Source: Scleropages formosus (taxonomy: Eukaryota). Taken from it: a DNA stretch of 64,000 bases. This document shows, in pieces, positions 1 through 64,000 of this stretch (positions are counted from its first letter, which is position 1; each line of letters opens with the position of its first letter). A program made the translations under genes and the position numbers. The stretch covers positions 16,582,297 through 16,646,296 of the forward strand of contig NC_041806.1 in the NCBI RefSeq assembly GCF_900964775.1, read 5' to 3'. Below the pieces are notes generated by a model. The model did no database searches, was not told the DNA's origin, and saw nothing but the letters and a program-made list of their open reading frames with translations.

Positions 1-880
1 CTTTTTCCCCCGCCATCGAATCCAACTCACCACCAGGTGGTGATCAGTTGACAGCTCAGCCCCTCTCTTCACCCGAGTGTCCAAGACATATGGCCGAAGG
101 TCAGAAGAAACGACTACAAAGTCGATCATCGACCTCCGACCTAGGGTGTCCTGGTGCCAAGTGCACTGGTGGACACCCTTATGCATGAACATGGTGTTCG
201 TTATGGATAAACCGCGACTAGCACAGAAATCCAATAACAACTCACCGCTCGGGTTCAGATCAGGGAGGCCGTTCCTCCCAATCACGCCCCTCCAGGTATC
301 ACTGTCGCTGCCCACGTGGGCGTTAAAGTCCCCCAGTAGAACGACAGAGTCCCCAGTGGGAGCGCTTTCCAGCACGCCCCCCAGGGACTCTAAAAAGGCC
401 GGGTACTCTACACTGCCGCTAGGCGCATAAGCACAAACGACAGTGAGAGACCGTTCCCTGACCCGAAGGCGTAGGGAGATGACCCTCTCATTCACCGGGG
501 TAGACTCCAACACATGGCGGCTGAACTGGGGGGCTATTAATAAGCCCACACCAGCCCGCCGCCTCTCACCTTGGGCAACGCCAGAATAGTGGAGAGTCCA
601 CCCTCGATCGAGCAGAGTGGTTCCAGAACCCAAGCTGTGAGTGGAAGTGAGCCCGACTATATCTAGACGGTATCTCTCAACTTCCCGCACCAGCTCAGGC
701 TCCTTCCCCGCCAGTGAGGTGACATTCCAAGTCCCAAAAACCAGAGTTGGCGCCCGAGGTTCGGGTCGGCCGGGCACTCGGCCCCGACCACCGCCCAAAT
801 CACAACGCACCGGCCCCTTATGGTTTCTCCGGCAGGTGGTGAGCCCACCGAAGAGAGAATTACATAAAAATGTATTCCAA
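1..880 (-). mobile_element. Non-LTR retrotransposon fragment (CR1/L2/Rex-like apurinic endonuclease region), degenerate, cut by the window edge
   Basis: Reverse-complement translation of about 1-420 gives [111 protein letters not shown]. This is the canonical APE-type EN of CR1/L2-clade LINEs. Stop codons and frameshifts are present. The RT part would lie left of position 1. Confidence 0.6.
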
Positions 881-1041
881 ACATGCATATATTAACATCT
901 CTCTATAGTTTGGAGCCTGTTTCAAACTTGAAATAATTTATGACATTCTGAATCTTACTCCATAATTCTTCTTCACATGTGAAAATTTGTTTCTGGTTAT
1001 TTTCCATTCCTGACAGATTTTTTCTTACAAACTGTTCAAAA

Positions 1042-1167
1042 ATGGATCACAGACTGATATTTGCTATGACCTTGGTTGCCGGATTTTTAATACTGGAAGG
1101 AGGGACAGCCACAATCTCAACATCCGGTAACGCTACTTTCAACACATTTGATGTGCAGCCTCTCGCT
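1042..1167 (+). CDS. DOMON-repeat gene exon 1 (start codon, signal peptide)
   Basis: ATG at 1042. Encodes MDHRLIFAMTLVAGFLILEGGTATISTSGNATFNTFDVQPLA, with a hydrophobic signal-peptide-like N-terminus. The donor GTAAGT at 1168 has the same exon end ...QPL(A/T)|gtaagt as the module D exons. Confidence 0.6.
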
Positions 1168-1768
1168 GTAAGTATTGCACTTGCACGACACGTGGTATTT
1201 TCTCGGAAATAATTAATACAGACTCCGCCTGACTGCTTTCATTCACCTGTTGGTATCAATCAATTAGAATCTGAATGAGTTTTACTGGCCAGTGTGCTGA
1301 GGCACACAAGGTATTTCCTCTGGTTCTAGGTGCCTCCAATATTTACAGACAGACAGACAAACAAACAGCTGACAGAAAAAAAATTTAACTGGTTGGAAAA
1401 TGGGACTAAAAACAGGACAAATAAACAAAAAACAACAAAAGTACTGGAGGGCACCGCACTGAGGCAGCCATGTGTGGCGCCATCTTGATATATTCCGAGT
1501 TAGTAAATGGATGGTTGAAATACAGAAGCATACAGAAGTGCGCGAGTGAAGTAGCTCACACAGTCCGTGTTGTGAACCGAGAATGGTGTCACCTTCTCTT
1601 GTAACGACCTCTTTGCTATTCTGTTGCTAAATATTTTAATTAGTGTGAATTGCTGGTGTAACTCACTTCATGATGCAACTTTACAATTCTGTCTGAAATT
1701 GGTGCATAGATGATAGTAACATTAATGGTGAAGGTCGTGAATGTGTGTTGTGTTGATGTGGCCAACAG

Positions 1769-1960
1769 ACAAACATCACAAACGCAATGTGTGGACAGAG
1801 GAAGCTGTGTCTCACCATACCCACCTCCTGTGACCCAGCAGGCAGTGCACCATGTCTGTTTGCCTCCGCATCCATCTCATCGCAAGGAAACCTATTTTTT
1901 GAGCTCAGAGGGATTTCCAATGTGTACATTGTTCTGGGACTGAGCTCAGACAGCTCACTG
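1769..1960 (+). CDS. DOMON module 1 exon A (192 nt)
   Basis: Acceptor cag|ACAAAC, donor |gtaatc. Encodes TNITNAMCGQRKLCLTIPTSCDPAGSAPCLFASASISSQGNLFFELRGISNVYIVLGLSSDSSL. Confidence 0.75.
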
Positions 1961-2156
1961 GTAATCTCCATACTGCATTCCACACCTCACTCACACCTGC
2001 TTCCAGAAAAAGTACAGTTTCAAACTGTTGATGTTTAGTGGCAACGAGTCAGTATCAGATTTAGGGGACAATATACTATTTCCAGAATCATCTGTTCTTC
2101 ATTTGTGCCCTGAGACTTCAACCACTGTAGTTGTGATGGAATCTCTCCATCTAGAT

Positions 2157-3378
2157 CAGAGGTGTCAAACTCAAGGCCCGCCCCCTCATTTTATGCGGCC
2201 CGTGAGAGCTTACAAATTATTTTATTGTTATTATAAATTTTATTTTCGGGACCTGAAAATGCATCTCAGTTTCATTGCCTGCGCGATGAAGGCATCTAGT
2301 CAGTAGACGGCAATGTCTGGATATCTGTTTTATCCTGCAGCGGCGTTCTAGAAGGAGTGATAGGATTAGTAAAAAAAATACGAATAGACCCATCATGTCG
2401 AAGAAAAGAAAAGTTGATGCAAATGTATAAGTAATGATTTTTTCTTAATTTCATGAATTAAGGTAGTTTAGAATGTCACAGAGAAATCTGAGCGTGTGCT
2501 CACATCCAGCACAAGCATGTGTTTTTGTTACCTCATTTATTTTTTAAATAAACTGTACAATAGCTGTACACTTGAATACACTTTATCATTATATTTGTCC
2601 TGGGCTTCTACTTTCAAAGTTAGGTATTAATTGAGTTATTACCACAACCAGTAGTAATTGAATGCAGAGGTAATTATGTAATGTAATAAAAGAGTAGATA
2701 CATCAGAATCAGAATCAGAACGAGCTTTATTGCCAAGTATGTTCACACATACAAGGAATTTGTCTTGATGACAGAAACTTCCACAGCACAGACAGAATGA
2801 CAGTGACAAGACGCAGATGAGAAGATAGAATATATGAATAAAGGATAAAAAATGTATTAAAAAATAAAAAGTACACAATATACAAAAATAGTCACTAGAC
2901 ATTATATGTATGTACAGATATGTTCTATACAAATGCAAGGGAATGTAAGACATATGATGTGATAAATCGATAAAATTATAAATATAAATAGCATTGTGTA
3001 TTGCACTGGTTTACTCTCTAGGTGGGAATTGGCTGTTCATGAGGTAGATGGCCTGAGGAAAGAAACTTTTCTTGTGCCTGGCTGTCCTGGTGCTCAGCGC
3101 TCTCTAGCACTGGTCAGATGGCAAAGGTTCGAAGAGGAAGTGGCCTGGATGTGAGGGGTCTAGAATGATTTTGCTAGCCTTTTTACTGACTCTGGACAAG
3201 TACAGTTCTTGGAGAGCTGGGGGGTGTGCCGATGATTCTTCCAGCAGTCCGAACTATCTGCTGTAATCTTCTGATGTCTGATTTCGTACATTCATATAGT
3301 CTTCCAGTTACAACCGGCCCTTTAAGAGCAACCATAATGCTGATGCAGCCTGGGATGAAACTGAGTTTGACACCCCTG
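2157..3378. mobile_element. Non-autonomous TIR element (hAT-like MITE) inserted in intron A1-B1 of the DOMON gene; internal part carries a nested LINE 3' fragment
   Basis: Termini are CAGAGGTGTCAAACTCAAG on the left and the inverse ACTGAGTTTGACACCCCTG on the right. The flanking 8-mers atctagat and gtctagtt are an imperfect TSD. The element is absent from the paralogous intron of modules 2 and 3 (...ccatctagatgctgggatcc...). Confidence 0.45.
2690..3290 (-). mobile_element. 5'-truncated copy (3' end about 600 bp) of the same LINE family as 18303-21731
   Basis: Reverse complement matches the LINE ORF C-terminus (..QQIVRTAGRIIG..AIYLMNT*) and the 3' UTR ending in (GATTCT)n: tcagaatcagaatcagaacgagctttattgccaag. 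Confidence 0.6.
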
Positions 3379-3433
3379 GTCTAGTTGTATATTTAAATTC
3401 CTAACGCCTTTGTATTCTGTTTTTTCTATTCAG

Positions 3434-3520
3434 CAAAATGGTTTCATGTTTGCCTGTGGTCAAATGAATGGCAATGCGTCCTTTCTATACACAAATAATT
3501 CACTGAACCCAAATTACCAG
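3434..3520 (+). CDS. DOMON module 1 exon B (87 nt)
   Basis: Acceptor ttctattcag|CAAAATGG, donor |gtaaga. Encodes QNGFMFACGQMNGNASFLYTNNSLNPNYQ. Phase 0. Confidence 0.7.
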
Positions 3521-3788
3521 GTAAGATGGTACAACTTTTTGAGATCATTACAATTAAAGACACAAAACAGCACTGTAAAGAACTGGATACTGAATTTTTA
3601 TTCAGCTGTAAACCAGCTAAAATAAACTGGTATAAGGATATAGATTGATAAGTAATCATCTTGAATTCTACAGCATAACTTTCTCCTAAATGATGGTCTC
3701 TGTAAAATTCTGTAGACCAAGAGTTTAAGTTGTCATGGTATGTGGTGAAGCCTCTCTGATATATCATGACATTTTCATCTGTTTTCAG

Positions 3789-3936
3789 TACCAAGTGGTC
3801 TCAGCTTCGGGATCAGTGAGTGGGAATGTCCTTCAGTGCACCTTCCAAGTTTCTGGCCTCACTTCCTCGATCCTGAATTTTTTTACTCAGATCAACAACT
3901 TGTACGTCTTCCTTGCTACTGGCAACATCATCAATG
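3789..3936 (+). CDS. DOMON module 1 exon C (148 nt)
   Basis: Acceptor ttttcag|TACCAAG, donor G|gtaaag. Encodes YQVVSASGSVSGNVLQCTFQVSGLTSSILNFFTQINNLYVFLATGNIING. Ends in phase 1. Confidence 0.75.
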
Positions 3937-4122
3937 GTAAAGATTCACACAGTTGGTGAACGTTCACCATCTACTTTCTACACACTACTGAGCGAAACAC
4001 CGAGAAAGCAGCTCAACTGCTCTCTTCATGCTGCACAGCAAAAGAGTGATTGTTCCTAAATAAGTAATTCAAGCGCAATTAATTGTTCCTAAAACTATTC
4101 TAATGTGTAATTTATTTTGCAG

Positions 4123-4247
4123 GAATGTCACAATCATCTGCCGTTCAGTTGTTCAACACAAGCTCCATTGGCCTAATTAATATGGCCAACTTAATCACAT
4201 TCTTCAACAACCTGCTTTATGTTCCCATTTCCACGCAGCCTCTGACT
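4123..4247 (+). CDS. DOMON module 1 exon D (125 nt)
   Basis: Acceptor ttttgcag|GAATG, donor ACT|gtaagt. Encodes (G)MSQSSAVQLFNTSSIGLINMANLITFFNNLLYVPISTQPLT. Confidence 0.7.
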
Positions 4248-4700
4248 GTAAGTACACATGGAGACTAATTACTTATGTTCTCTGGATGTTAATATGTAGT
4301 TGCCATCACTGTCTTTAATTGACTTTGAGTGTTACTACCTGTATTTTTCTCTTGTTAAATGTTTGAACCAGTGTGAGATACTGCTAGTCCTAGTTTGTGA
4401 AGCTGTATGCCAGGACTCTTCATCTGATACCTGTGGACCAAATCCTTTTTCATCCAGTCCTTTAGTTGATTTTTTACATTAAAAATTAAAAAGCTATTAT
4501 GTCTGCAAAAAAAAAAAAACTTATTGGTCAAGTGGTCAGCTGAGATCTACTCATTTTATTATTCATTCCGTATTATTGGGGGTATTTTCTGTTCTCTTGA
4601 AATGAACCGTGATTGGAACAAATTTTAAGTATGATTACAAAGATATAAGAAAGACAACATACCAAGAGCATGGCATTCCAGCCTATTGTTACACAATTAA

Positions 4701-4912
4701 GGGGGTGCGGTGGCGCAGTGGGTTGGACTGCAGTCCTACTCTCCGGTGGGTCTGGGGTTCGAGTCCCGCTTGGGGTGCCTTGCGACGGACTGGCGTCCCG
4801 TCCTGGGTGTGTCCCCTCCCCCTCCAGCCTTGCGCCCTGTGTTGCCGGGTTAGGCTCCGGTTCCCCGTGACCCCCTATGGGACAAGCGGTTCTGAAAATG
4901 TGTGTGTGTGTG
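4701..4912 (+). mobile_element. tRNA-derived SINE, family 1 ((GT)n-tailed)
   Basis: Consensus-like GGGGTGCGGTGGCGCAGTGGGTTGGAC...GGGTTCGAGTCCCGC...(GT)n. TSD TTACACAATTA(A/C) flanks it. The paralogous site near 7857 is empty. Confidence 0.8.
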
Positions 4913-5280
4913 TTACACAATTACAAGTCACCCCAAGCACATTTTTCAAGATAGTTTTGTGTGTGTGATTCATATCACTTCAAATATCACCATTAATGTT
5001 AGTAAACACCCTTTGACACACAGTATTATATTTAGTGTAACTTTAAATGCTCACACACAAGTGCAGAGATTTGAGAATTACTCTGAAAATGTTTGGTCCT
5101 CCCTTCATTTTATATGTAATAATCTGCCCCTCATGAGAAAGTGGTTAAAGAACTCTGCTGTATGCTATTTAGACAAACAAAACATGGAGGATCATCGACT
5201 TACAAGTTAACACCTCAAACTGGAACAGTAACAATAATGGTGATGGTTCTGAAAATTTGTTGTGATCATGTGGTCCATAG

Positions 5281-5472
5281 GCAAGCATCACAAATGCAAC
5301 GTGTGGACAGAAGAAGCTGTGTCTCTCCACACCCACCTCCTGTGACCCAGCAGGCAGTGCATCATGTCTGTTTGCCTCCGCATCCATGTCATGGCAAGGA
5401 AACCTGGTTTTTGAGCTCAGAGGGAATTCCAGTGGGTACATTGCACTGGGACTAAGTACAGTAAACCCAACG
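5281..5472 (+). CDS. DOMON module 2 exon A (192 nt)
   Basis: Encodes ASITNATCGQKKLCLSTPTSCDPAGSASCLFASASMSWQGNLVFELRGNSSGYIALGLSTVNPT. Acceptor ccatag|, donor |gtaatc. Confidence 0.75.
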
Positions 5473-5915
5473 GTAATCTCCATACTGCATCCCATCCCTC
5501 ACTCACACCTGCTTCCAGAAAAAGCACAGTTGAAAACTGTTGATGTTTAGTGGCAACAAGTCAGTATCAGATTTAGGTGACAATGTACTATTTGCAGAAT
5601 CATCTGTTCTTCATTTGTGCCCTGAGTCTTCAACCACTGTAGTTGTGATGGAATCTCTCCATCTAGATGCTGGGATCCTTTTCTTTATTTTCCTGCTTTC
5701 ACTTACTGAGAGTATCCTGACATTAGGGTCAATGAACTATTTGCGCACTTTCTACACTGTCACCAGGCAACTGTTTACATTCATTACCTTTGTGTTTATA
5801 AGATTTGGTACACTGTAGTTATTATTATACTTGCTGACAACTAACTCCTTTGTTTATTTTGATTTTTAATTTCGATGTTTTCATTTTTTTTTTTTTTTTT
5901 TTTTATCATTTCCAG

Positions 5916-6011
5916 CTAAATTCCGTTGTGTTTGCCTGCGCACAGCAAAATGGCAGCATCTTTTTGCACACCTTCCTGCTCAAAGACAGTATTCTTTCCA
6001 ACTTCACCTCT
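5916..6011 (+). CDS. DOMON module 2 exon B (96 nt)
   Basis: Encodes LNSVVFACAQQNGSIFLHTFLLKDSILSNFTS. Polypyrimidine tract (T)n precedes acceptor tttccag|. Donor |gtgagt. Confidence 0.75.
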
Positions 6012-6294
6012 GTGAGTTTTACTATTCATTGTTTTTACACCTCACTCCATTTGGTAATACAAGACACTGTTGTAGAGTGAAAAACTGGGAATTACATGAA
6101 TTGTGATTTTTAAAGCAGTGTTACAAAGGTCTGTTTTTGTTTTTTTTCAATATAACAGTATTGAACTCCATTGTATAACTATACTGTACTGGGTTACCGT
6201 CTGTACGCTGTTAGAGGAATTTAGGCTTTATTTTGGTGTTTTGTGAAGTGGTGGTGGTCTGTGGTGACGTCAGTGGATTTCCATCTGCTTTCAG

Positions 6295-6442
6295 TACCCA
6301 GTGGTCTCAGCTTTGGGATCAGTGAGTGGGAATGTCATCCAGTGCACCATCCAAGTTTCTGGCCTCAATTCTGTGATCTTGAATTCTGTAACTCAGACCA
6401 AAAACTTGTACAGCTTCCTCGCTACTGGAAGCATCACCAACG
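6295..6442 (+). CDS. DOMON module 2 exon C (148 nt)
   Basis: Encodes YPVVSALGSVSGNVIQCTIQVSGLNSVILNSVTQTKNLYSFLATGSITNG. Donor G|gtaaag. Confidence 0.75.
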
Positions 6443-6594
6443 GTAAAGATTCACACAACTGGAGAAAGTTCACCATATACTTTCTATACACTACTGAGCG
6501 AAACACTGAGAAAGCAGCTCAACTGCTCTCTTCATGCTGCTCAGCAAAAGAGTAACTGTTCCTAAAACTATTTCCATTTATAATTTGTTTACAG

Positions 6595-6719
6595 GAATAC
6601 CAGGCCTTCCTGTCGTTCAGTTGGTCAACACAGATTTCTTTGGCCTAATGAATATGGCCAACTTCATCACCTTCTTCAACAACCTGCTTTATGCTCCCAT
6701 GGCCACACAGCCTCTGACT
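6595..6719 (+). CDS. DOMON module 2 exon D (125 nt)
   Basis: Encodes (G)IPGLPVVQLVNTDFFGLMNMANFITFFNNLLYAPMATQPLT. Donor |gtaagt. Confidence 0.75.
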
Positions 6720-6821
6720 GTAAGTACACATGGAGACAGTACACATCTGAGTTACTGTTCTCTGGATGTTAATATGTAGTTGCCATCACTGTCTTTAATT
6801 GACTTTGAGTGTTACTACGTG

Positions 6822-7029
6822 GAGAGGGGGCGCGGTGGCGCAGTGGGTTGGACCGCAGTCCTGCTCTCCGGTGGGTCTGGGGTTCGAGTCCCGCTTGGGG
6901 TGCCTTGCGATGGACTGGCGTCCCGTCCTGGGTTTGTCCCCTCCCCCCTCCGGCCTTGCGCCCTGTGTTGCCGGGTAGGCTCCGTGACCCCGTATGGGAC
7001 AAGCGGTTCTGAAGATGTGTGTGTGTGTG
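6822..7029 (+). mobile_element. tRNA-derived SINE, family 1
   Basis: 12-bp TSD TGTTACTACGTG lies at 6810-6821 and 7030-7041. The paralogous site in module 1 (near 4325, gagtgttactacctgtattttt) is empty. Confidence 0.85.
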
Positions 7030-7529
7030 TGTTACTACGTGTATTTTTCTCTTGTTAAATGTTTGAACCAGTGTGAGATACTGCTAGTCCTAGTTTGTGA
7101 AGCTGTATGCCAGGACTCTTCAGCTGGCACCTATGAACCAAACCATTTTCTTATCCAATCCTTTAGTTGATTTTTAACACTAAAAACTAAAAAGCTATTT
7201 TGTCCAAAAAAAAAAACAAAAAATGCTCTTCTTGTGAAAAATGCACCCACTCCAAATTCCTCAAACAGGAAATGGCTGTTACTTTTAGCCCCACCCACAT
7301 ACTGTCAGATTTTGATTGGATGCTTCTGACTTTCATGACTTTGTTATGAGATCCTGTATTAATCACTCTCTTTGAAAGTTAGTAAATGCAGTTTTGCTTG
7401 TTAGAAGAGAAAGAGGACCCTGGTTGTTAGATGTGTACCTTACATAAACTATATAATCAGAAATAAAGAAAAATCATGAAGGTCACCTGAGATCCACACA
7501 TTTTGTTATTCATTCTATATTCCTGCAGA

Positions 7530-7743
7530 GGGGGTGCGGTGGCGCAGTGGGTTGGACCGCAGTCCTGCTCTCGGGTGGGTCTGGGGTTCGAGTCCCGCTT
7601 GGGGTGCCTTGTGGCGGACTGGCGTCCCGTCCTGGGTGTGTCCCCTCCCCCTCCAGCCTTACGCCCTGTGTTGCCGAGTTAGGCTCCGGTTCCCCGTGAC
7701 CCCGTATGGGACAAGCGGCTCTGAAGGTGTGTGTGTGTGTGTG
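7530..7743 (+). mobile_element. tRNA-derived SINE, family 1
   Basis: 12-bp TSD TATTCCTGCAGA lies at 7518-7529 and 7744-7755. (GT)n tail. Confidence 0.85.
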
Positions 7744-8226
7744 TATTCCTGCAGATATTTTCTGTTCTCTTAAAATGAACCGTGATTGAAGCAAGTCATG
7801 AGTAAGATTCCAAAGATGTAACGAAGGCATCATATCAAGGGCATGGCATTCCAGCCTATTGTTACACAATTACAATCCAACCCCCAGTACATTTTTCAAG
7901 ATAGTTTGTGTGTGTGATTCATATCAATTCAAATATCACCATTAATGTTAGTAAACACCCTTTGACACAGTACTATGTTTAGTGTTACTTTTTATGCTCA
8001 CATGTAAGTGCAGAGATTTGAGAATTACTCTGAAAATGTTTGGTCCTCCCTTCATTTTATATGTAATAATTTGCCCCTCATGAGAAAGTAGTTAATGAAC
8101 CCTGCTCTATGCTGTCTAGACAAACAAAACATGGAGGATCATCGACTTACAAGTAACACCTCAAACTGGAACAGTAGCAATAATGGTGATGGTTCTGAAA
8201 ATTTGTTGTGATCATGTGGTTCATAG

Positions 8227-8418
8227 GCAAGCATCACAAATGCAACGTGTGGACAGAAGAAGCTGTGTCTCTCCACACCCACCTCCTGTGACCCAGCAGG
8301 CAGTGCATCATGTCTGTTTGCCTCCGCATCCATGTCATGGCAAGGAAACCTGGTTTTTGAGCTCAGAGGGAATTCCAGTGGGTACATTGCACTGGGACTG
8401 AGTACAGCAAACCTAACG
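8227..8418 (+). CDS. DOMON module 3 exon A (192 nt)
   Basis: Near-identical to module 2 exon A, with the same flanking intron sequence. Confidence 0.75.
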
Positions 8419-8831
8419 GTAATCTCCATACTGCATTCCACACCTCACTCACACCTGCTCCCAGAAAAAGTAGTTGAAAACTGCTGATGTGACAATATAC
8501 TATTTCCAGAATCATCTGTTCTTCATTTGTGCCCTGAGACTTCAACCACTGTAGTTGTGATGAAATCTCTCCATCTAGATGCTGGGATCCTCTTCTTTAT
8601 TTCCCTTCAGCTTTTTGTGAACCCTGCTTCCATTAACTGAGTGTATCGTAACATTAGGGTCAATTAACTATTTGTATACTTTCTACATTGTCACCAGGCA
8701 ACTGTTTACATGCATTACTTGTGTTGATAGGATTTAATACATTGCAGTTATTAGAATGCTCAGTAATTGCAAACTCTTTTATTTATTTTGAATTTTAATT
8801 TTAATGTTCTTCATTTGTTTATCATTTCCAG

Positions 8832-8927
8832 CAAAATTCCATTGTGCTTGCCTGCGCACAGCAAAATGGCAGCATCTTCGTGTACACCTTCCAGCTCATT
8901 GACAATATTCTGTACCAGTCCACCTTT
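8832..8927 (+). CDS. DOMON module 3 exon B (96 nt)
   Basis: Encodes QNSIVLACAQQNGSIFVYTFQLIDNILYQSTF. Donor |gtgagt. Confidence 0.75.
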
Positions 8928-9077
8928 GTGAGTTTTTACTGTTACTTGTTTTTCCACCCGACTCCGTTTAGCAATACAAGACACTGTTGCAGAGTGTTAT
9001 ATGAGCAGTCATTTATAAAGCAGACTGTTACATAGGTCTGATTTTTTCTTTTAAATTTAACTGTGTTGAACCTGGGG

Positions 9078-9295
9078 GGGCTTGGTTGCACAGCGGCTTT
9101 GGCCCGTGTCTGCTCTCTCGTGGGTCTGGGGTTCGAGTCCTGCTTGGGGTGCCGTGTGACGGACTGGCATCCCGTCCTGGGTGTGTCCCCTCCCCCTCCA
9201 GCGTTACCCCCTGTGTTGCCGGGTTAGGCTCCGGCTCGCTGCGACCCCGCTCGGGACAATCAGTTTCAGTCAATGTGTGTGTGCGTGTGTGTGAG
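9078..9295 (+). mobile_element. tRNA-derived SINE, family 1 (diverged copy)
   Basis: Same architecture with several substitutions. Lies in intron B3-C3. The paralogous introns near 6150 and 10800 lack it. Confidence 0.7.
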
Positions 9296-9406
9296 TATTG
9301 AACTTTGTAGTATAACTTTACTGTACTGGGTTACAGTCTGTACACTGGTAAAGGCAATGAGACTTTATTGTGGTGGTGACATCAATGGATTTCCATCTGT
9401 TTTCAG

Positions 9407-9554
9407 AACCCAGTGGTCTCAGCTTCGGGATCAGTGAGTGGGAATGTCATTCAGTGCACCTTCCAAGTTCCTGGTCTGAATTACGTAATCTTGAATTCTG
9501 TAACTCAAGCCAAAAACTTGTCCGTCTTCCTTGCTACTGGCAGCATCACCAACG
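9407..9554 (+). CDS. DOMON module 3 exon C (148 nt)
   Basis: Encodes NPVVSASGSVSGNVIQCTFQVPGLNYVILNSVTQAKNLSVFLATGSITNG. Confidence 0.75.
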
Positions 9555-9686
9555 GTAAAGATTCACACAACCATTTACTTTCTATACACTACTGACACTG
9601 AGAAAGCAGCTCAACTGCCCTCTTCATGCTGCTCGGCAAAAGAGTAACTGTTTCTAAAACTATTTTCATTTATAATTTATTTACAG

Positions 9687-9811
9687 GAATGCCAGGCCTT
9701 CCTGCCGTTCAGTTGGTCAACACAGATTTCGTTGGCCTAATGAATATGGTCAACTTCATCACCTTCTTCAACAACCTGCTTTATGTTCCCATGGCCACAC
9801 AGTCTCTGACT
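9687..9811 (+). CDS. DOMON module 3 exon D (125 nt)
   Basis: Encodes (G)MPGLPAVQLVNTDFVGLMNMVNFITFFNNLLYVPMATQSLT. Donor |gtacgt. Confidence 0.7.
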
Positions 9812-10114
9812 GTACGTACACATGGAGACAGTGAACATATGAGTCACTAGGAAACTGAACAGACTCTGATTACTTGTTTCTGTCCTCTGGATGTTAATGT
9901 GTAGTTGCCATCAATGTCTTTTACTGACTTTGAGTGTTATTTCTATATCTCTTTTCTTAAATGTTTTAAGCAGTGTGAGATACTGCTAGATTGTGAAGTT
10001 GTACGCTGCTGAGACAAAAAAAAGCCTGAAGTATTTCCAAGTGACACCTGAAACTAGTGCACTTATGACAGTAACAGTGATGATGAAGGTTCTTAATGTA
10101 TGTTATGATTACAG

Positions 10115-10315
10115 ACAAGCATCACTCGCACAACCTGTGGGAACAGCAAGCTGTGTGTGGCAACACCAGTATTATGCAACCCAGCAGGCAGTACTCCGTG
10201 TCTGTTTGCCTCCATCACCAACACTTCCTCACTACAGAACACCAATGTCACTATAGAACTTCGAGGGGATTCTAGTGGCTACGTTGCAGTAGGAGGGAGC
10301 TTAACACAATCAACG
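10115..10315 (+). CDS. DOMON module 4 exon A (201 nt)
   Basis: Encodes TSITRTTCGNSKLCVATPVLCNPAGSTPCLFASITNTSSLQNTNVTIELRGDSSGYVAVGGSLTQST. Three codons longer than other A exons. Donor |gtaaca. Confidence 0.7.
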
Positions 10316-10557
10316 GTAACATCTGCACCATGTACACCCTACTTTTATTTACTTACATTAATTTACTTACATATATTTACTTACTTATATCCTTACATTA
10401 TGGTTAATGAACTGTTTGTTCAGTATTTACACTCTCTCCAGGCTTTGCATTTATAGGTTTCAATACACTCTAGTTATAATAATGCTCAGTTACTACTATA
10501 TCTTGTCTTAAATCTCAATTTGAATTTTGATGTTCTTCATTTGTTTATCATTTCCAG

Positions 10558-10653
10558 CAAAATTCCATTGTGTATGCCTGTGCACAGCAAAATGGCAGCA
10601 TCTTCGTGTACACCTTCCAGTCCATTGACAATATTCTGTACCAGTCCACCTTA
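10558..10653 (+). CDS. DOMON module 4 exon B (96 nt)
   Basis: Encodes QNSIVYACAQQNGSIFVYTFQSIDNILYQSTL. Confidence 0.7.
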
Positions 10654-10934
10654 GTGAGTTTTTACTGTTAATTAGTTTTTCCACCTCTGTCTGTTTGATA
10701 ATACAGACACTGTCATAGAGTGTAGAACTGGGAATTACATGAACAGTGATTTATAAACCACACTGTTGCATAGGTCTGTTTTTTAATTTAAATATAACAC
10801 TGTTGAACTTTGTGGTATAACTTTACTGTACTGGGTTACAGTCTGTAGACTGTTAAAGGCAATGAGGCTTTATTTTGGTGTTGTGAAGTGGTGGTGGGCT
10901 GTGGTGACATCAATGGATTTCCATCTACTTTCAG

Positions 10935-11082
10935 TACCCAGTGCTCTCTGCTTTGGGATCAGTGAGTGGGAATGTCATTCAGTGCACTTTCCAAGTTTAT
11001 GGCCTCAGTTCCTTGGTTCTGGGTTCTGGTCATCAGATCAGAGACCTGTATGCCTTCCTTGCTAATGGCAGCATCACCAACG
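10935..11082 (+). CDS. DOMON module 4 exon C (148 nt)
   Basis: Encodes YPVLSALGSVSGNVIQCTFQVYGLSSLVLGSGHQIRDLYAFLANGSITNG. Confidence 0.7.
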
Positions 11083-11252
11083 GTAAAAATCACGCAATTG
11101 ATGAGAGTTCACCAATACAAGTTTTTGCCACATACTGTAGTGCTGAACCAAACACAGTGAATTCAGCACTTTATAACATTCATCCTGAACTGAATCTTGT
11201 GTACTTTTCTTATGAATAAGTTAATGAATAGCATGATTGATCTTGTTCCCAG

Positions 11253-11338
11253 GAATACTGCAAGCTCCTGTCATTCAGTTGTCACCTACGTCACTCAACA
11301 GTAACAGTGTCATCCCCATTCCTACACTACCTCTCACA
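11253..11338 (+). CDS. DOMON module 4 exon D (86 nt, shortened)
   Basis: Encodes (G)ILQAPVIQLSPTSLNSNSVIPIPTLPLT. Donor ACA|gtaagg. Keeps phase 2-in/0-out like other D exons. Confidence 0.6.
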
Positions 11339-11609
11339 GTAAGGATAAGTGTATTGCTCCTTGGGAAATAACTAATGCAGTCTCACATTGTTGTTTTGTC
11401 CTCATTTTTGATCAACCTAGAATTGAAACAGACACAAAAATTGTCTAGAGATGAACTACTGCAGAATCAGGGAAATTACCTTGGACATGGGTTCAACAGC
11501 AGGAGTGGGATTTGAACTGTATACATGAAATAGATGCTGAAATTGGGGAAATGAAGACATCAATAACGGTGAAGATTTTTAATTTGTGTTATCATGATGT
11601 TGAAAACAG

Positions 11610-11801
11610 ACAAGTATCACTAGCACAAACTGTGGGAAGACCAAGCTGTGTCTGAGGACACCAAATGGCTGTAACCCAGCAGGCAGTAGTGAGTGCTTGT
11701 TTGCCTCCTCCGCCACCTCATCCCAAGGAATCATGACTTTTGAGCTCCGAGGACAGTCTAATGGGTACATTGCGTTGGGACTCAGCACAGCCAACACAAC
11801 G
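11610..11801 (+). CDS. DOMON module 5 exon A (192 nt)
   Basis: Encodes TSITSTNCGKTKLCLRTPNGCNPAGSSECLFASSATSSQGIMTFELRGQSNGYIALGLSTANTT. Confidence 0.7.
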
Positions 11802-12006
11802 GTAACTATACATCATACAGCACCATACAGAGGCTCCAGTGACAGAAATATAGTCAACAGATACTTCTGCTTTGTTATGTAACTGGTGATTTTTCCTTGT
11901 ATGCTAAAAAACCTTTGATATCCTCATTATTAATTCTCTAATCTTAAATATTTGCATATTTTGCTTTAGCAGCTAACCTTTGTGTTGTCTTTGTTTGTAT
12001 TTTTAG

Positions 12007-12102
12007 CAATATGCCATCATGTTTGCCTGTGCACAGCTAAGTGGCACTGTCTCCCTGTTCAGCACCAAGCTCATAAACAGTTCAGTGATCCAGGACAGTT
12101 CA
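12007..12102 (+). CDS. DOMON module 5 exon B (96 nt)
   Basis: Encodes QYAIMFACAQLSGTVSLFSTKLINSSVIQDSS. Donor |gtgagt. Confidence 0.7.
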
Positions 12103-12735
12103 GTGAGTGTTTTCATTGTTTTTTATGCAAATTCTGTTACATTCCTTTGCTGCATTTTGCCTCAATTATAATATATTGCCTATTAGGCTGACTGTTACTT
12201 GCAGCATAGCTTGACCTGCATGGCAGTCTCTGTAGCCTGTGAGCTCAGAAGTAATGAGATGAATTTGCATGGTTGTTAGCCTGTGGTGACCCATTCTGTG
12301 GGAACCACAAGCCTGGGACTGTGGGATTTCCTTTTACCTGTCCTTTCACACACCTTTTTGGTGTCATATGTGCTTTGAATGTGCTGGCAGTTAGGAGGAA
12401 TACTGTGTACTGCAAGGACAGGAACTTTTTGTGAAAGTTTGCTTGCAGGATGTTTTGAGGAACAGCGTGGAGGACCTGAAGGTCTGGCCCAGAGTCTGCA
12501 AGACCTAAATTCACCAAGGCCACCTTGGGCCTCTGAGAAAGAGGAATATGAATAGTGTGTTGTGGTAGTAGTGTGTGAGACTTGTGTCATTCAGATTTGG
12601 AGGGTTACACCTATGAAGAAAAAACCAACTCTAAACTCTTTGTCCTTGTATGGCATTGAGAACCAGGATTCCATGCCACAAATAAACACCTGAATCCAGC
12701 AGCAGTGAAGCTTGTCTGTTCCCCATCTGTTTCAG

Positions 12736-12883
12736 ATCAGTGTGGACAACATTCAGGGGACGCAGAATGGAAATGTTATTCGGTGCACTTTTAATACTGC
12801 TGGCCTCAGTTCCACAGCCTCAAAGATTCGTGCACTAAATACCACCTTTTTTGTCTTCCTTGCTACCGGAGATGTCAACAATG
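12736..12883 (+). CDS. DOMON module 5 exon C (148 nt)
   Basis: Encodes ISVDNIQGTQNGNVIRCTFNTAGLSSTASKIRALNTTFFVFLATGDVNNG. Confidence 0.7.
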
Positions 12884-13018
12884 GTAAAAAAAAAAAAATT
12901 GCTTTGCATACCAGCTGTTGAAGTGTATATTTACAAACAGCTCACTTTATGGTGTTTGCCAAAACCACCAAATTACCAAAAATATCAGACTTTGTAAAAT
13001 TGTAATTTTTCTCCCCAG

Positions 13019-13123
13019 GAACACTGCAAGCTCCAGTCATTAAGTTGCAACCTGTCTTGGTTGACCTGGCAAATGCCACTGTTAACTTATTTTCAAGCAG
13101 CCCACCCATTCACTCCTATTCAG
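13019..13123 (+). CDS. DOMON module 5 exon D variant (105 nt)
   Basis: Encodes (G)TLQAPVIKLQPVLVDLANATVNLFSSSPPIHSYS. Donor G|gtaacc. Ends in phase 1. Confidence 0.55.
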
Positions 13124-13293
13124 GTAACCAGTTCAAAAAATCTTGCAAAAAAAGTGATATTCTGAAATGCTGCCAGTTACTGTTCTTATATATTTCTTTC
13201 ATCACTTTTTCACTTAAGATGATATTACTTCCAATTTTCCAGTGTGTATCAGGAAAATATAGTTAAATTAATTTGTTTTTGCTTTATTTCCAG

Positions 13294-13337
13294 CTTTGCT
13301 AATCCTACTTAGTGTGGTGCCCTTCCAGCTGTTTTGA
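13294..13337 (+). CDS. DOMON-repeat gene terminal exon (hydrophobic C-terminal tail plus stop)
   Basis: Acceptor tatttccag|. Completes the codon from the previous exon and encodes ALLILLSVVPFQLF followed by TGA at 13335-13337. Small residues (SYSA) followed by a short hydrophobic tail resemble a GPI-attachment signal. AATAAA-like signals follow, for example around 13600. Confidence 0.5.
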
Positions 13338-14592
13338 GGAAAATCTAAATCAATCAGGTCAAGAAGACAGAGGGTGGTCGATGTGTTGTCAACCTTTCCA
13401 ATGCTCAGAAGATTGACATATATAAAAGCTCTCTATCATCTAATATTAAAATTACTCACTAATGTGACTATAAAATCACCTACTCTGTGTGTGTGTGTGT
13501 GAGTGACAAAGTGTGTTTCACTTAAAGATGAAGTTGTAAGACTTATTGTAAGTTCGAGGAACAATTCACTGAGTACAAAAAGTGATGAAATCATTAAATA
13601 CTATACAGTATAATAAAAGATAACCTTTATTACCTTTGCGAACCAGAATCATGAAGTGGGTATCTGTGAAAGTCCTTTTCTGCTTTTTCATATGGTGGTG
13701 TTTTCTTATCCCAACACTGAAATTAATTAAATGTATCCTTTGGAATTTGTGTCTGTTAATATAATAATAAAAGGTTTGGAATGAATTAAAATTCTGGTGA
13801 GAAATTTTTTTCTACACAGAATCAAAACTACGTTTTCCATTAATTTTGTTTCCAAAGAATGTCTTTAAGAAGCTTGAATATTTGCATGATAATATCTGAA
13901 AGGAGCAAAGGTGTCAGAAGCACCATCTGGGTCTCAGTTAGATTCTGCCACTTTAGCCATGGGAACTTCACTACTAGTAATATTTTAGTAGTAGTATTTT
14001 GAGCTGAATTGAAGCATCAGCTAAATGAATAAAAATCATGAGAAAACCAAAGTGACAGCACCACTTCTAGAGAGTGAGCTTGAGCACCACTTAAAAGAGC
14101 GATTCTTTTTATTTTGAATAACAACACATAAAACAATAGAAACACAAGTGTACATAGCATTTCTAAAAACATATCAGAAAGCATGATCGGGATACACAGT
14201 ACAAATACACATCATAAAAAGGTTAAACTAAATAAAGACAAAGTACATGCTGCTTTCATATTTTGACATTTTGAAGAAGTTTGCAAATATCTCTTTAAAT
14301 GTATTTTTAAGTCTTCAAATGTAGGACTCTTCCCTGAACCTTTTACTTTACCTTTTAAAGTCCAAAATGAGGAATTCCAGTATACTGTAACTGCGAGGAT
14401 ATTTTCAACTTGGAATATGGATCTTAAAGATTTTTTCTTACATCCATAGTTTAAATATTCTTTCCTTGCAGTCTGATATGAACTACAAATTTTTAAAACA
14501 TTTCTAATAGACAGCTATTGCCATTCTTTAGAATTGATATTTCCTTAGGAATCACATTCATTATGACAACATTGAACAGAATTAATAAAAAT

Positions 14593-14994
14593 TGTCATGA
14601 TGTCCCCCGGGTGCGGAAGCATCGGACCCAAGTGCGGAGCACAGGAAGTGGAGTCAAGGGGCGATCCAGTAGACATGGTCAGGGAAACAGGCAAAAGGGT
14701 CACCGATCTGTGAACAGAATCTGAAGGGCAAATCCGAAAGTTGTTGACCAGGAAAACAGGCGAGAAGTCGTGGCAAACCAGGAAGTCGTAACCGAGGAGT
14801 TGGATGACAAGGAGCAACACGACGAGGAGCAGGACGAGGAAACAGGGAGGTCAAGAGATCGGTAACAAGAAGCGTGACTGAGAGGCTAGGCTGAACAAGG
14901 TTCCACAACTTCCTGCAGTCCGGGCTGTCCTTTTACGTGCCCGGACCCTGATCAGCTGCAGGTGTTGCTCATTACTGAGGTGGTGGGCATGACA
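14593..14994 (-). repeat. 3' LTR of chromovirus A
   Basis: About 90 percent identical to 22666-23081. Starts TGTCA, ends TGACA. Confidence 0.75.
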
Positions 14995-15049
14995 GTACCC
15001 CCCCCTCCACGAGTGGCCCTCGCCGCTCTGTGACGACTGGTGGGTGCCC

Positions 15050-18000
15050 TCGGGGTCAAAGCACGGGATGGTCAGGGTGGTTCCGGTGGAACTCAGTGAT
15101 CAGCTCAGGGTCCAGGATATCATGAGCGGCCACCCAGCACTGTTCCTCCAGCCCGTAGCCATCCCAGTCTACCAAGTGCTGCAAGACGCCACCCCGCCGA
15201 CAGGAGTCCAGCAGGGTCTGTACCCTGTAAGCGGGGCTGTCCTCATTTGGCTGGGGTATTGTAGGTGGTTAGTTCAGAAGTGGCTGATGTAAGGACGTAG
15301 CGCAGGGTCGAAGGAAAGAGTTGTGGAACATTGGGTGGATCCGTAGGTGATGTGGCAACTGGAGGAGGTAGGAGACCAGAGTGATGCAGCGTAGGACCTT
15401 GAAGGGACCAATGTACCAGGGGCTGAGTTTCTTGGACAGGTATGCCCCCCGGAGACCCCTGGTGGACAGCCAGACCCTCTGCCCGGGCAAGAAGAAGAGC
15501 AGACACCTTCGATGGTCTGCCTGCCGTTTCATTTAGGCCTGGCTGTGTAGTAAGTGTCGTTGGATGGTCTGCCATACCTTTGTGCTGGACCGGTACCAGT
15601 TGTCTACGGCCGGAATGTCACTGGAGCCTGGTTGCCAGGGAAACAAAGGGGGTTGGTAGCCCAGTACGCACTGGAATGGAGAACATCCTGTAGATGCCTG
15701 AGGCATAGAATTATGTGCGTATTCAGCCAATGGTAAGTACTGCACCCACTGTCGTGGTTGCTCGGTACAATAACTACGCAGGAACTGGCTTATGTCCTGC
15801 TGTAACTGTTCCACCTGTCCCGCCTGGTACCCCGACGTTAAACTTACAGATACCCCCAACTTTCGCCAGAAGGCCTTCAACAGCCGGGAGGTGAACTGTG
15901 GTCCACGGTCAGACACTATGTCTTCCGGTAGTCCGAAGAGGTGAAATATATGGAGAAACAGAAGTTCTGCGGTTTCCAGTGCTGTAGGGAGTTTGGGGAG
16001 GGGTACCAACCAGCAGGCCTAAGATAATCAGTCTACCAGAGTCATGATGGTGGTCTTACCGTCTGAGTGAGGTAAATCTACCAAGAAATCCAGGGCAATG
16101 TGTGACCGGGGTGATTGGGCACCAGCAGGGGTTCCAGACGTCCAGTGGGTCGTTGGTTCGAGGGCTTGGCCTGGGTGCAGATCTGACATGCTTGAATGTA
16201 GTCTTGGGTGTCCTCGGTCATCGAGGACCACCCGAAATGTTTTTTAGGAGCATCTGGGTCTTGCTAAACCTGGGATGTCCTGAGGTGGGATGGTCATGGG
16301 CCCATTGTAGGATGTTGGCTCTCATTTGTGGGGGAACATATTGCTTTCCAGAGGGTTTACCTGGTGGTTCTGGTTTGGTGTCCTGGGCCTGGGTGAGTTC
16401 TTGAAAGAAGTCCCATTGAACAGGAGCGACAAAGCAGGTCCGGGATATGATAAAGCCTGGACCTCGTTCAGCGGGTTCCCTTTCGTACACATGGGATAGA
16501 GCATCGGCCTTGGTGTTTTTGCTGCTGGGACGGTAAGTTACAGTGACAGTTTACCTGGCTTGTCGGGGGTTAAGTTGTCTGACTGTTTGTAGGTATTCCA
16601 GGTCCTTATGATCAGTTAAGATGACGAATGGGTGTCGGGCCCCCTCAAGCCAATGTCTCCATTCCTCCAACGCCAATTTCATGGCCAGCAGCTCCCGGTT
16701 GCCGATGTCATAGTCCTTTTCTGCCTGGGAAAGTTTCTAAGGAAAGAAAGCACGTGGATACAGTTTTGGGGGATCTCCCTGCCGTTGGGACAGCACCGCT
16801 CCTATTCCGGTCTCCGATGCATCTACCTCCACCACAAACGGTTTGTCTGGATCTGGGTGGTGGAGGATAGGGGCCGAGAGGAACCTACATTTCAGGGCCT
16901 CAAAGGCTCCTCTGTCCAGCTGAGCCGTGCTACCTTGGAGGAGGTTAAGGCGGTTAAAGGAGCAGCCAGGGTGCTGAAAGCCCTAATAAAACGCCAAAAG
17001 AAGTTGGCAAACCCGAGAAAGCATTGGAGGGCTTTCACGGTGGAAAGTCGGGGCCACTGGACAACCGCTTTAACCTTGTCTGGATCCACAGCGATCCCAT
17101 CCTTACTAAGCACTAACCCCAAAAACGAGATCTGCTGTTGATGAAAGAGGCATTTTATTGCCTTGATGAAGAGTCGATGCTGTAATAACTGGTGTAGCAC
17201 CTGGCGCACCAGCTCAATATGTGATTTTAAGGATGGGGAGTAGATGAGGATATCATCTAGGTAGACCAAAACCCCTCTATTGATGAGCTCTCCAAGGACG
17301 TGATTAACATAGGCCTGGAAGACACTGGATGCGTTAGAGAGACTGAACGGCATTACCAAGCACTCATAATGACCTAGGGTGGTGCTGAAGGCAGTTTTCC
17401 ATTTGTCCCCTTCCCGGATGCGGATGAGGTTGTAGGTGCTACGTAAATCGAGCTTCGTGAACCATTGGGCTTGATGTATCTGTTCAAGGGCTGCTGTGAT
17501 CAAAGGCAGGGGTGAGGGTACTTTACTGTGATGTTGTTCAAACCTCGATAATCTATGCAGGAACGGAGGCCACCGTCTTTCTTTTCCACGAAAAGGAAGC
17601 CAGCTGCGGCTGGTGAGGTGGAAGGCCGTATTATACCTGCAGAAAGGGCTTCCGTGATGTAGTGCTACATGGCCTGCTATTCAGGTATAGACAGGGGGTA
17701 GATCCGGCCACAGGAAAGTGTCGTCCCTGGGAGGAGATAGATAGCGCAGTCCCAGGGCCGATCCGATGTGGAGGAAGGGCTGCGGTTTGCTTCTTGCTGA
17801 ACACCTCGGCTAGCTCCTGATACTCAGAGGGAATGTCGACCTGTGGGGGTGATTCTGAACACTCAACAGACGTGGCCCGGCATGGGAGAGAAATACATCT
17901 TCCCTGACATTGAGACCCCCAAGACACCAGTTTGCCTGTGCTCCACTTAAATATACGGTCATGCAGGGAGAGCCATGGGAAACCGAGAAGGATTGGGTCC

Positions 18001-18302
18001 TCAGGAGAAGCAAGCAGATAGAACTGTACATCTTCCTTATAGCACACCCCCACGGTCAGACGGACCGGTTTGGTCTGGGTATTAACAATCCCCTTTCCCA
18101 ACAGCTGTCCATCCAGGGCACTTACCCTCATCCGGATCTTACACCGATGCCTGGGGACCTGGTGCTTCTTGGCAAACGAGATGTCCATAAAGCAGCCTGC
18201 AGCACCAGAATCCACTAATGCCTGGGTCTCCACCATCGTGGTGCCCCAGGAAAGAATGCTCACAATGGCGCCGCGAATGGCCGCCTCGGTGTGGAGCTCC
18301 AC
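15050..18302 (-). pseudogene. pol (PR-RT-RNaseH-IN-chromodomain) of chromovirus A, frameshifted
   Basis: Minus-strand ORFs 17631-18302 (PR), 16892-17503 (RT), 16218-16490 and 15533-16009 (IN), plus the chromodomain at 15050-15290, lie in different frames. Confidence 0.7.
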
Positions 18303-18461
18303 AGTTGTTTTACTGTTTTTGTTAGTTTGCCCTGTCTTTAGTTATACTCCGACAATCAGTTTTACCAGGGAAGAACTGCTGAACATTCGGCAGTACAGAC
18401 CACCCGACATTTTACCGGTTTTCGACTATTCTGACGTTTTGCTGGACATTGTAGTTGGAGG

Positions 18462-18658
18462 TGGGGGCACGGTGGCGCAGTGGGTTGGACCACAGTCCTG
18501 CTCTCCGGTGGGTCTGGGGTTCGAATCCCGCTTGGGGTGCCTTGCGACGGACTGGCGTTCTGTCTTGGGTGTGTCCCCTCCCCCTCCAGCCTTACGCCCT
18601 GTGTTACCGGGTAGGCTCTGGTTCCCCGTGACCCTGTATGGGACAAGTGGTTCTGAAA

Positions 18659-18699
<41 letters not shown>

Positions 18700-18700
18700 C
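18462..18700 (+). mobile_element. tRNA-derived SINE family 1, nested in the LINE 5' region
   Basis: Long (GT)n tail. Flanking GGAGGTG is duplicated. Confidence 0.75.
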
Positions 18701-18796
18701 GGAGGTGCAGCAGCGCTACTCAAGCGCTCCAAGATGCGCAAGCGTGGAAAGTGAGTCAGTGCGCTTTTCAAGCTCCGAAAGCGCGGCTTTAGAACA

Positions 18797-21428
18797 GTGC
18801 TGCCTAGTATCCATCTGGCGAACCTCCGCTCCTTACCCAACAAAATGGACGAACTTTTCCTCCTGTCCCAAAGAAACAAGGACTTCTTAAATTCTGCTGC
18901 TCTGTGTTTCACGGAAACCTGGCTGAATGAAGCCATCCCGGACAGCGCGCTACATCTGCCGGGCTTCCAGCTGTTCAGAGCGGATCGCGGCGGGGAAATC
19001 ACGTGGCGGTGGGACATGCTTCTACATCAACGAAAGGTGGCGTACAGATGTAACAGCGTTGAAGAAGATGTGCTGTCCCGACCTAGAAGCGCTCTTCATC
19101 AACTGCAAGCCTTTCTACTCGCCGCGGGAGTTTTCCTCGTTCATCCTCGTAAGTGTTTACATTCCACCCCAAGCGTGCATGAACGCAGCGCTGCAACAGC
19201 TGGGCGACCAGATCACTGACACAGAGCAACAACACTCGGACTCTGTTATAATTATTCTCGGGGACTTTAATAAAGCAAATCTCTCCCGTGAACTGCCAAA
19301 ATACAGACAGCATATTACATGTCCCACCAGAGACAGTAATATTTTGGACCACTGCTACACCACAGTAAAGGATGCATATCACTCTGTTCCACGGACAGCT
19401 TTGGGGCTCTCTGATCACTGTCTGGTTCATCTTGTACTGACCTACAGGCAAAAACTGAAATCAGCTAAACCTGTAATAAGGACTGTTAAAAGATGGACTG
19501 GGGAAGCAGAGCAGGACTTACAAGCCTGCTTCGAGTGCACCGATTGGAGTGTCTTTGAGGCTGCTGCTAGCGATCTAGATGAGCTCACAGACTCTGTAGC
19601 ATCATATGTCAGTTTCTGCGAGGATATGTGCATCCCTACCAGGACTCGTTTAACATACAACAATGACAAACCGTGGTTCACTGCAAAACTCAGACAGCTT
19701 CGTCAGGCCAAAGAAGACGCCTACAAGAACGGGGACGGAGTCTTGTATAAACAGGCCAAAAACACACTGGCAAAGGAGATCAGAGTGGCTAAGAGAAACT
19801 ACTCTGAAAAGCTGAAGAAACAGTTTTCAGCCAACGATCCTGCATCAGTGTGGAAAGACCTGAAAGACATCACAAATTACAAGACACCACCCCCCGGCAC
19901 CGTGTCAACTCAACAACTAGCCGACGATTTGAATGAGTTTTATTGTAGGTTTGATAAACCCTGTCTCACACCCCACACCCATTCAGACCCTCTCTCCACA
20001 AATCGATTAACACCTCCAGTAACCCCCACCTCCCCCCCTCCTGCACCTTTGATCTGCGAACAGGAGGTGCGTCGGGTCTTCGTCAAACAGAAGACAAGGA
20101 AAGCACCAGGCCCAGACGGTGTCTCACCGGCCTGCCTAAAAACCTGTGCTGACCAGCTGGCCCCTATCTTCACAAAGATCTTCAACAGATCACTGGAGAT
20201 GTGTGAAGTTCCTTCCTGCTTCAAACACTCCACCATCATCCCCATCCCAAAGAAACCCAAAATCACAGGACTTAATGACTACAGACCTGTCGCCCTAACG
20301 TCTGTGGTCATGAAGTCACTTGAAAAACTGGTGTTGGACTACCTGAAAGACATCACTGGACCCTTGCTGGACCCCCTGCAGTTTGCTTACCGAGCAAACA
20401 GGTCTGTGGATGATGCAGTCAACATGGGACTGCACTACATTCTGCAACATCTGGACAAACCAGGGACTTATGCAAGAATCCTGTTCGTGGACTTCAGCTC
20501 AGCCTTCAACACCATCATCCCACACCTCCTCCTGTCCAAATTAACCCAACTCTCTATGCCCACCTCCATCTGTCAGTGGATCACCAACTTTCTGACAGAC
20601 AGGCAGCAGATAGTGAGGCTGGGAAAATTCTCATCCAATACTCGCACAATCAGTACTGGAGCCCCCCAGGGATGTGTGCTCTCCCCACTGCTCTTCTCCC
20701 TGTACACCAACGACTGCACCGCAAAAGACCCCTCTGTCAAACTCCTGAAGTTTGCAGACGACACCACACTCATCGGCCTCATCCGGGATGGTGATGAGTC
20801 TGCTTACAGACAGGAGGTCCAAGAGCTGGCTGTCTGGTGCAGTCATAACAACCTGGAGCTGAACACGCTCAAAACAGTGGAGATGATCGTGGACTTCAGG
20901 AGAAACACCTCAGCATTATCCTCACTTACCATCATGAACAGCACTGTGGCAACAGTGGAGTCATTCAGGTTCCTGGGCACCACCATCTCACAGGACCTGA
21001 AGTGGGAGCCCCACATAGACTCCATTGTGAAGAAGGCCCAGCAGAGGTTGTACTTCCTTCGCCAGCTGAGGAAGTTCAACCTGCCACAGGAGCTACTGAT
21101 GCAATTCTACTCCGCAGTCATTGAGTCCGTCCTCTGCACCTCTATAACTGTCTGGTTTGGCTCAGCTACGAAGTCAGACATCAGAAGACTGCAGCAGATA
21201 GTTCGGACTGCTGGAAGAATCATCGGCACATCCCCCCCAGCTCTCCAAGACCTGCACTCGTCCAGAGTCAGTAAAAGGGCTAGCAAAATCATTCTAGACC
21301 CCTCACATCCAGGCCACTTCCTTTTCGAACCCTTGCCATCTGGCCGGCTCTACAGAGCACTGAGCACCAGGACAGCCAGGCATAAGAAAAGTTTCTTTCC
21401 TCAGGCCATCTACCTCATGAACACCTAA
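18797..21428 (+). pseudogene. LINE ORF2 (endonuclease plus reverse transcriptase), one frameshift
   Basis: ORFs 18797-19219 and 18927-21428 overlap in different frames. Together they give about 877 aa of EN-RT. Confidence 0.7.
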
Positions 21429-21734
21429 ATCTCTCCCCTAGAGAGTAAACCAGTGCAATACATAATGCTATTTATATTTATAACTATTTATCACATCATA
21501 TCTCTTACTCACACTCCCTTGCATTTGTATCTAGTGACTATTTTTGTATATTGGGTACTTTATATTTTTAAATATTTTTTTATCCCTTGTTCACATACTC
21601 TATCTTCTCACCTGTCTTGTCACTGTCATTCTGTCTGTGCTGTGGTAGTTCCTGTCACCAAGACAAATTCCTTGTATGTGTGAACAAACTTGGCAATAAA
21701 GCTCGTTCTGATTCTGATTCTGATTCTGAATTAC

Positions 21735-22671
21735 GGGAACTGAGAGACGGTTACATTTGAAGGCTCCACTCACTTGGGCTTGGATCTTACTGGGCAGTCG
21801 ACACAGAGATGTCTGGGTCCCCGCAGTAGAGACACAGGCAGCTCCGTAGTCTCCGCTGTCGTTCCTCCATGGTTAATCGGCCATGTGCTAACCATATGGG
21901 TTCAGGCTTCATCTGTTGCATGTCACTGTACTGGGCTTCGTACTGGATTCGCAATCCCGGGCAAGGTTGTCTATGGTGAAGGCAGTCTGGATAAACTGAT
22001 CAAGCGTCCATTTCTCTCCCCGGAACACCAGCTCCTTTCTCAATCTTGGGTTCAGACTGCACCAGAAACAGGCCAGTAGGGCTTTCGGACCCCAACCACT
22101 GCATGCGGCCAGGATCCAGAAATCCACCGCATACTCTGCCGCAGAACGGTCCCCTTGCCTCAGGTGGAAGAGACGCTCCTCAGTATCCTGAGCAGCGGAG
22201 GGGACCCCAAACATGGCCATGAAGCAGGCTTTGAAATCTTTATATGTACACTGGGAGCAACTCTCCCAGATGGCTGTGGCCCAATCCAACGTGCGCCCGC
22301 TCAGAAGAGAGATCAGGTATGAAATCCGGTTCTGATCAGAGCGATATAAATGGGGCTGACTTGAAAAGACAAGCTTGCACTGCATCAAAAAGCCTGCACA
22401 CTTGGAGGGTGTTCCATTGTACCTTATCAGCGCTGCAAGCCAAGGGTAATGTTCAGGTGGTGGTGATGACGCAGTGGCAGCTGCGCGGGCTAAAACAGGC
22501 GGCGCAAGCTTGCCTGGAGTTCTTAGCACATCTACCAGGTCGTTGTAGGAAGAGACGAGGTGGTGGAGCGTCTGTTCCAACTTGTCTAGGTGCGCTTCAT
22601 GGGAATCCAGTTCTGCCTGCAGCTGGTTCAGCTCCGCTGGGTCTGTAGTGCAGGCGGAACCTTCTGTCATG
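21735..22671 (-). CDS. gag of chromovirus A (CCHC zinc-knuckle region near the LINE junction)
   Basis: [25 protein letters not shown]...[10 protein letters not shown]. Homologous to the gag ORFs of copies B and C. Confidence 0.65.
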
Positions 22672-23081
22672 ATGTCCCCCCGGCGCGGAAGCGTTGGACC
22701 CAAGTGCGGAGCACAGGAAGTGGAGTCAAGGGGCGATCCAGTAGACCTGGTCAGGAAAACAGGCAAAAGGGTCACCGATCTTAGAACAGAATCCGAAGGG
22801 CAAATCCGAAAGTCGTTGTCCAAGAAAACAGGCGAGAAGTCATGGCAAACCAGGAAGTCGTAACCGAGGAGCAGGACAACGAGGAGCAGGACGACAAGGA
22901 GCAGGACGACAAGGAGCAGGACAAGGAAACAGGGAGGTCAGGAGATCGGTAACAAGAAGCGCGAGTGAGAGGCTAGGCTGAACAAGGTTCCGCAACTTCT
23001 TGCAGTCCGGGCTGTCCTTTTATGTGCCCAGACCCTGATCAGCTGCAGGTGTTGCTTGTTACAGAGGTGGAGGGCATGACA
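22666..23081 (-). repeat. 5' LTR of chromovirus A
   Basis: Pairs with 14593-14994. Contains short GAGCAGGACGA repeats in the U3-like part. Confidence 0.75.
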
Positions 23082-23116
23082 AAAAATATTATATCTATTA
23101 ACAAAGCTGATTATAT

Positions 23117-23120
<4 letters not shown>

Positions 23121-23174
<54 letters not shown>

Positions 23175-23356
23175 TGTCTGACACCACTTGTCCCAAGTGG
23201 GGTCGCGGGAGCCGGAGCCTAACCCGGCAACACAGGGTGTAAGGCTGGAGAGGACACACCCAGGACGGGATGCCAATCCGTCACAAGGCACCGCAAGCGG
23301 GACCTGAACCCCAGACCCACCAGAGAGCAGGTCCCAGTCAAACCCACTGCACCACC
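23121..23356 (-). mobile_element. tRNA-derived SINE family 1 (reverse orientation, (AC)n on + strand)
   Basis: Reverse complement matches the family-1 consensus. Lies directly next to the 5' LTR of copy A. Confidence 0.7.
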
Positions 23357-23928
23357 ACGCCCCCCTATATTCCACCATCTACTGATTATTTGTTTTAACT
23401 GAAATTATACCATTTGGACTCAATTTCTAACATTTATACACCTACTGTTCTATGTATCCATATGGGTGAAAAGAAGGATTCAACTCCCCACTTTTTTATC
23501 CTTTCATTTTTATTAAGAACAACAAAACAGCTGGTACATCTGGTAACATAGTGGTTACAGCTACTGCCTCTAGAGTCAAAGGTTGCTGGTTTGATCCCTA
23601 CCTCTGGCTAGGCTTAGATACAAATATCTAGGTATTTTTGGAGATATTTAGAAAAAACTGATATTCTGGGATATTTAGAAAAATTAAGCATAGTTGAGTC
23701 TACTTTGAGGGTTTCTTTGCATTTCTGCCGGTTTCACTGAGCAGACAAGCTAATCATCCAGCAGCTTTACTATTTCATAATATATCCTACAATGACTGGT
23801 CCAATCCAACATGGAGGATACCGATCATGATGACAGGCATACCCCCGAAGCTCAAACTTTCAGTACTAGTACAGCAATGAGGGAAAACGAAGCGGAGTCC
23901 CTTTTTTGATCATCTCAAAACTCCAGCA

Positions 23929-24237
23929 TTGAGTAATTTGTATAGAAAAAGAAAATTGTCAACTGATACTCAAAGGAATCGCTATTCTCTGTCAGCACCT
24001 AGGAAAAATGAGCCAAAAATCTCAGCCAAACAAAGAGCTGACAAATTCAAAGGAGAAACTTTTGTTGCAAGGCAGCGTGGAAGTTTATATTGTGAAGCAT
24101 GCCATGAAGAAATTTCTGTGAAGGAGCAGAATATAGGGGTGCATGTTGCGAGTCCTAAGCACAAAACAAACAATAAAAAAATTGTCAAAGACCAAAAAGA
24201 AGGACTAATTTATCGCAGAGGCCATGGCGAAGTATGA
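23929..24237 (+). pseudogene. hAT transposase N-terminal fragment (BED-type zinc finger)
   Basis: YCEACHEEISVKEQNIGVHVASPKH fits a C-x2-C...H-x5-H pattern. Truncated by the Gypsy insertion at 24294. Confidence 0.45.
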
Positions 24238-24626
24238 TCAAGTTCACCACCCAAAGGGTGAGACCATGTCTATTGCAACATGCTTCTTCTGAGTGTCACG
24301 GTTGTGCGTAGCGCGGACGGACTCAAGTGCAGAGTGTTCGGATCGTCGTGCACGGAAGCCGAATCAGAATCCATAATCGTAGTCGAGGGGCAGGCGAGGG
24401 TCAGGCGATCAGCAAATGTCGTAGAAAGGGCTAGGCAAAGAACGTGGTCAGGAGGAAACAGGCAAAGGGTCGAAGTCGTAATGGGTCTCTCAGGAATACG
24501 GTTCGCAGGGAAACAAGGAGGCAAAACAAGGTTCCGCGTCTGGGCTTCCTCGGCTTCCCTCTTTATAGTCGTTCCCATCAGGGAACGGCAGGTGTCGCAG
24601 AGGTGCCAGATGCGGAGAACGTGACA

Positions 24627-26852
24627 GTACCCCCCCCCTCCACGGGCAGCTCCGGACGCCCTGGGCCGGGAAGGAGGACGCCCCCGGGGGCGCGGAGCCG
24701 GGCACTCGGGATGGTCCCTATGGAAAGCGGCCATCAGGTCGGTGTCCAGGATGTCCGAAGCAGCTACCCAGGAACGCTCCTCCGGATCATACCCCTCCCA
24801 ATCCACCAGATATTGTAGTCGACCTCTCCGTCGGCGGGAGTTTAGCAGGGCTCGGACTGCGTAGACATCGTCCTCTGTGAGGGGTAGTGTCGACGGTGGT
24901 GAGGTTGTTTCTACTGGTGGCTGATGCAAGGACACCCCAACCGGTTTCAGGAGGAAAACATGGAATGTTGGGTGCACTCGGAGGTCAGGAGGTAACTGAA
25001 GGCGGTAGGTAACCGGCGTGACACGACGTACTACCTTGAAAGGGCCGATGTAGCGGGACCCGAGTTTCTTGGAGGGGGTCTTCAGGTGAAGGTCTCGGGT
25101 GGAGAACCAAACTCTTTGTCCAGGCAAGAACGAAAGGGTGCGCCGGTGCCGGTCAGCCTGACGTTTGTGGCGTTCCGCACTGCGGAGCAGGTGGGCCCGG
25201 ACCGTCCTCCAGACACGGGTGCTCTCCTTATGCCATGTCTCCACAGCCAGAACAGGATTTGGAGAGGTCTCACTGGGGAACAGGACAGGTTGGTAGCCTA
25301 ACACACACTGAAAGGGCGACATACCTGTGGATGTGTGAGGCGCGGAGTTGTGGGCATACTCTGCCCAGGCCAGGTGGCGAGCCCAGTGGTGGGGTCTTTG
25401 GGAGCAGTAGGCTCGGAGAAACCTTGCAACATCCTGTTGCAAGCGTTCCACGTGACCGTTGGCTTGCGGGTGATATCCTGATGTAAGGCTGACCGTCACT
25501 CCGAGCCGGCTCCAAAAGGCCTTCCATACCCGAGAGGTGAACTGGGGACCTCGATCGGAAACAATGTCTTCGGGGAGTCCGTAGAGTTTAAAGACTTGCT
25601 CGAATAGGACCTCCGACACCTCGAGAGCGGTGGGCAGCTTCGGAAGGGGCACCAGTCTGCAAGCCTTAGAGAAATGATCTATGATGGAAAGGATCACGGT
25701 CTTACCTTCTAAGACCGGGAGGTCCACTAGGAAATCCAGTGCCATGTGGGTCCAGGGTCGGGTCGGCGTAGGCAAGGGTTGTAGGAGACCTGCTGCCTTT
25801 TCGGGCAGGGTCCTGGTCTGGGAGCAGGTGGCACAGGCCTGGATGAAGTCCCTGACATCGTCGGACAGCGAGGGCCACCAGAACCGTCTTTGGACCAGGG
25901 ATAGGGTACGGCGGATCCCGGGATGCCCGGCCTCCGGAGCCTCATGGGCCCATTTCAGCACCGCTGCGTGGAAGGAACTGGGGACATACACACAGTTGGT
26001 TGGCCTCCCGGGCGGTTCTGGTTCGCTGTCCTGGGCTTCTTGGATGTCCTGGAGGAGTTGCCAGTGGACCGGACCCACCACGCATCCCTGGGGTAGGATC
26101 TCCTCTGGGTTGGGGGGCAGTGGTTCGGGGTCATGAACCCGCGATAAAGCATCAGCTTTCCCATTCTTGGAATCTGGCCGATAAGAAACAGTAAAGTGGA
26201 AACGGGTGAAGAACAGGGCCCATCGGGCCTGGCGGGAGTTCAACCGTTTTGCGGTCTCTAGGTACTCTAGATTGCGGTGATCCGTGAGTACCACAAAGGG
26301 ATGGACCGCACCCTCCAGCCAGTGACGCCACTCCTCAAGCACGAGCTTGATAGCAAGGAGTTCCCTGTTCCCAATGTCGTAATTCCGCTCGGCAGGGGTC
26401 ATCTTCCTGGAGAAGAAGGCACAGGGGTACAACCTGGGAGGGTCCCCTTGCCGCTGTGACAGGATTGCACCCACCTCTACCGAGGAGGCGTCGACCTCCA
26501 CCACGAACGGCAAGGAAGGATCCGGTTGTTTCAGCACGGGGGCGGAGGTGAACCGTGTTTTTAACTCCTGGAAGGCCTTCTCCACCTCCGCCCCCCACGG
26601 GAGTCTTCGGTCCTTGCTTGCCGTTGACGCGGTAAGGGGTGCGGCTACTGTGCTGAAATTACGTATGAATCGATGATAGAAATTGGCAAACCCAAGGAAG
26701 CGCTGGAGCGCCCTTACTGTGGTAGGTCGAGGCCAGAAGGTTACTGCACCCACCTTCCTGGGGTCCATGGAAACTCCCTCCTGGCTCAGGATGTAGCCCA
26801 GGAAGGAGATTTGGCGTTGGTGGAATGCACACTTCTCTGCCTTCACATACAA
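24627..26852 (-). CDS. pol of chromovirus B: RT C-terminus, RNase H, integrase, chromodomain
   Basis: Continuous ORF with the IN zinc finger [18 protein letters not shown]...CATCSQ, a DDE core and the chromodomain [19 protein letters not shown]. The listed ORF 24270-26852 reads on into the LTR. Confidence 0.75.
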
Positions 26853-26891
26853 TCGATGTTGTAGGAGCCGCCTGAGGACCGCCCGGACCTG

Positions 26892-28172
26892 TTAGATATG
26901 CTGCTCTCGGGTCTTCGAGTAGATCAGTATATCATCCAGGTAAACGATGACGCAGTGATGAAGGAAATCGCACAACACATGGTTGAGAAAGGCTTGGAAA
27001 ACTGAGGGGGCATTAGCTAGACCAAAGGGCATGACCCTGTACTCATAGTGACCTAGTGACGTGGAGAAGGCCGTCTTCCATTCATCCCCCTCACGGATCC
27101 GGATGAGGTTATATGCACTGCGGAGGTCTAATTTCGAGAACCAGGTCGATCCATGGATTCCCTCCAGAGCCGAGGTAATCAACGGTAAGGGGTGCGGGTA
27201 CTTGACCGTTATGGCGTTCAACCCTCGGTAATCTATGCACGGCCTCAGTCCCCCGTCCTTCTTACCGATAAAGAAGAACCCCGCCACTGCTGGTGACGTT
27301 GACGACCGGATCAGACCAGCTTCGAGGGCCTCCCTGATGTACTCCTGCATGGCCCGTTGTTCTGGTAACGACAGGGGGTACACCCGGCCCCGAGGTGGTG
27401 TGGTACCTGGCAAGAGGTCTATAACACAGTCCTAGGACCGGTGAGGAGGCAGTTCGGCGGCGCGGACCTTGCTGAAGACCTATCGTAGATCCTCATAGTC
27501 CAGGGGTATGACCGGCGGGGGAAGGCCCTCTACCCCTTCCACCGACGTGGCCCGGCAAGGAAGCGTGAGGCAGGATGCGTGACAGGATCTTCCCCAAGAA
27601 ACCAGCTCCTTGGTACTCCACCTAAAGACGGGGTCATGTCGTGCCAACCAGGGGTAACCTAAAATGACAGGGGTGTCTGGAGCTCGGATCAGAAAGAAGG
27701 TGAGTTTCTCGTGATGACACGCGCTTGTTTCGAGCACGAGAGGTGCCGTCCGGGAATCAACCACCCCATCACCCAGGGGTTGACCATCCAGGGCTTTCAC
27801 ACTCCGGGTGACTTCACATGTTTTTATAGGGACATGGTGCGCTTGGGCAAAGCCTACATCCATGAAACAGCCTGCGGCTCCGGAATCTATGAGGGCGTTC
27901 GTCTGCACCCGGCTTGCCCCCCAAGAAAGACTCACCGGCAGACGTAGCTGTCCCCGGTGCTCCCCTGGACTCGCCTTCGTTTCTGTGGAGGTCCCCTGAG
28001 GTGGTCGCTCGGGGCACGCCGCACGGAGATGCTCCGGGGACCCACAATAGAGACACAGTCTCCCCACCTGGCGCCGTCTCCTTTCTTCTTTCTGGAGCCG
28101 GTCCTCCGCTGGGCTGGTCCCCAGGGGTTGTCGACTGCTGCCAAGATTGTCGATGGCGATGGCTGTCTCCAC
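26892..28172 (-). pseudogene. PR-RT region of chromovirus B (single in-frame TAA near 26890; break between PR and RT near 27413-27480)
   Basis: PR motif LIDSGAAGCFMD. CCHC knuckle CLYCGSPEHLRAAC. RT motif YLDDILIYS. Only one nonsense codon separates the RT ORF from the downstream 860-aa ORF. Confidence 0.7.
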
Positions 28173-28231
28173 AAACCGGTCGAAGTCCTCCTACTCACCC
28201 CTGTACGTGAGCTCGTCCTGGATCCGGGGAT

Positions 28232-28860
28232 TCAGCCCTTCGAAGAAGCAGGTGAGGAGGGCAGGGGAGTTCCAGCCACTCTTGGCCACGAGGGGTCTGA
28301 ACTCAAGAGCGTACTCAGCCACGCTTCTACTTCCCTGGGTGAGACGCATGAGATAATTACCCGCCGCGCGTCCCGCGTGCGGGTGGTCGAAAACCGCTTT
28401 GAACTTTCGCGGAAAATGTCATAGGTGGTTCTAGGGCGAGTGCGCCACCCAGCGGCGGCCCACGCCCGGGCTGGACCGGTCAACAACGACAGGACAAAAG
28501 CGATCTTAGCTGCGTCCGTCTGATACATGCGCGGAGAGCACTCAAAAACCAACTCGCACTGCATCAAAAAGTCCTGACATTGATCGGGCGAACCGTCATA
28601 CCTCTCTGGGGTCGCGATCCTTGTGACCGTCCCCAAAGCCTCGAGGGGTGTGGGCGGGACCGGCTCAGCAGGAGTCGCGAGTGCACCCTGGAAGGCGGGG
28701 TTGAGAATACCTCCGGTTTGGAGGACCTGGATTAATCCGTCGACCTTTTCTTGTATGCGCTGCAACGATTGGAAATGCGTTCCCAAAAAGTCGCTTTGCA
28801 GGGTGAGCGCAGTACACAGTTGCGCATACTCTGCTGAGTCCTGGTAGCAGGCGGAACCTT
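28232..28860 (-). CDS. gag of chromovirus B
   Basis: ORF ..TEGSACYQDSAEYAQLCTALT... ends upstream of PR. Its start overlaps the LTR end. The initiator is GTG rather than ATG at the position where copies A and C have ATG. Confidence 0.6.
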
Positions 28861-29383
28861 CTGTCACGGTTGTGCGTAGCGCGGACGGACTCAAGTGCAG
28901 AGTGTTCGGATCGTCATGCACGGAAGCCAAATCAGAATCCATAATCGTAGTCGAGGGGCAGGTGAGGGTCAGGCGATCAGCAAACGTCGTAGAAAGGGCT
29001 AGGCAAAGAACGTGGTCAGGAAGAAACAGGCAAAGGGTCGAAGTCGTAATGGGTCTCTCAGGAATACGGTTCGCAGGGAAACAAGGAGGCAAAACAAGGT
29101 TCCGCGTCTGGGCTTCCTCGGCTTCCCTCTTTATAGTCGTTCCCATCAGGGAACGGCAGGTGTCGCAGAGGTGCCAGATGCGGAGAACGTGACACCGAGT
29201 AAAGGTTGTACAAGCCTTCTTGAAGCATGGTACCTTACCCCCCTTAATAGAATGGATTTCTTTTGAGATGTCTTTGAAGAGGCGAGTTTCTCTCTAACTT
29301 CAAGTTCCAACATGCGATAGTTTATTCCTTTTATTTTAGAGGAGGAGTTCAAGGCCATTTTCAGTGAAGTACAGGGTAAAGAT

Positions 29384-30610
29384 GTGTCCATTATTTTTGA
29401 TGGCACTACCTTAGATGGAGAGGCATTGGTAGTCCTTTTCTGTTTTTTAGAGAACTGGGAGGTGCAGCAGAGACTGGTGAGATTCAAGTTTGTTAAGAGT
29501 TCTGTGGACGGAGATGAACTTGCCCGTATCATGATTGAAGTCCTGCACAGAAAGATCAGTGTGCTGGCTGGAAATCTTTTGGCAGCCATGAGAGATCGGG
29601 CATCCGTCAACACAAAGACATTGAGAACCATATCAGCGCCCTGTTCCGGAATGATAGACATTGGCTGTATCTCACACTTGCTAAATAGAGTTGGAGGGAA
29701 ATGTAAGACCCCTGTACTCAAGTCATTTATGACAGCTTGAAACTTCATATTCGCTACTAGTATGAAAGGTCGTAGGGTGTGGAAGGAAATCACAGGAGGA
29801 CAGGCAATGGCAAGATACTATGCTACGAGATGATGGAGCCTGTGGGAGTGTGAGAAGATGGTTTTCGAAGGGTGGAAGCATGTTGTTGCCTTTATACAGA
29901 GCGATGAAGAGTTCTTCGAGATTTCAAGACACAAGCTCAGCAAAGTAGTGAATAACAACAAAGTTCAGCTGAGGGTAGAACTGGCAGCCTTTATGGAATT
30001 GGAGCAGTGTGTGAAGACCACGTATATCCTTGAAGGAGATGGCACTTTGATCTTTATTGTCTATGAGAAGTCTGATGTTGGGAGCTTTCATTCAAGTCCA
30101 TAATTTCCCTTCACTCACAGCAACAGTCCAAGAACTGTTCCCTGCAAATGCTGTAGAGCAGCAACGATGGTACCAGCATGGTCTGAGGGAGTGTTTGACA
30201 CCAGCTTTTGAGTATTATGCGCAGACCATTGCTAACGATGTCACAGTTTCCCGTTCCCTTAGAGTCTTCCAAGCCTCTCAGCTCTTCAGTCCAAAGTATG
30301 TCAAGGTATCCCGACCAAACGCTGCTGATGTTGAGAAGATAAGGACCGTGACCTTTCTCAGTGGAGACGTTATCCAGGCCCACAAAGACAAGCGACCAGC
30401 CTACATTGCCAAAGCTGCTGACATTCCGGATGACTTCAACAAAGTATCTGACACCTTGCCCTGGTGGAGAACTGTTGCTGACAAACTCCATTCCTAATCT
30501 TCAGCAATGAGGAAAGTTGTTCTAATGCAGCCGTCATCTGCAGCAACTGAGAGGGTTTTCTCGTTACTGGTCACCATGTTTGGTGATCAACAGCATGGGC
30601 TCTAGAAGAT
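29384..30610 (+). pseudogene. hAT transposase core/C-terminal fragments (frameshifted)
   Basis: ORFs 29384-29740, 29858-30103 and 30057-30497 lie in different frames. The terminal ...LPWWRTVADKLHS...MQPSSAATERVFSLLVTMFGDQQHGL* is the hAT family dimerisation signature. Confidence 0.6.
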
Positions 30611-31435
30611 TACACTGAGGTGGCATTGATACTATGAGGTAACGAACGTTAGAACAGGACTCAATATAGTTGTCCGCTAAGCATTTACATCGACTACTGT
30701 TGTAATGATTATTAGGCTATCAGTCAAATGCTGATCTTTAGTGTATAAATCCAACAATAGCCTGCCTCTGTAAACATGTTATTTGTTGTTTTGGATTCGA
30801 CACACTTTAATAACTTTTCTGCCAACCCGCTGGAACCTGAATCAGGTGTAAAAGTTCTGAGATTCAAGTCATTTCAAGTACAGAATAAAACTCTTTTTAC
30901 ACGTTTATTTGTTAGTCTCATCCTTTCTTAGACAACACATAATCTTTAAAATAATATAGATATGTATATAGATATTTAGGCATTTTTGAGGATATTTAGA
31001 AAATTTTATGGGATATTTAGAGAATTTTTTTGAGATATTTAGAATTTTTTCAGGAATTATGGGATATTTAGAATTTTTTTCAAGAATTTTCGGAGACATA
31101 TTTAGGTCAAGATTCAGGATATTTGTATCTAAGTCTACCTCTGGCTGTACTACCCTGTTAGCCATCTGATAGGCATTTAGTGGTATCACTAGTTACCAAG
31201 CAAGGGTTCATGTCTCATTAGCTTAGCTGGAATGCAGAATATACAAAGCATCATGTTCAAGTTGAAATTATGCATAAAGCTGAGACCATATAGATTGTGT
31301 GTCAGATGTGTCTATGATTTTATTGTACATTATATTTTGACTCTCTTTTCTTTATTCTTAATTGATGACTACAAATATAGACTTACACATGTAGATAAAT
31401 TGTTCTCGGGGTGCCATTCTTGGATCCAAACCAAT

Positions 31436-31535
31436 TACACACACACAGTCTGAAACCACTTGTCTCAAGTGGGGTCGCACCCCAAGCAGGACTTGAACCC
31501 CAGACCCACCAGAGAGCGGGACCGCGCCTCCCCTC
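31436..31535 (-). mobile_element. Internally deleted tRNA-derived SINE family 1
   Basis: (AC)n plus cttgtctcaagtggggtcgc...agacccaccagagagcgggacc. Confidence 0.5.
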
Positions 31536-33648
31536 AAACCAATTACATTAAATACAATTTTAATACATAGTGATAAAGCACTATTTAAAAAATTTCAGCC
31601 TAAATATAACTCTGGAGACCATTAAACCATGTTGTCCAGTATATTAAACCCTGAATAAAACTCCATGTCTTATTTCCTGATGACAAGGCACTATGACGGG
31701 CCCTGTATAACAACACCATGCTTTGGGAAGGTGATCTCAACCAACAGAGTCTCCATGTTCAGCCAAGAGTGATATGGATTATAATGTCCACATCAGACAC
31801 TGGTTGAAGGGAAAAGGCTTTTTAAGTGCATTGTTTTCTGAGTTGTGATCATTCTGCACCCCCTTCCAGATAGAAGATTTGGAAGATGTGATGATTGTGA
31901 CAGAAAGGGTCTATGAAGGGTCTGGTTTTCTGCATGCTTAGTGGTCCTAGAAGTGAACAGGTCCTATAGTTGGGGCAGGTCATAGCCAGTGATCCTCTCT
32001 ACTGACCAAACAATGCGTTGTAAACTTGCTTTTTTCCCCACTGGTGCATCATTGTCTGAGAACTGGTTTTTCAGCTTCTCAGAGAACCTCTATTCTGCTG
32101 TTCAGATTCCATTTTTCAGTCTGTACTAGGCCACTTTAAAGAAGTCTTTAGGCTCTTTTACTTTTCTTTGTTGTATCTAAGCTTGTTTTTTGTGGGAATG
32201 CAGCTGTCCTTACAAAAGGTGACATATGAGCTAATAGTGTGTGCATGTTCTTCTAGGCTGCTGTTGCATCCAGTCTCTACAGTAAAAACAGGTCTAAAGA
32301 TTTTCTATGGCTTTACAGGCAAATTTTCTCATCAAAACGACAGGGTTTGCAGAGTTTCATTTTTCTTCTTGGCTCAAATCCGTATTGTAGAAGTGTCTCA
32401 GAATGAAAATATGTTACTTGTGACACAATTGTTCCACTCCAATTACCTGTTCGGCCAGCCTCTGTGTGCATCCTGAGCAAGCTGGTGTAAATAAAATATA
32501 TATTTTGCTTCAAATTTGCACAGTCACAGATCATGTGAATTTAGGCAAGGGTGTTTGTCTTATGAATGCCTGCATTGTTGAAATACAGACTGCATAATGT
32601 TTTCCTTTGTAGTCAGTCGTCATCCAGCTCTGTTCTTATCAAATGAGCTTATTGCTGTATATTCCAAGCCAAGTTCCCTGAGCAACTACATAACAATCCA
32701 AGACTAACATGTGATGCATATGGTCTTCTTTAAGAATAAGAGCATATACAGTATGTGCAAGGCTAAAAAAAAAACATGCTTAACTTTCGAATGAAAACCT
32801 GAGCAGGAAGTTTTCTTATCAACAGTGTCAAAACATGAAATAGCATGTGTGTAATACAGTACAACACTGACTGTTGATTCCTGTAATTTTCTCTTTGCTT
32901 TCCACTGATGTACGTAGGGCAGCATTCTTGTCTGCTTTTATCATCAACAATCCATCACCACTATTACTACTGAAAGACATGTGGTGCCAAGAAACACTGT
33001 GTGAAACAACCTACAAAATGATAGAAAATAAGATATGAGGTACTGTGCACAGAACCCTGTGAACATGAAGGGCCTACTGTACCTACACTGATTTCATTAA
33101 TCTTTGGGAAAGCAGTGAATATCTTAAGTAACAAGTAACAGTTTTAACAACAGTTTGAGAGATACAGTGGAGATTCAGGCTACTTGCAAAGAGTTGGAGG
33201 AATAATTGTCCTTAAAATAACTGTTGATGAAAATAAATCAAAATTGAATTAAAAAATGTGTGCTTAAGTGATTGCAGACATCAGTATGAAAAAAAAGTGT
33301 CTACTCTGACTTTTTGCATTTAGTTCCTAGTGTTTTAAGTTATGTTAGAGGTGGCTAGCAGCAGTGGAGAAGTCAGGACTTCCAAGAATGTTTAAAGCGT
33401 GGTTACGTCAGTACAGCATTCTCTGGGCCCCTCGGACATATGAAGTCCCAATATCAACAGTGGTCTTATTCAACAGAAAAAAAAGCCGTTTCCTCTGCAG
33501 GTGGTTTAGCATACCTCAAAACATGAGCAGCACTGCCTTGTATGGGCAATATAACAGTCTGAATTTTAAGGCAACACAGGTAAAGGAAGTCCTGAAATAT
33601 AGAGACTCAAGTGATCCTAGATCCAATGCAAGAAGCATCTAGGTGAGA

Positions 33649-33845
33649 ACAGCTGGTAGTGTAGTGGTTATTGCTGCTGCTGCTGCTGCCTTTGGACTCC
33701 TGCGTTGCAGTTTTGAGTCCCAGGTATAATACCCTTAAACAAGATGCATACCCTAAATTGCTCCAGTGAAATTACTCAGCTGTATAAATGGGCAAATAAT
33801 TGTACAGTAATTTGCTTTGGAGAAAAAAATTCAGCTAAATGAATA
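33649..33845 (+). mobile_element. tRNA-derived SINE family 2
   Basis: agctggtagtgtagtggtta...gcctttggac...ctgtataaatgggcaaataattgta...gctttggagaaaa. Contains a (GCT)n run. Confidence 0.65.
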
Positions 33846-34061
33846 TATGTAAATATTGATGACTGAGGTGTTTAAATTTTTCCCACTTGAAAAACTCAGA
33901 TTTGATTAGCATGACAACTGCAGGGAATTCATGAATGTTCAGACACCCTTACTGAAGTTATTAGAAAGTGCTACATGATCACATCTGTGCTATACTGGAA
34001 CCTTTGGACTCTGAGCCCTCACTCTGTGTATGTGGACATATTTAAAACGTCTCAGTGTAGC

Positions 34062-34235
34062 CAAGGGGGTGCAGTGGATTTGACTGGGTCCTGTTCTCTG
34101 GTGGGTCTGGGGTTTGAGTCCTGCTTGGGGTGCCTTGTGATGGACTGGCATCCTCCCGGGTGTATCCCCTCCCCCTCCAGCCGTACACCCTGTGTTGCCG
34201 GGTTAGGCTCCGGTTTGCCGCAACCCCACTTGGGT
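34062..34235 (+). mobile_element. tRNA-derived SINE family 1 (diverged, tail-less)
   Basis: gggggtgcagtggatttgactgggtcctgttctctggtgggtctggggtttgagtcctgcttgggg... Confidence 0.6.
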
Positions 34236-35271
34236 TCAGTAGCCAACTATTGCTGTAACCATGTTCTAGCAATAAAACTATTTTAAAATAAGTATGAAAG
34301 AAACAAAATCTGTAAGTACTGAAATAACATGGTGAAGTGGTTTGCTCCAAAACGGCAAGACCAACCAGGACGCACTTCAGGCAGATCATGGAGAATAACT
34401 AAAGAAGAACTGCCCTCCTTGGTGGCGTTTCCCTTTGACGTTGCGCAGCTAATAGGCTAATGTGCCACAGAAAAAAAAGGGGAGAAGCTCCATGAAGAGA
34501 ATTAAAAAGAACCGAAACCGACAAGGGGAAGTGGGAAAATGACGGGACGTGTCTCCTCCTAGTAACTACACAGAAGTCTCTTGCATAGGTTAAAGAAAAA
34601 GAAATTACCCGACAGGGAAGTCTGCATTGTTGTTCCAAAAGAGCGGAAATTTCCGTTTCTGCGCATTCCTGCGAGCGTTCTTATGCGCACTTGCGCAACA
34701 GCTGTGCAGATCTGGCTCTGGAATTTCGTCTCCGAACATGTTGCCCCCTCCCAGTTTTGAGGAGAGTTATGCGCGCGCAGGAGGAGTGCGGTCTGCGGAA
34801 GGACACTGGAACTGCTTTGGAAATGGAAAAAAATGTGACTGTGCAGCAGATGTCAACCTGAACTTTGGTGTGTGTCCTCATTTTTTCCAGCATGTAATCC
34901 CAGTGTTTTAAGATGTGTCTTAATCGCATGTTTGATCTTCTTGTGGCGAGCTGAGAAACACTTCTTCCCAGCGTTCAGTGAGTTGTTCCTAAGCGCTAAG
35001 GCATCGCCGTGATTCCAGCACGTGTCCATCCACGTTGACTCAGGTAATGTGCCGCCATTTTGTTGTGGCTTCATCACCATTATAGTTCTTTTCATAAGTG
35101 TTCCACCTTCCCATAATCCTTTTTATAATGTGCCTATGTATTTTGGGGTTAATTTGCACCATGAAATCACACTGTTACACAAATTTCCCGTTGTAAGGAG
35201 GTCAAGTTGTAGTTGTTTGTCATAGGTGGGGGAAAAAGTGTGTTTCACAATGAAAAATGTCACCTAAAAGT

Positions 35272-35488
35272 ACACACACACACACACACACATTTTCAGA
35301 TCTGCTTGTCCCATACGGGGTCACGGGGAACCGGAGCCTACCCGGCAACACAGGGCGTAAGGCCGGAGGGGGAGGGGACACACCCAGGACGGGACGCCAG
35401 TCCGCCGCAAGGCACCCCAAGTGGGACTCGAACCCCAGACCCACTGGAGAGTAGGACCCGGTCCAACCCACTGCGCCACCGCACCCCC
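35272..35488 (-). mobile_element. tRNA-derived SINE family 1
   Basis: (AC)n on + strand. TSD CACCTAAAAGT on both sides. Confidence 0.8.
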
Positions 35489-38400
35489 AATCACCTAAAA
35501 GTAATTGTACTGAATTATGAAAAACAATATTGGTAACAAACCATTTTTTCTTGTTGGTCTTTTAATGTCATATGTTCAGACATTTGTTCGTGATCAATAA
35601 GTGCCTGTCCAGTGCTGGGTCATGGAAACACAGAGTTTGAACAGGGTGCTCTCTGGATATCACTTCATGACATAAATAAATAAACTTCACAAGATCACTG
35701 CCTGCCTCTTTTGACACAGGCAGTCTGTTGTTACAAGTGTTACTAAAAATGTTTGAGTCTCACTTCTGTTGTAGTGCCATTGAGCAAAGTACTTAAAGAC
35801 CTGAATTGCTCCAGTAAAAATTACCCTGCTGTATAAAAGGGTTAATCATTATGAAATTATACACAAATATATATAATTATACTGTTATAATTGTAATGAG
35901 CCTACCATGTCAGTTGGATCAATAACAATATTGAGTCATCTGTTTCATTTGCGATACTAGATTTACCTTAATCAATGATCGTGATTGGCTGCAACTGTCA
36001 GTATGATAGTAAGCTGGAACTATATAGTTTGTATTAGTATGGAAGAAGTGTCAGTATGTTAACAAAAAAAAAAACTGAACAAAATTGACAAATTGACATC
36101 GCTGAAGGACAGAAATTATCTTATAAAATAAGTTACTTTTGTGTTTGAGACACCATGTATGTATCTGTTCCAGAATATGTAATTCAAGCTGTTGTATAGA
36201 ATTAAATAACTTGTGGAAGTACACCCATCCCTCTAGTAACTGGGTTAATTTGTTCCTTGAAATCACCCATTATTTTGTATGGGGAAAAAAGAATTGGTTT
36301 TTTGATTTGTCATCTAAAATTTGAATACCAAAAAAAATTTTTCTGTATGTGCATATTTATTTTCTAATGAATTTCACTTTATTTTCATTTCTCCCATTAA
36401 AAAATACAGAAAATGGGAAAGCCTTAAGCTTTTTTGAAATGAGGTGTGCATTGTATGGTATTTTTTTTTTTATGTGTGTTTTTGCAAATTGGATGGTCCT
36501 TTACTGGAGTTCCTGCTCACCAAATATTACTTGTGAACAAGATTCTTGGGCCAGTAAAAATTCTCCAGCTGTATAATTGGTGAATGATTGCAGGTATCTC
36601 AATGTACAGATCTAACATTGTAAGTCATCTTGTGCAAAGGCATCAGCTAAATAATGGAGACAGTCATGTGACACTTATGTTACTTGTGGTGGTTTTCACT
36701 TGTGTAGCTGTCAGACTAAACATATACAGTATATGCAGCAGTGTAGATTATCATGACTAAAATTGTGTTGTGTTGCAGAGCATCAAGGGGACAATCTGTC
36801 AGGAGAAATGAACTGGTTACGTGGCTCAAAGGGTGACAAACTGACCAAGAGCTTGGATCACAAAGATGTAAGCCTTTGCTAATAAACATGCTTCAGTGCA
36901 TGGCCTGAGTTTATGGTTAATACAGTTAATGAAAAAAGATGTAAAGCTGAAAATGAAAAACTTAGTTTTGCCTTCTTAGTTTTTCCTAGTCAACTTAACA
37001 ATATCAGTTTAATGTATAACCTAGAATCAAAAATTGATTTTTGTATTGCAACCCACAATCTGTGTACTGTTCGCTTTAGCAATTTATTCTTTTCCAATGG
37101 TCTGACCTGTTGGCATTTAAATTTATTGGTCAGCCCTTTTACAAAAACTGTCACATCGTTCTGTTTCTTTTTTATGTTATTGTTATGCCTTGTTATAGCA
37201 ACTGAAATTTGAAACATGCTTTCAGTTTTGTTTTATGCAAAGAGAAATGAGGAAAAGAGAAAAGGCAATACCCAAAATAGCGGAGTCTCTCTAGTAAGAA
37301 GAAAAGGAAAAAAAAGATTTCCTGTGTGTGTCCTGCTGTCTGACTAATGGAGTATTGTCTGTAATCGACTTTCCTTATGAAGCTCCTTGTCTATAGCTTC
37401 TGTCTTTCTTTAGCAGAATTATACAGCCAGCTCTGACTCCTCAGCAGGTGAAAATACTTCTAGTAGGACCACTGACCCAAAACAGGTGCGTGTTTTGCCA
37501 CCTGTGCATGTTTTCCTGTGTCTACGTATGTGTGTGAGTGTATAACACTGTGGAAACCTTCCAGCAAAAATGTCCAGCAGATAACCTGGTGAAACATGGA
37601 GATGTCTCCGTGGGGGATGAAAGGAATACAGACCAGGAGAGGAAGGAAATATCCAAAGACTTCGGACCAGAACAGGTGTTTATCTCTAAAAAACCTTCAT
37701 CCTTTCCCAGTCTGTCTGCAGTGTTACTCAGAATTACTCTGAACAGGAGACCAGTGTGGACTCAGATCTGCTATATAGAGTATCTATGGTAATAATCTGT
37801 CAAAATAATTTGTGACTTGAATATTCTTTAACCTTTTTTCATTATTTTTGTCCCTCAAAACTACAGAAAAAAGGAAAAAAAGCCAGAAATCCATTCTTGC
37901 CACGCAGAGAACATCTGGTAATGTCCAAGTGTTTTAGCCATGAATGTGAAGTGTAATACTGTATGGACTTAGTAACATTCATAACCATTCCACACTTTCA
38001 GAGTAAACCAGGGCAGCAGGAGACAGAAAATCGACCAACATGCTCACATAGTGAGCAGGCAGTCATGTCAGAGGTACAAAGCTAGTCCTGATTTTCTTGA
38101 GACAATAGCTCTGACAGTTTTTCTGATATGTTTTCCATTAAAAAAAAAATTATGTGTCTCTTTTCTCAGAGAAATGATGAAACAGAGGTGTCACAGGTAA
38201 AAGATGAGATAAAGGAACACGAACATCAGGAGCCAGAAGAGGTAGAGATTAATCTCAAGTATACAAGTATTTGTGTACAGATTCATATCTACGGACACCC
38301 TTCGACATACACAAATAGACCATTCTTCAACACCTTATGTAAGTCAATAGTTGCGTATGTCAGGTTCCCCTTCCTCCCCCACCATTCAACATAGGCTAGC

Positions 38401-39068
38401 CTACCCTAGCCTTGAAATTTGTTATTGTTGTTTTCATGCTAGCTCTTCTTTTCACTTGTTTCTTTAAACGTGCAGCATCCTTCACTATCGTACTCAGTTG
38501 ATACAGCTAAACCTAGTTTCCATACTATAGCCGATAATCTTTGACCACCTTCAAACTTCTTTATTATTTTCAATTTAATCTCTAAATTGATTGCTGTATG
38601 CTTGCAAGACGGTCTTATCTGTAAATAATGCGTATGATGGGATTTTATTTTTTTTAATTTTTTTTTACGGAAGTCAGATTTACATAAGTAGAGGGGTGTC
38701 TGTGCATTTGTGTCTGTCTAGAGTCCTGGTTAGCCTCTGCATAAAGATTTTAAGGTAACTAAAAATAACTTGTGTTTGTTGATTTAATTAAAAAAGGAAA
38801 CTAAATATTGCACTTCGTATGTACCCTGGCATGTATTTGAATGTGCATGTTTAAATGGTCAATTCATTGTTGGAAGGTTTTTCCTAATGATCAGAGTGGC
38901 AGGCATCAGACCTGAATTCGTAACAGTAATGTTCAGAAGTGCTTTTTTTTCCTGTGCTTTTTGGATGTACTTGTTTTAATGCTAAAGACATAACTAGTAA
39001 ATCCAAGTGGTTATAGAGGTGTTGAAAAGGATTTATGGATCCTTGATGGATTTTGCTCTGTGTTGCAG

Positions 39069-39108
39069 GACATTGATGGACTATTAGAGTGGTGGAACAC
39101 TGTAGAAC
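39069..39108 (+). CDS. ApoL-like gene, antepenultimate coding exon (40 nt)
   Basis: ttgcag|GACATTGATGGACTATTAGAGTGGTGGAACACTGTAGAAC|gtaagt encodes DIDGLLEWWNTVE. Its phase fits the next exon. Confidence 0.6.
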
Positions 39109-39200
39109 GTAAGTGAACGTGTCCACATTCTCTAATAAGTGTCTATAAGGTCACTGCTTGTATGTGGATATTGCACTGACTGTCTTTGCTGCTTGTTTAG

Positions 39201-39252
39201 ATTGGGAGGACGTGCCTGTACATGCAGACTTGTCTGAGAAAGAAGAGGCTAA
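39201..39252 (+). CDS. ApoL-like gene, penultimate coding exon (52 nt)
   Basis: tgtttag|ATTGGGAGG...GAGGCTAA|gtaagg. The joined reading gives ..VEHWEDVPVHADLSEKEEAK-SFVVTAEK.. in frame with the last exon. Confidence 0.6.
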
Positions 39253-39371
39253 GTAAGGAACACTTTGATGCTTCACTTTTCATCTTAGTGTATTTTGTTT
39301 TTGTTTGTCTTAGTTTCTTATGGATTTTTATATCTCCATATGAGGGTGTGTGTGATTTACACCCCATTACC

Positions 39372-39716
39372 TTTCTTAGGTGTATCGCTGGGTGGCACAG
39401 CGGCACAGCAAGTAGTGCTGCTGTCTCACAATGCGTGAGTGGTGTGAGAGGACAGGGGTTCGATCCCCACTCAGTCTGTGTAGAGTTTGCATGGGTTTCC
39501 TCCGGGTGCTCTGGTTTTCTACCCCACAGTCCTAAGACATGCTGTTCAAGTTCACCCCTAGTGTGACAACTGGTAGTGTAGTGGAGTGACCCATTGTAAG
39601 TAGTGTATCTAGCAGTGTAAGTCACCTTGGTGAATAAGGTGTGTGGGTTGATAATACTACGTAGAGTTCATTGGAAGTTGCTTTGGAGAAAAGCATCTGC
39701 TAAATAAATGAATGTA
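39372..39716 (+). mobile_element. tRNA-derived SINE family 3 (about 340 bp), in the ApoL intron
   Basis: ggcacagcggcacagcaagtagtgctgctgtctcac...gggtttcctccgggtgctctggttttctaccccacagtcctaagacatgc...gctttggagaaaagcatctgctaaataaatg. Confidence 0.75.
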
Positions 39717-39764
39717 ATCTACCAGCACACTCTCGTTATCATCTACCTCCTCTTCTTCCACTAG

Positions 39765-40578
39765 GTCATTTGTAGTGACTGCAGAGAAAGTGCGAAAGGG
39801 GATTCGTGTCTTCAACAAGCTGTTCAATGAGGAAGCAGAGGGCCTTTGGCAGCATATCATGGACCTCTATGCCATTGCCGATGGCATTGACCGCGTTAAC
39901 AAAAAAGCCAAGATTGCCTCCATCACAGGAGGCTCCACCAGTGCTGTGGGAGGGGTTGCCACCATCGCAGGCCTGGCTCTTGCTCCTGTCACTATGGGAA
40001 CTTCTCTGATTGTTACTGCCGTGGGTCTGGGTGTGACAACAGCTGGGGGCCTCACATCTGCATCAGCTGGAATCTCCAACACCATCAGCAACTCCCTGGA
40101 TCGCAAGAAGGTGGAGCAGATAGTGGAGGACTACCAGGCCAAGATATCCAACATCAGCAAGTGTCTGAAGTTCATAAAGCAGGGAATTGAGAACTTGGGC
40201 AAGTACAATGTGGTGAAGATGAAGAAACGTGGCTACAATCAGGACTTCCCTGAGCTGAACAGCATTTATGACGACAGTGCCATGGCTGGAAAGGCCATTG
40301 TCTGTAACGCAGCAGAGATCATGCGCGTTGTTCATATTTCCAGCGTAGCAGGCAGCACTGCAGCACGGGCGGTCCAGATAGCCAGCATGGCCTCAGGAGT
40401 GGTCACTGGGCTCTTTGTTGGCATGGACATTTATTTTGTGGCCAAAGACTCACATGAGCTGAGGAAAGGAGCCAAGTCTGAGTTTGCTGCTAAAATCCGA
40501 GAAGTAGCTGACCAGTTGCACAGCGGACTTGTGGAACTGAACAGTATTCGACAAGAGTTGCAGGAAGCCAGGATTTAG
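39765..40578 (+). CDS. ApoL-like gene, last coding exon (apolipoprotein L domain), stop at 40576-40578
   Basis: 271 aa. KLFNEEAEGLWQHIMDLYAIADGIDRVNKKAKIASITGGSTSAVGGVATIAGLALAPVTMGTSLIVTAVGLGVTTAGGLTSASAG... and the C-terminal amphipathic YFVAKDSHELRKGAKSEFAAKIREVADQLHSGLVELNSIRQELQEARI. This is collinear with human APOL1 ([67 protein letters not shown] ... HEGAKSETAEELKKVAQELE). The ORF-track start at 39775 is a GTG, so the exon is entered by splicing. Confidence 0.8.
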
Positions 40579-41477
40579 TGTCCAGTTGTTTCTGCTGCAT
40601 CACTACACAGGTGGAATCGGTAAAGGGGAATCTTTTTTTTAAAACCACTGATGTATGTCACATTGGAACAAAATAGTACAGTAATTGTTACTCTTAAGTT
40701 AAACTCTGATTTGACTACATTCCTAAGGAGAATTTAAACAGGACCATTTAGTGGGGACATTGATCTGATCCATGTCTTTGATGAAAAGTGTTGACTGATT
40801 TGTCAAAATGAGATTTATTGGTGGCTTGGAAAAGTATGTTAGTGTACTTTCAGATGCAAAGTATGTACAGTACAATGAAGAGGCAGAAATGTGCAGTGGA
40901 CTTAAGAATCTTAGCCCTTTTTCTGAACTTTCAGAACCCTATATCTAGTTGAATTACACAAAGTGTTAATTTTACATGACACTTCAGCAAAACAAGTTCT
41001 TCACTGTGTTCAGACTATCACAAGGACTGCAACAGCAATCACTGACATCAACACATGGACATCATATGACAACAAAGCAAGCCCTTCTTTGGGTAAAACT
41101 TGATGTTTTTTTGTTGCTGTATGAATTACTGTGGGGTTTTTTTTTTCTCTCCAATGTTTCCTCCTATGCTTTAGGCTGCTGAAGTTCCAGCTTTAAAATC
41201 TAATCATAAATATGTTTATAAGCTAGGAATGGTTTCTGAATCCTCTTTAGCTGTTAAAGAAAGGGTGACTTTCTTGAAAAGGTTTTCATTCTTTTTTTCT
41301 GTTTTTATAAATAGTGCTGATTTAACCAGTTTGCAGCAAATATAAGCTGACTACTTTTACATTCCTTGTGACACCTCTTGCAGTTTTTTTTTTCAAATTT
41401 TGAATAGTACATTTATCTGCCTAATAAAGTAGGCATTAGGAAAGCTAAGCTGGGGTCAGGACAAGAGGTGGTGCACA

Positions 41478-41682
41478 TACAGACACACACACATTTTCAG
41501 AACCGCTTGTCCCATATGGGGTCGCGGGGAACCGGAGCCTACCCGGTAACACAGGGCGTAAGGGACACACCAAGGACGGGACGCCAGTCCGTCGCAAGGC
41601 ACCCCAAGCGGGACTCGAACCCCAGACCCACTGGAGAGCAGGACTGTGGTCCAACCCACTGTGCCACCGCACCCCCTCCACA
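41478..41682 (-). mobile_element. tRNA-derived SINE family 1
   Basis: TSD CACATACAGACAC flanks it. Confidence 0.8.
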
Positions 41683-43394
41683 TACAGACACTTGTTCTAC
41701 AAATGGTTTTGCATCAAAAATGTATAGAACTTGTCATGAGAATAAGGCACACCAAGTTGAAATTGAATTACTTCATTGACCCCCCCCCCCAAGGAAATTG
41801 CACAATGATACCTTATCAGCATGGAGAACACTGTGGGTCCTGCAGCAGGATTGTGACCCATGTCCCCATTTCCCGCAATAGCACTGGTCCCAATCCCTGC
41901 TCATCTCTTATGTTTAGCTACGGCTGCTGATCAGTGCCCACAATCGCTGCTACTAATCAGAGGTAAAAGCTTCACAGCATTCCTGACTGTTGGAGGAAAA
42001 TGTATATTGTAACGACCCGCGTTACTGTGTTTGAACGGGAGATGTGTTTTTTGTAATCAGTCTACCAGGGGGGAGAAAGAAGAGAAAGCCTGGTGGCGCT
42101 AAGCAGGCTGGAAAGGCTGGTTTGAGGCGCAGGTCCTGGAGGAAACGGGGTCCTCGGACTGATAGCGCTATTTCCCTGTGTGCCAGTGTTCTAATAAAAC
42201 GTTCATCATGAATGCTGCCTGTGCATCCTTCTTCGCCCCATCCGAACCCAGAGTGCCATGTGCCACAATATCACGTGGGTTGTGTGGATGGTCTGGCAGC
42301 TCTACCAGGTAATATGGCCATTTTACAGCACAGTGGTTGTAAGTTCAAACTTACTCCTAATTTCGTGTGGAGTTTACATTTCTATTAGTTTATATATCCA
42401 TTTTCTTCTACAAAATTAGCTTTAGATCACAGCAATCCCAATAAAATGAGATTAAACTGACAATGGAGGGGTCCAGCAATTTATGTCTAATAGTTTTCTG
42501 TGTGCCATTGACATTGGATATGGTTTTTATCTTCAAGAAAGGCTGCAGATTTGCTGGTTGGTTAGGACTAGAGCCTTCTGCTTGGAAGGTTACAGTTTCA
42601 ATCACTCCAGTTGTAGTGGCCTTGATACATGTGTTCTCTGTTGTATAAATGTGTAAACCAGTGCTGCACATTGCACTTTATTATTGCATATTCAATACCT
42701 TGCACATTTTTTGTTCTCTAAATCTTAAATTTTAGTTTTTTACATTTTAGCTTTAATTCAATTCCCTGTACATTTTCTTGTTTTTAAATTTAACTTTAAT
42801 TATATTCTCTTGTCTTTTTTAAATATATTGTCTTGTTTGCACAGTCTACAGAGTTGACTAACATTTCACTACAGGTTGTATGTGTGTATAACTGTGTATG
42901 TGACAAATAAAATCTTGAAATCTTGAAAGCCATTGTGAGTAACAGTACAAATAACATTGTGAACTGGCTTTGAAAAGGGTCAGTTCTATAATATAGATTT
43001 TAAAGTAAAATAAGTTGTGAACTACTTGAATTTGTGCAATCTTTTTGATATTTACATGTATTAATTTAGAAAGTAACTTACAATGTTAATTTACCTACGG
43101 TTATTTACCCATTTATACAGCTGGGTAAGTTTTACCTTGCTTAAGGATACTTGTCAGACATGAGGTTCGAACCTGTGACGTTTTGGCAGCAGCTTTACCC
43201 ATTACATGATTACCAGCTGTCCCCTCATGACATTTGTGCAGCAAATGTGTCGACAAACTACTAGGTTTTCGAGTGTCAGGGTTGAAATAGTGTTCTTTTT
43301 ACCACTTTCTGGACTTTAAGCTATGTGAATTTCTGAGCTGAGTTTGCAGGTAAAATTTTTTTACAGTTCAAATATGAAAACGGATTATGTTCAG

Positions 43395-43530
43395 CGAGTT
43401 TGTGTGGTGGTTAGCACTTCTTCCAACCCTAGCCTAGAGGTTCGAATCCCACCTCCAGCTGCAGTACCGTTGAACAAGGTATTTACCCTGAATTACTCCA
43501 GTAAAAAAGGACCAAGCTGTATACAACACG
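43395..43530 (+). mobile_element. tRNA-derived SINE family 2 (head and body)
   Basis: tgtggtggttagcacttc...ggttcgaatcccacc...ctccagtaaaaaagg. Confidence 0.55.
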
Positions 43531-44330
43531 GTGCGTGTGTTAACGTGCGCCTCTTTGAAACACCTCAGGGTTGTTGTGTCAGAAACTTTCCCCACACATG
43601 GCATGCGCGCGGAGTGTGGAAAGTGTGTGGGAAAGAACTACGCCAAAAGAGTGGAAGAACCGCAAGAGCGTCACAGCTCTTCGGTTCCGACATGTTTCGC
43701 CCCTCGAGCACTTTGCAGTTACATGTTTGTGAAGACGAACAGAGCACAACAGCAGCGCCGCGCTGCCCGCCTTCTTGGGTGTGTCGTCTCGCGCCCCTAA
43801 CAAAAGGCGTACCCAAGTGACTCGGGAAACCCCTCCCACGGGCCACGAGCAAGGACATTTGGGTGGAAAAGGGGTACGAAGTGAAAAAGTTTCTACTCCA
43901 GAAGGGGGAGACGTACCGACAAAGGTAAATGCTGACAAGTGTGGCGGTACAACAGGGAGACTCTTCCTGAAATGATCAAGTCGTCCGTTAAACCGTTAGG
44001 GTGAGTCGTTTGTGGGGGTTGGAGAAGTCGGGGAAAAACAAAAGTGTGTGCGAACGAACAGCCCGAAGTATTGATGAAATTATTCCTCCGTTTGCTTTTC
44101 AGTGACCCCGGGGCTGTTCTGAGACTGTTTGTGTCCCGCATCTCGCGTGGCCCGTGCGATTTGAGCTGCTGTGTGACGCGTTTCCGAACTTCGAGGTCTC
44201 CGAAATAACTGGCGTATATCTCGTCACCGCCACACCTGCGCGAGCCCTTCGCTATGGACGTTGCGCGTGACCGCACGGGTGTCTCAAGAGTCCTGCAAAG
44301 TTGATCCAAAACGTTCCGTTAGATCCCTTA
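43530..44330. promoter_or_regulatory. CpG-dense, GC-rich island about 0.8 kb, non-coding
   Basis: Many CG dinucleotides (gcgcgcgg, cgcgtgaccgcacggg, cgcgcccc) in a genome that is otherwise CpG-poor. No convincing ORF. Could be a promoter/CpG island or the 5' UTR of an unrecognised repeat. Confidence 0.3.
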
Positions 44331-44589
44331 CTAGCGCTCTTTCAAATTGCACATGTTAGTTTTTGTCACTGTCTTATTAAATGAAAGGTTCTGGCCCTTA
44401 ACGAAACACATTGGTACAAGGACTTGTGAAAAGAAACTAACTTAAAAATCACTCGTCTACAACTAACTATGTCTCAGTCTGTCTTTCTCCTAAAGTAATG
44501 CACAAATTGTATCCTCTGAGATGTGTGTTGCCTTTGGAGAAAAGTGTCTGCTAAATGATAACTGTAAATGTAATGGCGCTAAATACGTA

Positions 44590-45260
44590 TTACTGACAGC
44601 ACAGCTTCCGTTACACATTCCTTCAGAGCACTTTAGTGTTTCACCTGTGAAATGGTCTGTTGGTTATTAAGCACTTGCAGGTAAATAATTGGCATTCTGC
44701 AGCTGGAATCACAGGTGTGGGGTTCAAACCAACAATGTTCTGCATCTGAGCCTGTGTCCTTAACCACCACACTCTACTAGTGGCCTACAGCAGCATTTCT
44801 GCTCATGGCACAGAGTACATTGAACCAGCATCACTATTACTGTTATGTTCCTCAGCTTTCGGAGTTTTCACCTCAGGTGACTTTTGGTGCTGGATGGGCA
44901 GTAACCATTTGTACAGTAGGGTACTGGAGCAGTTTACTGCAGGCACCTCCATGAAGGTTAGTAAAGCAGGAGCAGGGTTTGATCCCAGGAACTTGGGATT
45001 TGAAGGCAACAGACCTAAGCACTACATTACCTGCTGGCCCACTTTATACATATACAAGGAGTGTTACATTTACCTGATGCTTTTCTTTAAAGCAACTTAC
45101 AATGTTAAGGTTACAATTATCACAAGCTTACAACTATTTACCCATTTATACAGCTGGGTAATTTTACTGGAGTAATTTAGGGTAAGTATCTTGCTCAAGG
45201 GTACTACAGCTGGAGATCAAACCTGTAACCTTTAGATCTAAAGGCAGCAGCTCTAACCAC
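44590..45260 (-). repeat. Cluster of tRNA-derived SINE fragments (families 2 and 3, mostly reverse orientation)
   Basis: Repeated A-box/B-box-like segments (ggtggttaagg...ggtttgaacccc) and cccagctgtataaatgggtaaa tails in inverted orientation. Confidence 0.5.
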
Positions 45261-45409
45261 TACACTACTAGCAGTCCACAGCATTTAATCATATTATACT
45301 TTAATTGTGTTGGAAGTCATAAGGGGCCTGTTTTTAATGAGTAGGTCAGTATGAGGACAAGCAAGTATAGAAATAATACATAATGAAATGCTTTTAGTCT
45401 TTTAAGAAA

Positions 45410-45770
45410 TGGCATGGCGGCACAGCAAGTAGCGTTGTCATGTCACAGCACCTGGGTGGTGTGAAAGGATGTTGGTTTGCTCCCTGCACCATCTGTGTGA
45501 AATTTGCATGCTTTTTCTGTGTGTGAGGGTTTCTTCCAGGTACTTCAGTTCCCCCCCACAGTCCCAAGACATGCTGTTGAAGTTAACCTATAGTGTGTGA
45601 ATGATAGTGTGTTCCACTAGTGTATGGATGAGTGACCTTTGTAAGTAGTGTACAGCACTAGCAGTGTTAGTCACCTTGGTGAATAAGGTATGGGCTGATA
45701 ACACTACATAGAGTTTGTTGGAAGTCACTTTGGAAAAAAGCATCTGCTAGATGAATAAATGTAAGAAAAT
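45410..45770 (+). mobile_element. tRNA-derived SINE family 3
   Basis: Same architecture as 39372-39716 and 62962-63292. Confidence 0.75.
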
Positions 45771-46397
45771 AGATTTGAAATGTTACATGTCTGAGCTGCT
45801 GTTCAGTCATTCCACACAAATGTTTAAATTTGATGGAACCAACCAGCTTGCTTACTTATGTAGGTCATGACTAAATACATTGCTCTGTTGTCCATGATGA
45901 TGCAAACTTCTTAAGTTTTTATTAAAAAGAGAAACATGTGGTGTGACCCACACACACACCAACACCTCTAGCCCTAATTGAGATTGCCATGCCTCCATGT
46001 AGGTATATGGAATTACAGTAAAGAAATAAATGAAAATGTACTCCTGGCTGCCATGGCTTTTCCATTTAAATCCAGTTTGACATTGAGAATCTTGACTAAG
46101 TCTGCTATTGAGTTCAACTCTCCTGTGTTCTGGTTCACCTCTGTGACAAAGTGTCCCATTTATTGAAAACTGATATAGTCAGCATTCTGTCTCAGAGAGG
46201 TGTGGTTCTATTTATTCTTGTTAGCTTTTGTTATCTACATTTTTGAAATCCTTTCACTTTATTATCTCTGTTGTGTAATCATGTAAAAGCTCACCCAAAG
46301 TCACTTCTTTAGTCCCGCACTGAATGATTCTTGTTGGTAGGTGTATGTATTCTGCCTATAAACATGGCCACTGTATGTTACAGAAGGATATAGCTGT

Positions 46398-49300
46398 TTT
46401 TTTTTTTTTTTTTTTTTTAGTATCGTCGACGGACAAGTGGGCTTAGCGGTTTTAGTAGGCCGTGTGTGCGTTCAGTGTTTCTTCAGTCTTTTATGGGGCG
46501 GATACTTAAAGTCAATTAGCATAAGTTGTCTAAAACATGTCTTTTAAATTATTATTACATGAACAATTCAAGCACACAGTACAGAACATAACACAGAGCA
46601 ACCAAAGTCAAACAGAGGGCAGTATGCAAAAGCTAGCTAGAAATAAATAAATAAATAAAATAGGAGAAACTACAAGTCACTCCAATTGTATTTTATAAAA
46701 ACCTTTAAGAAATTACAATATTTCAGTTGTTTCAATGACCTTATTAGAACACACTTCAGTGGTTTTTATGTACTGTTTAGATTTTCTACAAAAAAACAAA
46801 GGTTTTTTGTTAGCAAATTTGGAATTATGTATATGGTATTTGGGGGCGCGGTGGGTTGGACCGGGTCCTGCTCTCTAGTGGGTCTGGGGTTCGAGTCCCG
46901 CTTGGGGTGCCTTGCGGCAGACTGGCGTCCCATCCTGGGTGTGTCCCCTCCCCCTCCGGCCTCACGCCCTGTGTCACCGGGTAGGCTCCGGTTCCCTGTG
47001 ACCCTGTATGGGACAAGCAGTTCTGAAGTGGAGGTGTGGTGGCGCAGTGGGTTGGACCACAGTCCTGCTCTGTGGTGGGTCTGGGGTTCGAGTCCCGCTT
47101 GGGGTGCCTTGCGGCGGACTGGCGTCCCGTCCTGGGTGTGTCCCCTCCCCCTCCAGCCTCATGCCCTGCGTTTCCGGGTAGGCGCCGGTTCCCCGTGACC
47201 CTCCATTGGACAAGCGGTTCAGAAAATGCATGCATAAAAAGACAATAGTAGTTGTTTATAGAACACATTCATTCAAGATATGCAGGATAAGGTGTTACAC
47301 CCCATGTATATATTACAATGGTTGTACACAAAGACCCAATCCAACCAACATCACCATGAAGCCATAGCGAACAACCTTCAGTATTACAGTATTGACAACA
47401 AATGTATCTCCATGACTCAAGACCAAGAAGCTAGGCTATAGGGTACCAACATGGGTATTTCACTGACTGAGGTTGTTAAGTGGGCACTTCTGGAAGACTC
47501 AACAGCACAGCCTGGCATCCCAGACTCACCACGCACACACTGAATGCCCTTCACCCTCAACAAATACTACAACTCCACAAACTCAACTACCCCAGTTAAA
47601 CCACAGCATCTACTATCCCTTCAAATGCACCACCTTCAGAAACTCAAATCATGGATTACCGCTATACTTGCCAGCAGAAACTACAAATGCCCCACTCTGC
47701 AAACTTAAATTACCCTAATTAACCAAGCCACACCTCCTTAATTACTGCCAGCTGCCTCCCTTTACTAGCTACCTGCTGCTGATTTTACCACCACTGCACA
47801 CCTCCCTTCAACCTGTAACCCCAACTACCCTGCTCTGTTCTCAACCATAACTACTGACTTGCCTTCTCAGCTGTCTCAGACAGCTCCTTCACTGCCACCC
47901 TGAACAAGCGGCCTCTAACATCAAATTCCCCCAACAATGGCGTAGCTGATTTAGCCACAAACCCCCTAACCCCTGCCTCTCCCTGTCTCTTGTGAGCCCT
48001 CCACCCATGGTATCTTGCCTCTGCCACCAGATCTGCATACTTTAAGTGTCCACTTGTATGCCTTCCCAATAACATCCTCAAACGTCACTGTTGACTCTAC
48101 AAAGTGCACAATCCACTCACAATCTATCTGGGCTCAATGAAGTAACCACAATGGCCTACAGAACCTGGAGCTGTTTGCACACATTAGCCAGCAGCTTCCA
48201 GTCCCATGTTTTACCCCACCTACCATGGCACATCCACTCTTGTATAATGCTACTCTCTTCTGCCCACACAAATCCAATCGTTTTAGGTATACTGCAAATA
48301 GGCAAAGAATTCACCACTTGCTGCTTGCTCTCAAAAACAGCTGCTAAACATCTAAGAACTTCATTATGGTGCCAAGTATAGCACCCCTGCACTAAGCTAA
48401 CCTTAAACCCTGACAAAATGTGCCTCAACATTGCTATACAACTTACAAGAATCATCACCACCTGCCCACTGCTTAACATTCTGTGGCGCTGGCAGCACAT
48501 CATACTGTAAGTCGCTCCATCAATGAACTTAAGGCAGCTCCATAGCCCACACATCTTGCCAGCATAGCTTCCTCTTCTCCCCATCTTCCCAGTGTATCCA
48601 CTGACCCTGCTTAACTAATGCAACCTCCTTTGCATGCCTCGCTTTCTCTTCCTTCTTCTGAACCTGCTCAACAACCTGCCGCTGTTTGTGTGCTTCCAGG
48701 GCATCACTTCACAACCGCTGTATATGGCCAGAGCCAAACCTTGCCTTCCCCCTTTGCACGTGTCCAACCCTGTCCAACAACATCAGCACCTTTTTTGCGT
48801 TTTGGACTGCATTTCTGGAGTTCCACCCCCTACCTGTCCTCACCGATGGCACCACCTTTTTCACAAACTGTCTTTTGACTGTGCTAGAGTTAGCTCCAAA
48901 CCCACCTTCGGACACATATACTTCTCAACCAAAGTGGTTACCAGCAGCTCCAACATGCCTTTACCGTATAATTCTATTTTACTTACAGCATGGCACTCCC
49001 AGCCACCTTCTTACTACTAACCCGTTCGAGCTTCTCAGTCTCCCAGACAGAAAGCTCATATACCATAAGTGGCCACTTAATACATGGCAACATCCTGAAC
49101 TGCAGATAACACAACATTGATTCATCCCTTCTCCCTGGGAAATTAATGCTCTGTACACCTTTCATAACTACCTCCCTTAGTGCCACAACCTGCTCCTTAT
49201 CACTTAACACGAAATTATACCACCTACCCAGGCTCCTAACTGGATTTTCCAGAATATATGGAATTACTTCCTCATCAGTACAAAACCTTTCCAGCAACAA

Positions 49301-49700
49301 CCAAGAGACTCCTTGATTTACTTAGCTTAACCTTTAACTTAACCCACTTCAAGTCATCACTGAGCTTAGAAAACAAACGACGAGTACAAGGAGCCATAGC
49401 CAAAACTGTCATCATATCTTTCACGAATGCTCTAATAGGGGGTAGGCACATCCTATCCCGCAACCTCTCACTGCCAACAACCCATTTGGAAGCCCTTATA
49501 ATAACTTCTATTGCTATTGTGAAAGCTAATGGCGAAATTGTACATCCAGCCATGATTCCAACCGATGGCAAGAGGTTGTTTAGCTTTCTGTACTAAGGCA
49601 AAACTGAATATTTCCAAAGTAGGCTTTCACCAGCCTCGAATCACTTTCAACGCCTCTCATGGCAAACTGTTTGGAACCGACCCAAAAAGTTTTTGCTAAG
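46398..49700 (-). mobile_element. Old L1-clade LINE remnant (RT-like ORFs, poly-A tail), boundaries approximate
   Basis: Poly-T run at 46398-46420 is a poly-A on the minus strand. Minus-strand ORFs 49275-49571 (AGCTISPLAFTIAIEVII...RAFVKDMMTV, resembling the L1 RT motif SPLLFNIVLE...FADDM) and 48983-49300 (..VIPYILENP..). A/C-rich and CpG-poor. Confidence 0.35.
46843..47235 (+). mobile_element. Tandem dimer of tRNA-derived SINE family 1
   Basis: Two head-to-tail copies (about 46843-47030 and 47031-47235), the first lacking the (GT)n tail. Inserted in the 3' region of the L1-like remnant. Confidence 0.75.
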
Positions 49701-50592
49701 TCCAGGAACAAGCATTGGCAATCCAAAGAGAAATGAGTTAGGAAGAGATGTGTTCTAAGAACCTTCGTGAGTGTTTAGGAAGCTTCAGCAGTTCTGAGTG
49801 AGAGGGGGAGGTCATTTAACCATGTTGGAGTGAGAACTGAAAATCTTTGTGCTTTCGATTTTGAACCTCCCATGTGTGGGACCACCAAGTAGGCAGAGCT
49901 GGAGGAAGGAATCACAAAGCACTTTAAAGCAGCTGGCCTGAGGACTTGATGAAAGACTGTTTTGGGAGAAGGACCATTTTGGATAGGACCCAGTGTCAGG
50001 CTTGTCTGGGTTGTGTTTCATTTTCTTTGGTTTTTACTTTTGTCTTGTGCTGCTGTAGTTTGTTTGCTGAGGACACCATGTCTCTGGTTTGGTCTTCATC
50101 TTATGTTTGAACAATAAATCTGTGAGGGTGATGGAATCTTTGCCCCAGTGCCTTTGTGCTACTCATATGGTTGTCTCCACCAAACTTCACTGTTTGAATT
50201 CACTGTTTTAGATTTCTGGATTGATTTTGCTCTCTGTACACTTGAGGACTAGAGAGACAAGCAGTTTCTCTTGACAGTGTGTTGTAACTTCCAGCATTTC
50301 TGCTTTTCTATTTAGGAGAAGGGAAGAATGTTCCGTGGATTGTTTAGAAAATCGCCCAGGCCTTCTGGAGCACCGGTAAATGTGACTTCTTTGTTTTTGT
50401 ATATGATGCACTTCTGCTCACATCTCTGTGCTGTTCTAAGTAAAAATTGAGCTGTTTTTTTTACTTGAAAGAATCTATTTTTCAGGACAGCCAGCCTATT
50501 AACAGTGATGAAACCTTCTCTGAGAGCAGAAACACAACGGTGAGTCTGGGATAAGGGTCAGTCTTAAAAACAACCATGACAAAGTCTTTGTA

Positions 50593-52236
50593 CAACCCCT
50601 GGCAAAAATTATGGAATCACCACACTTTGAGCATGTTTACCCAAATTTTTACTTCATAAATAATAAATAAAAATAAACAAATTACAGATACAACACAAAA
50701 CATTTTTTGTTTAATAGCTGGACATTCTGACTTTGTTGAACATACCTCAAACAAATTAAATTAAATTACTTTAATTAATAGCAATTTTTTTTCCAAATCA
50801 AGTAGAGGAAAAAATTATGGATTCACTTAATGTTAAGGAAAAAATTATGGAATCATCAACAAAAAAAATACAGTCAATACTTTGTCGTTCCTCCTGGGGC
50901 TTTTATGATGACCTGGATTCTTTGAGGCATTGACTTCACTAAGGAAAAACAATATTCTTCATCAATCTGGTTTCAACTTTCTCGAATAGCTGTTAACAGA
51001 TAGCTTTGCAGGATGGAGCCGTGTCATGGACCAGTTTTTTTTCAATTTCCACCATAAATTTGCTGGCCATGTCATTGAGTTGATATGCCTTTCCTGAAGA
51101 AAAGCTTTAACACTCTTTGCTCTGTGGCAAGATGCATTATCATCCTGAAAAATTACTTCATCATCACCAAACCTATTTTCTATTGATGCAATGAGAAAAG
51201 TGTCCAAAATTTCAATGTACACCTGGGCATTGACTGCTGAGGTCATGATTGCCATCTCACCTGACATATCATATCATAAATGACTGGGGAAATTTGATTG
51301 TTTTCTTGAGGCAGTCATCTTTATATGTTTCATTAGAAGGGCACCAGACTAAAGTTCCAGCATCATCACCTTGGCCAATGCAGATTCGTGATTCATCACT
51401 GAATATCACTTTCACCCAGTCATCCACACTCCATGATTGCTTCCCTTTAGCCCACTGTAACCTTGTTTTCGCCTGTTTAGGTGTTAGTGCTGGTTTTTGT
51501 TTGGCTTTTCTATATGTGAATCCCATTTCTTTCAGCCGATTTCTTACAGTTCTGTCGCAAACATTGACTCCAGTTTCCGCCCATTTGTTTTTCATTTGTT
51601 TTGTTGTGCATTTTCTATTTTCAAGGCATATTGCTTTGAGTTTTCTATCCTGACGCTTTGACGTCTTCCTTGGTCTACCCGTATGTTTTCCTTTTATTAC
51701 CTTCCCATTTTGTTTATACTTGCACCAAATTTTAAATACAGCTGACTGGGAACAACCAACTTCTTTTGCCACACTCCGTGTTGGATTTCCTTCTTGAAGA
51801 AGTTTTATTATCCTTTCCATTGTTTCTATTGACAACTCTCTTGTTGGGACCATGTTTCCTTTCAATTAGTCAAGTCCAACACCTCTTTAAGCTCAGTAAG
51901 CTCACTCTTTTAACTGCAGACTGATTTGCATTTTTTGACTTGTGTTTGTTTTAAAAATGCAAATACCAAGTGATTTCCTAATTTTTTCCTTAACATTGAG
52001 TGAGTCCATAATTTTTTTTCTTCTACTTGATTTGAAAAAAAATTCCATTAATTAAAATAACTTAATTTGTTTGAGGTATGTTTAATGAACCCAGAATATT
52101 CAGCTATTAAACAAAAATTGTTTTGTGTTCTCTCTGTTTTTTTTTTTTTTTTTTATTTGCTACAACGTAAAAAGCTGTGTGAACATCCTCAAAGTGTGGT
52201 GATTCCATAATTTTTACCAGGGGTTGTAGTTTAGGA
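50593..52236 (-). mobile_element. Tc1/mariner (Tc1-like, IR/DR type) DNA transposon, inactive
   Basis: Terminal inverted repeats CAACCCCTGGCAAAAATTATGGAATCACC and its inverse, flanked by TA on both sides. Internal DR copies of AAAATTATGGA(A/T)TCA occur about 200 bp in from each end. Transposase split over ORFs 51269-51865 (HTH, ..VIFSDESR) and 50962-51267 (..FQDDNASCHRAK..WPA). Confidence 0.85.
50962..51865 (-). pseudogene. Tc1 transposase, frameshifted near 51268
   Basis: DDE motifs DESR and FQDDNASCH. The two ORFs abut in different frames. Confidence 0.75.
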
Positions 52237-53213
52237 GGAAGGAGGATTTCTCAGTGGATGTTCAGATCACCACCTAATACCAACAAAGACTCATCACCTG
52301 ACAAAGTAATTTTTTGCTTAACTTTACCTTTTAGAAATTATTTGGCTCATGCCTTTATTGAAGGTGACTTGCAATCTCAGGATAAATACATCAATATTGA
52401 ACGCAAAAGGTAAGAGAGTGTGTTAAGGAATGTGATTGCAAAGGTAGGACTCCCATAAGAATCATATATGATACTGCATTTAGCATAATGGACAAATGTA
52501 GGAGGAGCAGAGGATCACATTGAGTCACAAAGACAGATTCAAACGTAGCTGGTGAGCTTCAAAGTAGAGGTGAAGGTGGCTGTGAGATAGGTCTTGAAAT
52601 GGTTTTGAAGTGGAAGCACTGCTAATACTGAGGGAAAGCTCATTCTAATCGCTTTGGTTGAAAAGAGTGAGAGTATGGAACCCTTTTTAGAGCATCTCAA
52701 AAGAAGGCATCAGAAGAAGGCAGCACAATGTAGAGTAGAGGATTTTCAGGTATGCACGTAGAAGAAAAACACTGGAGGTAATAAGGAGAGGAGCCATACA
52801 GGGAGCTCTTGGCCATGACAAGAGTCTTAAACTAGACTTGCAACAATAAGAAGCCAAGAAGAGAGCAGAGTTGAGGGGTGGTAACAGTAAAAAGGGCCAC
52901 AATATGCAAGACCAGCAGCATTGTGCATGAAACTGAGAAGATGGGTAATAGATGGAGGAACCCTTGCCACTAGAGAGTCTCAGTTGTCTAGCCAACGGAC
53001 AACAAGAGTTTGAACTGGAAGTAGAGTAGGACAGTTAGGCAGAGAGATGGATCTCATGGATAATTTGGAGGAAGAAGTAGCAAGACTGGGTCAGTGAAGT
53101 GATGTGAGTCTAGGAGAATGTTATCCAGATCCAAGAAGCATGAGGTTCTTGAAAGCGAGTTAAGATCAGAGGTTAACATTCTCAAGTAATTTTACATTTA
53201 TATTTTACATTTT

Positions 53214-53437
53214 GGGGGGCGCGGTGGCTCAGTGGGTTGGACCCGGTCCTGCTCTCCGGTGGGTTTGGGGTTTGAGTCCCGCTTGGGGTGCCTTGCAGCG
53301 GACTGGCGTCCCGTCCTGGGTGTGTCCCCTCCCCCTCCGGCCTTATGCCCTGTGTTGCCGGGTAGGCTCCGGTTCCCCGCGACCCCGTATGGGACAAGCG
53401 GTTCAGAAAATGTGTGTGTGTGTGTATTTTACATTTT
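53214..53437 (+). mobile_element. tRNA-derived SINE family 1
   Basis: TSD ATTTTACATTTT on both sides. (GT)n tail. Confidence 0.85.
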
Positions 53438-53825
53438 TTCATTTAGCAGACGCTTTTCTCCAAAGCGGTGTACATCTCATAGAAAATACAATTTGTGCAT
53501 TACCTTAAGAGAAAGAGACATAGAGTCAGGTGTGTGATTAAGTATAGTTTTTTTTTCCATCACCTTGTTCACCGATGTTCATCACACAAGTAGCTGTGTA
53601 AGACTTTACCAGAATATCGACAATTCCTCATCACTTTCCTAATAGTTTTTTTTGAGATACATATAAACATTTACGTTACATTGCAGGAATAGCTCTGTAA
53701 AGGATTGATCCGAGCGTGATCATGAACATTTATACCTTACATGAATTTAAGAGGTCATGGGCAAAGTGAGTCCAGAAGAGATGAATTTTAAGACTCTCTT
53801 TAAATGTGGACAAAGATTCAGCAGT

Positions 53826-56800
53826 TGTCAGCTCCAAGACTCGGGGACAGGAGATAGGTGTTTTGGACCCAAATGCGGGTGTGTTTATTCCGGATCCAAA
53901 AATACAGAGGCAGACAAAATCGGTGGTCAGGGACAGGCGTCTGTGTTCCGGGGCGCAAGCGTCGTTTCTGGTGCAAGACAACACTCAGTACACAGGAAAA
54001 CAAGCAGAGGTCGAAAGCCAGGTGAACACAGGAATGAGGAACAGGGTGTAAGGGCTGTCTTTTTATGTGCCTGGACCCTGTTCAGCTGCAGGTGTTGCTC
54101 GTTACTGAAGTGGAGGGCATGACAGTAACCCCCCTCCACAAGCGGCCCTTGATGGGTGCCTTCGGGGCCGAGGTGCAGGACAATTAGGGTGGTTCCGGTG
54201 GAACTCCGTGATAAGCTCAGGGTCAAGGATATCCCGAGCGGCCACCCAGCACTGTTCCTCCGGCCCATAGCCCTCCCAGTCGACTAAGTACTGCAAGACG
54301 CCACCCCGCCGACGGGAATCCAGTAGGGCCCGCACCCTGTACGCGGGGCCGTCCTCATCCGGCAGGGGCAGCGGAGGCGGTGAGTCCAGAGGTGGCTGAT
54401 GTAAGGAAGTGGCACAGGGTCAAAGGAAGGACACATGAAACTTTGGGTGGACCTTCAGGTGCGGGGGCAACTGGAGGCGATATGACACCGGTGTAATACG
54501 GCGGAGGATCTTATATGGCCCGATGTACCGAGGGCTTAGCTTCTTAGAGAAGTAAGCCCCCCGGAGACCTCTTGTGGACAGCCAGACCCTCTGCCCAGGT
54601 ACAAAGGAGAGCGGATGCCTACGGTGATCAACCTGTTGTTTTGTCAGGGTCTGACTGTGTTGGAGGTGTTGCTGTATGGTCTGCCAGACAGCTGCACTGT
54701 TCTGATATCAGGCATCCACCGCTGGTATGTCACTGGAGGCCAGGTGCCATGGAAACAAGGGGGACTGGTAGCCTAGAACGCACTGAAAGGGAGAGCAACC
54801 AGTGGATCCATGTGGCAGGGCGTTATGTGCGTATTCGGCCCAGGGCAAATACCTTACCTGCCGGGGCTGCTCCATGCAGTAGCTACGCAGGAACCGGCTG
54901 ATATCTTGCTGGAGCCTCTTCACCTGGCCGTTCAGTTGCGGATGGTACCCAGAAGTCAAGCTGACGGACACCCTGAGCTTCTGCCAGAAGGCCTTCCACA
55001 GACGTGAGGTGAACTGGGGTCCCGGTCTGATACTGTGTCCTCTGGCAGGCCAAAAAGTCGAAACGCGTGGAGAAATGAGCTCAGTGCTTTCAAGTGCAGT
55101 CGAGAGCTTGGGTAGGGGCACAAGATGGCAGGCTTTGGAGAAACGATCCACGACGGTCATTATAACAGTCTTACCGTCAGAGGCAGGAAGGTCCACAAGG
55201 AAATATAGGGCAATATGGGACCAAGGGCGATTGGGTACCGGTAAGGGCTCCAGGAGCCCTGCTGGCTTCAGGGTAGAGGGCTTCACCTGTGCGCACACCC
55301 TACAGGCCCGGACATAGTCCCGTGTGTCCTCAATCAGCGACAGCCACCAGAATCGCTTCTGAAGGATGGCTTGGGTCTTAGTATACCCTGGGTGGCCGGA
55401 GGTGGGATGATCATGGGCCCACTGCAGGATCGTGGCCCGCAGTCTGAGGGAACGTACTGTTTGCCTGCAGGTTTGCCTGGTAGTTCAGGTTCAGCGGCCT
55501 GGGCACAGGAGAGGTCCGGGCAAAAATCCCATTGTACAGGAGCCACGAAGCAGGTCTGGGGCAGGATGTATGCTGGGTCTCGCTCAAGGGGTTCTCGTTC
55601 ATACATGGGGGAGAGGGCGTCTGCCTTAGTGTTCTTACATCCTGGATGATAGGTGACCGTGAAATTAAAACGGGTAAAAAAAGAGGGTACACTTGACTTG
55701 TCGGGAGTTAAGGCGTCTCGCTGTCTGCAGATATTTCAAGTTTTTATGATCCGTGAGGACGACAAAAGGGTGCTTGGCCCCCTCTTGCCAGTGTCTCCAT
55801 TCCTCTAAGGCCGGTTTCACGGCGAGTAGTTCTCGATTTCCATTGTCGTAGTTCCTCTCAGCCGGTGACAACTTCTTAGAGAAACAGGCACACGGGTACA
55901 ATTTAGGCGGGTCCCCCTGGCGCTGGGACAAGACAGCCCCTACCCCTGTTTCAGAGGCATCTACCTCGACCATGAACGGGGCCACAGGATCTGGGTGGTG
56001 GAGGATGGGTGCGGTTGTGAACCTTTCCTTTAGGGAATCGAAGGTACGTTGTGCCTCCTCTGTCCAAGGCAATCGGGCTTTCTGGGAGGAGGTTAGGGCC
56101 CTCAAAGGAGCGGCAAGAGTACTGAAAGCCCGAATAAACTGGCGGTAAAAGTTTGCGAAGCCCAGGAATCGCTGGAAAGCCTTTACTGTGGTTGGTTGTG
56201 GCCATTGGAGAATCGCCCTTACCTTGTTTGGGTCCATAGCCAGTCCCTCCCTGCTTAGGATGAAGCCCAAGAATGCGATCTGCCTCTGGTGGAACTGGCA
56301 TTTCTCTCCTTTAACGAAGAGACGATTCTGCAACAAGCGCCGTAGGACTCGTCTGACTAAGGCCACATGCTCTTTCAGTGATGAGGAGTAGATAAGGATA
56401 TCATCCAGGTATACTAGAAAACCATAATTGAGGTCCCCAAGTACATGGTTAACAAAGGCCTGGAAAACACTGGGTGTGTTAGCAAGACCAAAAGGCATGG
56501 CGAGGTATTCAGTGGCTGAGGGAGGTGCTAATGACTGTCTTCCACTCATCACCCTCGAGGATCCTTATCAGGTTGTACGCACTTCGCAGGTCCAACTTAG
56601 TGTACCATTGAGTGCGGTGTACTTGTTCTAACGCAGCGGTGATAAGTGGCAAGGGATGCGGGTACCTGACTGTGACGTGGTTCAGGCCACGATAGTCTAT
56701 GTAGGGACATAGGCCCCCATCCTTCTTCTCTACGAAGAAGAACCCTGCGGCAGCAGGTGAGGTGGATGGGCGGATGATCCCTGCTGCGAGGGCTTTCGTG

Positions 56801-58761
56801 ATATACTGTTGCATAGCCTGTTGCTCAGGTAGGGAGAGCGAATAGACTCTACCCCGGGGAGGTGTAGCTCCCGGGAGGAGGTCTATGGAGCAATCCCAAG
56901 GCCGATGGGGTGGAAGCACAGCGGCCTGTTTCTTGCTAAATACTTCGGCCAGGTCTTGATATTCACGGGGTATTTCCACTGGCGGAGGAGAAACAGCACT
57001 CTCCACGGTCATGGCCCGGGAGGGAAGCTGCAAACACAACCTCCCACAACATGGTCTCCACGAAACCAGTTTACCTGTGCTCCACATAAAAACTGGGTCA
57101 TGTGTAGATAACCATGGAAAGCCAGGGATTACAGGTGTCTCAGGAGCGGTGATCAGGTAAAACTGAGCCTTTTCTTTATGACATGCCTCTACCTCCAGCT
57201 GAAGGGGTATTGTCTGTGTGTCCACAAACCCCCGTCCCAAGGGTTGCCCGTCCGGGGCACTTGCCCATAGTCGAGTAGCACAGCAGAGGGTAGGTATTTG
57301 GTGCGTCTTCGCAAATGTGGTGTCCAAGAAACTCCCGGCCGCCCCGGAGTCCACCAATGCTTGAACGGCCACAGAGGACTCGACCCAGGAGAGAACCACT
57401 GGCACCATGAGGTGGTTGCTACGGAGAATCCCACTCACCTGGGGCTTGGGACGAATGGGGCAGTGAATGCGAAGATGACCTGGGGTTCCACAATATAAAC
57501 AGAGGTGATCACAGATTTGGTGCTGTCACTGAGCTGGGGTGAGCTGGCCCTGCCTGAGGGGCAAGGTTTTGATCTCTTGTCTGGGTTTTACTTGCGGTTT
57601 ATGGGCTGGACTCGTGGCAGGCTCCCCTTCACGGGCGAGGTTGTCAAGGGCAATGGCGGTCTCGATGAACCGGTCTAGCGTCCTCCTCTCGCCCTGGAAC
57701 GAGAGCTCTTTTCGGAGCCTGGGGTGTAGTCCATGCCGAAAGCAGGCCAGCTGAGCGTTGGTGTCCCAGCCGCTGCACTCGGCCAGGATCCGGAACTCCG
57801 GAACTCGTACTCAGCTGCAGGGCATTTGCCTTGTTTCAGGTTAAAAAGGCTTTCAGTGGCGGCCTGGTGCGCGTGGGGATGTCCAAACACAGCCTGGAAG
57901 GGGGCCTTGAAATCCTCATAGGTGTACTGGGAACAGCGCCCCCAAACGGCAGTGGCCCAGTCTAGTGCCCGTCCAGTCAAGAGGGACACCAGGTACGTGA
58001 CTCGGCTCAGGTCTGTCTGATAAACATGGGACATACTGGAGAACATAAGTTCACACCGCAAAAGGAAGCCGGCACAGCGGGCAGGAGTACCGTCAAAATG
58101 GGTCAGGGGAGATAAGTGTGGTTGAGATGGCGTTGTGTTCAGCGGGTTAGGTGTCGCAGGAATAGATGCGCGTATCGCGTTGGGTGGCATGAGCACTCCT
58201 GGCATGTCCAGCGTGCTTACCAGTTCGTTGTAGGAGGAAATGAGGTTGTAAACCGCTCGTTCCGTCCCTCTCAGGCGCGCTTTGTGGACGTCCACTACCG
58301 CCAGTAGACGGTTCAGCTCCACTGGGTCCATGGTGCAGGTGGAACCTTCTGTCATGGTGTCCCCCTGGTGCGGATGCGTCGGACCAAAGTACGGAGCACA
58401 GGAAGTGAAGTCAAGGGGCGATCCAGTAGACATGGTCCAGGAAACGGGCAAAATGGTTACCGATCTGTGAACGGAATCCAGAGGGGAAATCCGAGAGTCG
58501 TTGTCCAGTAAACAGGCGAGAAGTCATAGCAAACCAGGGAGTTGTAGATGAGGAGCAGGACGAGGAGCAGATCAAGGAGCAGGACGAGGAGCAGGAACAG
58601 GGGAACAGGGAGGTCAGGAGATCTCAGGTAAGAATGAGAAGAGCAAGCAAGTAGAGAGGCTGAACAAGGTTCCGCAACTTCCTGCAGTCTGGGCTGTCTT
58701 TATGTGGCCGGACCATGTTCAGCTGCAGGTATTGCTCGTTACTGAGGTGGAGGGCATGACA
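53826..58761 (-). mobile_element. Ty3/Gypsy chromovirus (copy C) with non-matching LTRs, likely recombinant; pol frameshifted
   Basis: Right LTR 58350-58761 resembles the LTRs of copy A. Left LTR 53826-54124 shares only the terminal 80 bp or so. The 5-bp flanks differ (GCAGT vs AGGAT). Internal: gag ORF 57675-58451, PR/RT 56509-57438 ([12 protein letters not shown]), RT/RNase H 55665-56552, IN 54708-55298, chromodomain 54102-54335 ([19 protein letters not shown]). PPT GGAGGGGGGTTAC. Confidence 0.7.
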
Positions 58762-61050
58762 AGGATCTCTGTTTTGGAGAGGTTGAGTTGTAGGTGGTAA
58801 TCAGGCATCCATGCAGAGATGTCCAACACGCAGGTAACGATGCACGTGGAAATGTCTGATGCTCCAGGTGGAAAGGAGAGGAAGAGCTGGGTATCATCAG
58901 TGTAGCAGTGGTACTTGAATCCATGGGAGGCAATGACAGAGCCGAGTGAGGAGGTGTAGATCAAGAAAAGCAGAGGAGCCAGTACCGAGCCCTGCTGGAC
59001 ACCAGTTGAGAGAGGCAGAGGAGAAGAACAGGAGCCCCGCCAGGCCACTTGATAGGATCTGTCAGATAGGTAGAAATCAAACCATCTTAGTGCTGTTCCT
59101 TTGATCCCAAGCTGACTAAGAGGAGAGTAGAATCTGGTGACTGACAGTGTTGAATGCTGCAGACAGGTGAAGGAGAATGAGGACCAAGGAGAGGGAGGCT
59201 GCTTTGGCTGGCTGTAGAGCATCAGATACCAAACTGATATCCATTGAGGAGATGGTTCCGGGTGAGGAATTCAGAAAGTTTTCACAGGCCACTTGTTCTA
59301 GAGTTTTAGACAGAACGGAAAGGAGGGAGACTGGCCTAGAGTTTTGGCCCGAGTTCAGATCCAAAGAGGGTTTCTTTATCAGAGGTGAAATGAGAGCAGT
59401 TTTCAAGGCAGATGGGAAGCAGCCAGAGGACAGCAAAGAGTTTATGGTCTTAGTGATGAAGGTGGAGTGTTGCGAGGAGATGGTCTGTAGGAGTGAGGAT
59501 GGGATCAGATCTGTCGGTCTGTGTGAAATCAGGAGGTCAGAGACTTGAGAATCTGAGAGTGGCTTGAATTCGGAGAGCATGTCTTCACAGAGAAGTCCAG
59601 CACGAACAGGCCAGGGTGATGCCCAGAACTTGTCCGTGATTGCATTGACTTTGTCTCTGAAAAACAAAGCAAAGCTATCAGCAATGAGAAAAGAAGGAGG
59701 AGGGGGTGGCGGAGAACACAGTAGGGATGAGAAGCTGTCAAAGAGTCTGTGTGGTCTTTTAGTTGCACATTGTATTTTGTTGTTGGGGGGCGCAGTGGGT
59801 TTGGCCAGGGCCTGCTCTCCAGTGGGTCTGGGGCTCGAGTCCTCCTTGGGATGCCCTGCGACAGACTGGTGTCCTGTCCTGGGTGTGTCCTCTCCCCCTC
59901 CAGCCCTGCGCCCTGTGTTGCCGGGTTAGACTCCGACTTGCCGTGATCCCGCTTGGGACAAGCGGTTTCAGACTGTGTGTGTATTTTGTTGTAGAGACAG
60001 CAAAGTGAAAAGTAGCTAAGCTAAGAAAAGTTGTTTCTAGACATCCAGGTCTGTGCGAGTCTTGGATTTATGCCATCGTCGCTCTGCAGCCTGGAGTTTG
60101 GTCCTTTTAGTATATAGTGTATCAGTCAGCCATGGGATGGTACTGGGGTGTACTGGTCTAGAAGATAATGGACAGAGAGAGTCAAGAGAGGAAGATGGGG
60201 CAGAGAGGAAAATGTTAGTAGCATTGTCTGTTGATAGATCTGAAAGTTGTGCAGCAGAAGGGAGAGCAGACAGCATGGCAGAGGCAAGGCAAGAAGGCAA
60301 GAGAGATTTTAATTTACGGTGGAAGGTAACAATGGGTGCAGAAGAGGGATAGGGATTAGTGGTGAGGCATGGTTGGAAAGAGACAAATGATTGGAGGGAT
60401 GGAGGGGAGTAACAGAGAGGACAGGACAGCCACAGTTATGGGAGAAGACAAGGTCAAGGCAATTGCCAACTTTGTGAGCAGCAGTGGAGTGGTACAGGGA
60501 GAGGTCATAAGACTGCAGGAATGGCAAAAGGCCTGCATGAATGTTCTTGACATGCAGATTGAAGTCACCCAGGAGAATCAGCGAAGTGGGAGAGAGCTCG
60601 ACAAGATGTCAAGGTCACCCAGGAAGTGGCTGGGAGGGCCAGGGGGATGGTACAGAACAACCACAACAAGAGTGATTGGGGCAGTGATAGAGACAACATG
60701 CAATTCAAAGGAGGACAGGTCATGCAGGTGGAGAGGGAGAACAGAATATTCAACAGGGAGAGATGAGCAGGCCTGTGCCTCTACCTCTGCCAGAGGGACA
60801 GGGGTGTGGGAGAAAAAGAAGGAAGTGGAGAGGGCCGCGGGTGTGGCTGTGTTGTCTGGGGTAATCCAGGTTTCATTTAGGGCCAGGAGGTCCAGTGAGA
60901 GATGGGAGGCATAGGCAGGTATGAAGTCAGTCTTTCTCACCACAGACTGGCAGTTCCAGAGTCCCATGTAGAAATTGAAGCAGGATGGAGGGTTTGACAG
61001 ACGAGGATAAACCAGATTACTGTAGCAGCGGGAGCATCTGAGTCTCTGGT
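58762..61050 (-). mobile_element. L2-clade LINE, 3'-truncated by insertion of chromovirus C; 5' end approximate
   Basis: Minus ORFs: EN N-terminus MGLWNCQSVVRKTDFI..LNETW (60578-60967); RT with ..NSRPVSLLSVLSKTLEQV.. and YTDDTQLFLS (58762-59667). Confidence 0.7.
59785..59982 (+). mobile_element. tRNA-derived SINE family 1 nested in the L2 element
   Basis: TSD TATTTTGTTGT on both sides. Confidence 0.8.
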
Positions 61051-62190
61051 GGTAGTGTCATCGCACAGTTCGGTTGCTGTAGACAGCTTTGATGTTCGAC
61101 GTTTGACACATGATCACTGGCGGAACACGATGGTGATGGCGGACTACACGTTGTGGCAGTGGCCTCCCTCGGTGGACTCCCCTGTCTTTGCACCCCAAGT
61201 CTTCACACCAAGAGACTGCCACTACAGGTCACCAGCTGCTATTTAAACCAGGCTAATTCACATCAGCTGAGTCCTAATCGAAATCGAAACTTCTCCAACA
61301 ATGGAAACCAAAACAAACAGACACCATTTTAATCGAGTCGACAGAAACGCCCACTCCACTAAACGGGACACCGTATTTTTACCTTTACACGCATCCTAAC
61401 AAACCGTAAATTCACTTAAATAAGTAAATACATAAATAAATATAACCAACAACTGCACCAACACATAACCAATTGCTTCTATCTAACCGTACAATTACGC
61501 GACGAGAATGTGCGTTGGGATATAGCACCAGCAACAAATAAACTTACCGTAATCACAACGAACTGCAGCAACAATCCTCTAACACGAAATATAATGCACC
61601 ATGAGAAATTTTGAGAGAAAGGTTTATGAATGGAGGTATAAGGTTATTACTTTGAAAAGCTAAGTTTAAATCTACTTGTAAATATAGGACTTCGTCCAGT
61701 CCAGGAGCACCCCCACCATTCCAAGTTCACTGGAAGAAGAGGGAAGTCGAGAGAGGTTGACGGTGTCAGAAGTTGAGAGGTCAACGGAGGTAAGGACAGG
61801 TGGGAGAGAAGCAGCTTCCATTTAAATGTAGAGATGTGTACTTGGGCATGCCATTTCATTTTTTACTGTCCCACTCATGTACCACAACTGTGTTATAGGA
61901 AGACTTAGTGGAGGAACCAGGCCACAAAAGTGAGCTGAGCCCCTTGGACATGGAGGAGGTGGGTATTTTTGTCTCTCCTTCTCATCGTTCTTTTTTCCTC
62001 CTCCATGGATGAATAATTAGAGAAGTGGCTACTACGAATGTATTGGTTAAATATTTGTACAAATGAATGTGTGGAAAACTGCAGGAGAAAGGAGAAATGG
62101 AGGAAGTTATGCATTAACAAGGTCTTTGAAGGTTTGAAGTGAAAAAACAAACCAAATGTAAGGAAATTGAGGTTTTGGTTTCATCTGCAG

Positions 62191-62230
62191 GACAATGAAA
62201 ACCTGCTGGACTGGTGGAGGACAGTGGAAG
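62191..62230 (+). CDS. Second ApoL-like paralog, exon equivalent to 39069-39108
   Basis: tctgcag|GACAATGAAAACCTGCTGGACTGGTGGAGGACAGTGGAAG|gtgggt encodes DNENLLDWWRTVE. Same length (40 nt) and phase as the first gene. Confidence 0.5.
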
Positions 62231-62357
62231 GTGGGTCTCTTCTGTTAATCTCTTACTGTTCATGACAGCTCCATTAATTCCAGGTATTGATGAGGTATTT
62301 TTTAAAGTTCAAGGTTAAAATGTTTCTATCTGCGTTTGTTCCTTTGTTCTCGATCAG

Positions 62358-62406
62358 GATGGGAAGAATGGAATGAGACAGTAAATGTTCAAGACAATGA
62401 AGATGT
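62358..62406 (+). CDS. Second ApoL-like paralog, exon equivalent to 39201-39252
   Basis: gatcag|GATGGGAAGAATGGAATGAGACAGTAAATGTTCAAGACAATGAAGATGT|gtaagt encodes (G)WEEWNETVNVQDNEDV. Ends in phase 2 like its paralog. The last exon is not within the window. Confidence 0.5.
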
Positions 62407-62654
62407 GTAAGTTTTTGTTGCTTTCTTGTTTGTACTTTCAACATAGTTACCATGTTTTCATGTTATATCATGTTTCCTCACCCATCTTTGTTTTTATGCT
62501 TTATACAGTGCCATGAAATAGTATTTGCTTCCTTTCCTCTATTATTGAAAACTTGAAATGAAAATAAGTAATGTGTCATTTGTTTACTCTGTTGACTTAT
62601 ATAATATAATATAATATAATATAATATAATATAATATAATATAATATAATATAA

Positions 62655-62868
62655 GGGGGGGGGGGGGGGTGCAGTGGCGCAGTGGGTTGGACCTCATCCT
62701 GGTCTCTGGTGGGTCTGGGGTTCGAGTCCCGCTTGGGGTGCCTTGTGATGGACTGGCATCCTGTCTTGGGTGTGTCGTTCCCCGCCCCCCAGCCTTACAC
62801 CCTATGTTGCTGGGTTAGGCTCCAGCTCCCCCTGACCCCATATGGGACAAGCAGTTCAGACAATGTGT
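62655..62868 (+). mobile_element. tRNA-derived SINE family 1 inserted into an (ATAAT)n microsatellite
   Basis: The microsatellite unit ATAATATAAT flanks both sides as a TSD. Poly-G at the 5' end. Confidence 0.75.
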
Positions 62869-62961
62869 ATAATATAATATAATATAATACTTTGATTAAA
62901 GACCTGAAAACATTCAGTGTCAGAAGTGTTCAGTAACAGGTGATATCAGAAAGATGACAAG

Positions 62962-63292
62962 TACTTGGCATGGTAGCACAGCGAGTAGCATTGCTATCTC
63001 ACAGCACCTGGGTGGTGCAAGAGGCTATATGTTTGATCCCTGCTCGGTCTGTGTGGTTTGCATGTTCTTCCTGTGTCTGTGTGGGTTTCCTCCCACACTC
63101 CAAAGCTATGCTGTTCAGGTTCCCCATAATGTGTGAGTGTGTTTCACTAATGTATGGATGAGTAACCCAGTATAAGTAGTGTATTCAGCAGTGTAAGTTA
63201 CCTTAGTGAATAAGGTGTGTGGGCTGATAACGTTACATAGAATTCACTGGAAGTCCGTTTGGAGAAAAGCATCTGCTAAATAAATGTAAAAT
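62962..63292 (+). mobile_element. tRNA-derived SINE family 3
   Basis: Same architecture as 39372-39716. Confidence 0.75.
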
Positions 63293-63486
63293 CATCAGCA
63301 AAATGATGTAAATAACTGCATACTTTTTCACAGCATTGTATGCCTCAATTTCAGGGGATCCTTTCTGTGAAGGTGACACAGTAGGTAACGCTGGTGCGTT
63401 ACAGCTCGTTGACTGTGCATGTTCCGCCTGTACTTCAGGAGGGGAAGAATGGAACGAGATGGGATGCATGCATGTTCTGCCTGTGC

Positions 63487-63690
63487 ATGTTCTATAGAAC
63501 AGCTGATAGTGTAATAGTTAGAGCTGCTGCCTTTGGACCCAAAGGTCACAGGTTTGAATTTTACTTCTGCTATAGTACCCTTGAGCAAGGTACTTACCCT
63601 AAATTGCTCAAGTAAAATTACCCATATGGGTAAATAATTGTAAAGTAACTATGTTGAGTTGCTTTGGAGAAAAGTGTCAGGTAAATGTGG
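63487..63690 (+). mobile_element. tRNA-derived SINE family 2
   Basis: cagctgatagtgtaatagttagagctgctgcctttggacccaaaggtcacaggtttgaat...cccatatgggtaaataattgtaaagtaac...gctttggagaaaagtgtcaggtaaatg. Confidence 0.7.
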
Positions 63691-64000
63691 ATGTGCTCTG
63701 GTTTTGTGACTGCTTATATTGTGTGCGGTTGCTCTGCAATGGACTGGTATCTTGTCCAGGGTCTAATCTTGCCTATCTCTTCATGCTTTCTGGATGGGCT
63801 CCACAACCCCCATGACCTTGAATTGGACAACCGGTGATTGATAGTGGATGGACAGATGTTTCTATGTTTTATGAAATCTCCTCCTGTTTCAGTTATGTAG
63901 TTGGTTACTTAAACTGATAAAGTTTGGAAATCTATTATCTTCAATTAAATTATTGCAACAAGGATTTAAATTGTACTCAATTAACTGGAACAATTAATTC

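Follow-up and report, generated by a model that had tools for sequence, protein, structure and literature searches.

LOC108937868 of Scleropages formosus (Asian arowana) encodes five tandem DOMON modules between a signal-like N-terminal segment and a hydrophobic C-terminal tail, and, in our alignments, both of the residues that ligate haem b in related domains, Met and His, are replaced in all five modules. We consider it probable, though far from certain, that the product is a non-redox surface protein that evolves fast, is N-glycosylated and probably GPI-anchored, resembles FRRS1L in build, with the DOMON in tandem, and was expanded by duplication of an exon cassette within the gene.

The locus is a single intact protein-coding gene. 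As proposed in the first-pass annotation, its 22 exons, placed by flanking sequence at positions 1042-13337 on the + strand of the window (the whole stretch of 64,000 nucleotides that was analysed), form a complete gene: they join into a 2916-nt ORF of 971 aa without a frame break, frame shift or internal stop codon, ending in ...SYSALLILLSVVPFQLF*, with the stop at 13335-13337. The introns are GT...AG without exception, with each of the 42 splice sites intact. Over its whole length the product is identical to RefSeq XP_018613577.2, which is recorded as "uncharacterized protein LOC108937868", and to UniProt A0A8C9RMM4; the exact gene model is not new, being already present in RefSeq and Ensembl. 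An Ensembl isoform of the gene (P0001) skips module 3. Exact-sequence look-ups in assembled read sets returned no match to the gene.

Each DOMON module is encoded by four exons, here denoted A to D, and starts and ends in phase 0. This plan and the inner phases (0, 0, 0-to-1, 2-to-0) agree with the earlier description, but the uniform lengths of 192, 96, 148 and 125 nt given there do not hold: exon C has 148 nt in all five modules, whereas from module 1 to module 5 exon A measures 192, 192, 192, 201 and 192 nt, exon B 87, 96, 96, 96 and 96 nt, and exon D 125, 125, 125, 86 and 105 nt. The introns between modules are of unequal size, largely because of copies of a SINE-like repeat, which is represented 15 times in the whole window; besides the copy listed in the table, copies lie in introns of this gene at 6825-7030, 7529-7742 and 9110-9288.

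Table 1. Layout of LOC108937868, in positions of the window
Feature	Position	Strand	Remarks
Exon 1	1042..1167	+	ATG, predicted signal peptide, short N-terminal linker; GT donor, phase 0
DOMON module 1, aa 43-226	1769..4247: exons 1769-1960, 3434-3520, 3789-3936, 4123-4247	+	Met column Leu
DOMON module 2, aa 227-413	5281..6719: exons 5281-5472, 5916-6011, 6295-6442, 6595-6719	+	Met column Thr
DOMON module 3, aa 414-600	8227..9811: exons 8227-8418, 8832-8927, 9407-9554, 9687-9811	+	Met column Thr; mosaic
DOMON module 4, aa 601-777	10115..11338: exons 10115-10315, 10558-10653, 10935-11082, 11253-11338	+	Met column Thr
DOMON module 5, aa 778-957	11610..13123: exons 11610-11801, 12007-12102, 12736-12883, 13019-13123	+	most diverged; Met column Thr
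Exon 22	13294..13337	+	hydrophobic C-terminal tail, aa 958-971, and stop codon
SINE-like repeat, intronic	4700..4913	+	outside the coding unit

The assignment of the five modules, each of about 180 aa, to the DOMON family is supported by several comparisons. Pfam PF03351 (DOMON) matches the whole protein in five stretches with 77.7 bits (E 1.1e-21; curated cut-off 32.7 bits), although module 5, when taken alone, scores 26.6 bits and falls below the cut-off. By hhalign, the alignment of arowana-family DOMONs matches an alignment of FRRS1-type DOMONs at 99.7% (E 4.8e-27); the latter comprises 14 modules of b561-bearing proteins, namely genuine reeler-DOMON-b561 FRRS1 proteins including that of Arapaima. 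The six Cys of the two alignments coincide, and this framework is kept in all five arowana modules. Family-wide, the invariant positions are the six Cys and core Gly, Phe, Leu, Ser and Pro residues. An AlphaFold2 model of the DOMON (pLDDT 86, pTM 0.83) has the predicted beta-sandwich fold of the type found in the DOMONs of CDH cytochrome and DBH. Judged by these alignments, the five modules are descendants of the DOMON of FRRS1-type ferric-chelate reductases, in keeping with the earlier description of them as FRRS1-type. The landmarks that they have in common with the DOMONs of the CYBDOM proteins FRRS1, SDR2 and Drosophila CG8399 are CGxxKxC...C...C, GY(I/V)AxG(L/F)S, C and QC(T/S)F.

Unlike these proteins, which combine a reeler, a DOMON and a cytochrome b561, the arowana protein contains the DOMON only, and the first-pass annotation was right that the other two domains are missing. 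The 971-aa protein has no match to PF02014 (reeler) or PF03188 (cytochrome b561). In tblastn searches, DOMON-like sequence was confined to 1.7-13.2 kb of the window; with the reeler-bearing proteins of Arapaima, loach and gar as queries, the DOMON exons gave the only significant matches in the window, this search reaching 1041 nt 5' of the ATG, where the window begins, and no b561-like match was found in the 50 kb downstream.

The haem-binding DOMONs of the FRRS1 family carry a Met in an S-x-D-x-x-M-G-x-D loop and an axial His (PMC10691727). Across modules 1 to 5 of the arowana protein, the Met column reads Leu, Thr, Thr, Thr, Thr, and the His position reads Ser, Pro, Pro, Pro, Pro; the entire protein contains four His, none of them conserved between modules. 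The axial Met is present in all 14 b561-bearing reference modules and in 30 of 32 modules of b561-bearing relatives, compared to 15 of 223 modules of tail-only proteins. The Thr of an N-glycosylation sequon takes the place of the former Met in modules 3 and 5 (N-L-T in module 3), and such a sequon is found in the former Met loop of 83 of 274 non-b561 modules but in none of the 32 modules of the b561 class. The first-pass annotation envisaged a haem/ligand-binding surface protein. In the fullest form of the haem reading, every module would hold one haem b and the array would serve extracellular electron transfer or haem capture. The replacement of both ligands in every module, the conversion of the Met position to a sequon Thr and the lack of a b561 domain as the electron supply make this reading very unlikely. 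Moreover, the DOMON of DBH, which is as good a structural match to the arowana DOMON as the cytochrome-type DOMONs are, is described as binding neither haem nor sugar (PMC10691727). The cytochrome domains of CDH and pyranose dehydrogenase, in which haem is ligated by Met and His (PMC10691727), differ from the arowana modules in this respect and are only 9-13% identical to them in sequence. With the canonical pair lost, a module could still hold haem by other ligands, or bind another cofactor. With the haem loop and the His lost and no b561 domain present, reductase function is therefore not expected for the arowana protein.

Comparison of the modules with one another shows that the gene expanded through tandem duplication of the phase-0 four-exon cassette, followed by exchange between the copies. 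Intron sequence is still common to modules 1-4. The genomic units of modules 2 and 3, introns included, are about 84% identical, compared to about 92.5% for their exons (42 differences in 561 nt), and identity varies among the exons (A 98.4%, B 83.3%, C 88.5%, D 95.2%). Module 3 is a mosaic, with exon A 98.4% identical to that of module 2 and exon B 93.8% identical to that of module 4. The dN/dS ratio is 0.46-0.58 for the older module pairs, in line with constraint. Between the youngest copies (modules 1, 2 and 3) it is 0.76-0.86, and therefore purifying selection on individual modules is weak or not demonstrable. These high ratios, together with annotated isoforms that lack whole modules and a module number that varies widely between species, could be taken to indicate a decaying or functionless recent expansion, in which the modules are neutral and the open frame is a short-lived accident of duplication. 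We regard such decay as extremely improbable, given the 2916 nt free of stop codons and frame shifts, the 42 of 42 intact splice sites, the retention of all 30 Cys across the five modules along with the core motifs, the lower dN/dS of the older pairs, the greater conservation of the module 2 and 3 exons compared to the unit with introns, and the persistence of the family across many fish orders.

The ends of the protein are consistent with entry into the secretory pathway and anchoring at the surface, as had been suggested from a signal-like start and a GPI-like tail. Hydrophobic segments are limited to aa 5-18 and aa 958-971. The former belongs to a predicted signal peptide in exon 1 (aa 1-23, MDHRLIFAMTLVAGFLILEGGTA|T) with an n/h/c layout and a cleavage site, G-T-A|T, placed by the -3/-1 rule. 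The N-terminal linker that follows ends in ...DVQPLA, similar to the ...ATQPLT with which the D exons close. The 14-residue tail encoded by exon 22, ALLILLSVVPFQLF, contains the highest 11-aa hydropathy window in the protein and is preceded, at the end of module 5, by a candidate GPI omega region, SSS-PPIHSYS, that is, three small residues and a 7-residue polar spacer. Similar hydrophobic tails end most of the relatives and recur in 117 of them.

The closest known parallel is FRRS1L, which likewise consists of a signal peptide, an FRRS1-related DOMON and a C-terminal hydrophobic tail, without a reeler or b561 domain. Mass spectrometry has shown a GPI anchor on a Ser that shortly precedes the FRRS1L tail, and both GPI-modified and full-length, tail-retaining forms were detected (PMC5500892). 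The same end layout as described for FRRS1L (PMC5500892), with Ser upstream of the tail, is seen in the arowana protein as SSS, spacer and tail. On the strength of sequence rules and this analogy, the five-DOMON protein is probably GPI-anchored. Alternatively, the same protein might lack GPI: it could be released entirely, into mucus or body fluid, or stay in the membrane through its uncleaved hydrophobic end; a tail of only 14 residues that includes Pro and Gln could in principle leave it secreted or weakly membrane-held, and the full-length form of FRRS1L is in line with this. Nevertheless, a 14-residue segment is short for spanning a membrane stably, and the classical GPI-signal layout, with no cytoplasmic residues, recurs at the C-termini of the 117 relatives, so that we give the alternative only a modest chance.

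The parallel with FRRS1L has its limits. FRRS1L has one DOMON as opposed to five, and its site of action is the ER of neurons, where it works with AMPA receptors (PMC5500892), whereas nothing ties the fish family to an AMPA-receptor role and the sole hint on expression points to surface epithelia. A seahorse relative, 31% identical, bears the NCBI name of zebrafish si:cabz01007794.1, a gene whose transcripts occur in the enveloping layer of the embryo, imaged there together with muc5.1, and also in an enterocyte cluster of the distal intestine and cloaca. For the arowana gene this hint is weak, the connection being the seahorse protein's NCBI name only; a search started from the seahorse protein recovered no zebrafish sequence.

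Under the model that we favour, a non-redox surface glycoprotein, the protein would enter the secretory pathway, be N-glycosylated at many of its 23 N-x-S/T sequons, be cleaved near Ser948-950 and then receive a GPI anchor, as single-DOMON FRRS1L does. The composition fits a glycoprotein, with 22% Ser+Thr and only about 5% charged residues, compared to 18.6% charged residues in modules of the b561 class. A two-module structure model (pTM 0.50) gives the linker a pLDDT below 50, so no fixed packing between domains is predicted, and on the outside of the cell the protein may resemble flexibly strung beads, each a glycosylated beta-sandwich. Its role would be that of a binding, spacing or protective part of an epithelial surface coat rather than an electron carrier.

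Plant AIR12, a haem-b DOMON with the Met/His ligands that the arowana modules lack, was reportedly described by Preger et al. in 2009 as a GPI-anchored DOMON cytochrome b. Insect Knickkopf is an extracellular, non-redox matrix organiser with a predicted GPI anchor and a strong affinity for chitin (PMC4140639). By description, Knickkopf is an example of a DOMON that functions at an apical surface without haem, although its architecture is different (DM13-DM13-DOMON, with a single DOMON and a large conserved C-terminal region). The arowana modules might act like sugar-binding DOMON/CBM9-type modules or like Knickkopf, with chitin, mucin glycans or a different polymer of the apical matrix as ligand and with avidity from the tandem copies. 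However, the family shows no conserved polar or aromatic residue in the pocket, and the similarity to CBM9 is much weaker than that to cytochrome-type DOMONs; such an array appears unlikely. A broader and quite doubtful conjecture is that the tail-only fish arrays without haem ligands, with 1-23 modules, form an undescribed class of GPI-anchored apical binders of chitin, mucin or microbial glycans, that is, functional counterparts of Knickkopf in vertebrates, with module number tuned by cassette duplication and skipping, and with fast, possibly pathogen-driven evolution.

The arowana protein is not isolated. A profile search recovered 719 relatives. The family is large and spans 1-23 modules per protein, with 2-23 modules in 45 of 117 tail-only cluster representatives; those that were looked up are all fish proteins, none with an assigned function, and literature searches on the haem-less fish DOMON family found no functional study. 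Given these numbers and the existing RefSeq and Ensembl model, the earlier suggestion that a protein made only of five DOMONs would be unusual has to be abandoned. Neither is it strictly true that FRRS1 carries a single DOMON: two DOMONs occur in P0058, a loach 'putative ferric-chelate reductase 1'. A b561 protein of a brittle star (P0031) has six.

Taken alone, the locus changes little, being one among many similar fish genes. The main useful outcome is a correction of naming: fish relatives are often automatically named 'putative ferric-chelate reductase 1', which is misleading for proteins that lack both haem ligands and a b561 electron source. Fish possess a large set of haem-less DOMON proteins that evolve fast, vary in copy number and are probably GPI-anchored. 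Should these turn out to coat surfaces or bind glycans in the epithelia of skin, gill or gut, they would bear on the mucosal barrier of fish and on host-microbe interaction, and would represent a clean case in which a redox domain has been put to structural or binding use.

Reading of window positions 1-14500, with each proposed exon anchored through its flanking sequence, gave 22 exons that join into a 2916-nt frame with no internal stops and encode a 971-aa product ending in SYSALLILLSVVPFQLF before the stop codon; all 21 introns of the DOMON gene (1042-13337) are of the GT...AG type. The first protein search led to the Asian arowana, Scleropages formosus, and by cluster look-up the assembled product is identical to XP_018613577.2 / A0A8C9RMM4, "uncharacterized protein LOC108937868" (971 aa). 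Exon assembly and RefSeq identity thus confirm the complete five-DOMON gene proposed in the first-pass annotation, which therefore rebuilt the exact RefSeq model from raw sequence. LOC108937868 is an already annotated, yet uncharacterised, member of a fish-wide family.

Each module consists of four exons, A to D, and the plan of 192/96/148/125 nt put forward for them holds as the modal plan but not as a strict rule, given that exon lengths vary: exon B has 87 nt in module 1, exon A has 201 nt in module 4, and exon D has 86 nt in module 4 and 105 nt in module 5. All five modules both start and end in phase 0. The possibility that the modules represent separate genes was ruled out, there being one start with a predicted signal peptide and one stop with a tail; furthermore, the internal modules lack start and stop features, and every junction is in phase.

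Features of the window, in window positions
Feature	Positions	Strand	Remarks
G+C-rich stretch	1-840		possible repeat or transposon fragment
DOMON gene, exon 1	1042-1167	+	anchored by flanking sequence
Module 1 exons	1769-1960, 3434-3520, 3789-3936, 4123-4247	+	anchored by flanking sequence
SINE-like repeat	4700-4913		~210 bp, GGGGGTGCGGTGGCGCAGTGGGTTGGAC...; in DOMON gene intron
Module 2 exons	5281-5472, 5916-6011, 6295-6442, 6595-6719	+	anchored by flanking sequence
Module 3 exons	8227-8418, 8832-8927, 9407-9554, 9687-9811	+	anchored by flanking sequence
Module 4 exons	10115-10315, 10558-10653, 10935-11082, 11253-11338	+	anchored by flanking sequence
Module 5 exons	11610-11801, 12007-12102, 12736-12883, 13019-13123	+	anchored by flanking sequence
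DOMON gene, exon 22	13294-13337	+	anchored by flanking sequence
SINE-like repeat, further examples	18463-18674, 35278-35488, 46842-47228, 53215-53425
Retroelement block, G+C-rich	18927-21428	+
Retroelement block, G+C-rich	21909-29793	-
ORF, 267 aa	39775-40578	+	probable ApoL-like coding exon
SINE-like repeat, head-to-tail pair	46841-47224
Retroelement block, G+C-rich	54708-59667	-

Pfam assigned DOMON (PF03351) to five stretches of the protein (E 1.1e-21), with a single module alone scoring slightly under the curated threshold. For module 5, an AlphaFold2 model built on A1, an alignment to which five fish species contribute 17 modules, is confident and all-beta (pLDDT 86.2, pTM 0.83). A profile-profile comparison matched A1 to A2, an alignment of 14 DOMON modules from proteins with a b561-type multi-helix C-terminus that includes the Arapaima "putative ferric-chelate reductase 1" (reeler + DOMON + b561), with a probability of 99.7% (E 4.8e-27); the two alignments also agree in the positions of their six invariant Cys. 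Therefore, the earlier designation "FRRS1-type DOMON", borne out by the Pfam assignment and by this match, is correct as a statement of descent. Structure prediction for two modules yielded two independent sandwiches with undefined packing (pTM 0.50, linker pLDDT <50), which suggests that the modules may form a flexible chain of independent beads.

Similarity among modules 1-4 extends across the introns, and the units of modules 2 and 3 share ~84% identity along nearly all of their length; the match of module 5 to the others is almost wholly exonic, with the addition of short intron stretches that adjoin the exons. Modules 2 and 3 are 98.4% identical in exon A and 95.2% in exon D, and exon B of module 3 is nearest to that of module 4 (93.8%, as opposed to 83.3% to module 2). 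The shared introns and the mosaic exon identities indicate that the four-exon cassette was duplicated in tandem and that the copies later underwent unequal crossing-over or gene conversion. With dN/dS values (Nei-Gojobori) of 0.46-0.58 for the older module pairs and 0.76-0.86 among modules 1-3, the modules evolve fast, with the cysteines and the core kept. The inter-module introns are enlarged by several copies of the SINE-like repeat, which is present in 15 copies in the window (84-95% identity), 4 of them in introns of the DOMON gene.

UniProt contains three shorter products of LOC108937868, namely, one of 784 aa without module 3, another of 784 aa without module 2, and one of 781 aa in which exon 11 is joined to exon 16. 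The phase symmetry of the cassettes makes such products possible; they may be genuine isoforms or may stem from mis-mapping between the near-identical repeats. An exact-sequence look-up found no encoding contigs on record, either spliced transcripts or genomic neighbours, for the related protein records P0003, P0002 and P0012. The second of these (UPI000878B084, 582 aa) is an older, partial record of the DOMON gene that differs from the window in module 3 exon B (8832-8927), where it reads ...IVYACAQ...FQSID..., identical to module 4 exon B, and the window reads ...IVLACAQ...FQLID...; this difference may reflect allelic gene conversion or a discrepancy between assemblies in the repeated region. 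The S. formosus genome also encodes a paralogue, LOC108937867, with three modules, a like style of tail and 43% identity. Its location inside the window was ruled out, all its tblastn matches being exons of LOC108937868 itself (45-62% identity).

Elsewhere in the window, the ORF lying downstream of LOC108937868 has a Pfam match to Apolipoprotein L (PF05461, E 2.9e-38), and an ApoL-like gene probably has its large coding exon here. The three retroelement blocks comprise one LINE-type ORF with reverse transcriptase and two Ty3/gypsy-like elements that carry gag, protease, RT-RNase H, integrase and a chromodomain. The stretch at 1-840 lies directly upstream of the A+T-rich promoter region of the DOMON gene, contains stops in all three minus-strand frames, and resembles a repeat or a piece of a transposon.

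The reported absence of reeler and cytochrome b561 domains holds: Pfam matches neither in the LOC108937868 protein, hydropathy detects only two hydrophobic segments in its 971 residues (5-18 and 958-971), and tblastn with reeler- and b561-bearing relatives matches the DOMON exons only, ruling out hidden exons for these domains in the window. In FRRS1-type DOMONs, the axial Met resides in an S-x-D-x-x-M-G-x-D loop and the His near the last strands (PMC10691727). The Met is invariant in A2; in the alignment, the Met column of arowana modules 1-5 contains Leu, Thr, Thr, Thr and Thr, and the His position Ser, Pro, Pro, Pro and Pro. The entire arowana protein has four His, none at a position common to the modules. 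Across the 180 related proteins retrieved, with 306 modules that have a residue at the Met column, the split was sharp between proteins with a b561-like C-terminus (Met in 30/32 modules, one or more His among the final 60 residues in 29/32) and tail-only proteins, which end in a short hydrophobic C-terminus without b561 (15/223 and 29/223, respectively). Moreover, modules 3 and 5 have an N-x-T sequon (N-L-T, N-T-T) whose Thr occupies the former Met position, and a sequon occurs in the former Met loop of 83 of the 274 non-b561 modules compared to 0 of the 32 b561-class modules. Given the loss of Met and His and the sequons in the Met loop, canonical haem binding is not expected and, because the b561 partner is absent, so is the electron source. 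The haem-binding role anticipated earlier is thus not supported, both ligand positions being substituted in all five modules and the partner missing.

When 1.84 billion cluster representatives were searched exhaustively with a profile, 719 proteins matched at E ≤ 1e-3, 113 of these at E ≤ 1e-30. Among the best 150 of the 719 matches combined with word-index hits, 117 proteins were tail-only, with one module in 72, two in 23, three in 13, four in 3, five in 4, and 11 and 23 modules in one protein each. The claim that the architecture is unusual does not survive these counts, in which 45 of the 117 proteins hold at least two modules. Multi-module tail-only relatives are common, and therefore a five-DOMON tail-only protein such as that of LOC108937868 is no oddity but typical of its family, which is large, found in fish and unstudied. 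The sampled family names all come from fish, under the labels "uncharacterized protein", the similarity-derived "putative ferric-chelate reductase 1" or the spurious "mucin-5AC-like". The top of the copy-number range is occupied by a protein of the remora Echeneis naucrates (P0013, XP_029382781.1; 4752 aa) with 23 tandem tail-only DOMONs, and a catfish protein of 920 aa has five modules in a layout matching that of LOC108937868. The pipefish protein P0014 contains 11 modules. The literature searches turned up no description of the family or of its tail-only members with several DOMONs.

Five other related proteins (P0031, P0037, P0055, P0068 and P0147) combine 4-8 tandem DOMONs with a multi-helix C-terminal region, which in P0031 (1459 aa, from the brittle star Amphiura filiformis) is cytochrome b561 by Pfam, and keep the haem Met in nearly all modules. 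Unlike the arowana protein, these may be genuine extracellular electron chains with several haems. The gar (Lepisosteus oculatus) "putative ferric-chelate reductase 1" (P0008, 539 aa) has a reeler followed by two DOMONs, with the Met (…LSMGD…) retained in the first and lost in the second, and its record is seemingly incomplete at the C-terminus; it possibly represents a step on the way from FRRS1 to the tail-only family.

The arowana protein contains 23 sequons, 22% Ser+Thr and ~5% charged residues, compared to 18.6% charged residues in b561-class modules. Sequence rules predict a cleavable signal peptide (Arg4, hydrophobic 5-18, G-T-A|T at 21-24), heavy N-glycosylation (from the sequons and Ser+Thr content) and a GPI-attachment signal (S948-S-S950, spacer PPIHSYS and a 14-residue hydrophobic end). 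FRRS1L, a single-DOMON relative, has been shown by experiment to carry a GPI anchor on a Ser that immediately precedes a tail of this kind (PMC5500892), and the arowana protein would be a tandem, haem-ligand-less variant of that type.

A seahorse family member bears the name of zebrafish si:cabz01007794.1, a gene with transcripts in cells of the enveloping layer, imaged there together with muc5.1 (PMC9854193), and identified in larval-gut single-cell data as a gene of the distal-intestine/cloaca enterocyte cluster with additional enrichment in two clusters of the foregut (bioRxiv 10.1101/2020.12.13.422569). The matches found from this seahorse protein were all syngnathid proteins, apart from one of Pholidichthys, and none came from zebrafish. 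The zebrafish expression is the only functional hint for the family, an indirect one with putative orthology.

Of the interpretation initially offered, the architecture stands, whereas the rarity and the haem binding are not supported. The best reading is that the arowana protein would be a non-redox, glycosylated, GPI-anchored part of an epithelial surface coat; with Knickkopf (PMC4140639) as a model for putative glycan/chitin binding, a glycan- or chitin-binding role is a possibility by analogy. The interest of the finding is modest for the locus itself and somewhat higher for the whole family.

Follow-up and report, generated by a model that had tools for sequence, protein, structure and literature searches.

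The window, a 64,000-nt stretch of Scleropages formosus DNA, holds the gene LOC108937868. Its 22-exon, 971-aa model forms a single ORF, is identical to RefSeq XP_018613577.2, and contains a signal peptide, five four-exon DOMON modules (M1 to M5), and a hydrophobic tail. All splice sites of the modules are GT-AG. Both ends of each module fall in intron phase 0, which lets an entire block be copied or skipped without loss of the reading frame. With the Pfam gathering cut-off (32.7 bits) as the threshold for calling DOMON, the protein matches PF03351 at 77.7 bits (E=1e-21) in four stretches, and six cysteines are conserved in each module; Pfam reports neither a Reeler nor a cytochrome b561 domain. 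We predict a secreted, heavily N-glycosylated, five-DOMON product that is probably GPI-anchored. The paralogue LOC108937867 was searched for in the window and is absent from it. Exon 1 and the 3' part of the gene are as follows.

1042-1167, plus strand: exon 1, with the start codon and signal peptide (model identical to XP_018613577.2)
10115-11338, plus strand: module 4, exons A 10115-10315, B 10558-10653, C 10935-11082, D 11253-11338 (splice sites, segment identities)
11610-13337, plus strand: module 5 exons, 11610-11801, 12007-12102, 12736-12883, 13019-13123, and the last exon
13294-13337, plus strand: last exon, carrying the stop codon and encoding a hydrophobic tail that resembles a GPI signal

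The 5' two-thirds of the gene is a tandem-repeat region. A tandem unit of 2.9-3.5 kb with alignable introns recurs here through about 2.6 periods, which hold modules 1 to 3 (1715-10006); the copies lie head to tail in one orientation, at offsets of 3512 and 2946 nt by self-BLAST. The periods were delimited by self-BLAST, segment identities, and splice sites.

1715-5226, plus strand: period 1, module 1 and its intron D; exons A 1769-1960, B 3434-3520, C 3789-3936, D 4123-4247
5227-8172, plus strand: period 2, module 2 and its intron D; exons A 5281-5472, B 5916-6011, C 6295-6442, D 6595-6719
8173-10006, plus strand: period 3, module 3, cut off within intron D; exons A 8227-8418, B 8832-8927, C 9407-9554, D 9687-9811
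7221-7480, no strand assigned: stretch of about 260 nt in M2 intron D with no M1 counterpart (indel), single copy in the window

Homology among M1 to M3 continues through the introns, with introns A, C, and D 85-95% identical. About 1 kb of intron D is homologous between periods, of which about 590 nt is present only at the two internal junctions, and neither beside M4 or M5 nor upstream of M1. Exon D of M1 to M3 has in common a derived insertion of 13 residues, which neither M4 and M5 nor any of the paralogue's three modules possesses. The preliminary description had named mechanical ORFs at 2028-2306 and 5540-5818 as shared non-coding sequence; both exist, but they are homologous over the first 129 nt only, past which the M1 ORF enters a TIR element, so that their equal length is coincidental.

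Five insertions, four SINEs and one TIR element, are each confined to one module, and the four SINEs have both target-site duplications (TSDs) and empty sister sites.

4700-4912, plus strand: SINE in M1 intron D only, with A-box, B-box, and (TG)n tail; TSD TTACACAATTA; empty site M2 7872/7873
6822-7030, plus strand: SINE in M2 intron D only; TSD GTTACTACGTG; empty sites M1 4341/4342 and M3 about 9946
7530-7743, plus strand: SINE in M2 intron D only; TSD TATTCCTGCAGA; a more diverged empty site in M1
9074-9296, plus strand: SINE of an older subfamily in M3 intron B only; TSD GTTGAACCT/ATTGAACTT (7/9); empty sites in M2 and M4
2157-3378, no strand assigned: non-autonomous TIR element in M1 only; TIR CAGAGGTGTCAAACTCA/CAGGGGTGTCAAACTCA (16/17); 8-bp flanks ATCTAGAT/GTCTAGTT (6/8)

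The filled and empty sites quoted earlier for the SINE at 6822-7030 agree with its TSD and with the M1 empty site. As expected of SINEs, these sequences combine internal A and B boxes, TSDs, and many dispersed copies (15 in the 64 kb); the pol III boxes TGGCGCAGTGG and GGTTCGAGTCC can be read directly. ARAGORN and Rfam searches of positions 1-14000 found no tRNA and no other RNA family, so a tRNA origin of the SINE heads is suggested by the two boxes only. Measured against consensus sequences built from just 4-7 copies, all from the window, the SINEs at 4700, 6822, and 7530 lie 2.7%, 2.8%, and 3.2% from the young-subfamily consensus, and the SINE at 9074, with its degraded TSD, about 11% from a rough older-subfamily consensus. 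The TIR element is possibly hAT-like, judging from its CAGAGGTG-type terminus; short TIRs and 8-bp TSDs mark the hAT superfamily. The element carries a nested repeat at 2702-3288 with a second copy at 21167-21724 on the minus strand (86%). A deletion adjacent to the TIR element was considered, but the 6/8 TSD match (chance about 0.004) favours simple insertion. With the TEs stripped, intron lengths are alike in all modules except intron D of M1 and M2 and intron A of M2 and M3.

How similar are the three copies? Identities were taken from pairwise and per-segment alignments with TEs stripped; a three-way MAFFT alignment that kept the TEs was too fragmented. M2 and M3 are 92.5% identical in exons and 87.9% in introns, and M1 and M2, over homologous spans, 84.7% in exons and 89.5% in introns. 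The expectation that introns be more alike than exons is therefore borne out for M1-M2 and reversed for M2-M3. Homologous introns among the three are about 88-90% identical, with K2P distances over homologous spans of 0.114 (M1-M2), 0.112 (M1-M3), and 0.133 (M2-M3); M2-M3 dS is 0.090. The description of the modules as almost identical is not sustained by these values (introns 87.9-89.6%, exons 84.7-92.5%), the less so as one part of M1 is unalignable, giving 49-54% identity and no HSP against M2, M3, or M4.

3379-3770, plus strand: M1 segment without detectable DNA homology to M2-M4, made up of exon B1, intron B1, and the 47 nt of intron A that precede them

The nearest relative of exon B1 is M5, at 61%. 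Recent conversion of this exon from the neighbouring paralogue was considered and rejected, as tblastn of P0003 against exon B1 gave no match at E<1e-3. Among M1 to M3, dN/dS is about 0.6-1.1, close to neutral drift; between M1 and M2 or M3, dN (0.17) exceeds intron divergence (0.11).

Could the repeat have been falsely expanded or collapsed during assembly? No evidence in favour of this was found. False duplications are near-identical, whereas M1 to M3 are set apart by differences at 8-20% of sites, five distinct TEs, and several indels. Moreover, the spliced ORF is intact through all copies, and the M3-M4-M5 series recurs in an independent RefSeq protein of earlier date. We consider an assembly artefact scarcely credible.

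Module 4 had been called much more diverged, which is correct for exon A, intron C, and exon D (56-65% identical to M2/M3) and incorrect for exon B (79-94%), intron B (86-87%), and exon C (78-81%), which are as near to M2/M3 as M1 to M3 are to one another. Judged by these identities, module 4 is M2/M3-like between exon B and exon C and appears old elsewhere. A similar patchwork runs through the repeat itself, where identity is uneven along the units (chi-square p=1e-7 for M2-M3, p=2e-6 for M1-M2). Two tracts stand out.

5276-5453, plus strand: 178-nt run of perfect identity over exon A of M2, equal to M3 8222-8399 (permutation test)
8742-9437, plus strand: M3 tract nearer to M4 (10468-10965) than to M2 (segment identities, site patterns)

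Against a background identity of 89.5%, none of 5000 permutations gave a run as long as the 178 nt (p<0.0002). A second perfect run spans 83 nt (p=0.0014). The 178-nt block probably stems from a recent conversion. For exon B of M3, identity is 94% to M4 and 83% to M2. In exon A, 67 site patterns join M2 with M3 and 2 join M3 with M4; in exon B, 15 join M3 with M4 (34|2) and 5 join M2 with M3 (23|4). Over-long identity runs and a nearest relative that depends on the segment are both marks of gene conversion, and both are present. On this evidence from the DNA, modules 1 to 3 are a mosaic on which gene conversion appears to have acted after duplication. The mosaic character of the repeat had escaped the preliminary description. 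A single unequal crossover between M1 and M4 was considered as the source of chimeric M2 and M3; it explains the switch at exon C but predicts an exon A resembling that of M4, whereas the exon A observed resembles that of M1, which calls for one or more further exchanges.

Are all five modules then ancient, with M1 to M3 homogenized by continuing conversion and no duplication in the arowana lineage? Such a history would account for the mosaic identity, the conflicting trees, and the significant identity runs, as well as for an exon B and intron B in M1 as diverged as those of an ancient module; the homology of M1 also breaks exactly at the edge of the TIR element, whose left TSD copy matches M2/M3 perfectly. 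The intron D homology, with its junction-only portion, is better explained by copying of the junction. Furthermore, the three intron distances are nearly equal (0.11-0.13), and the derived exon D insertion is confined to M1 to M3. We regard this history as unlikely. The unalignable exon B region of M1 and the break at the TIR element edge are features that a simple triplication does not explain.

How old is the repeat? A dS of 0.253 on the Asian-arowana branch and a split at 106.1 Mya have been reported (PMC7586111). Dividing the dS by about 106 Myr, a calculation that is ours and not that of the source, gives about 2.4e-9 per site per year, a genome-average synonymous rate that we applied to introns. 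At this rate, the divergence among M1 to M3 would correspond to roughly 17-28 Myr, and that of introns alone to about 24-28 Myr. Conversion wipes out divergence, so that each such age is the time since the last exchange rather than since duplication, and a repeat shaped in this way has no single date. The TEs set a minimum age, not a maximum, and the decay of the SINEs (about 3% in the three young copies, about 11% in M3) argues for age, not youth.

The duplication had been described as very recent, with a copy number that is probably polymorphic or lineage-specific. Alignable introns, private TEs with clean empty sites, and the 178-nt identical stretch might be taken to suggest a recent event, still polymorphic in the population, as might three Ensembl protein models that each lack exactly one period. 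However, intron K2P, M2-M3 dS, and SINE decay all contradict extreme youth: about 1 intron base in 8-10 differs between copies, the private SINEs are 3-11% decayed with one TSD reduced to 7/9, and the identical stretch is a short patch in surroundings of 89.5% identity. In the modules that they keep, the Ensembl models agree exactly with the window, and they appear to reflect in-frame skipping or a choice of annotation within one assembly rather than different alleles. Heterozygosity in S. formosus has been reported as 2-4.5e-3 (PMC8247217). The divergence among M1 to M3 is 25-60 times this value and so gives no reason to expect copy-number polymorphism. The older RefSeq protein version shows the same order (end of M2, M3, M4, M5), and at two residues in exon B of M3 it carries the M4 state. 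A very recent, still polymorphic duplication is therefore highly improbable, and the three-copy repeat is expected, from its divergence, to be fixed in the species. The suggestion that the copy number is lineage-specific fares better: an exhaustive HMM search found 1-23 DOMON modules across 516 relatives, and dS among M1 to M3 is less than twice the Asian-arowana branch dS, which together make a lineage-specific expansion plausible.

We favour, at a probability of about 0.78, an old three-copy duplication of DOMON modules that was later patched by conversion and by separate TE insertions. That the duplication is intragenic, in tandem, and younger than M4 and M5, with copy-specific insertions following, had been proposed at the outset and is upheld here; alignable introns and private TEs mark it as younger than its neighbouring modules, not as recent. 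A few tens of millions of years ago, a block of about 2.1-2.7 kb would have given rise to three head-to-tail copies, most likely through one duplication followed by unequal crossing-over. Each copy would then have received its private transposons, and non-reciprocal exchange would have overwritten patches, for example exon A in the M2/M3 pair, a portion of intron D in M1/M2, and the surroundings of exon B in M3/M4, so that segments differ in their ages and trees. Change in the coding sequence would have been close to neutral.

Intragenic tandem duplication of phase-symmetrical exon blocks is a general class in repeat-domain genes. LOC108937868 shares its head-to-tail units, phase 0 boundaries, intact ORF, and introns copied along with the exons, and differs in nothing essential, its units being partly chimeric between neighbours. 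Kringle IV type 2 of LPA is a multi-exon intragenic VNTR with nearly identical units and a highly polymorphic unit number. The likeness lies in a tandem unit of several kb, exons and introns included, with one protein domain per unit; the M1 to M3 units, however, lack such near-identity at the intron and exon identities given above, being 80-98% identical with private TEs, and comparison of protein versions gave no evidence of polymorphism. Long identity runs, uneven divergence, and trees that change by segment recall concerted evolution by conversion, but homogenization here is patchy and weak, most of the unit having diverged by 10-13%, which points to occasional conversion. The repeat is ordinary growth of a repeat-domain gene; it holds nothing surprising to a specialist and touches no open question. 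It can serve as a worked example of a phase-0 module, duplication, unequal exchange, patchy conversion, and TE accretion.

Are the modules still exchanging sequence? The two RefSeq versions differ at two residues, L483Y and L499S, each a two-base change toward the M4 state. It is possible, though doubtful, that these mark a segregating M4-to-M3 conversion tract, that the 178-nt block is another, and that the TIR element edge in M1 acted as a hard stop for a tract, in a modular epithelial surface protein diversifying by shuffling between modules. If so, ongoing exchange, together with the high dN of M1, would make module shuffling a source of surface-protein variation.

LOC108937868 belongs to an uncharacterized teleost DOMON family, and the practical value of this analysis is mostly corrective. 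A profile search of a word-indexed protein collection returned three distant matches only. Exact protein look-ups of this gene, its older version, and its paralogue returned no DNA entry from other assemblies. P0045, a relative in Arapaima gigas, sits on a contig of 4.4 kb that bears a single terminal module; this module is most similar to the paralogue's module 3, and it says nothing about copy number. Relatives of LOC108937868 are named si:cabz01007794.1 or 'putative ferric-chelate reductase 1'; such si:cabz01007794.1-type and FRRS1-like teleost proteins share the DOMON module PF03351, and LOC108937868 differs from FRRS1-like proteins in having no Pfam-reported Reeler or cytochrome b561. Identity to relatives outside the arowanas is about 28-33%, too low to establish orthology. 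Zebrafish si:cabz01007794.1 has been reported in enveloping-layer cells and in foregut and cloacal epithelium (10.1101/2020.12.13.422569; PMC9854193).

Modules 1 to 3 of LOC108937868, an uncharacterised DOMON gene of the arowana, arose by an intragenic triplication that is real but of an ordinary kind. The event is old, not very recent, and its products were altered by patchwise gene conversion and by transposon insertions private to single copies. Protein search identifies the window as vertebrate DNA, from Scleropages formosus (Asian arowana). A 22-exon plus-strand gene model was put together by eye and each splice site was then checked; all are GT-AG, and the single 971-aa open frame yields a product identical to XP_018613577.2 (RefSeq "uncharacterized protein LOC108937868"). 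Between a signal-peptide exon and a hydrophobic-tail exon lie five modules (M1 to M5, numbered 5' to 3') of four exons each (A, B, C and D), with introns named after the preceding exon and intron D joining one module to the next:

1042-1167, plus strand, signal-peptide exon of LOC108937868
13294-13337, plus strand, last exon of LOC108937868, hydrophobic tail

The protein matches DOMON (PF03351) in Pfam with E=1e-21 and carries six cysteines in each module and 23 N-glycosylation sequons in all. Introns are in phase 0 at both ends of all five modules, so that the gain, loss or skipping of a whole module stays in frame. Directly upstream of exon 1, positions 1-840 form a GC-rich block (~58% by eye versus ~40% in the gene) that looks like a mobile-element fragment.

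How alike are the modules? Comparison of the window with itself reveals ~2.6 repeat periods across 1715-10006, at offsets of 3512 and 2946 nt. The homology continues through the introns; M1-M3 are therefore true tandem copies, as the preliminary description proposed. Its further statement that they are almost identical fails, since one base in 8 to 10 differs between copies. Identities were computed without TEs and without one TSD copy of each, over homologous spans only.

Identity and intron divergence among modules 1 to 3
M2-M3: exons 92.5%, introns 87.9%, intron K2P 0.133
M1-M2: exons 84.7%, introns 89.5%, intron K2P 0.114
M1-M3: exons 84.7%, introns 89.6%, intron K2P 0.112

Within M1, the ~390 nt at 3379-3770, covering the end of intron A together with exon B and intron B, cannot be aligned to M2/M3 (~50% identity). 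Both M4 and M5 had been considered much more diverged, which holds throughout for M5 but only in places for M4. In exon B, M4 matches M3 at 94%; in intron B and exon C it is 86-87% and 78-81% identical to M2/M3; in exons A and D and in intron C, identity falls to 56-65%. Intron A of M4 contains four copies of a 14-nt tandem repeat, ATTTACTTACATTA, at 10344-10400, which by eye appears to have grown from sequence still single-copy in M2/M3.

All five insertions listed in the preliminary description, four SINEs (one in M1, two in M2 and one in M3) and one element with terminal inverted repeats, are real, and each is confined to one module copy:

2157-3378, M1 only, 1222-bp element with terminal inverted repeats matching at 16/17 positions

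This element is itself broken by another repeat at 2702-3288. The open reading frames 2028-2306 and 5540-5818, presented as counterparts, have their first 129 nt in common, but the remainder is not homologous; beyond that point the M1 frame enters the inserted element. The SINE occurs 15 times in the window, four of them in the module repeat, and has pol III A-box and B-box motifs and a (TG)n tail; its head is not recognised as a tRNA by ARAGORN or Rfam. Empty sites are present in the sister modules, and the example originally offered (4341/4342 versus 6811-7041) is exact. Elsewhere, within 46830-47240, two SINE copies (46842-47027 and 47030-47228) lie directly head to tail.

Identity along the units is far more uneven than expected by chance (chi-square test, M2-M3: p=1e-7; M1-M2: p=2e-6). 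Over exon A, M2 and M3 have in common 178 consecutive identical bases (5276-5453 / 8222-8399) against a background identity of 89.5%, a run length matched by 0/5000 permutations, and intron D of M1 and M2 has a perfect 83-nt run (p=0.0014). Site-pattern counts show that the nearest relative of a module depends on the segment compared; for intron B, all three copies are about equally distant from one another.

Sites grouping M3 with M2 or with M4
Exon A: M2+M3, 67; M3+M4, 2
Exon B: M2+M3, 5; M3+M4, 15

From mid intron A up to where exon C starts, M2 and M3 resemble M4; downstream they resemble M1, and the switch is located around a 22-nt block identical in M1-M4. These mosaic identities and segment-wise relationships are signatures of non-reciprocal exchange among modules, after or during amplification. 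Homology of M1 to M2/M3 breaks off exactly where the inserted element begins on its left side (2156/2157), after 63 nt of 98% identity, and is picked up again 18 nt upstream of exon C. The left TSD copy of the element equals the M2/M3 sequence and the right copy differs at 2/8 positions. A conversion tract halted by the element would explain this break. Exon B and intron B of M1 look as old as M5.

How old is the triplication? The Asian-arowana branch has accumulated a dS of 0.253 since the Heterotis/Arapaima split ~106 Mya (PMC7586111), figures from which our own division gives a rate of ~2.4e-9 per site per year. At this rate, the M1-M3 intron divergence corresponds to ~24-28 Myr, the M2-M3 dS of 0.09 to ~19 Myr and the least diverged patch (exon A plus the upstream 100 nt, ~2%) to ~4 Myr, all of them times since last exchange because conversion acted between modules. 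The SINEs had been taken to date the duplication as very recent; their decay instead sets a minimum age. Three young copies are ~3% from a consensus built on seven window copies, and the M3 SINE is ~11% from a rough older-subfamily consensus, with its TSD decayed to 7/9. Neither this decay nor the intron divergence bears out a very recent event. Heterozygosity in S. formosus is 2-4.5e-3 (PMC8247217); divergence between units is 25-60 times higher and gives no reason to expect the copy-number polymorphism that had been suggested.

In our best reading, a phase-0 block of ~2.1-2.7 kb would have been duplicated, creating a junction that unequal crossing-over would then have copied to give three units. 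About 590 nt of intron D are common to both internal junctions and found nowhere else near the gene, which fits this order of events. Occasional conversion would then have overwritten patches of exon A between M2 and M3, of intron D between M1 and M2 and of the exon B region between M3 and M4. The coding sequence of M1-M3 evolved nearly neutrally, with a dN/dS of 0.61 between M2 and M3 and of ~1.1 for M1 versus M2/M3 in exons A, C and D, where dN (0.17) somewhat exceeds intron K (0.11) on counts too small for a claim of positive selection.

An exhaustive profile search detected 516 relatives of the protein at E <= 0.001; those looked up by name are all ray-finned fishes, teleosts nearly throughout. 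They have 1 to 23 modules (e.g., Echeneis naucrates XP_029382781.1, 4752 aa), so module amplification is habitual in this family. Lineage-specific copy number is thus plausible, and an arowana-lineage expansion likewise, given that dS among M1-M3 is less than twice that of the arowana branch. The sole osteoglossid relative found, from Arapaima gigas, lies on a 4.4-kb contig uninformative on copy number. An older RefSeq protein version (582 aa) begins in M2 exon D, has the same M3-M4-M5 series and shows just two residue differences from the window, L483Y and L499S, both in M3 exon B (8832-8927). By the window's nucleotides, both substitutions need two base changes and bring M3 closer to the M4 state; they could reflect a conversion tract that segregates as an allele, or modules confused during short-read assembly of the older version. 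Each of three Ensembl models is missing precisely one period but matches the window in all else; we read them as in-frame skipping or annotation choices. The neighbouring paralogue LOC108937867 (XP_018613576.1, outside the window) has three DOMON modules, of which modules 1 and 2 are identical across roughly their first 150 residues; on its protein sequence, it would be a much better candidate than LOC108937868 for a genuinely recent duplication or conversion within the gene.

Other elements in the window are:

18927-21428, LINE-type retrotransposon, intact 833-aa ORF with reverse-transcriptase and endonuclease-like domains
21909-29793 and 54708-59667, minus strand, Ty3/gypsy-type retrotransposon ORFs (gag, RNase H, integrase, chromodomain)
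39775-40578, 267-aa single-exon-like ORF with a strong Apolipoprotein L domain (Pfam PF05461, E=3e-38)

The last is probably a neighbouring host gene. The LINE-type ORF also matches Pfam ALKBH8_N, and 24294-24593 and 28862-29161 form a 300-nt direct repeat that is 98% identical.
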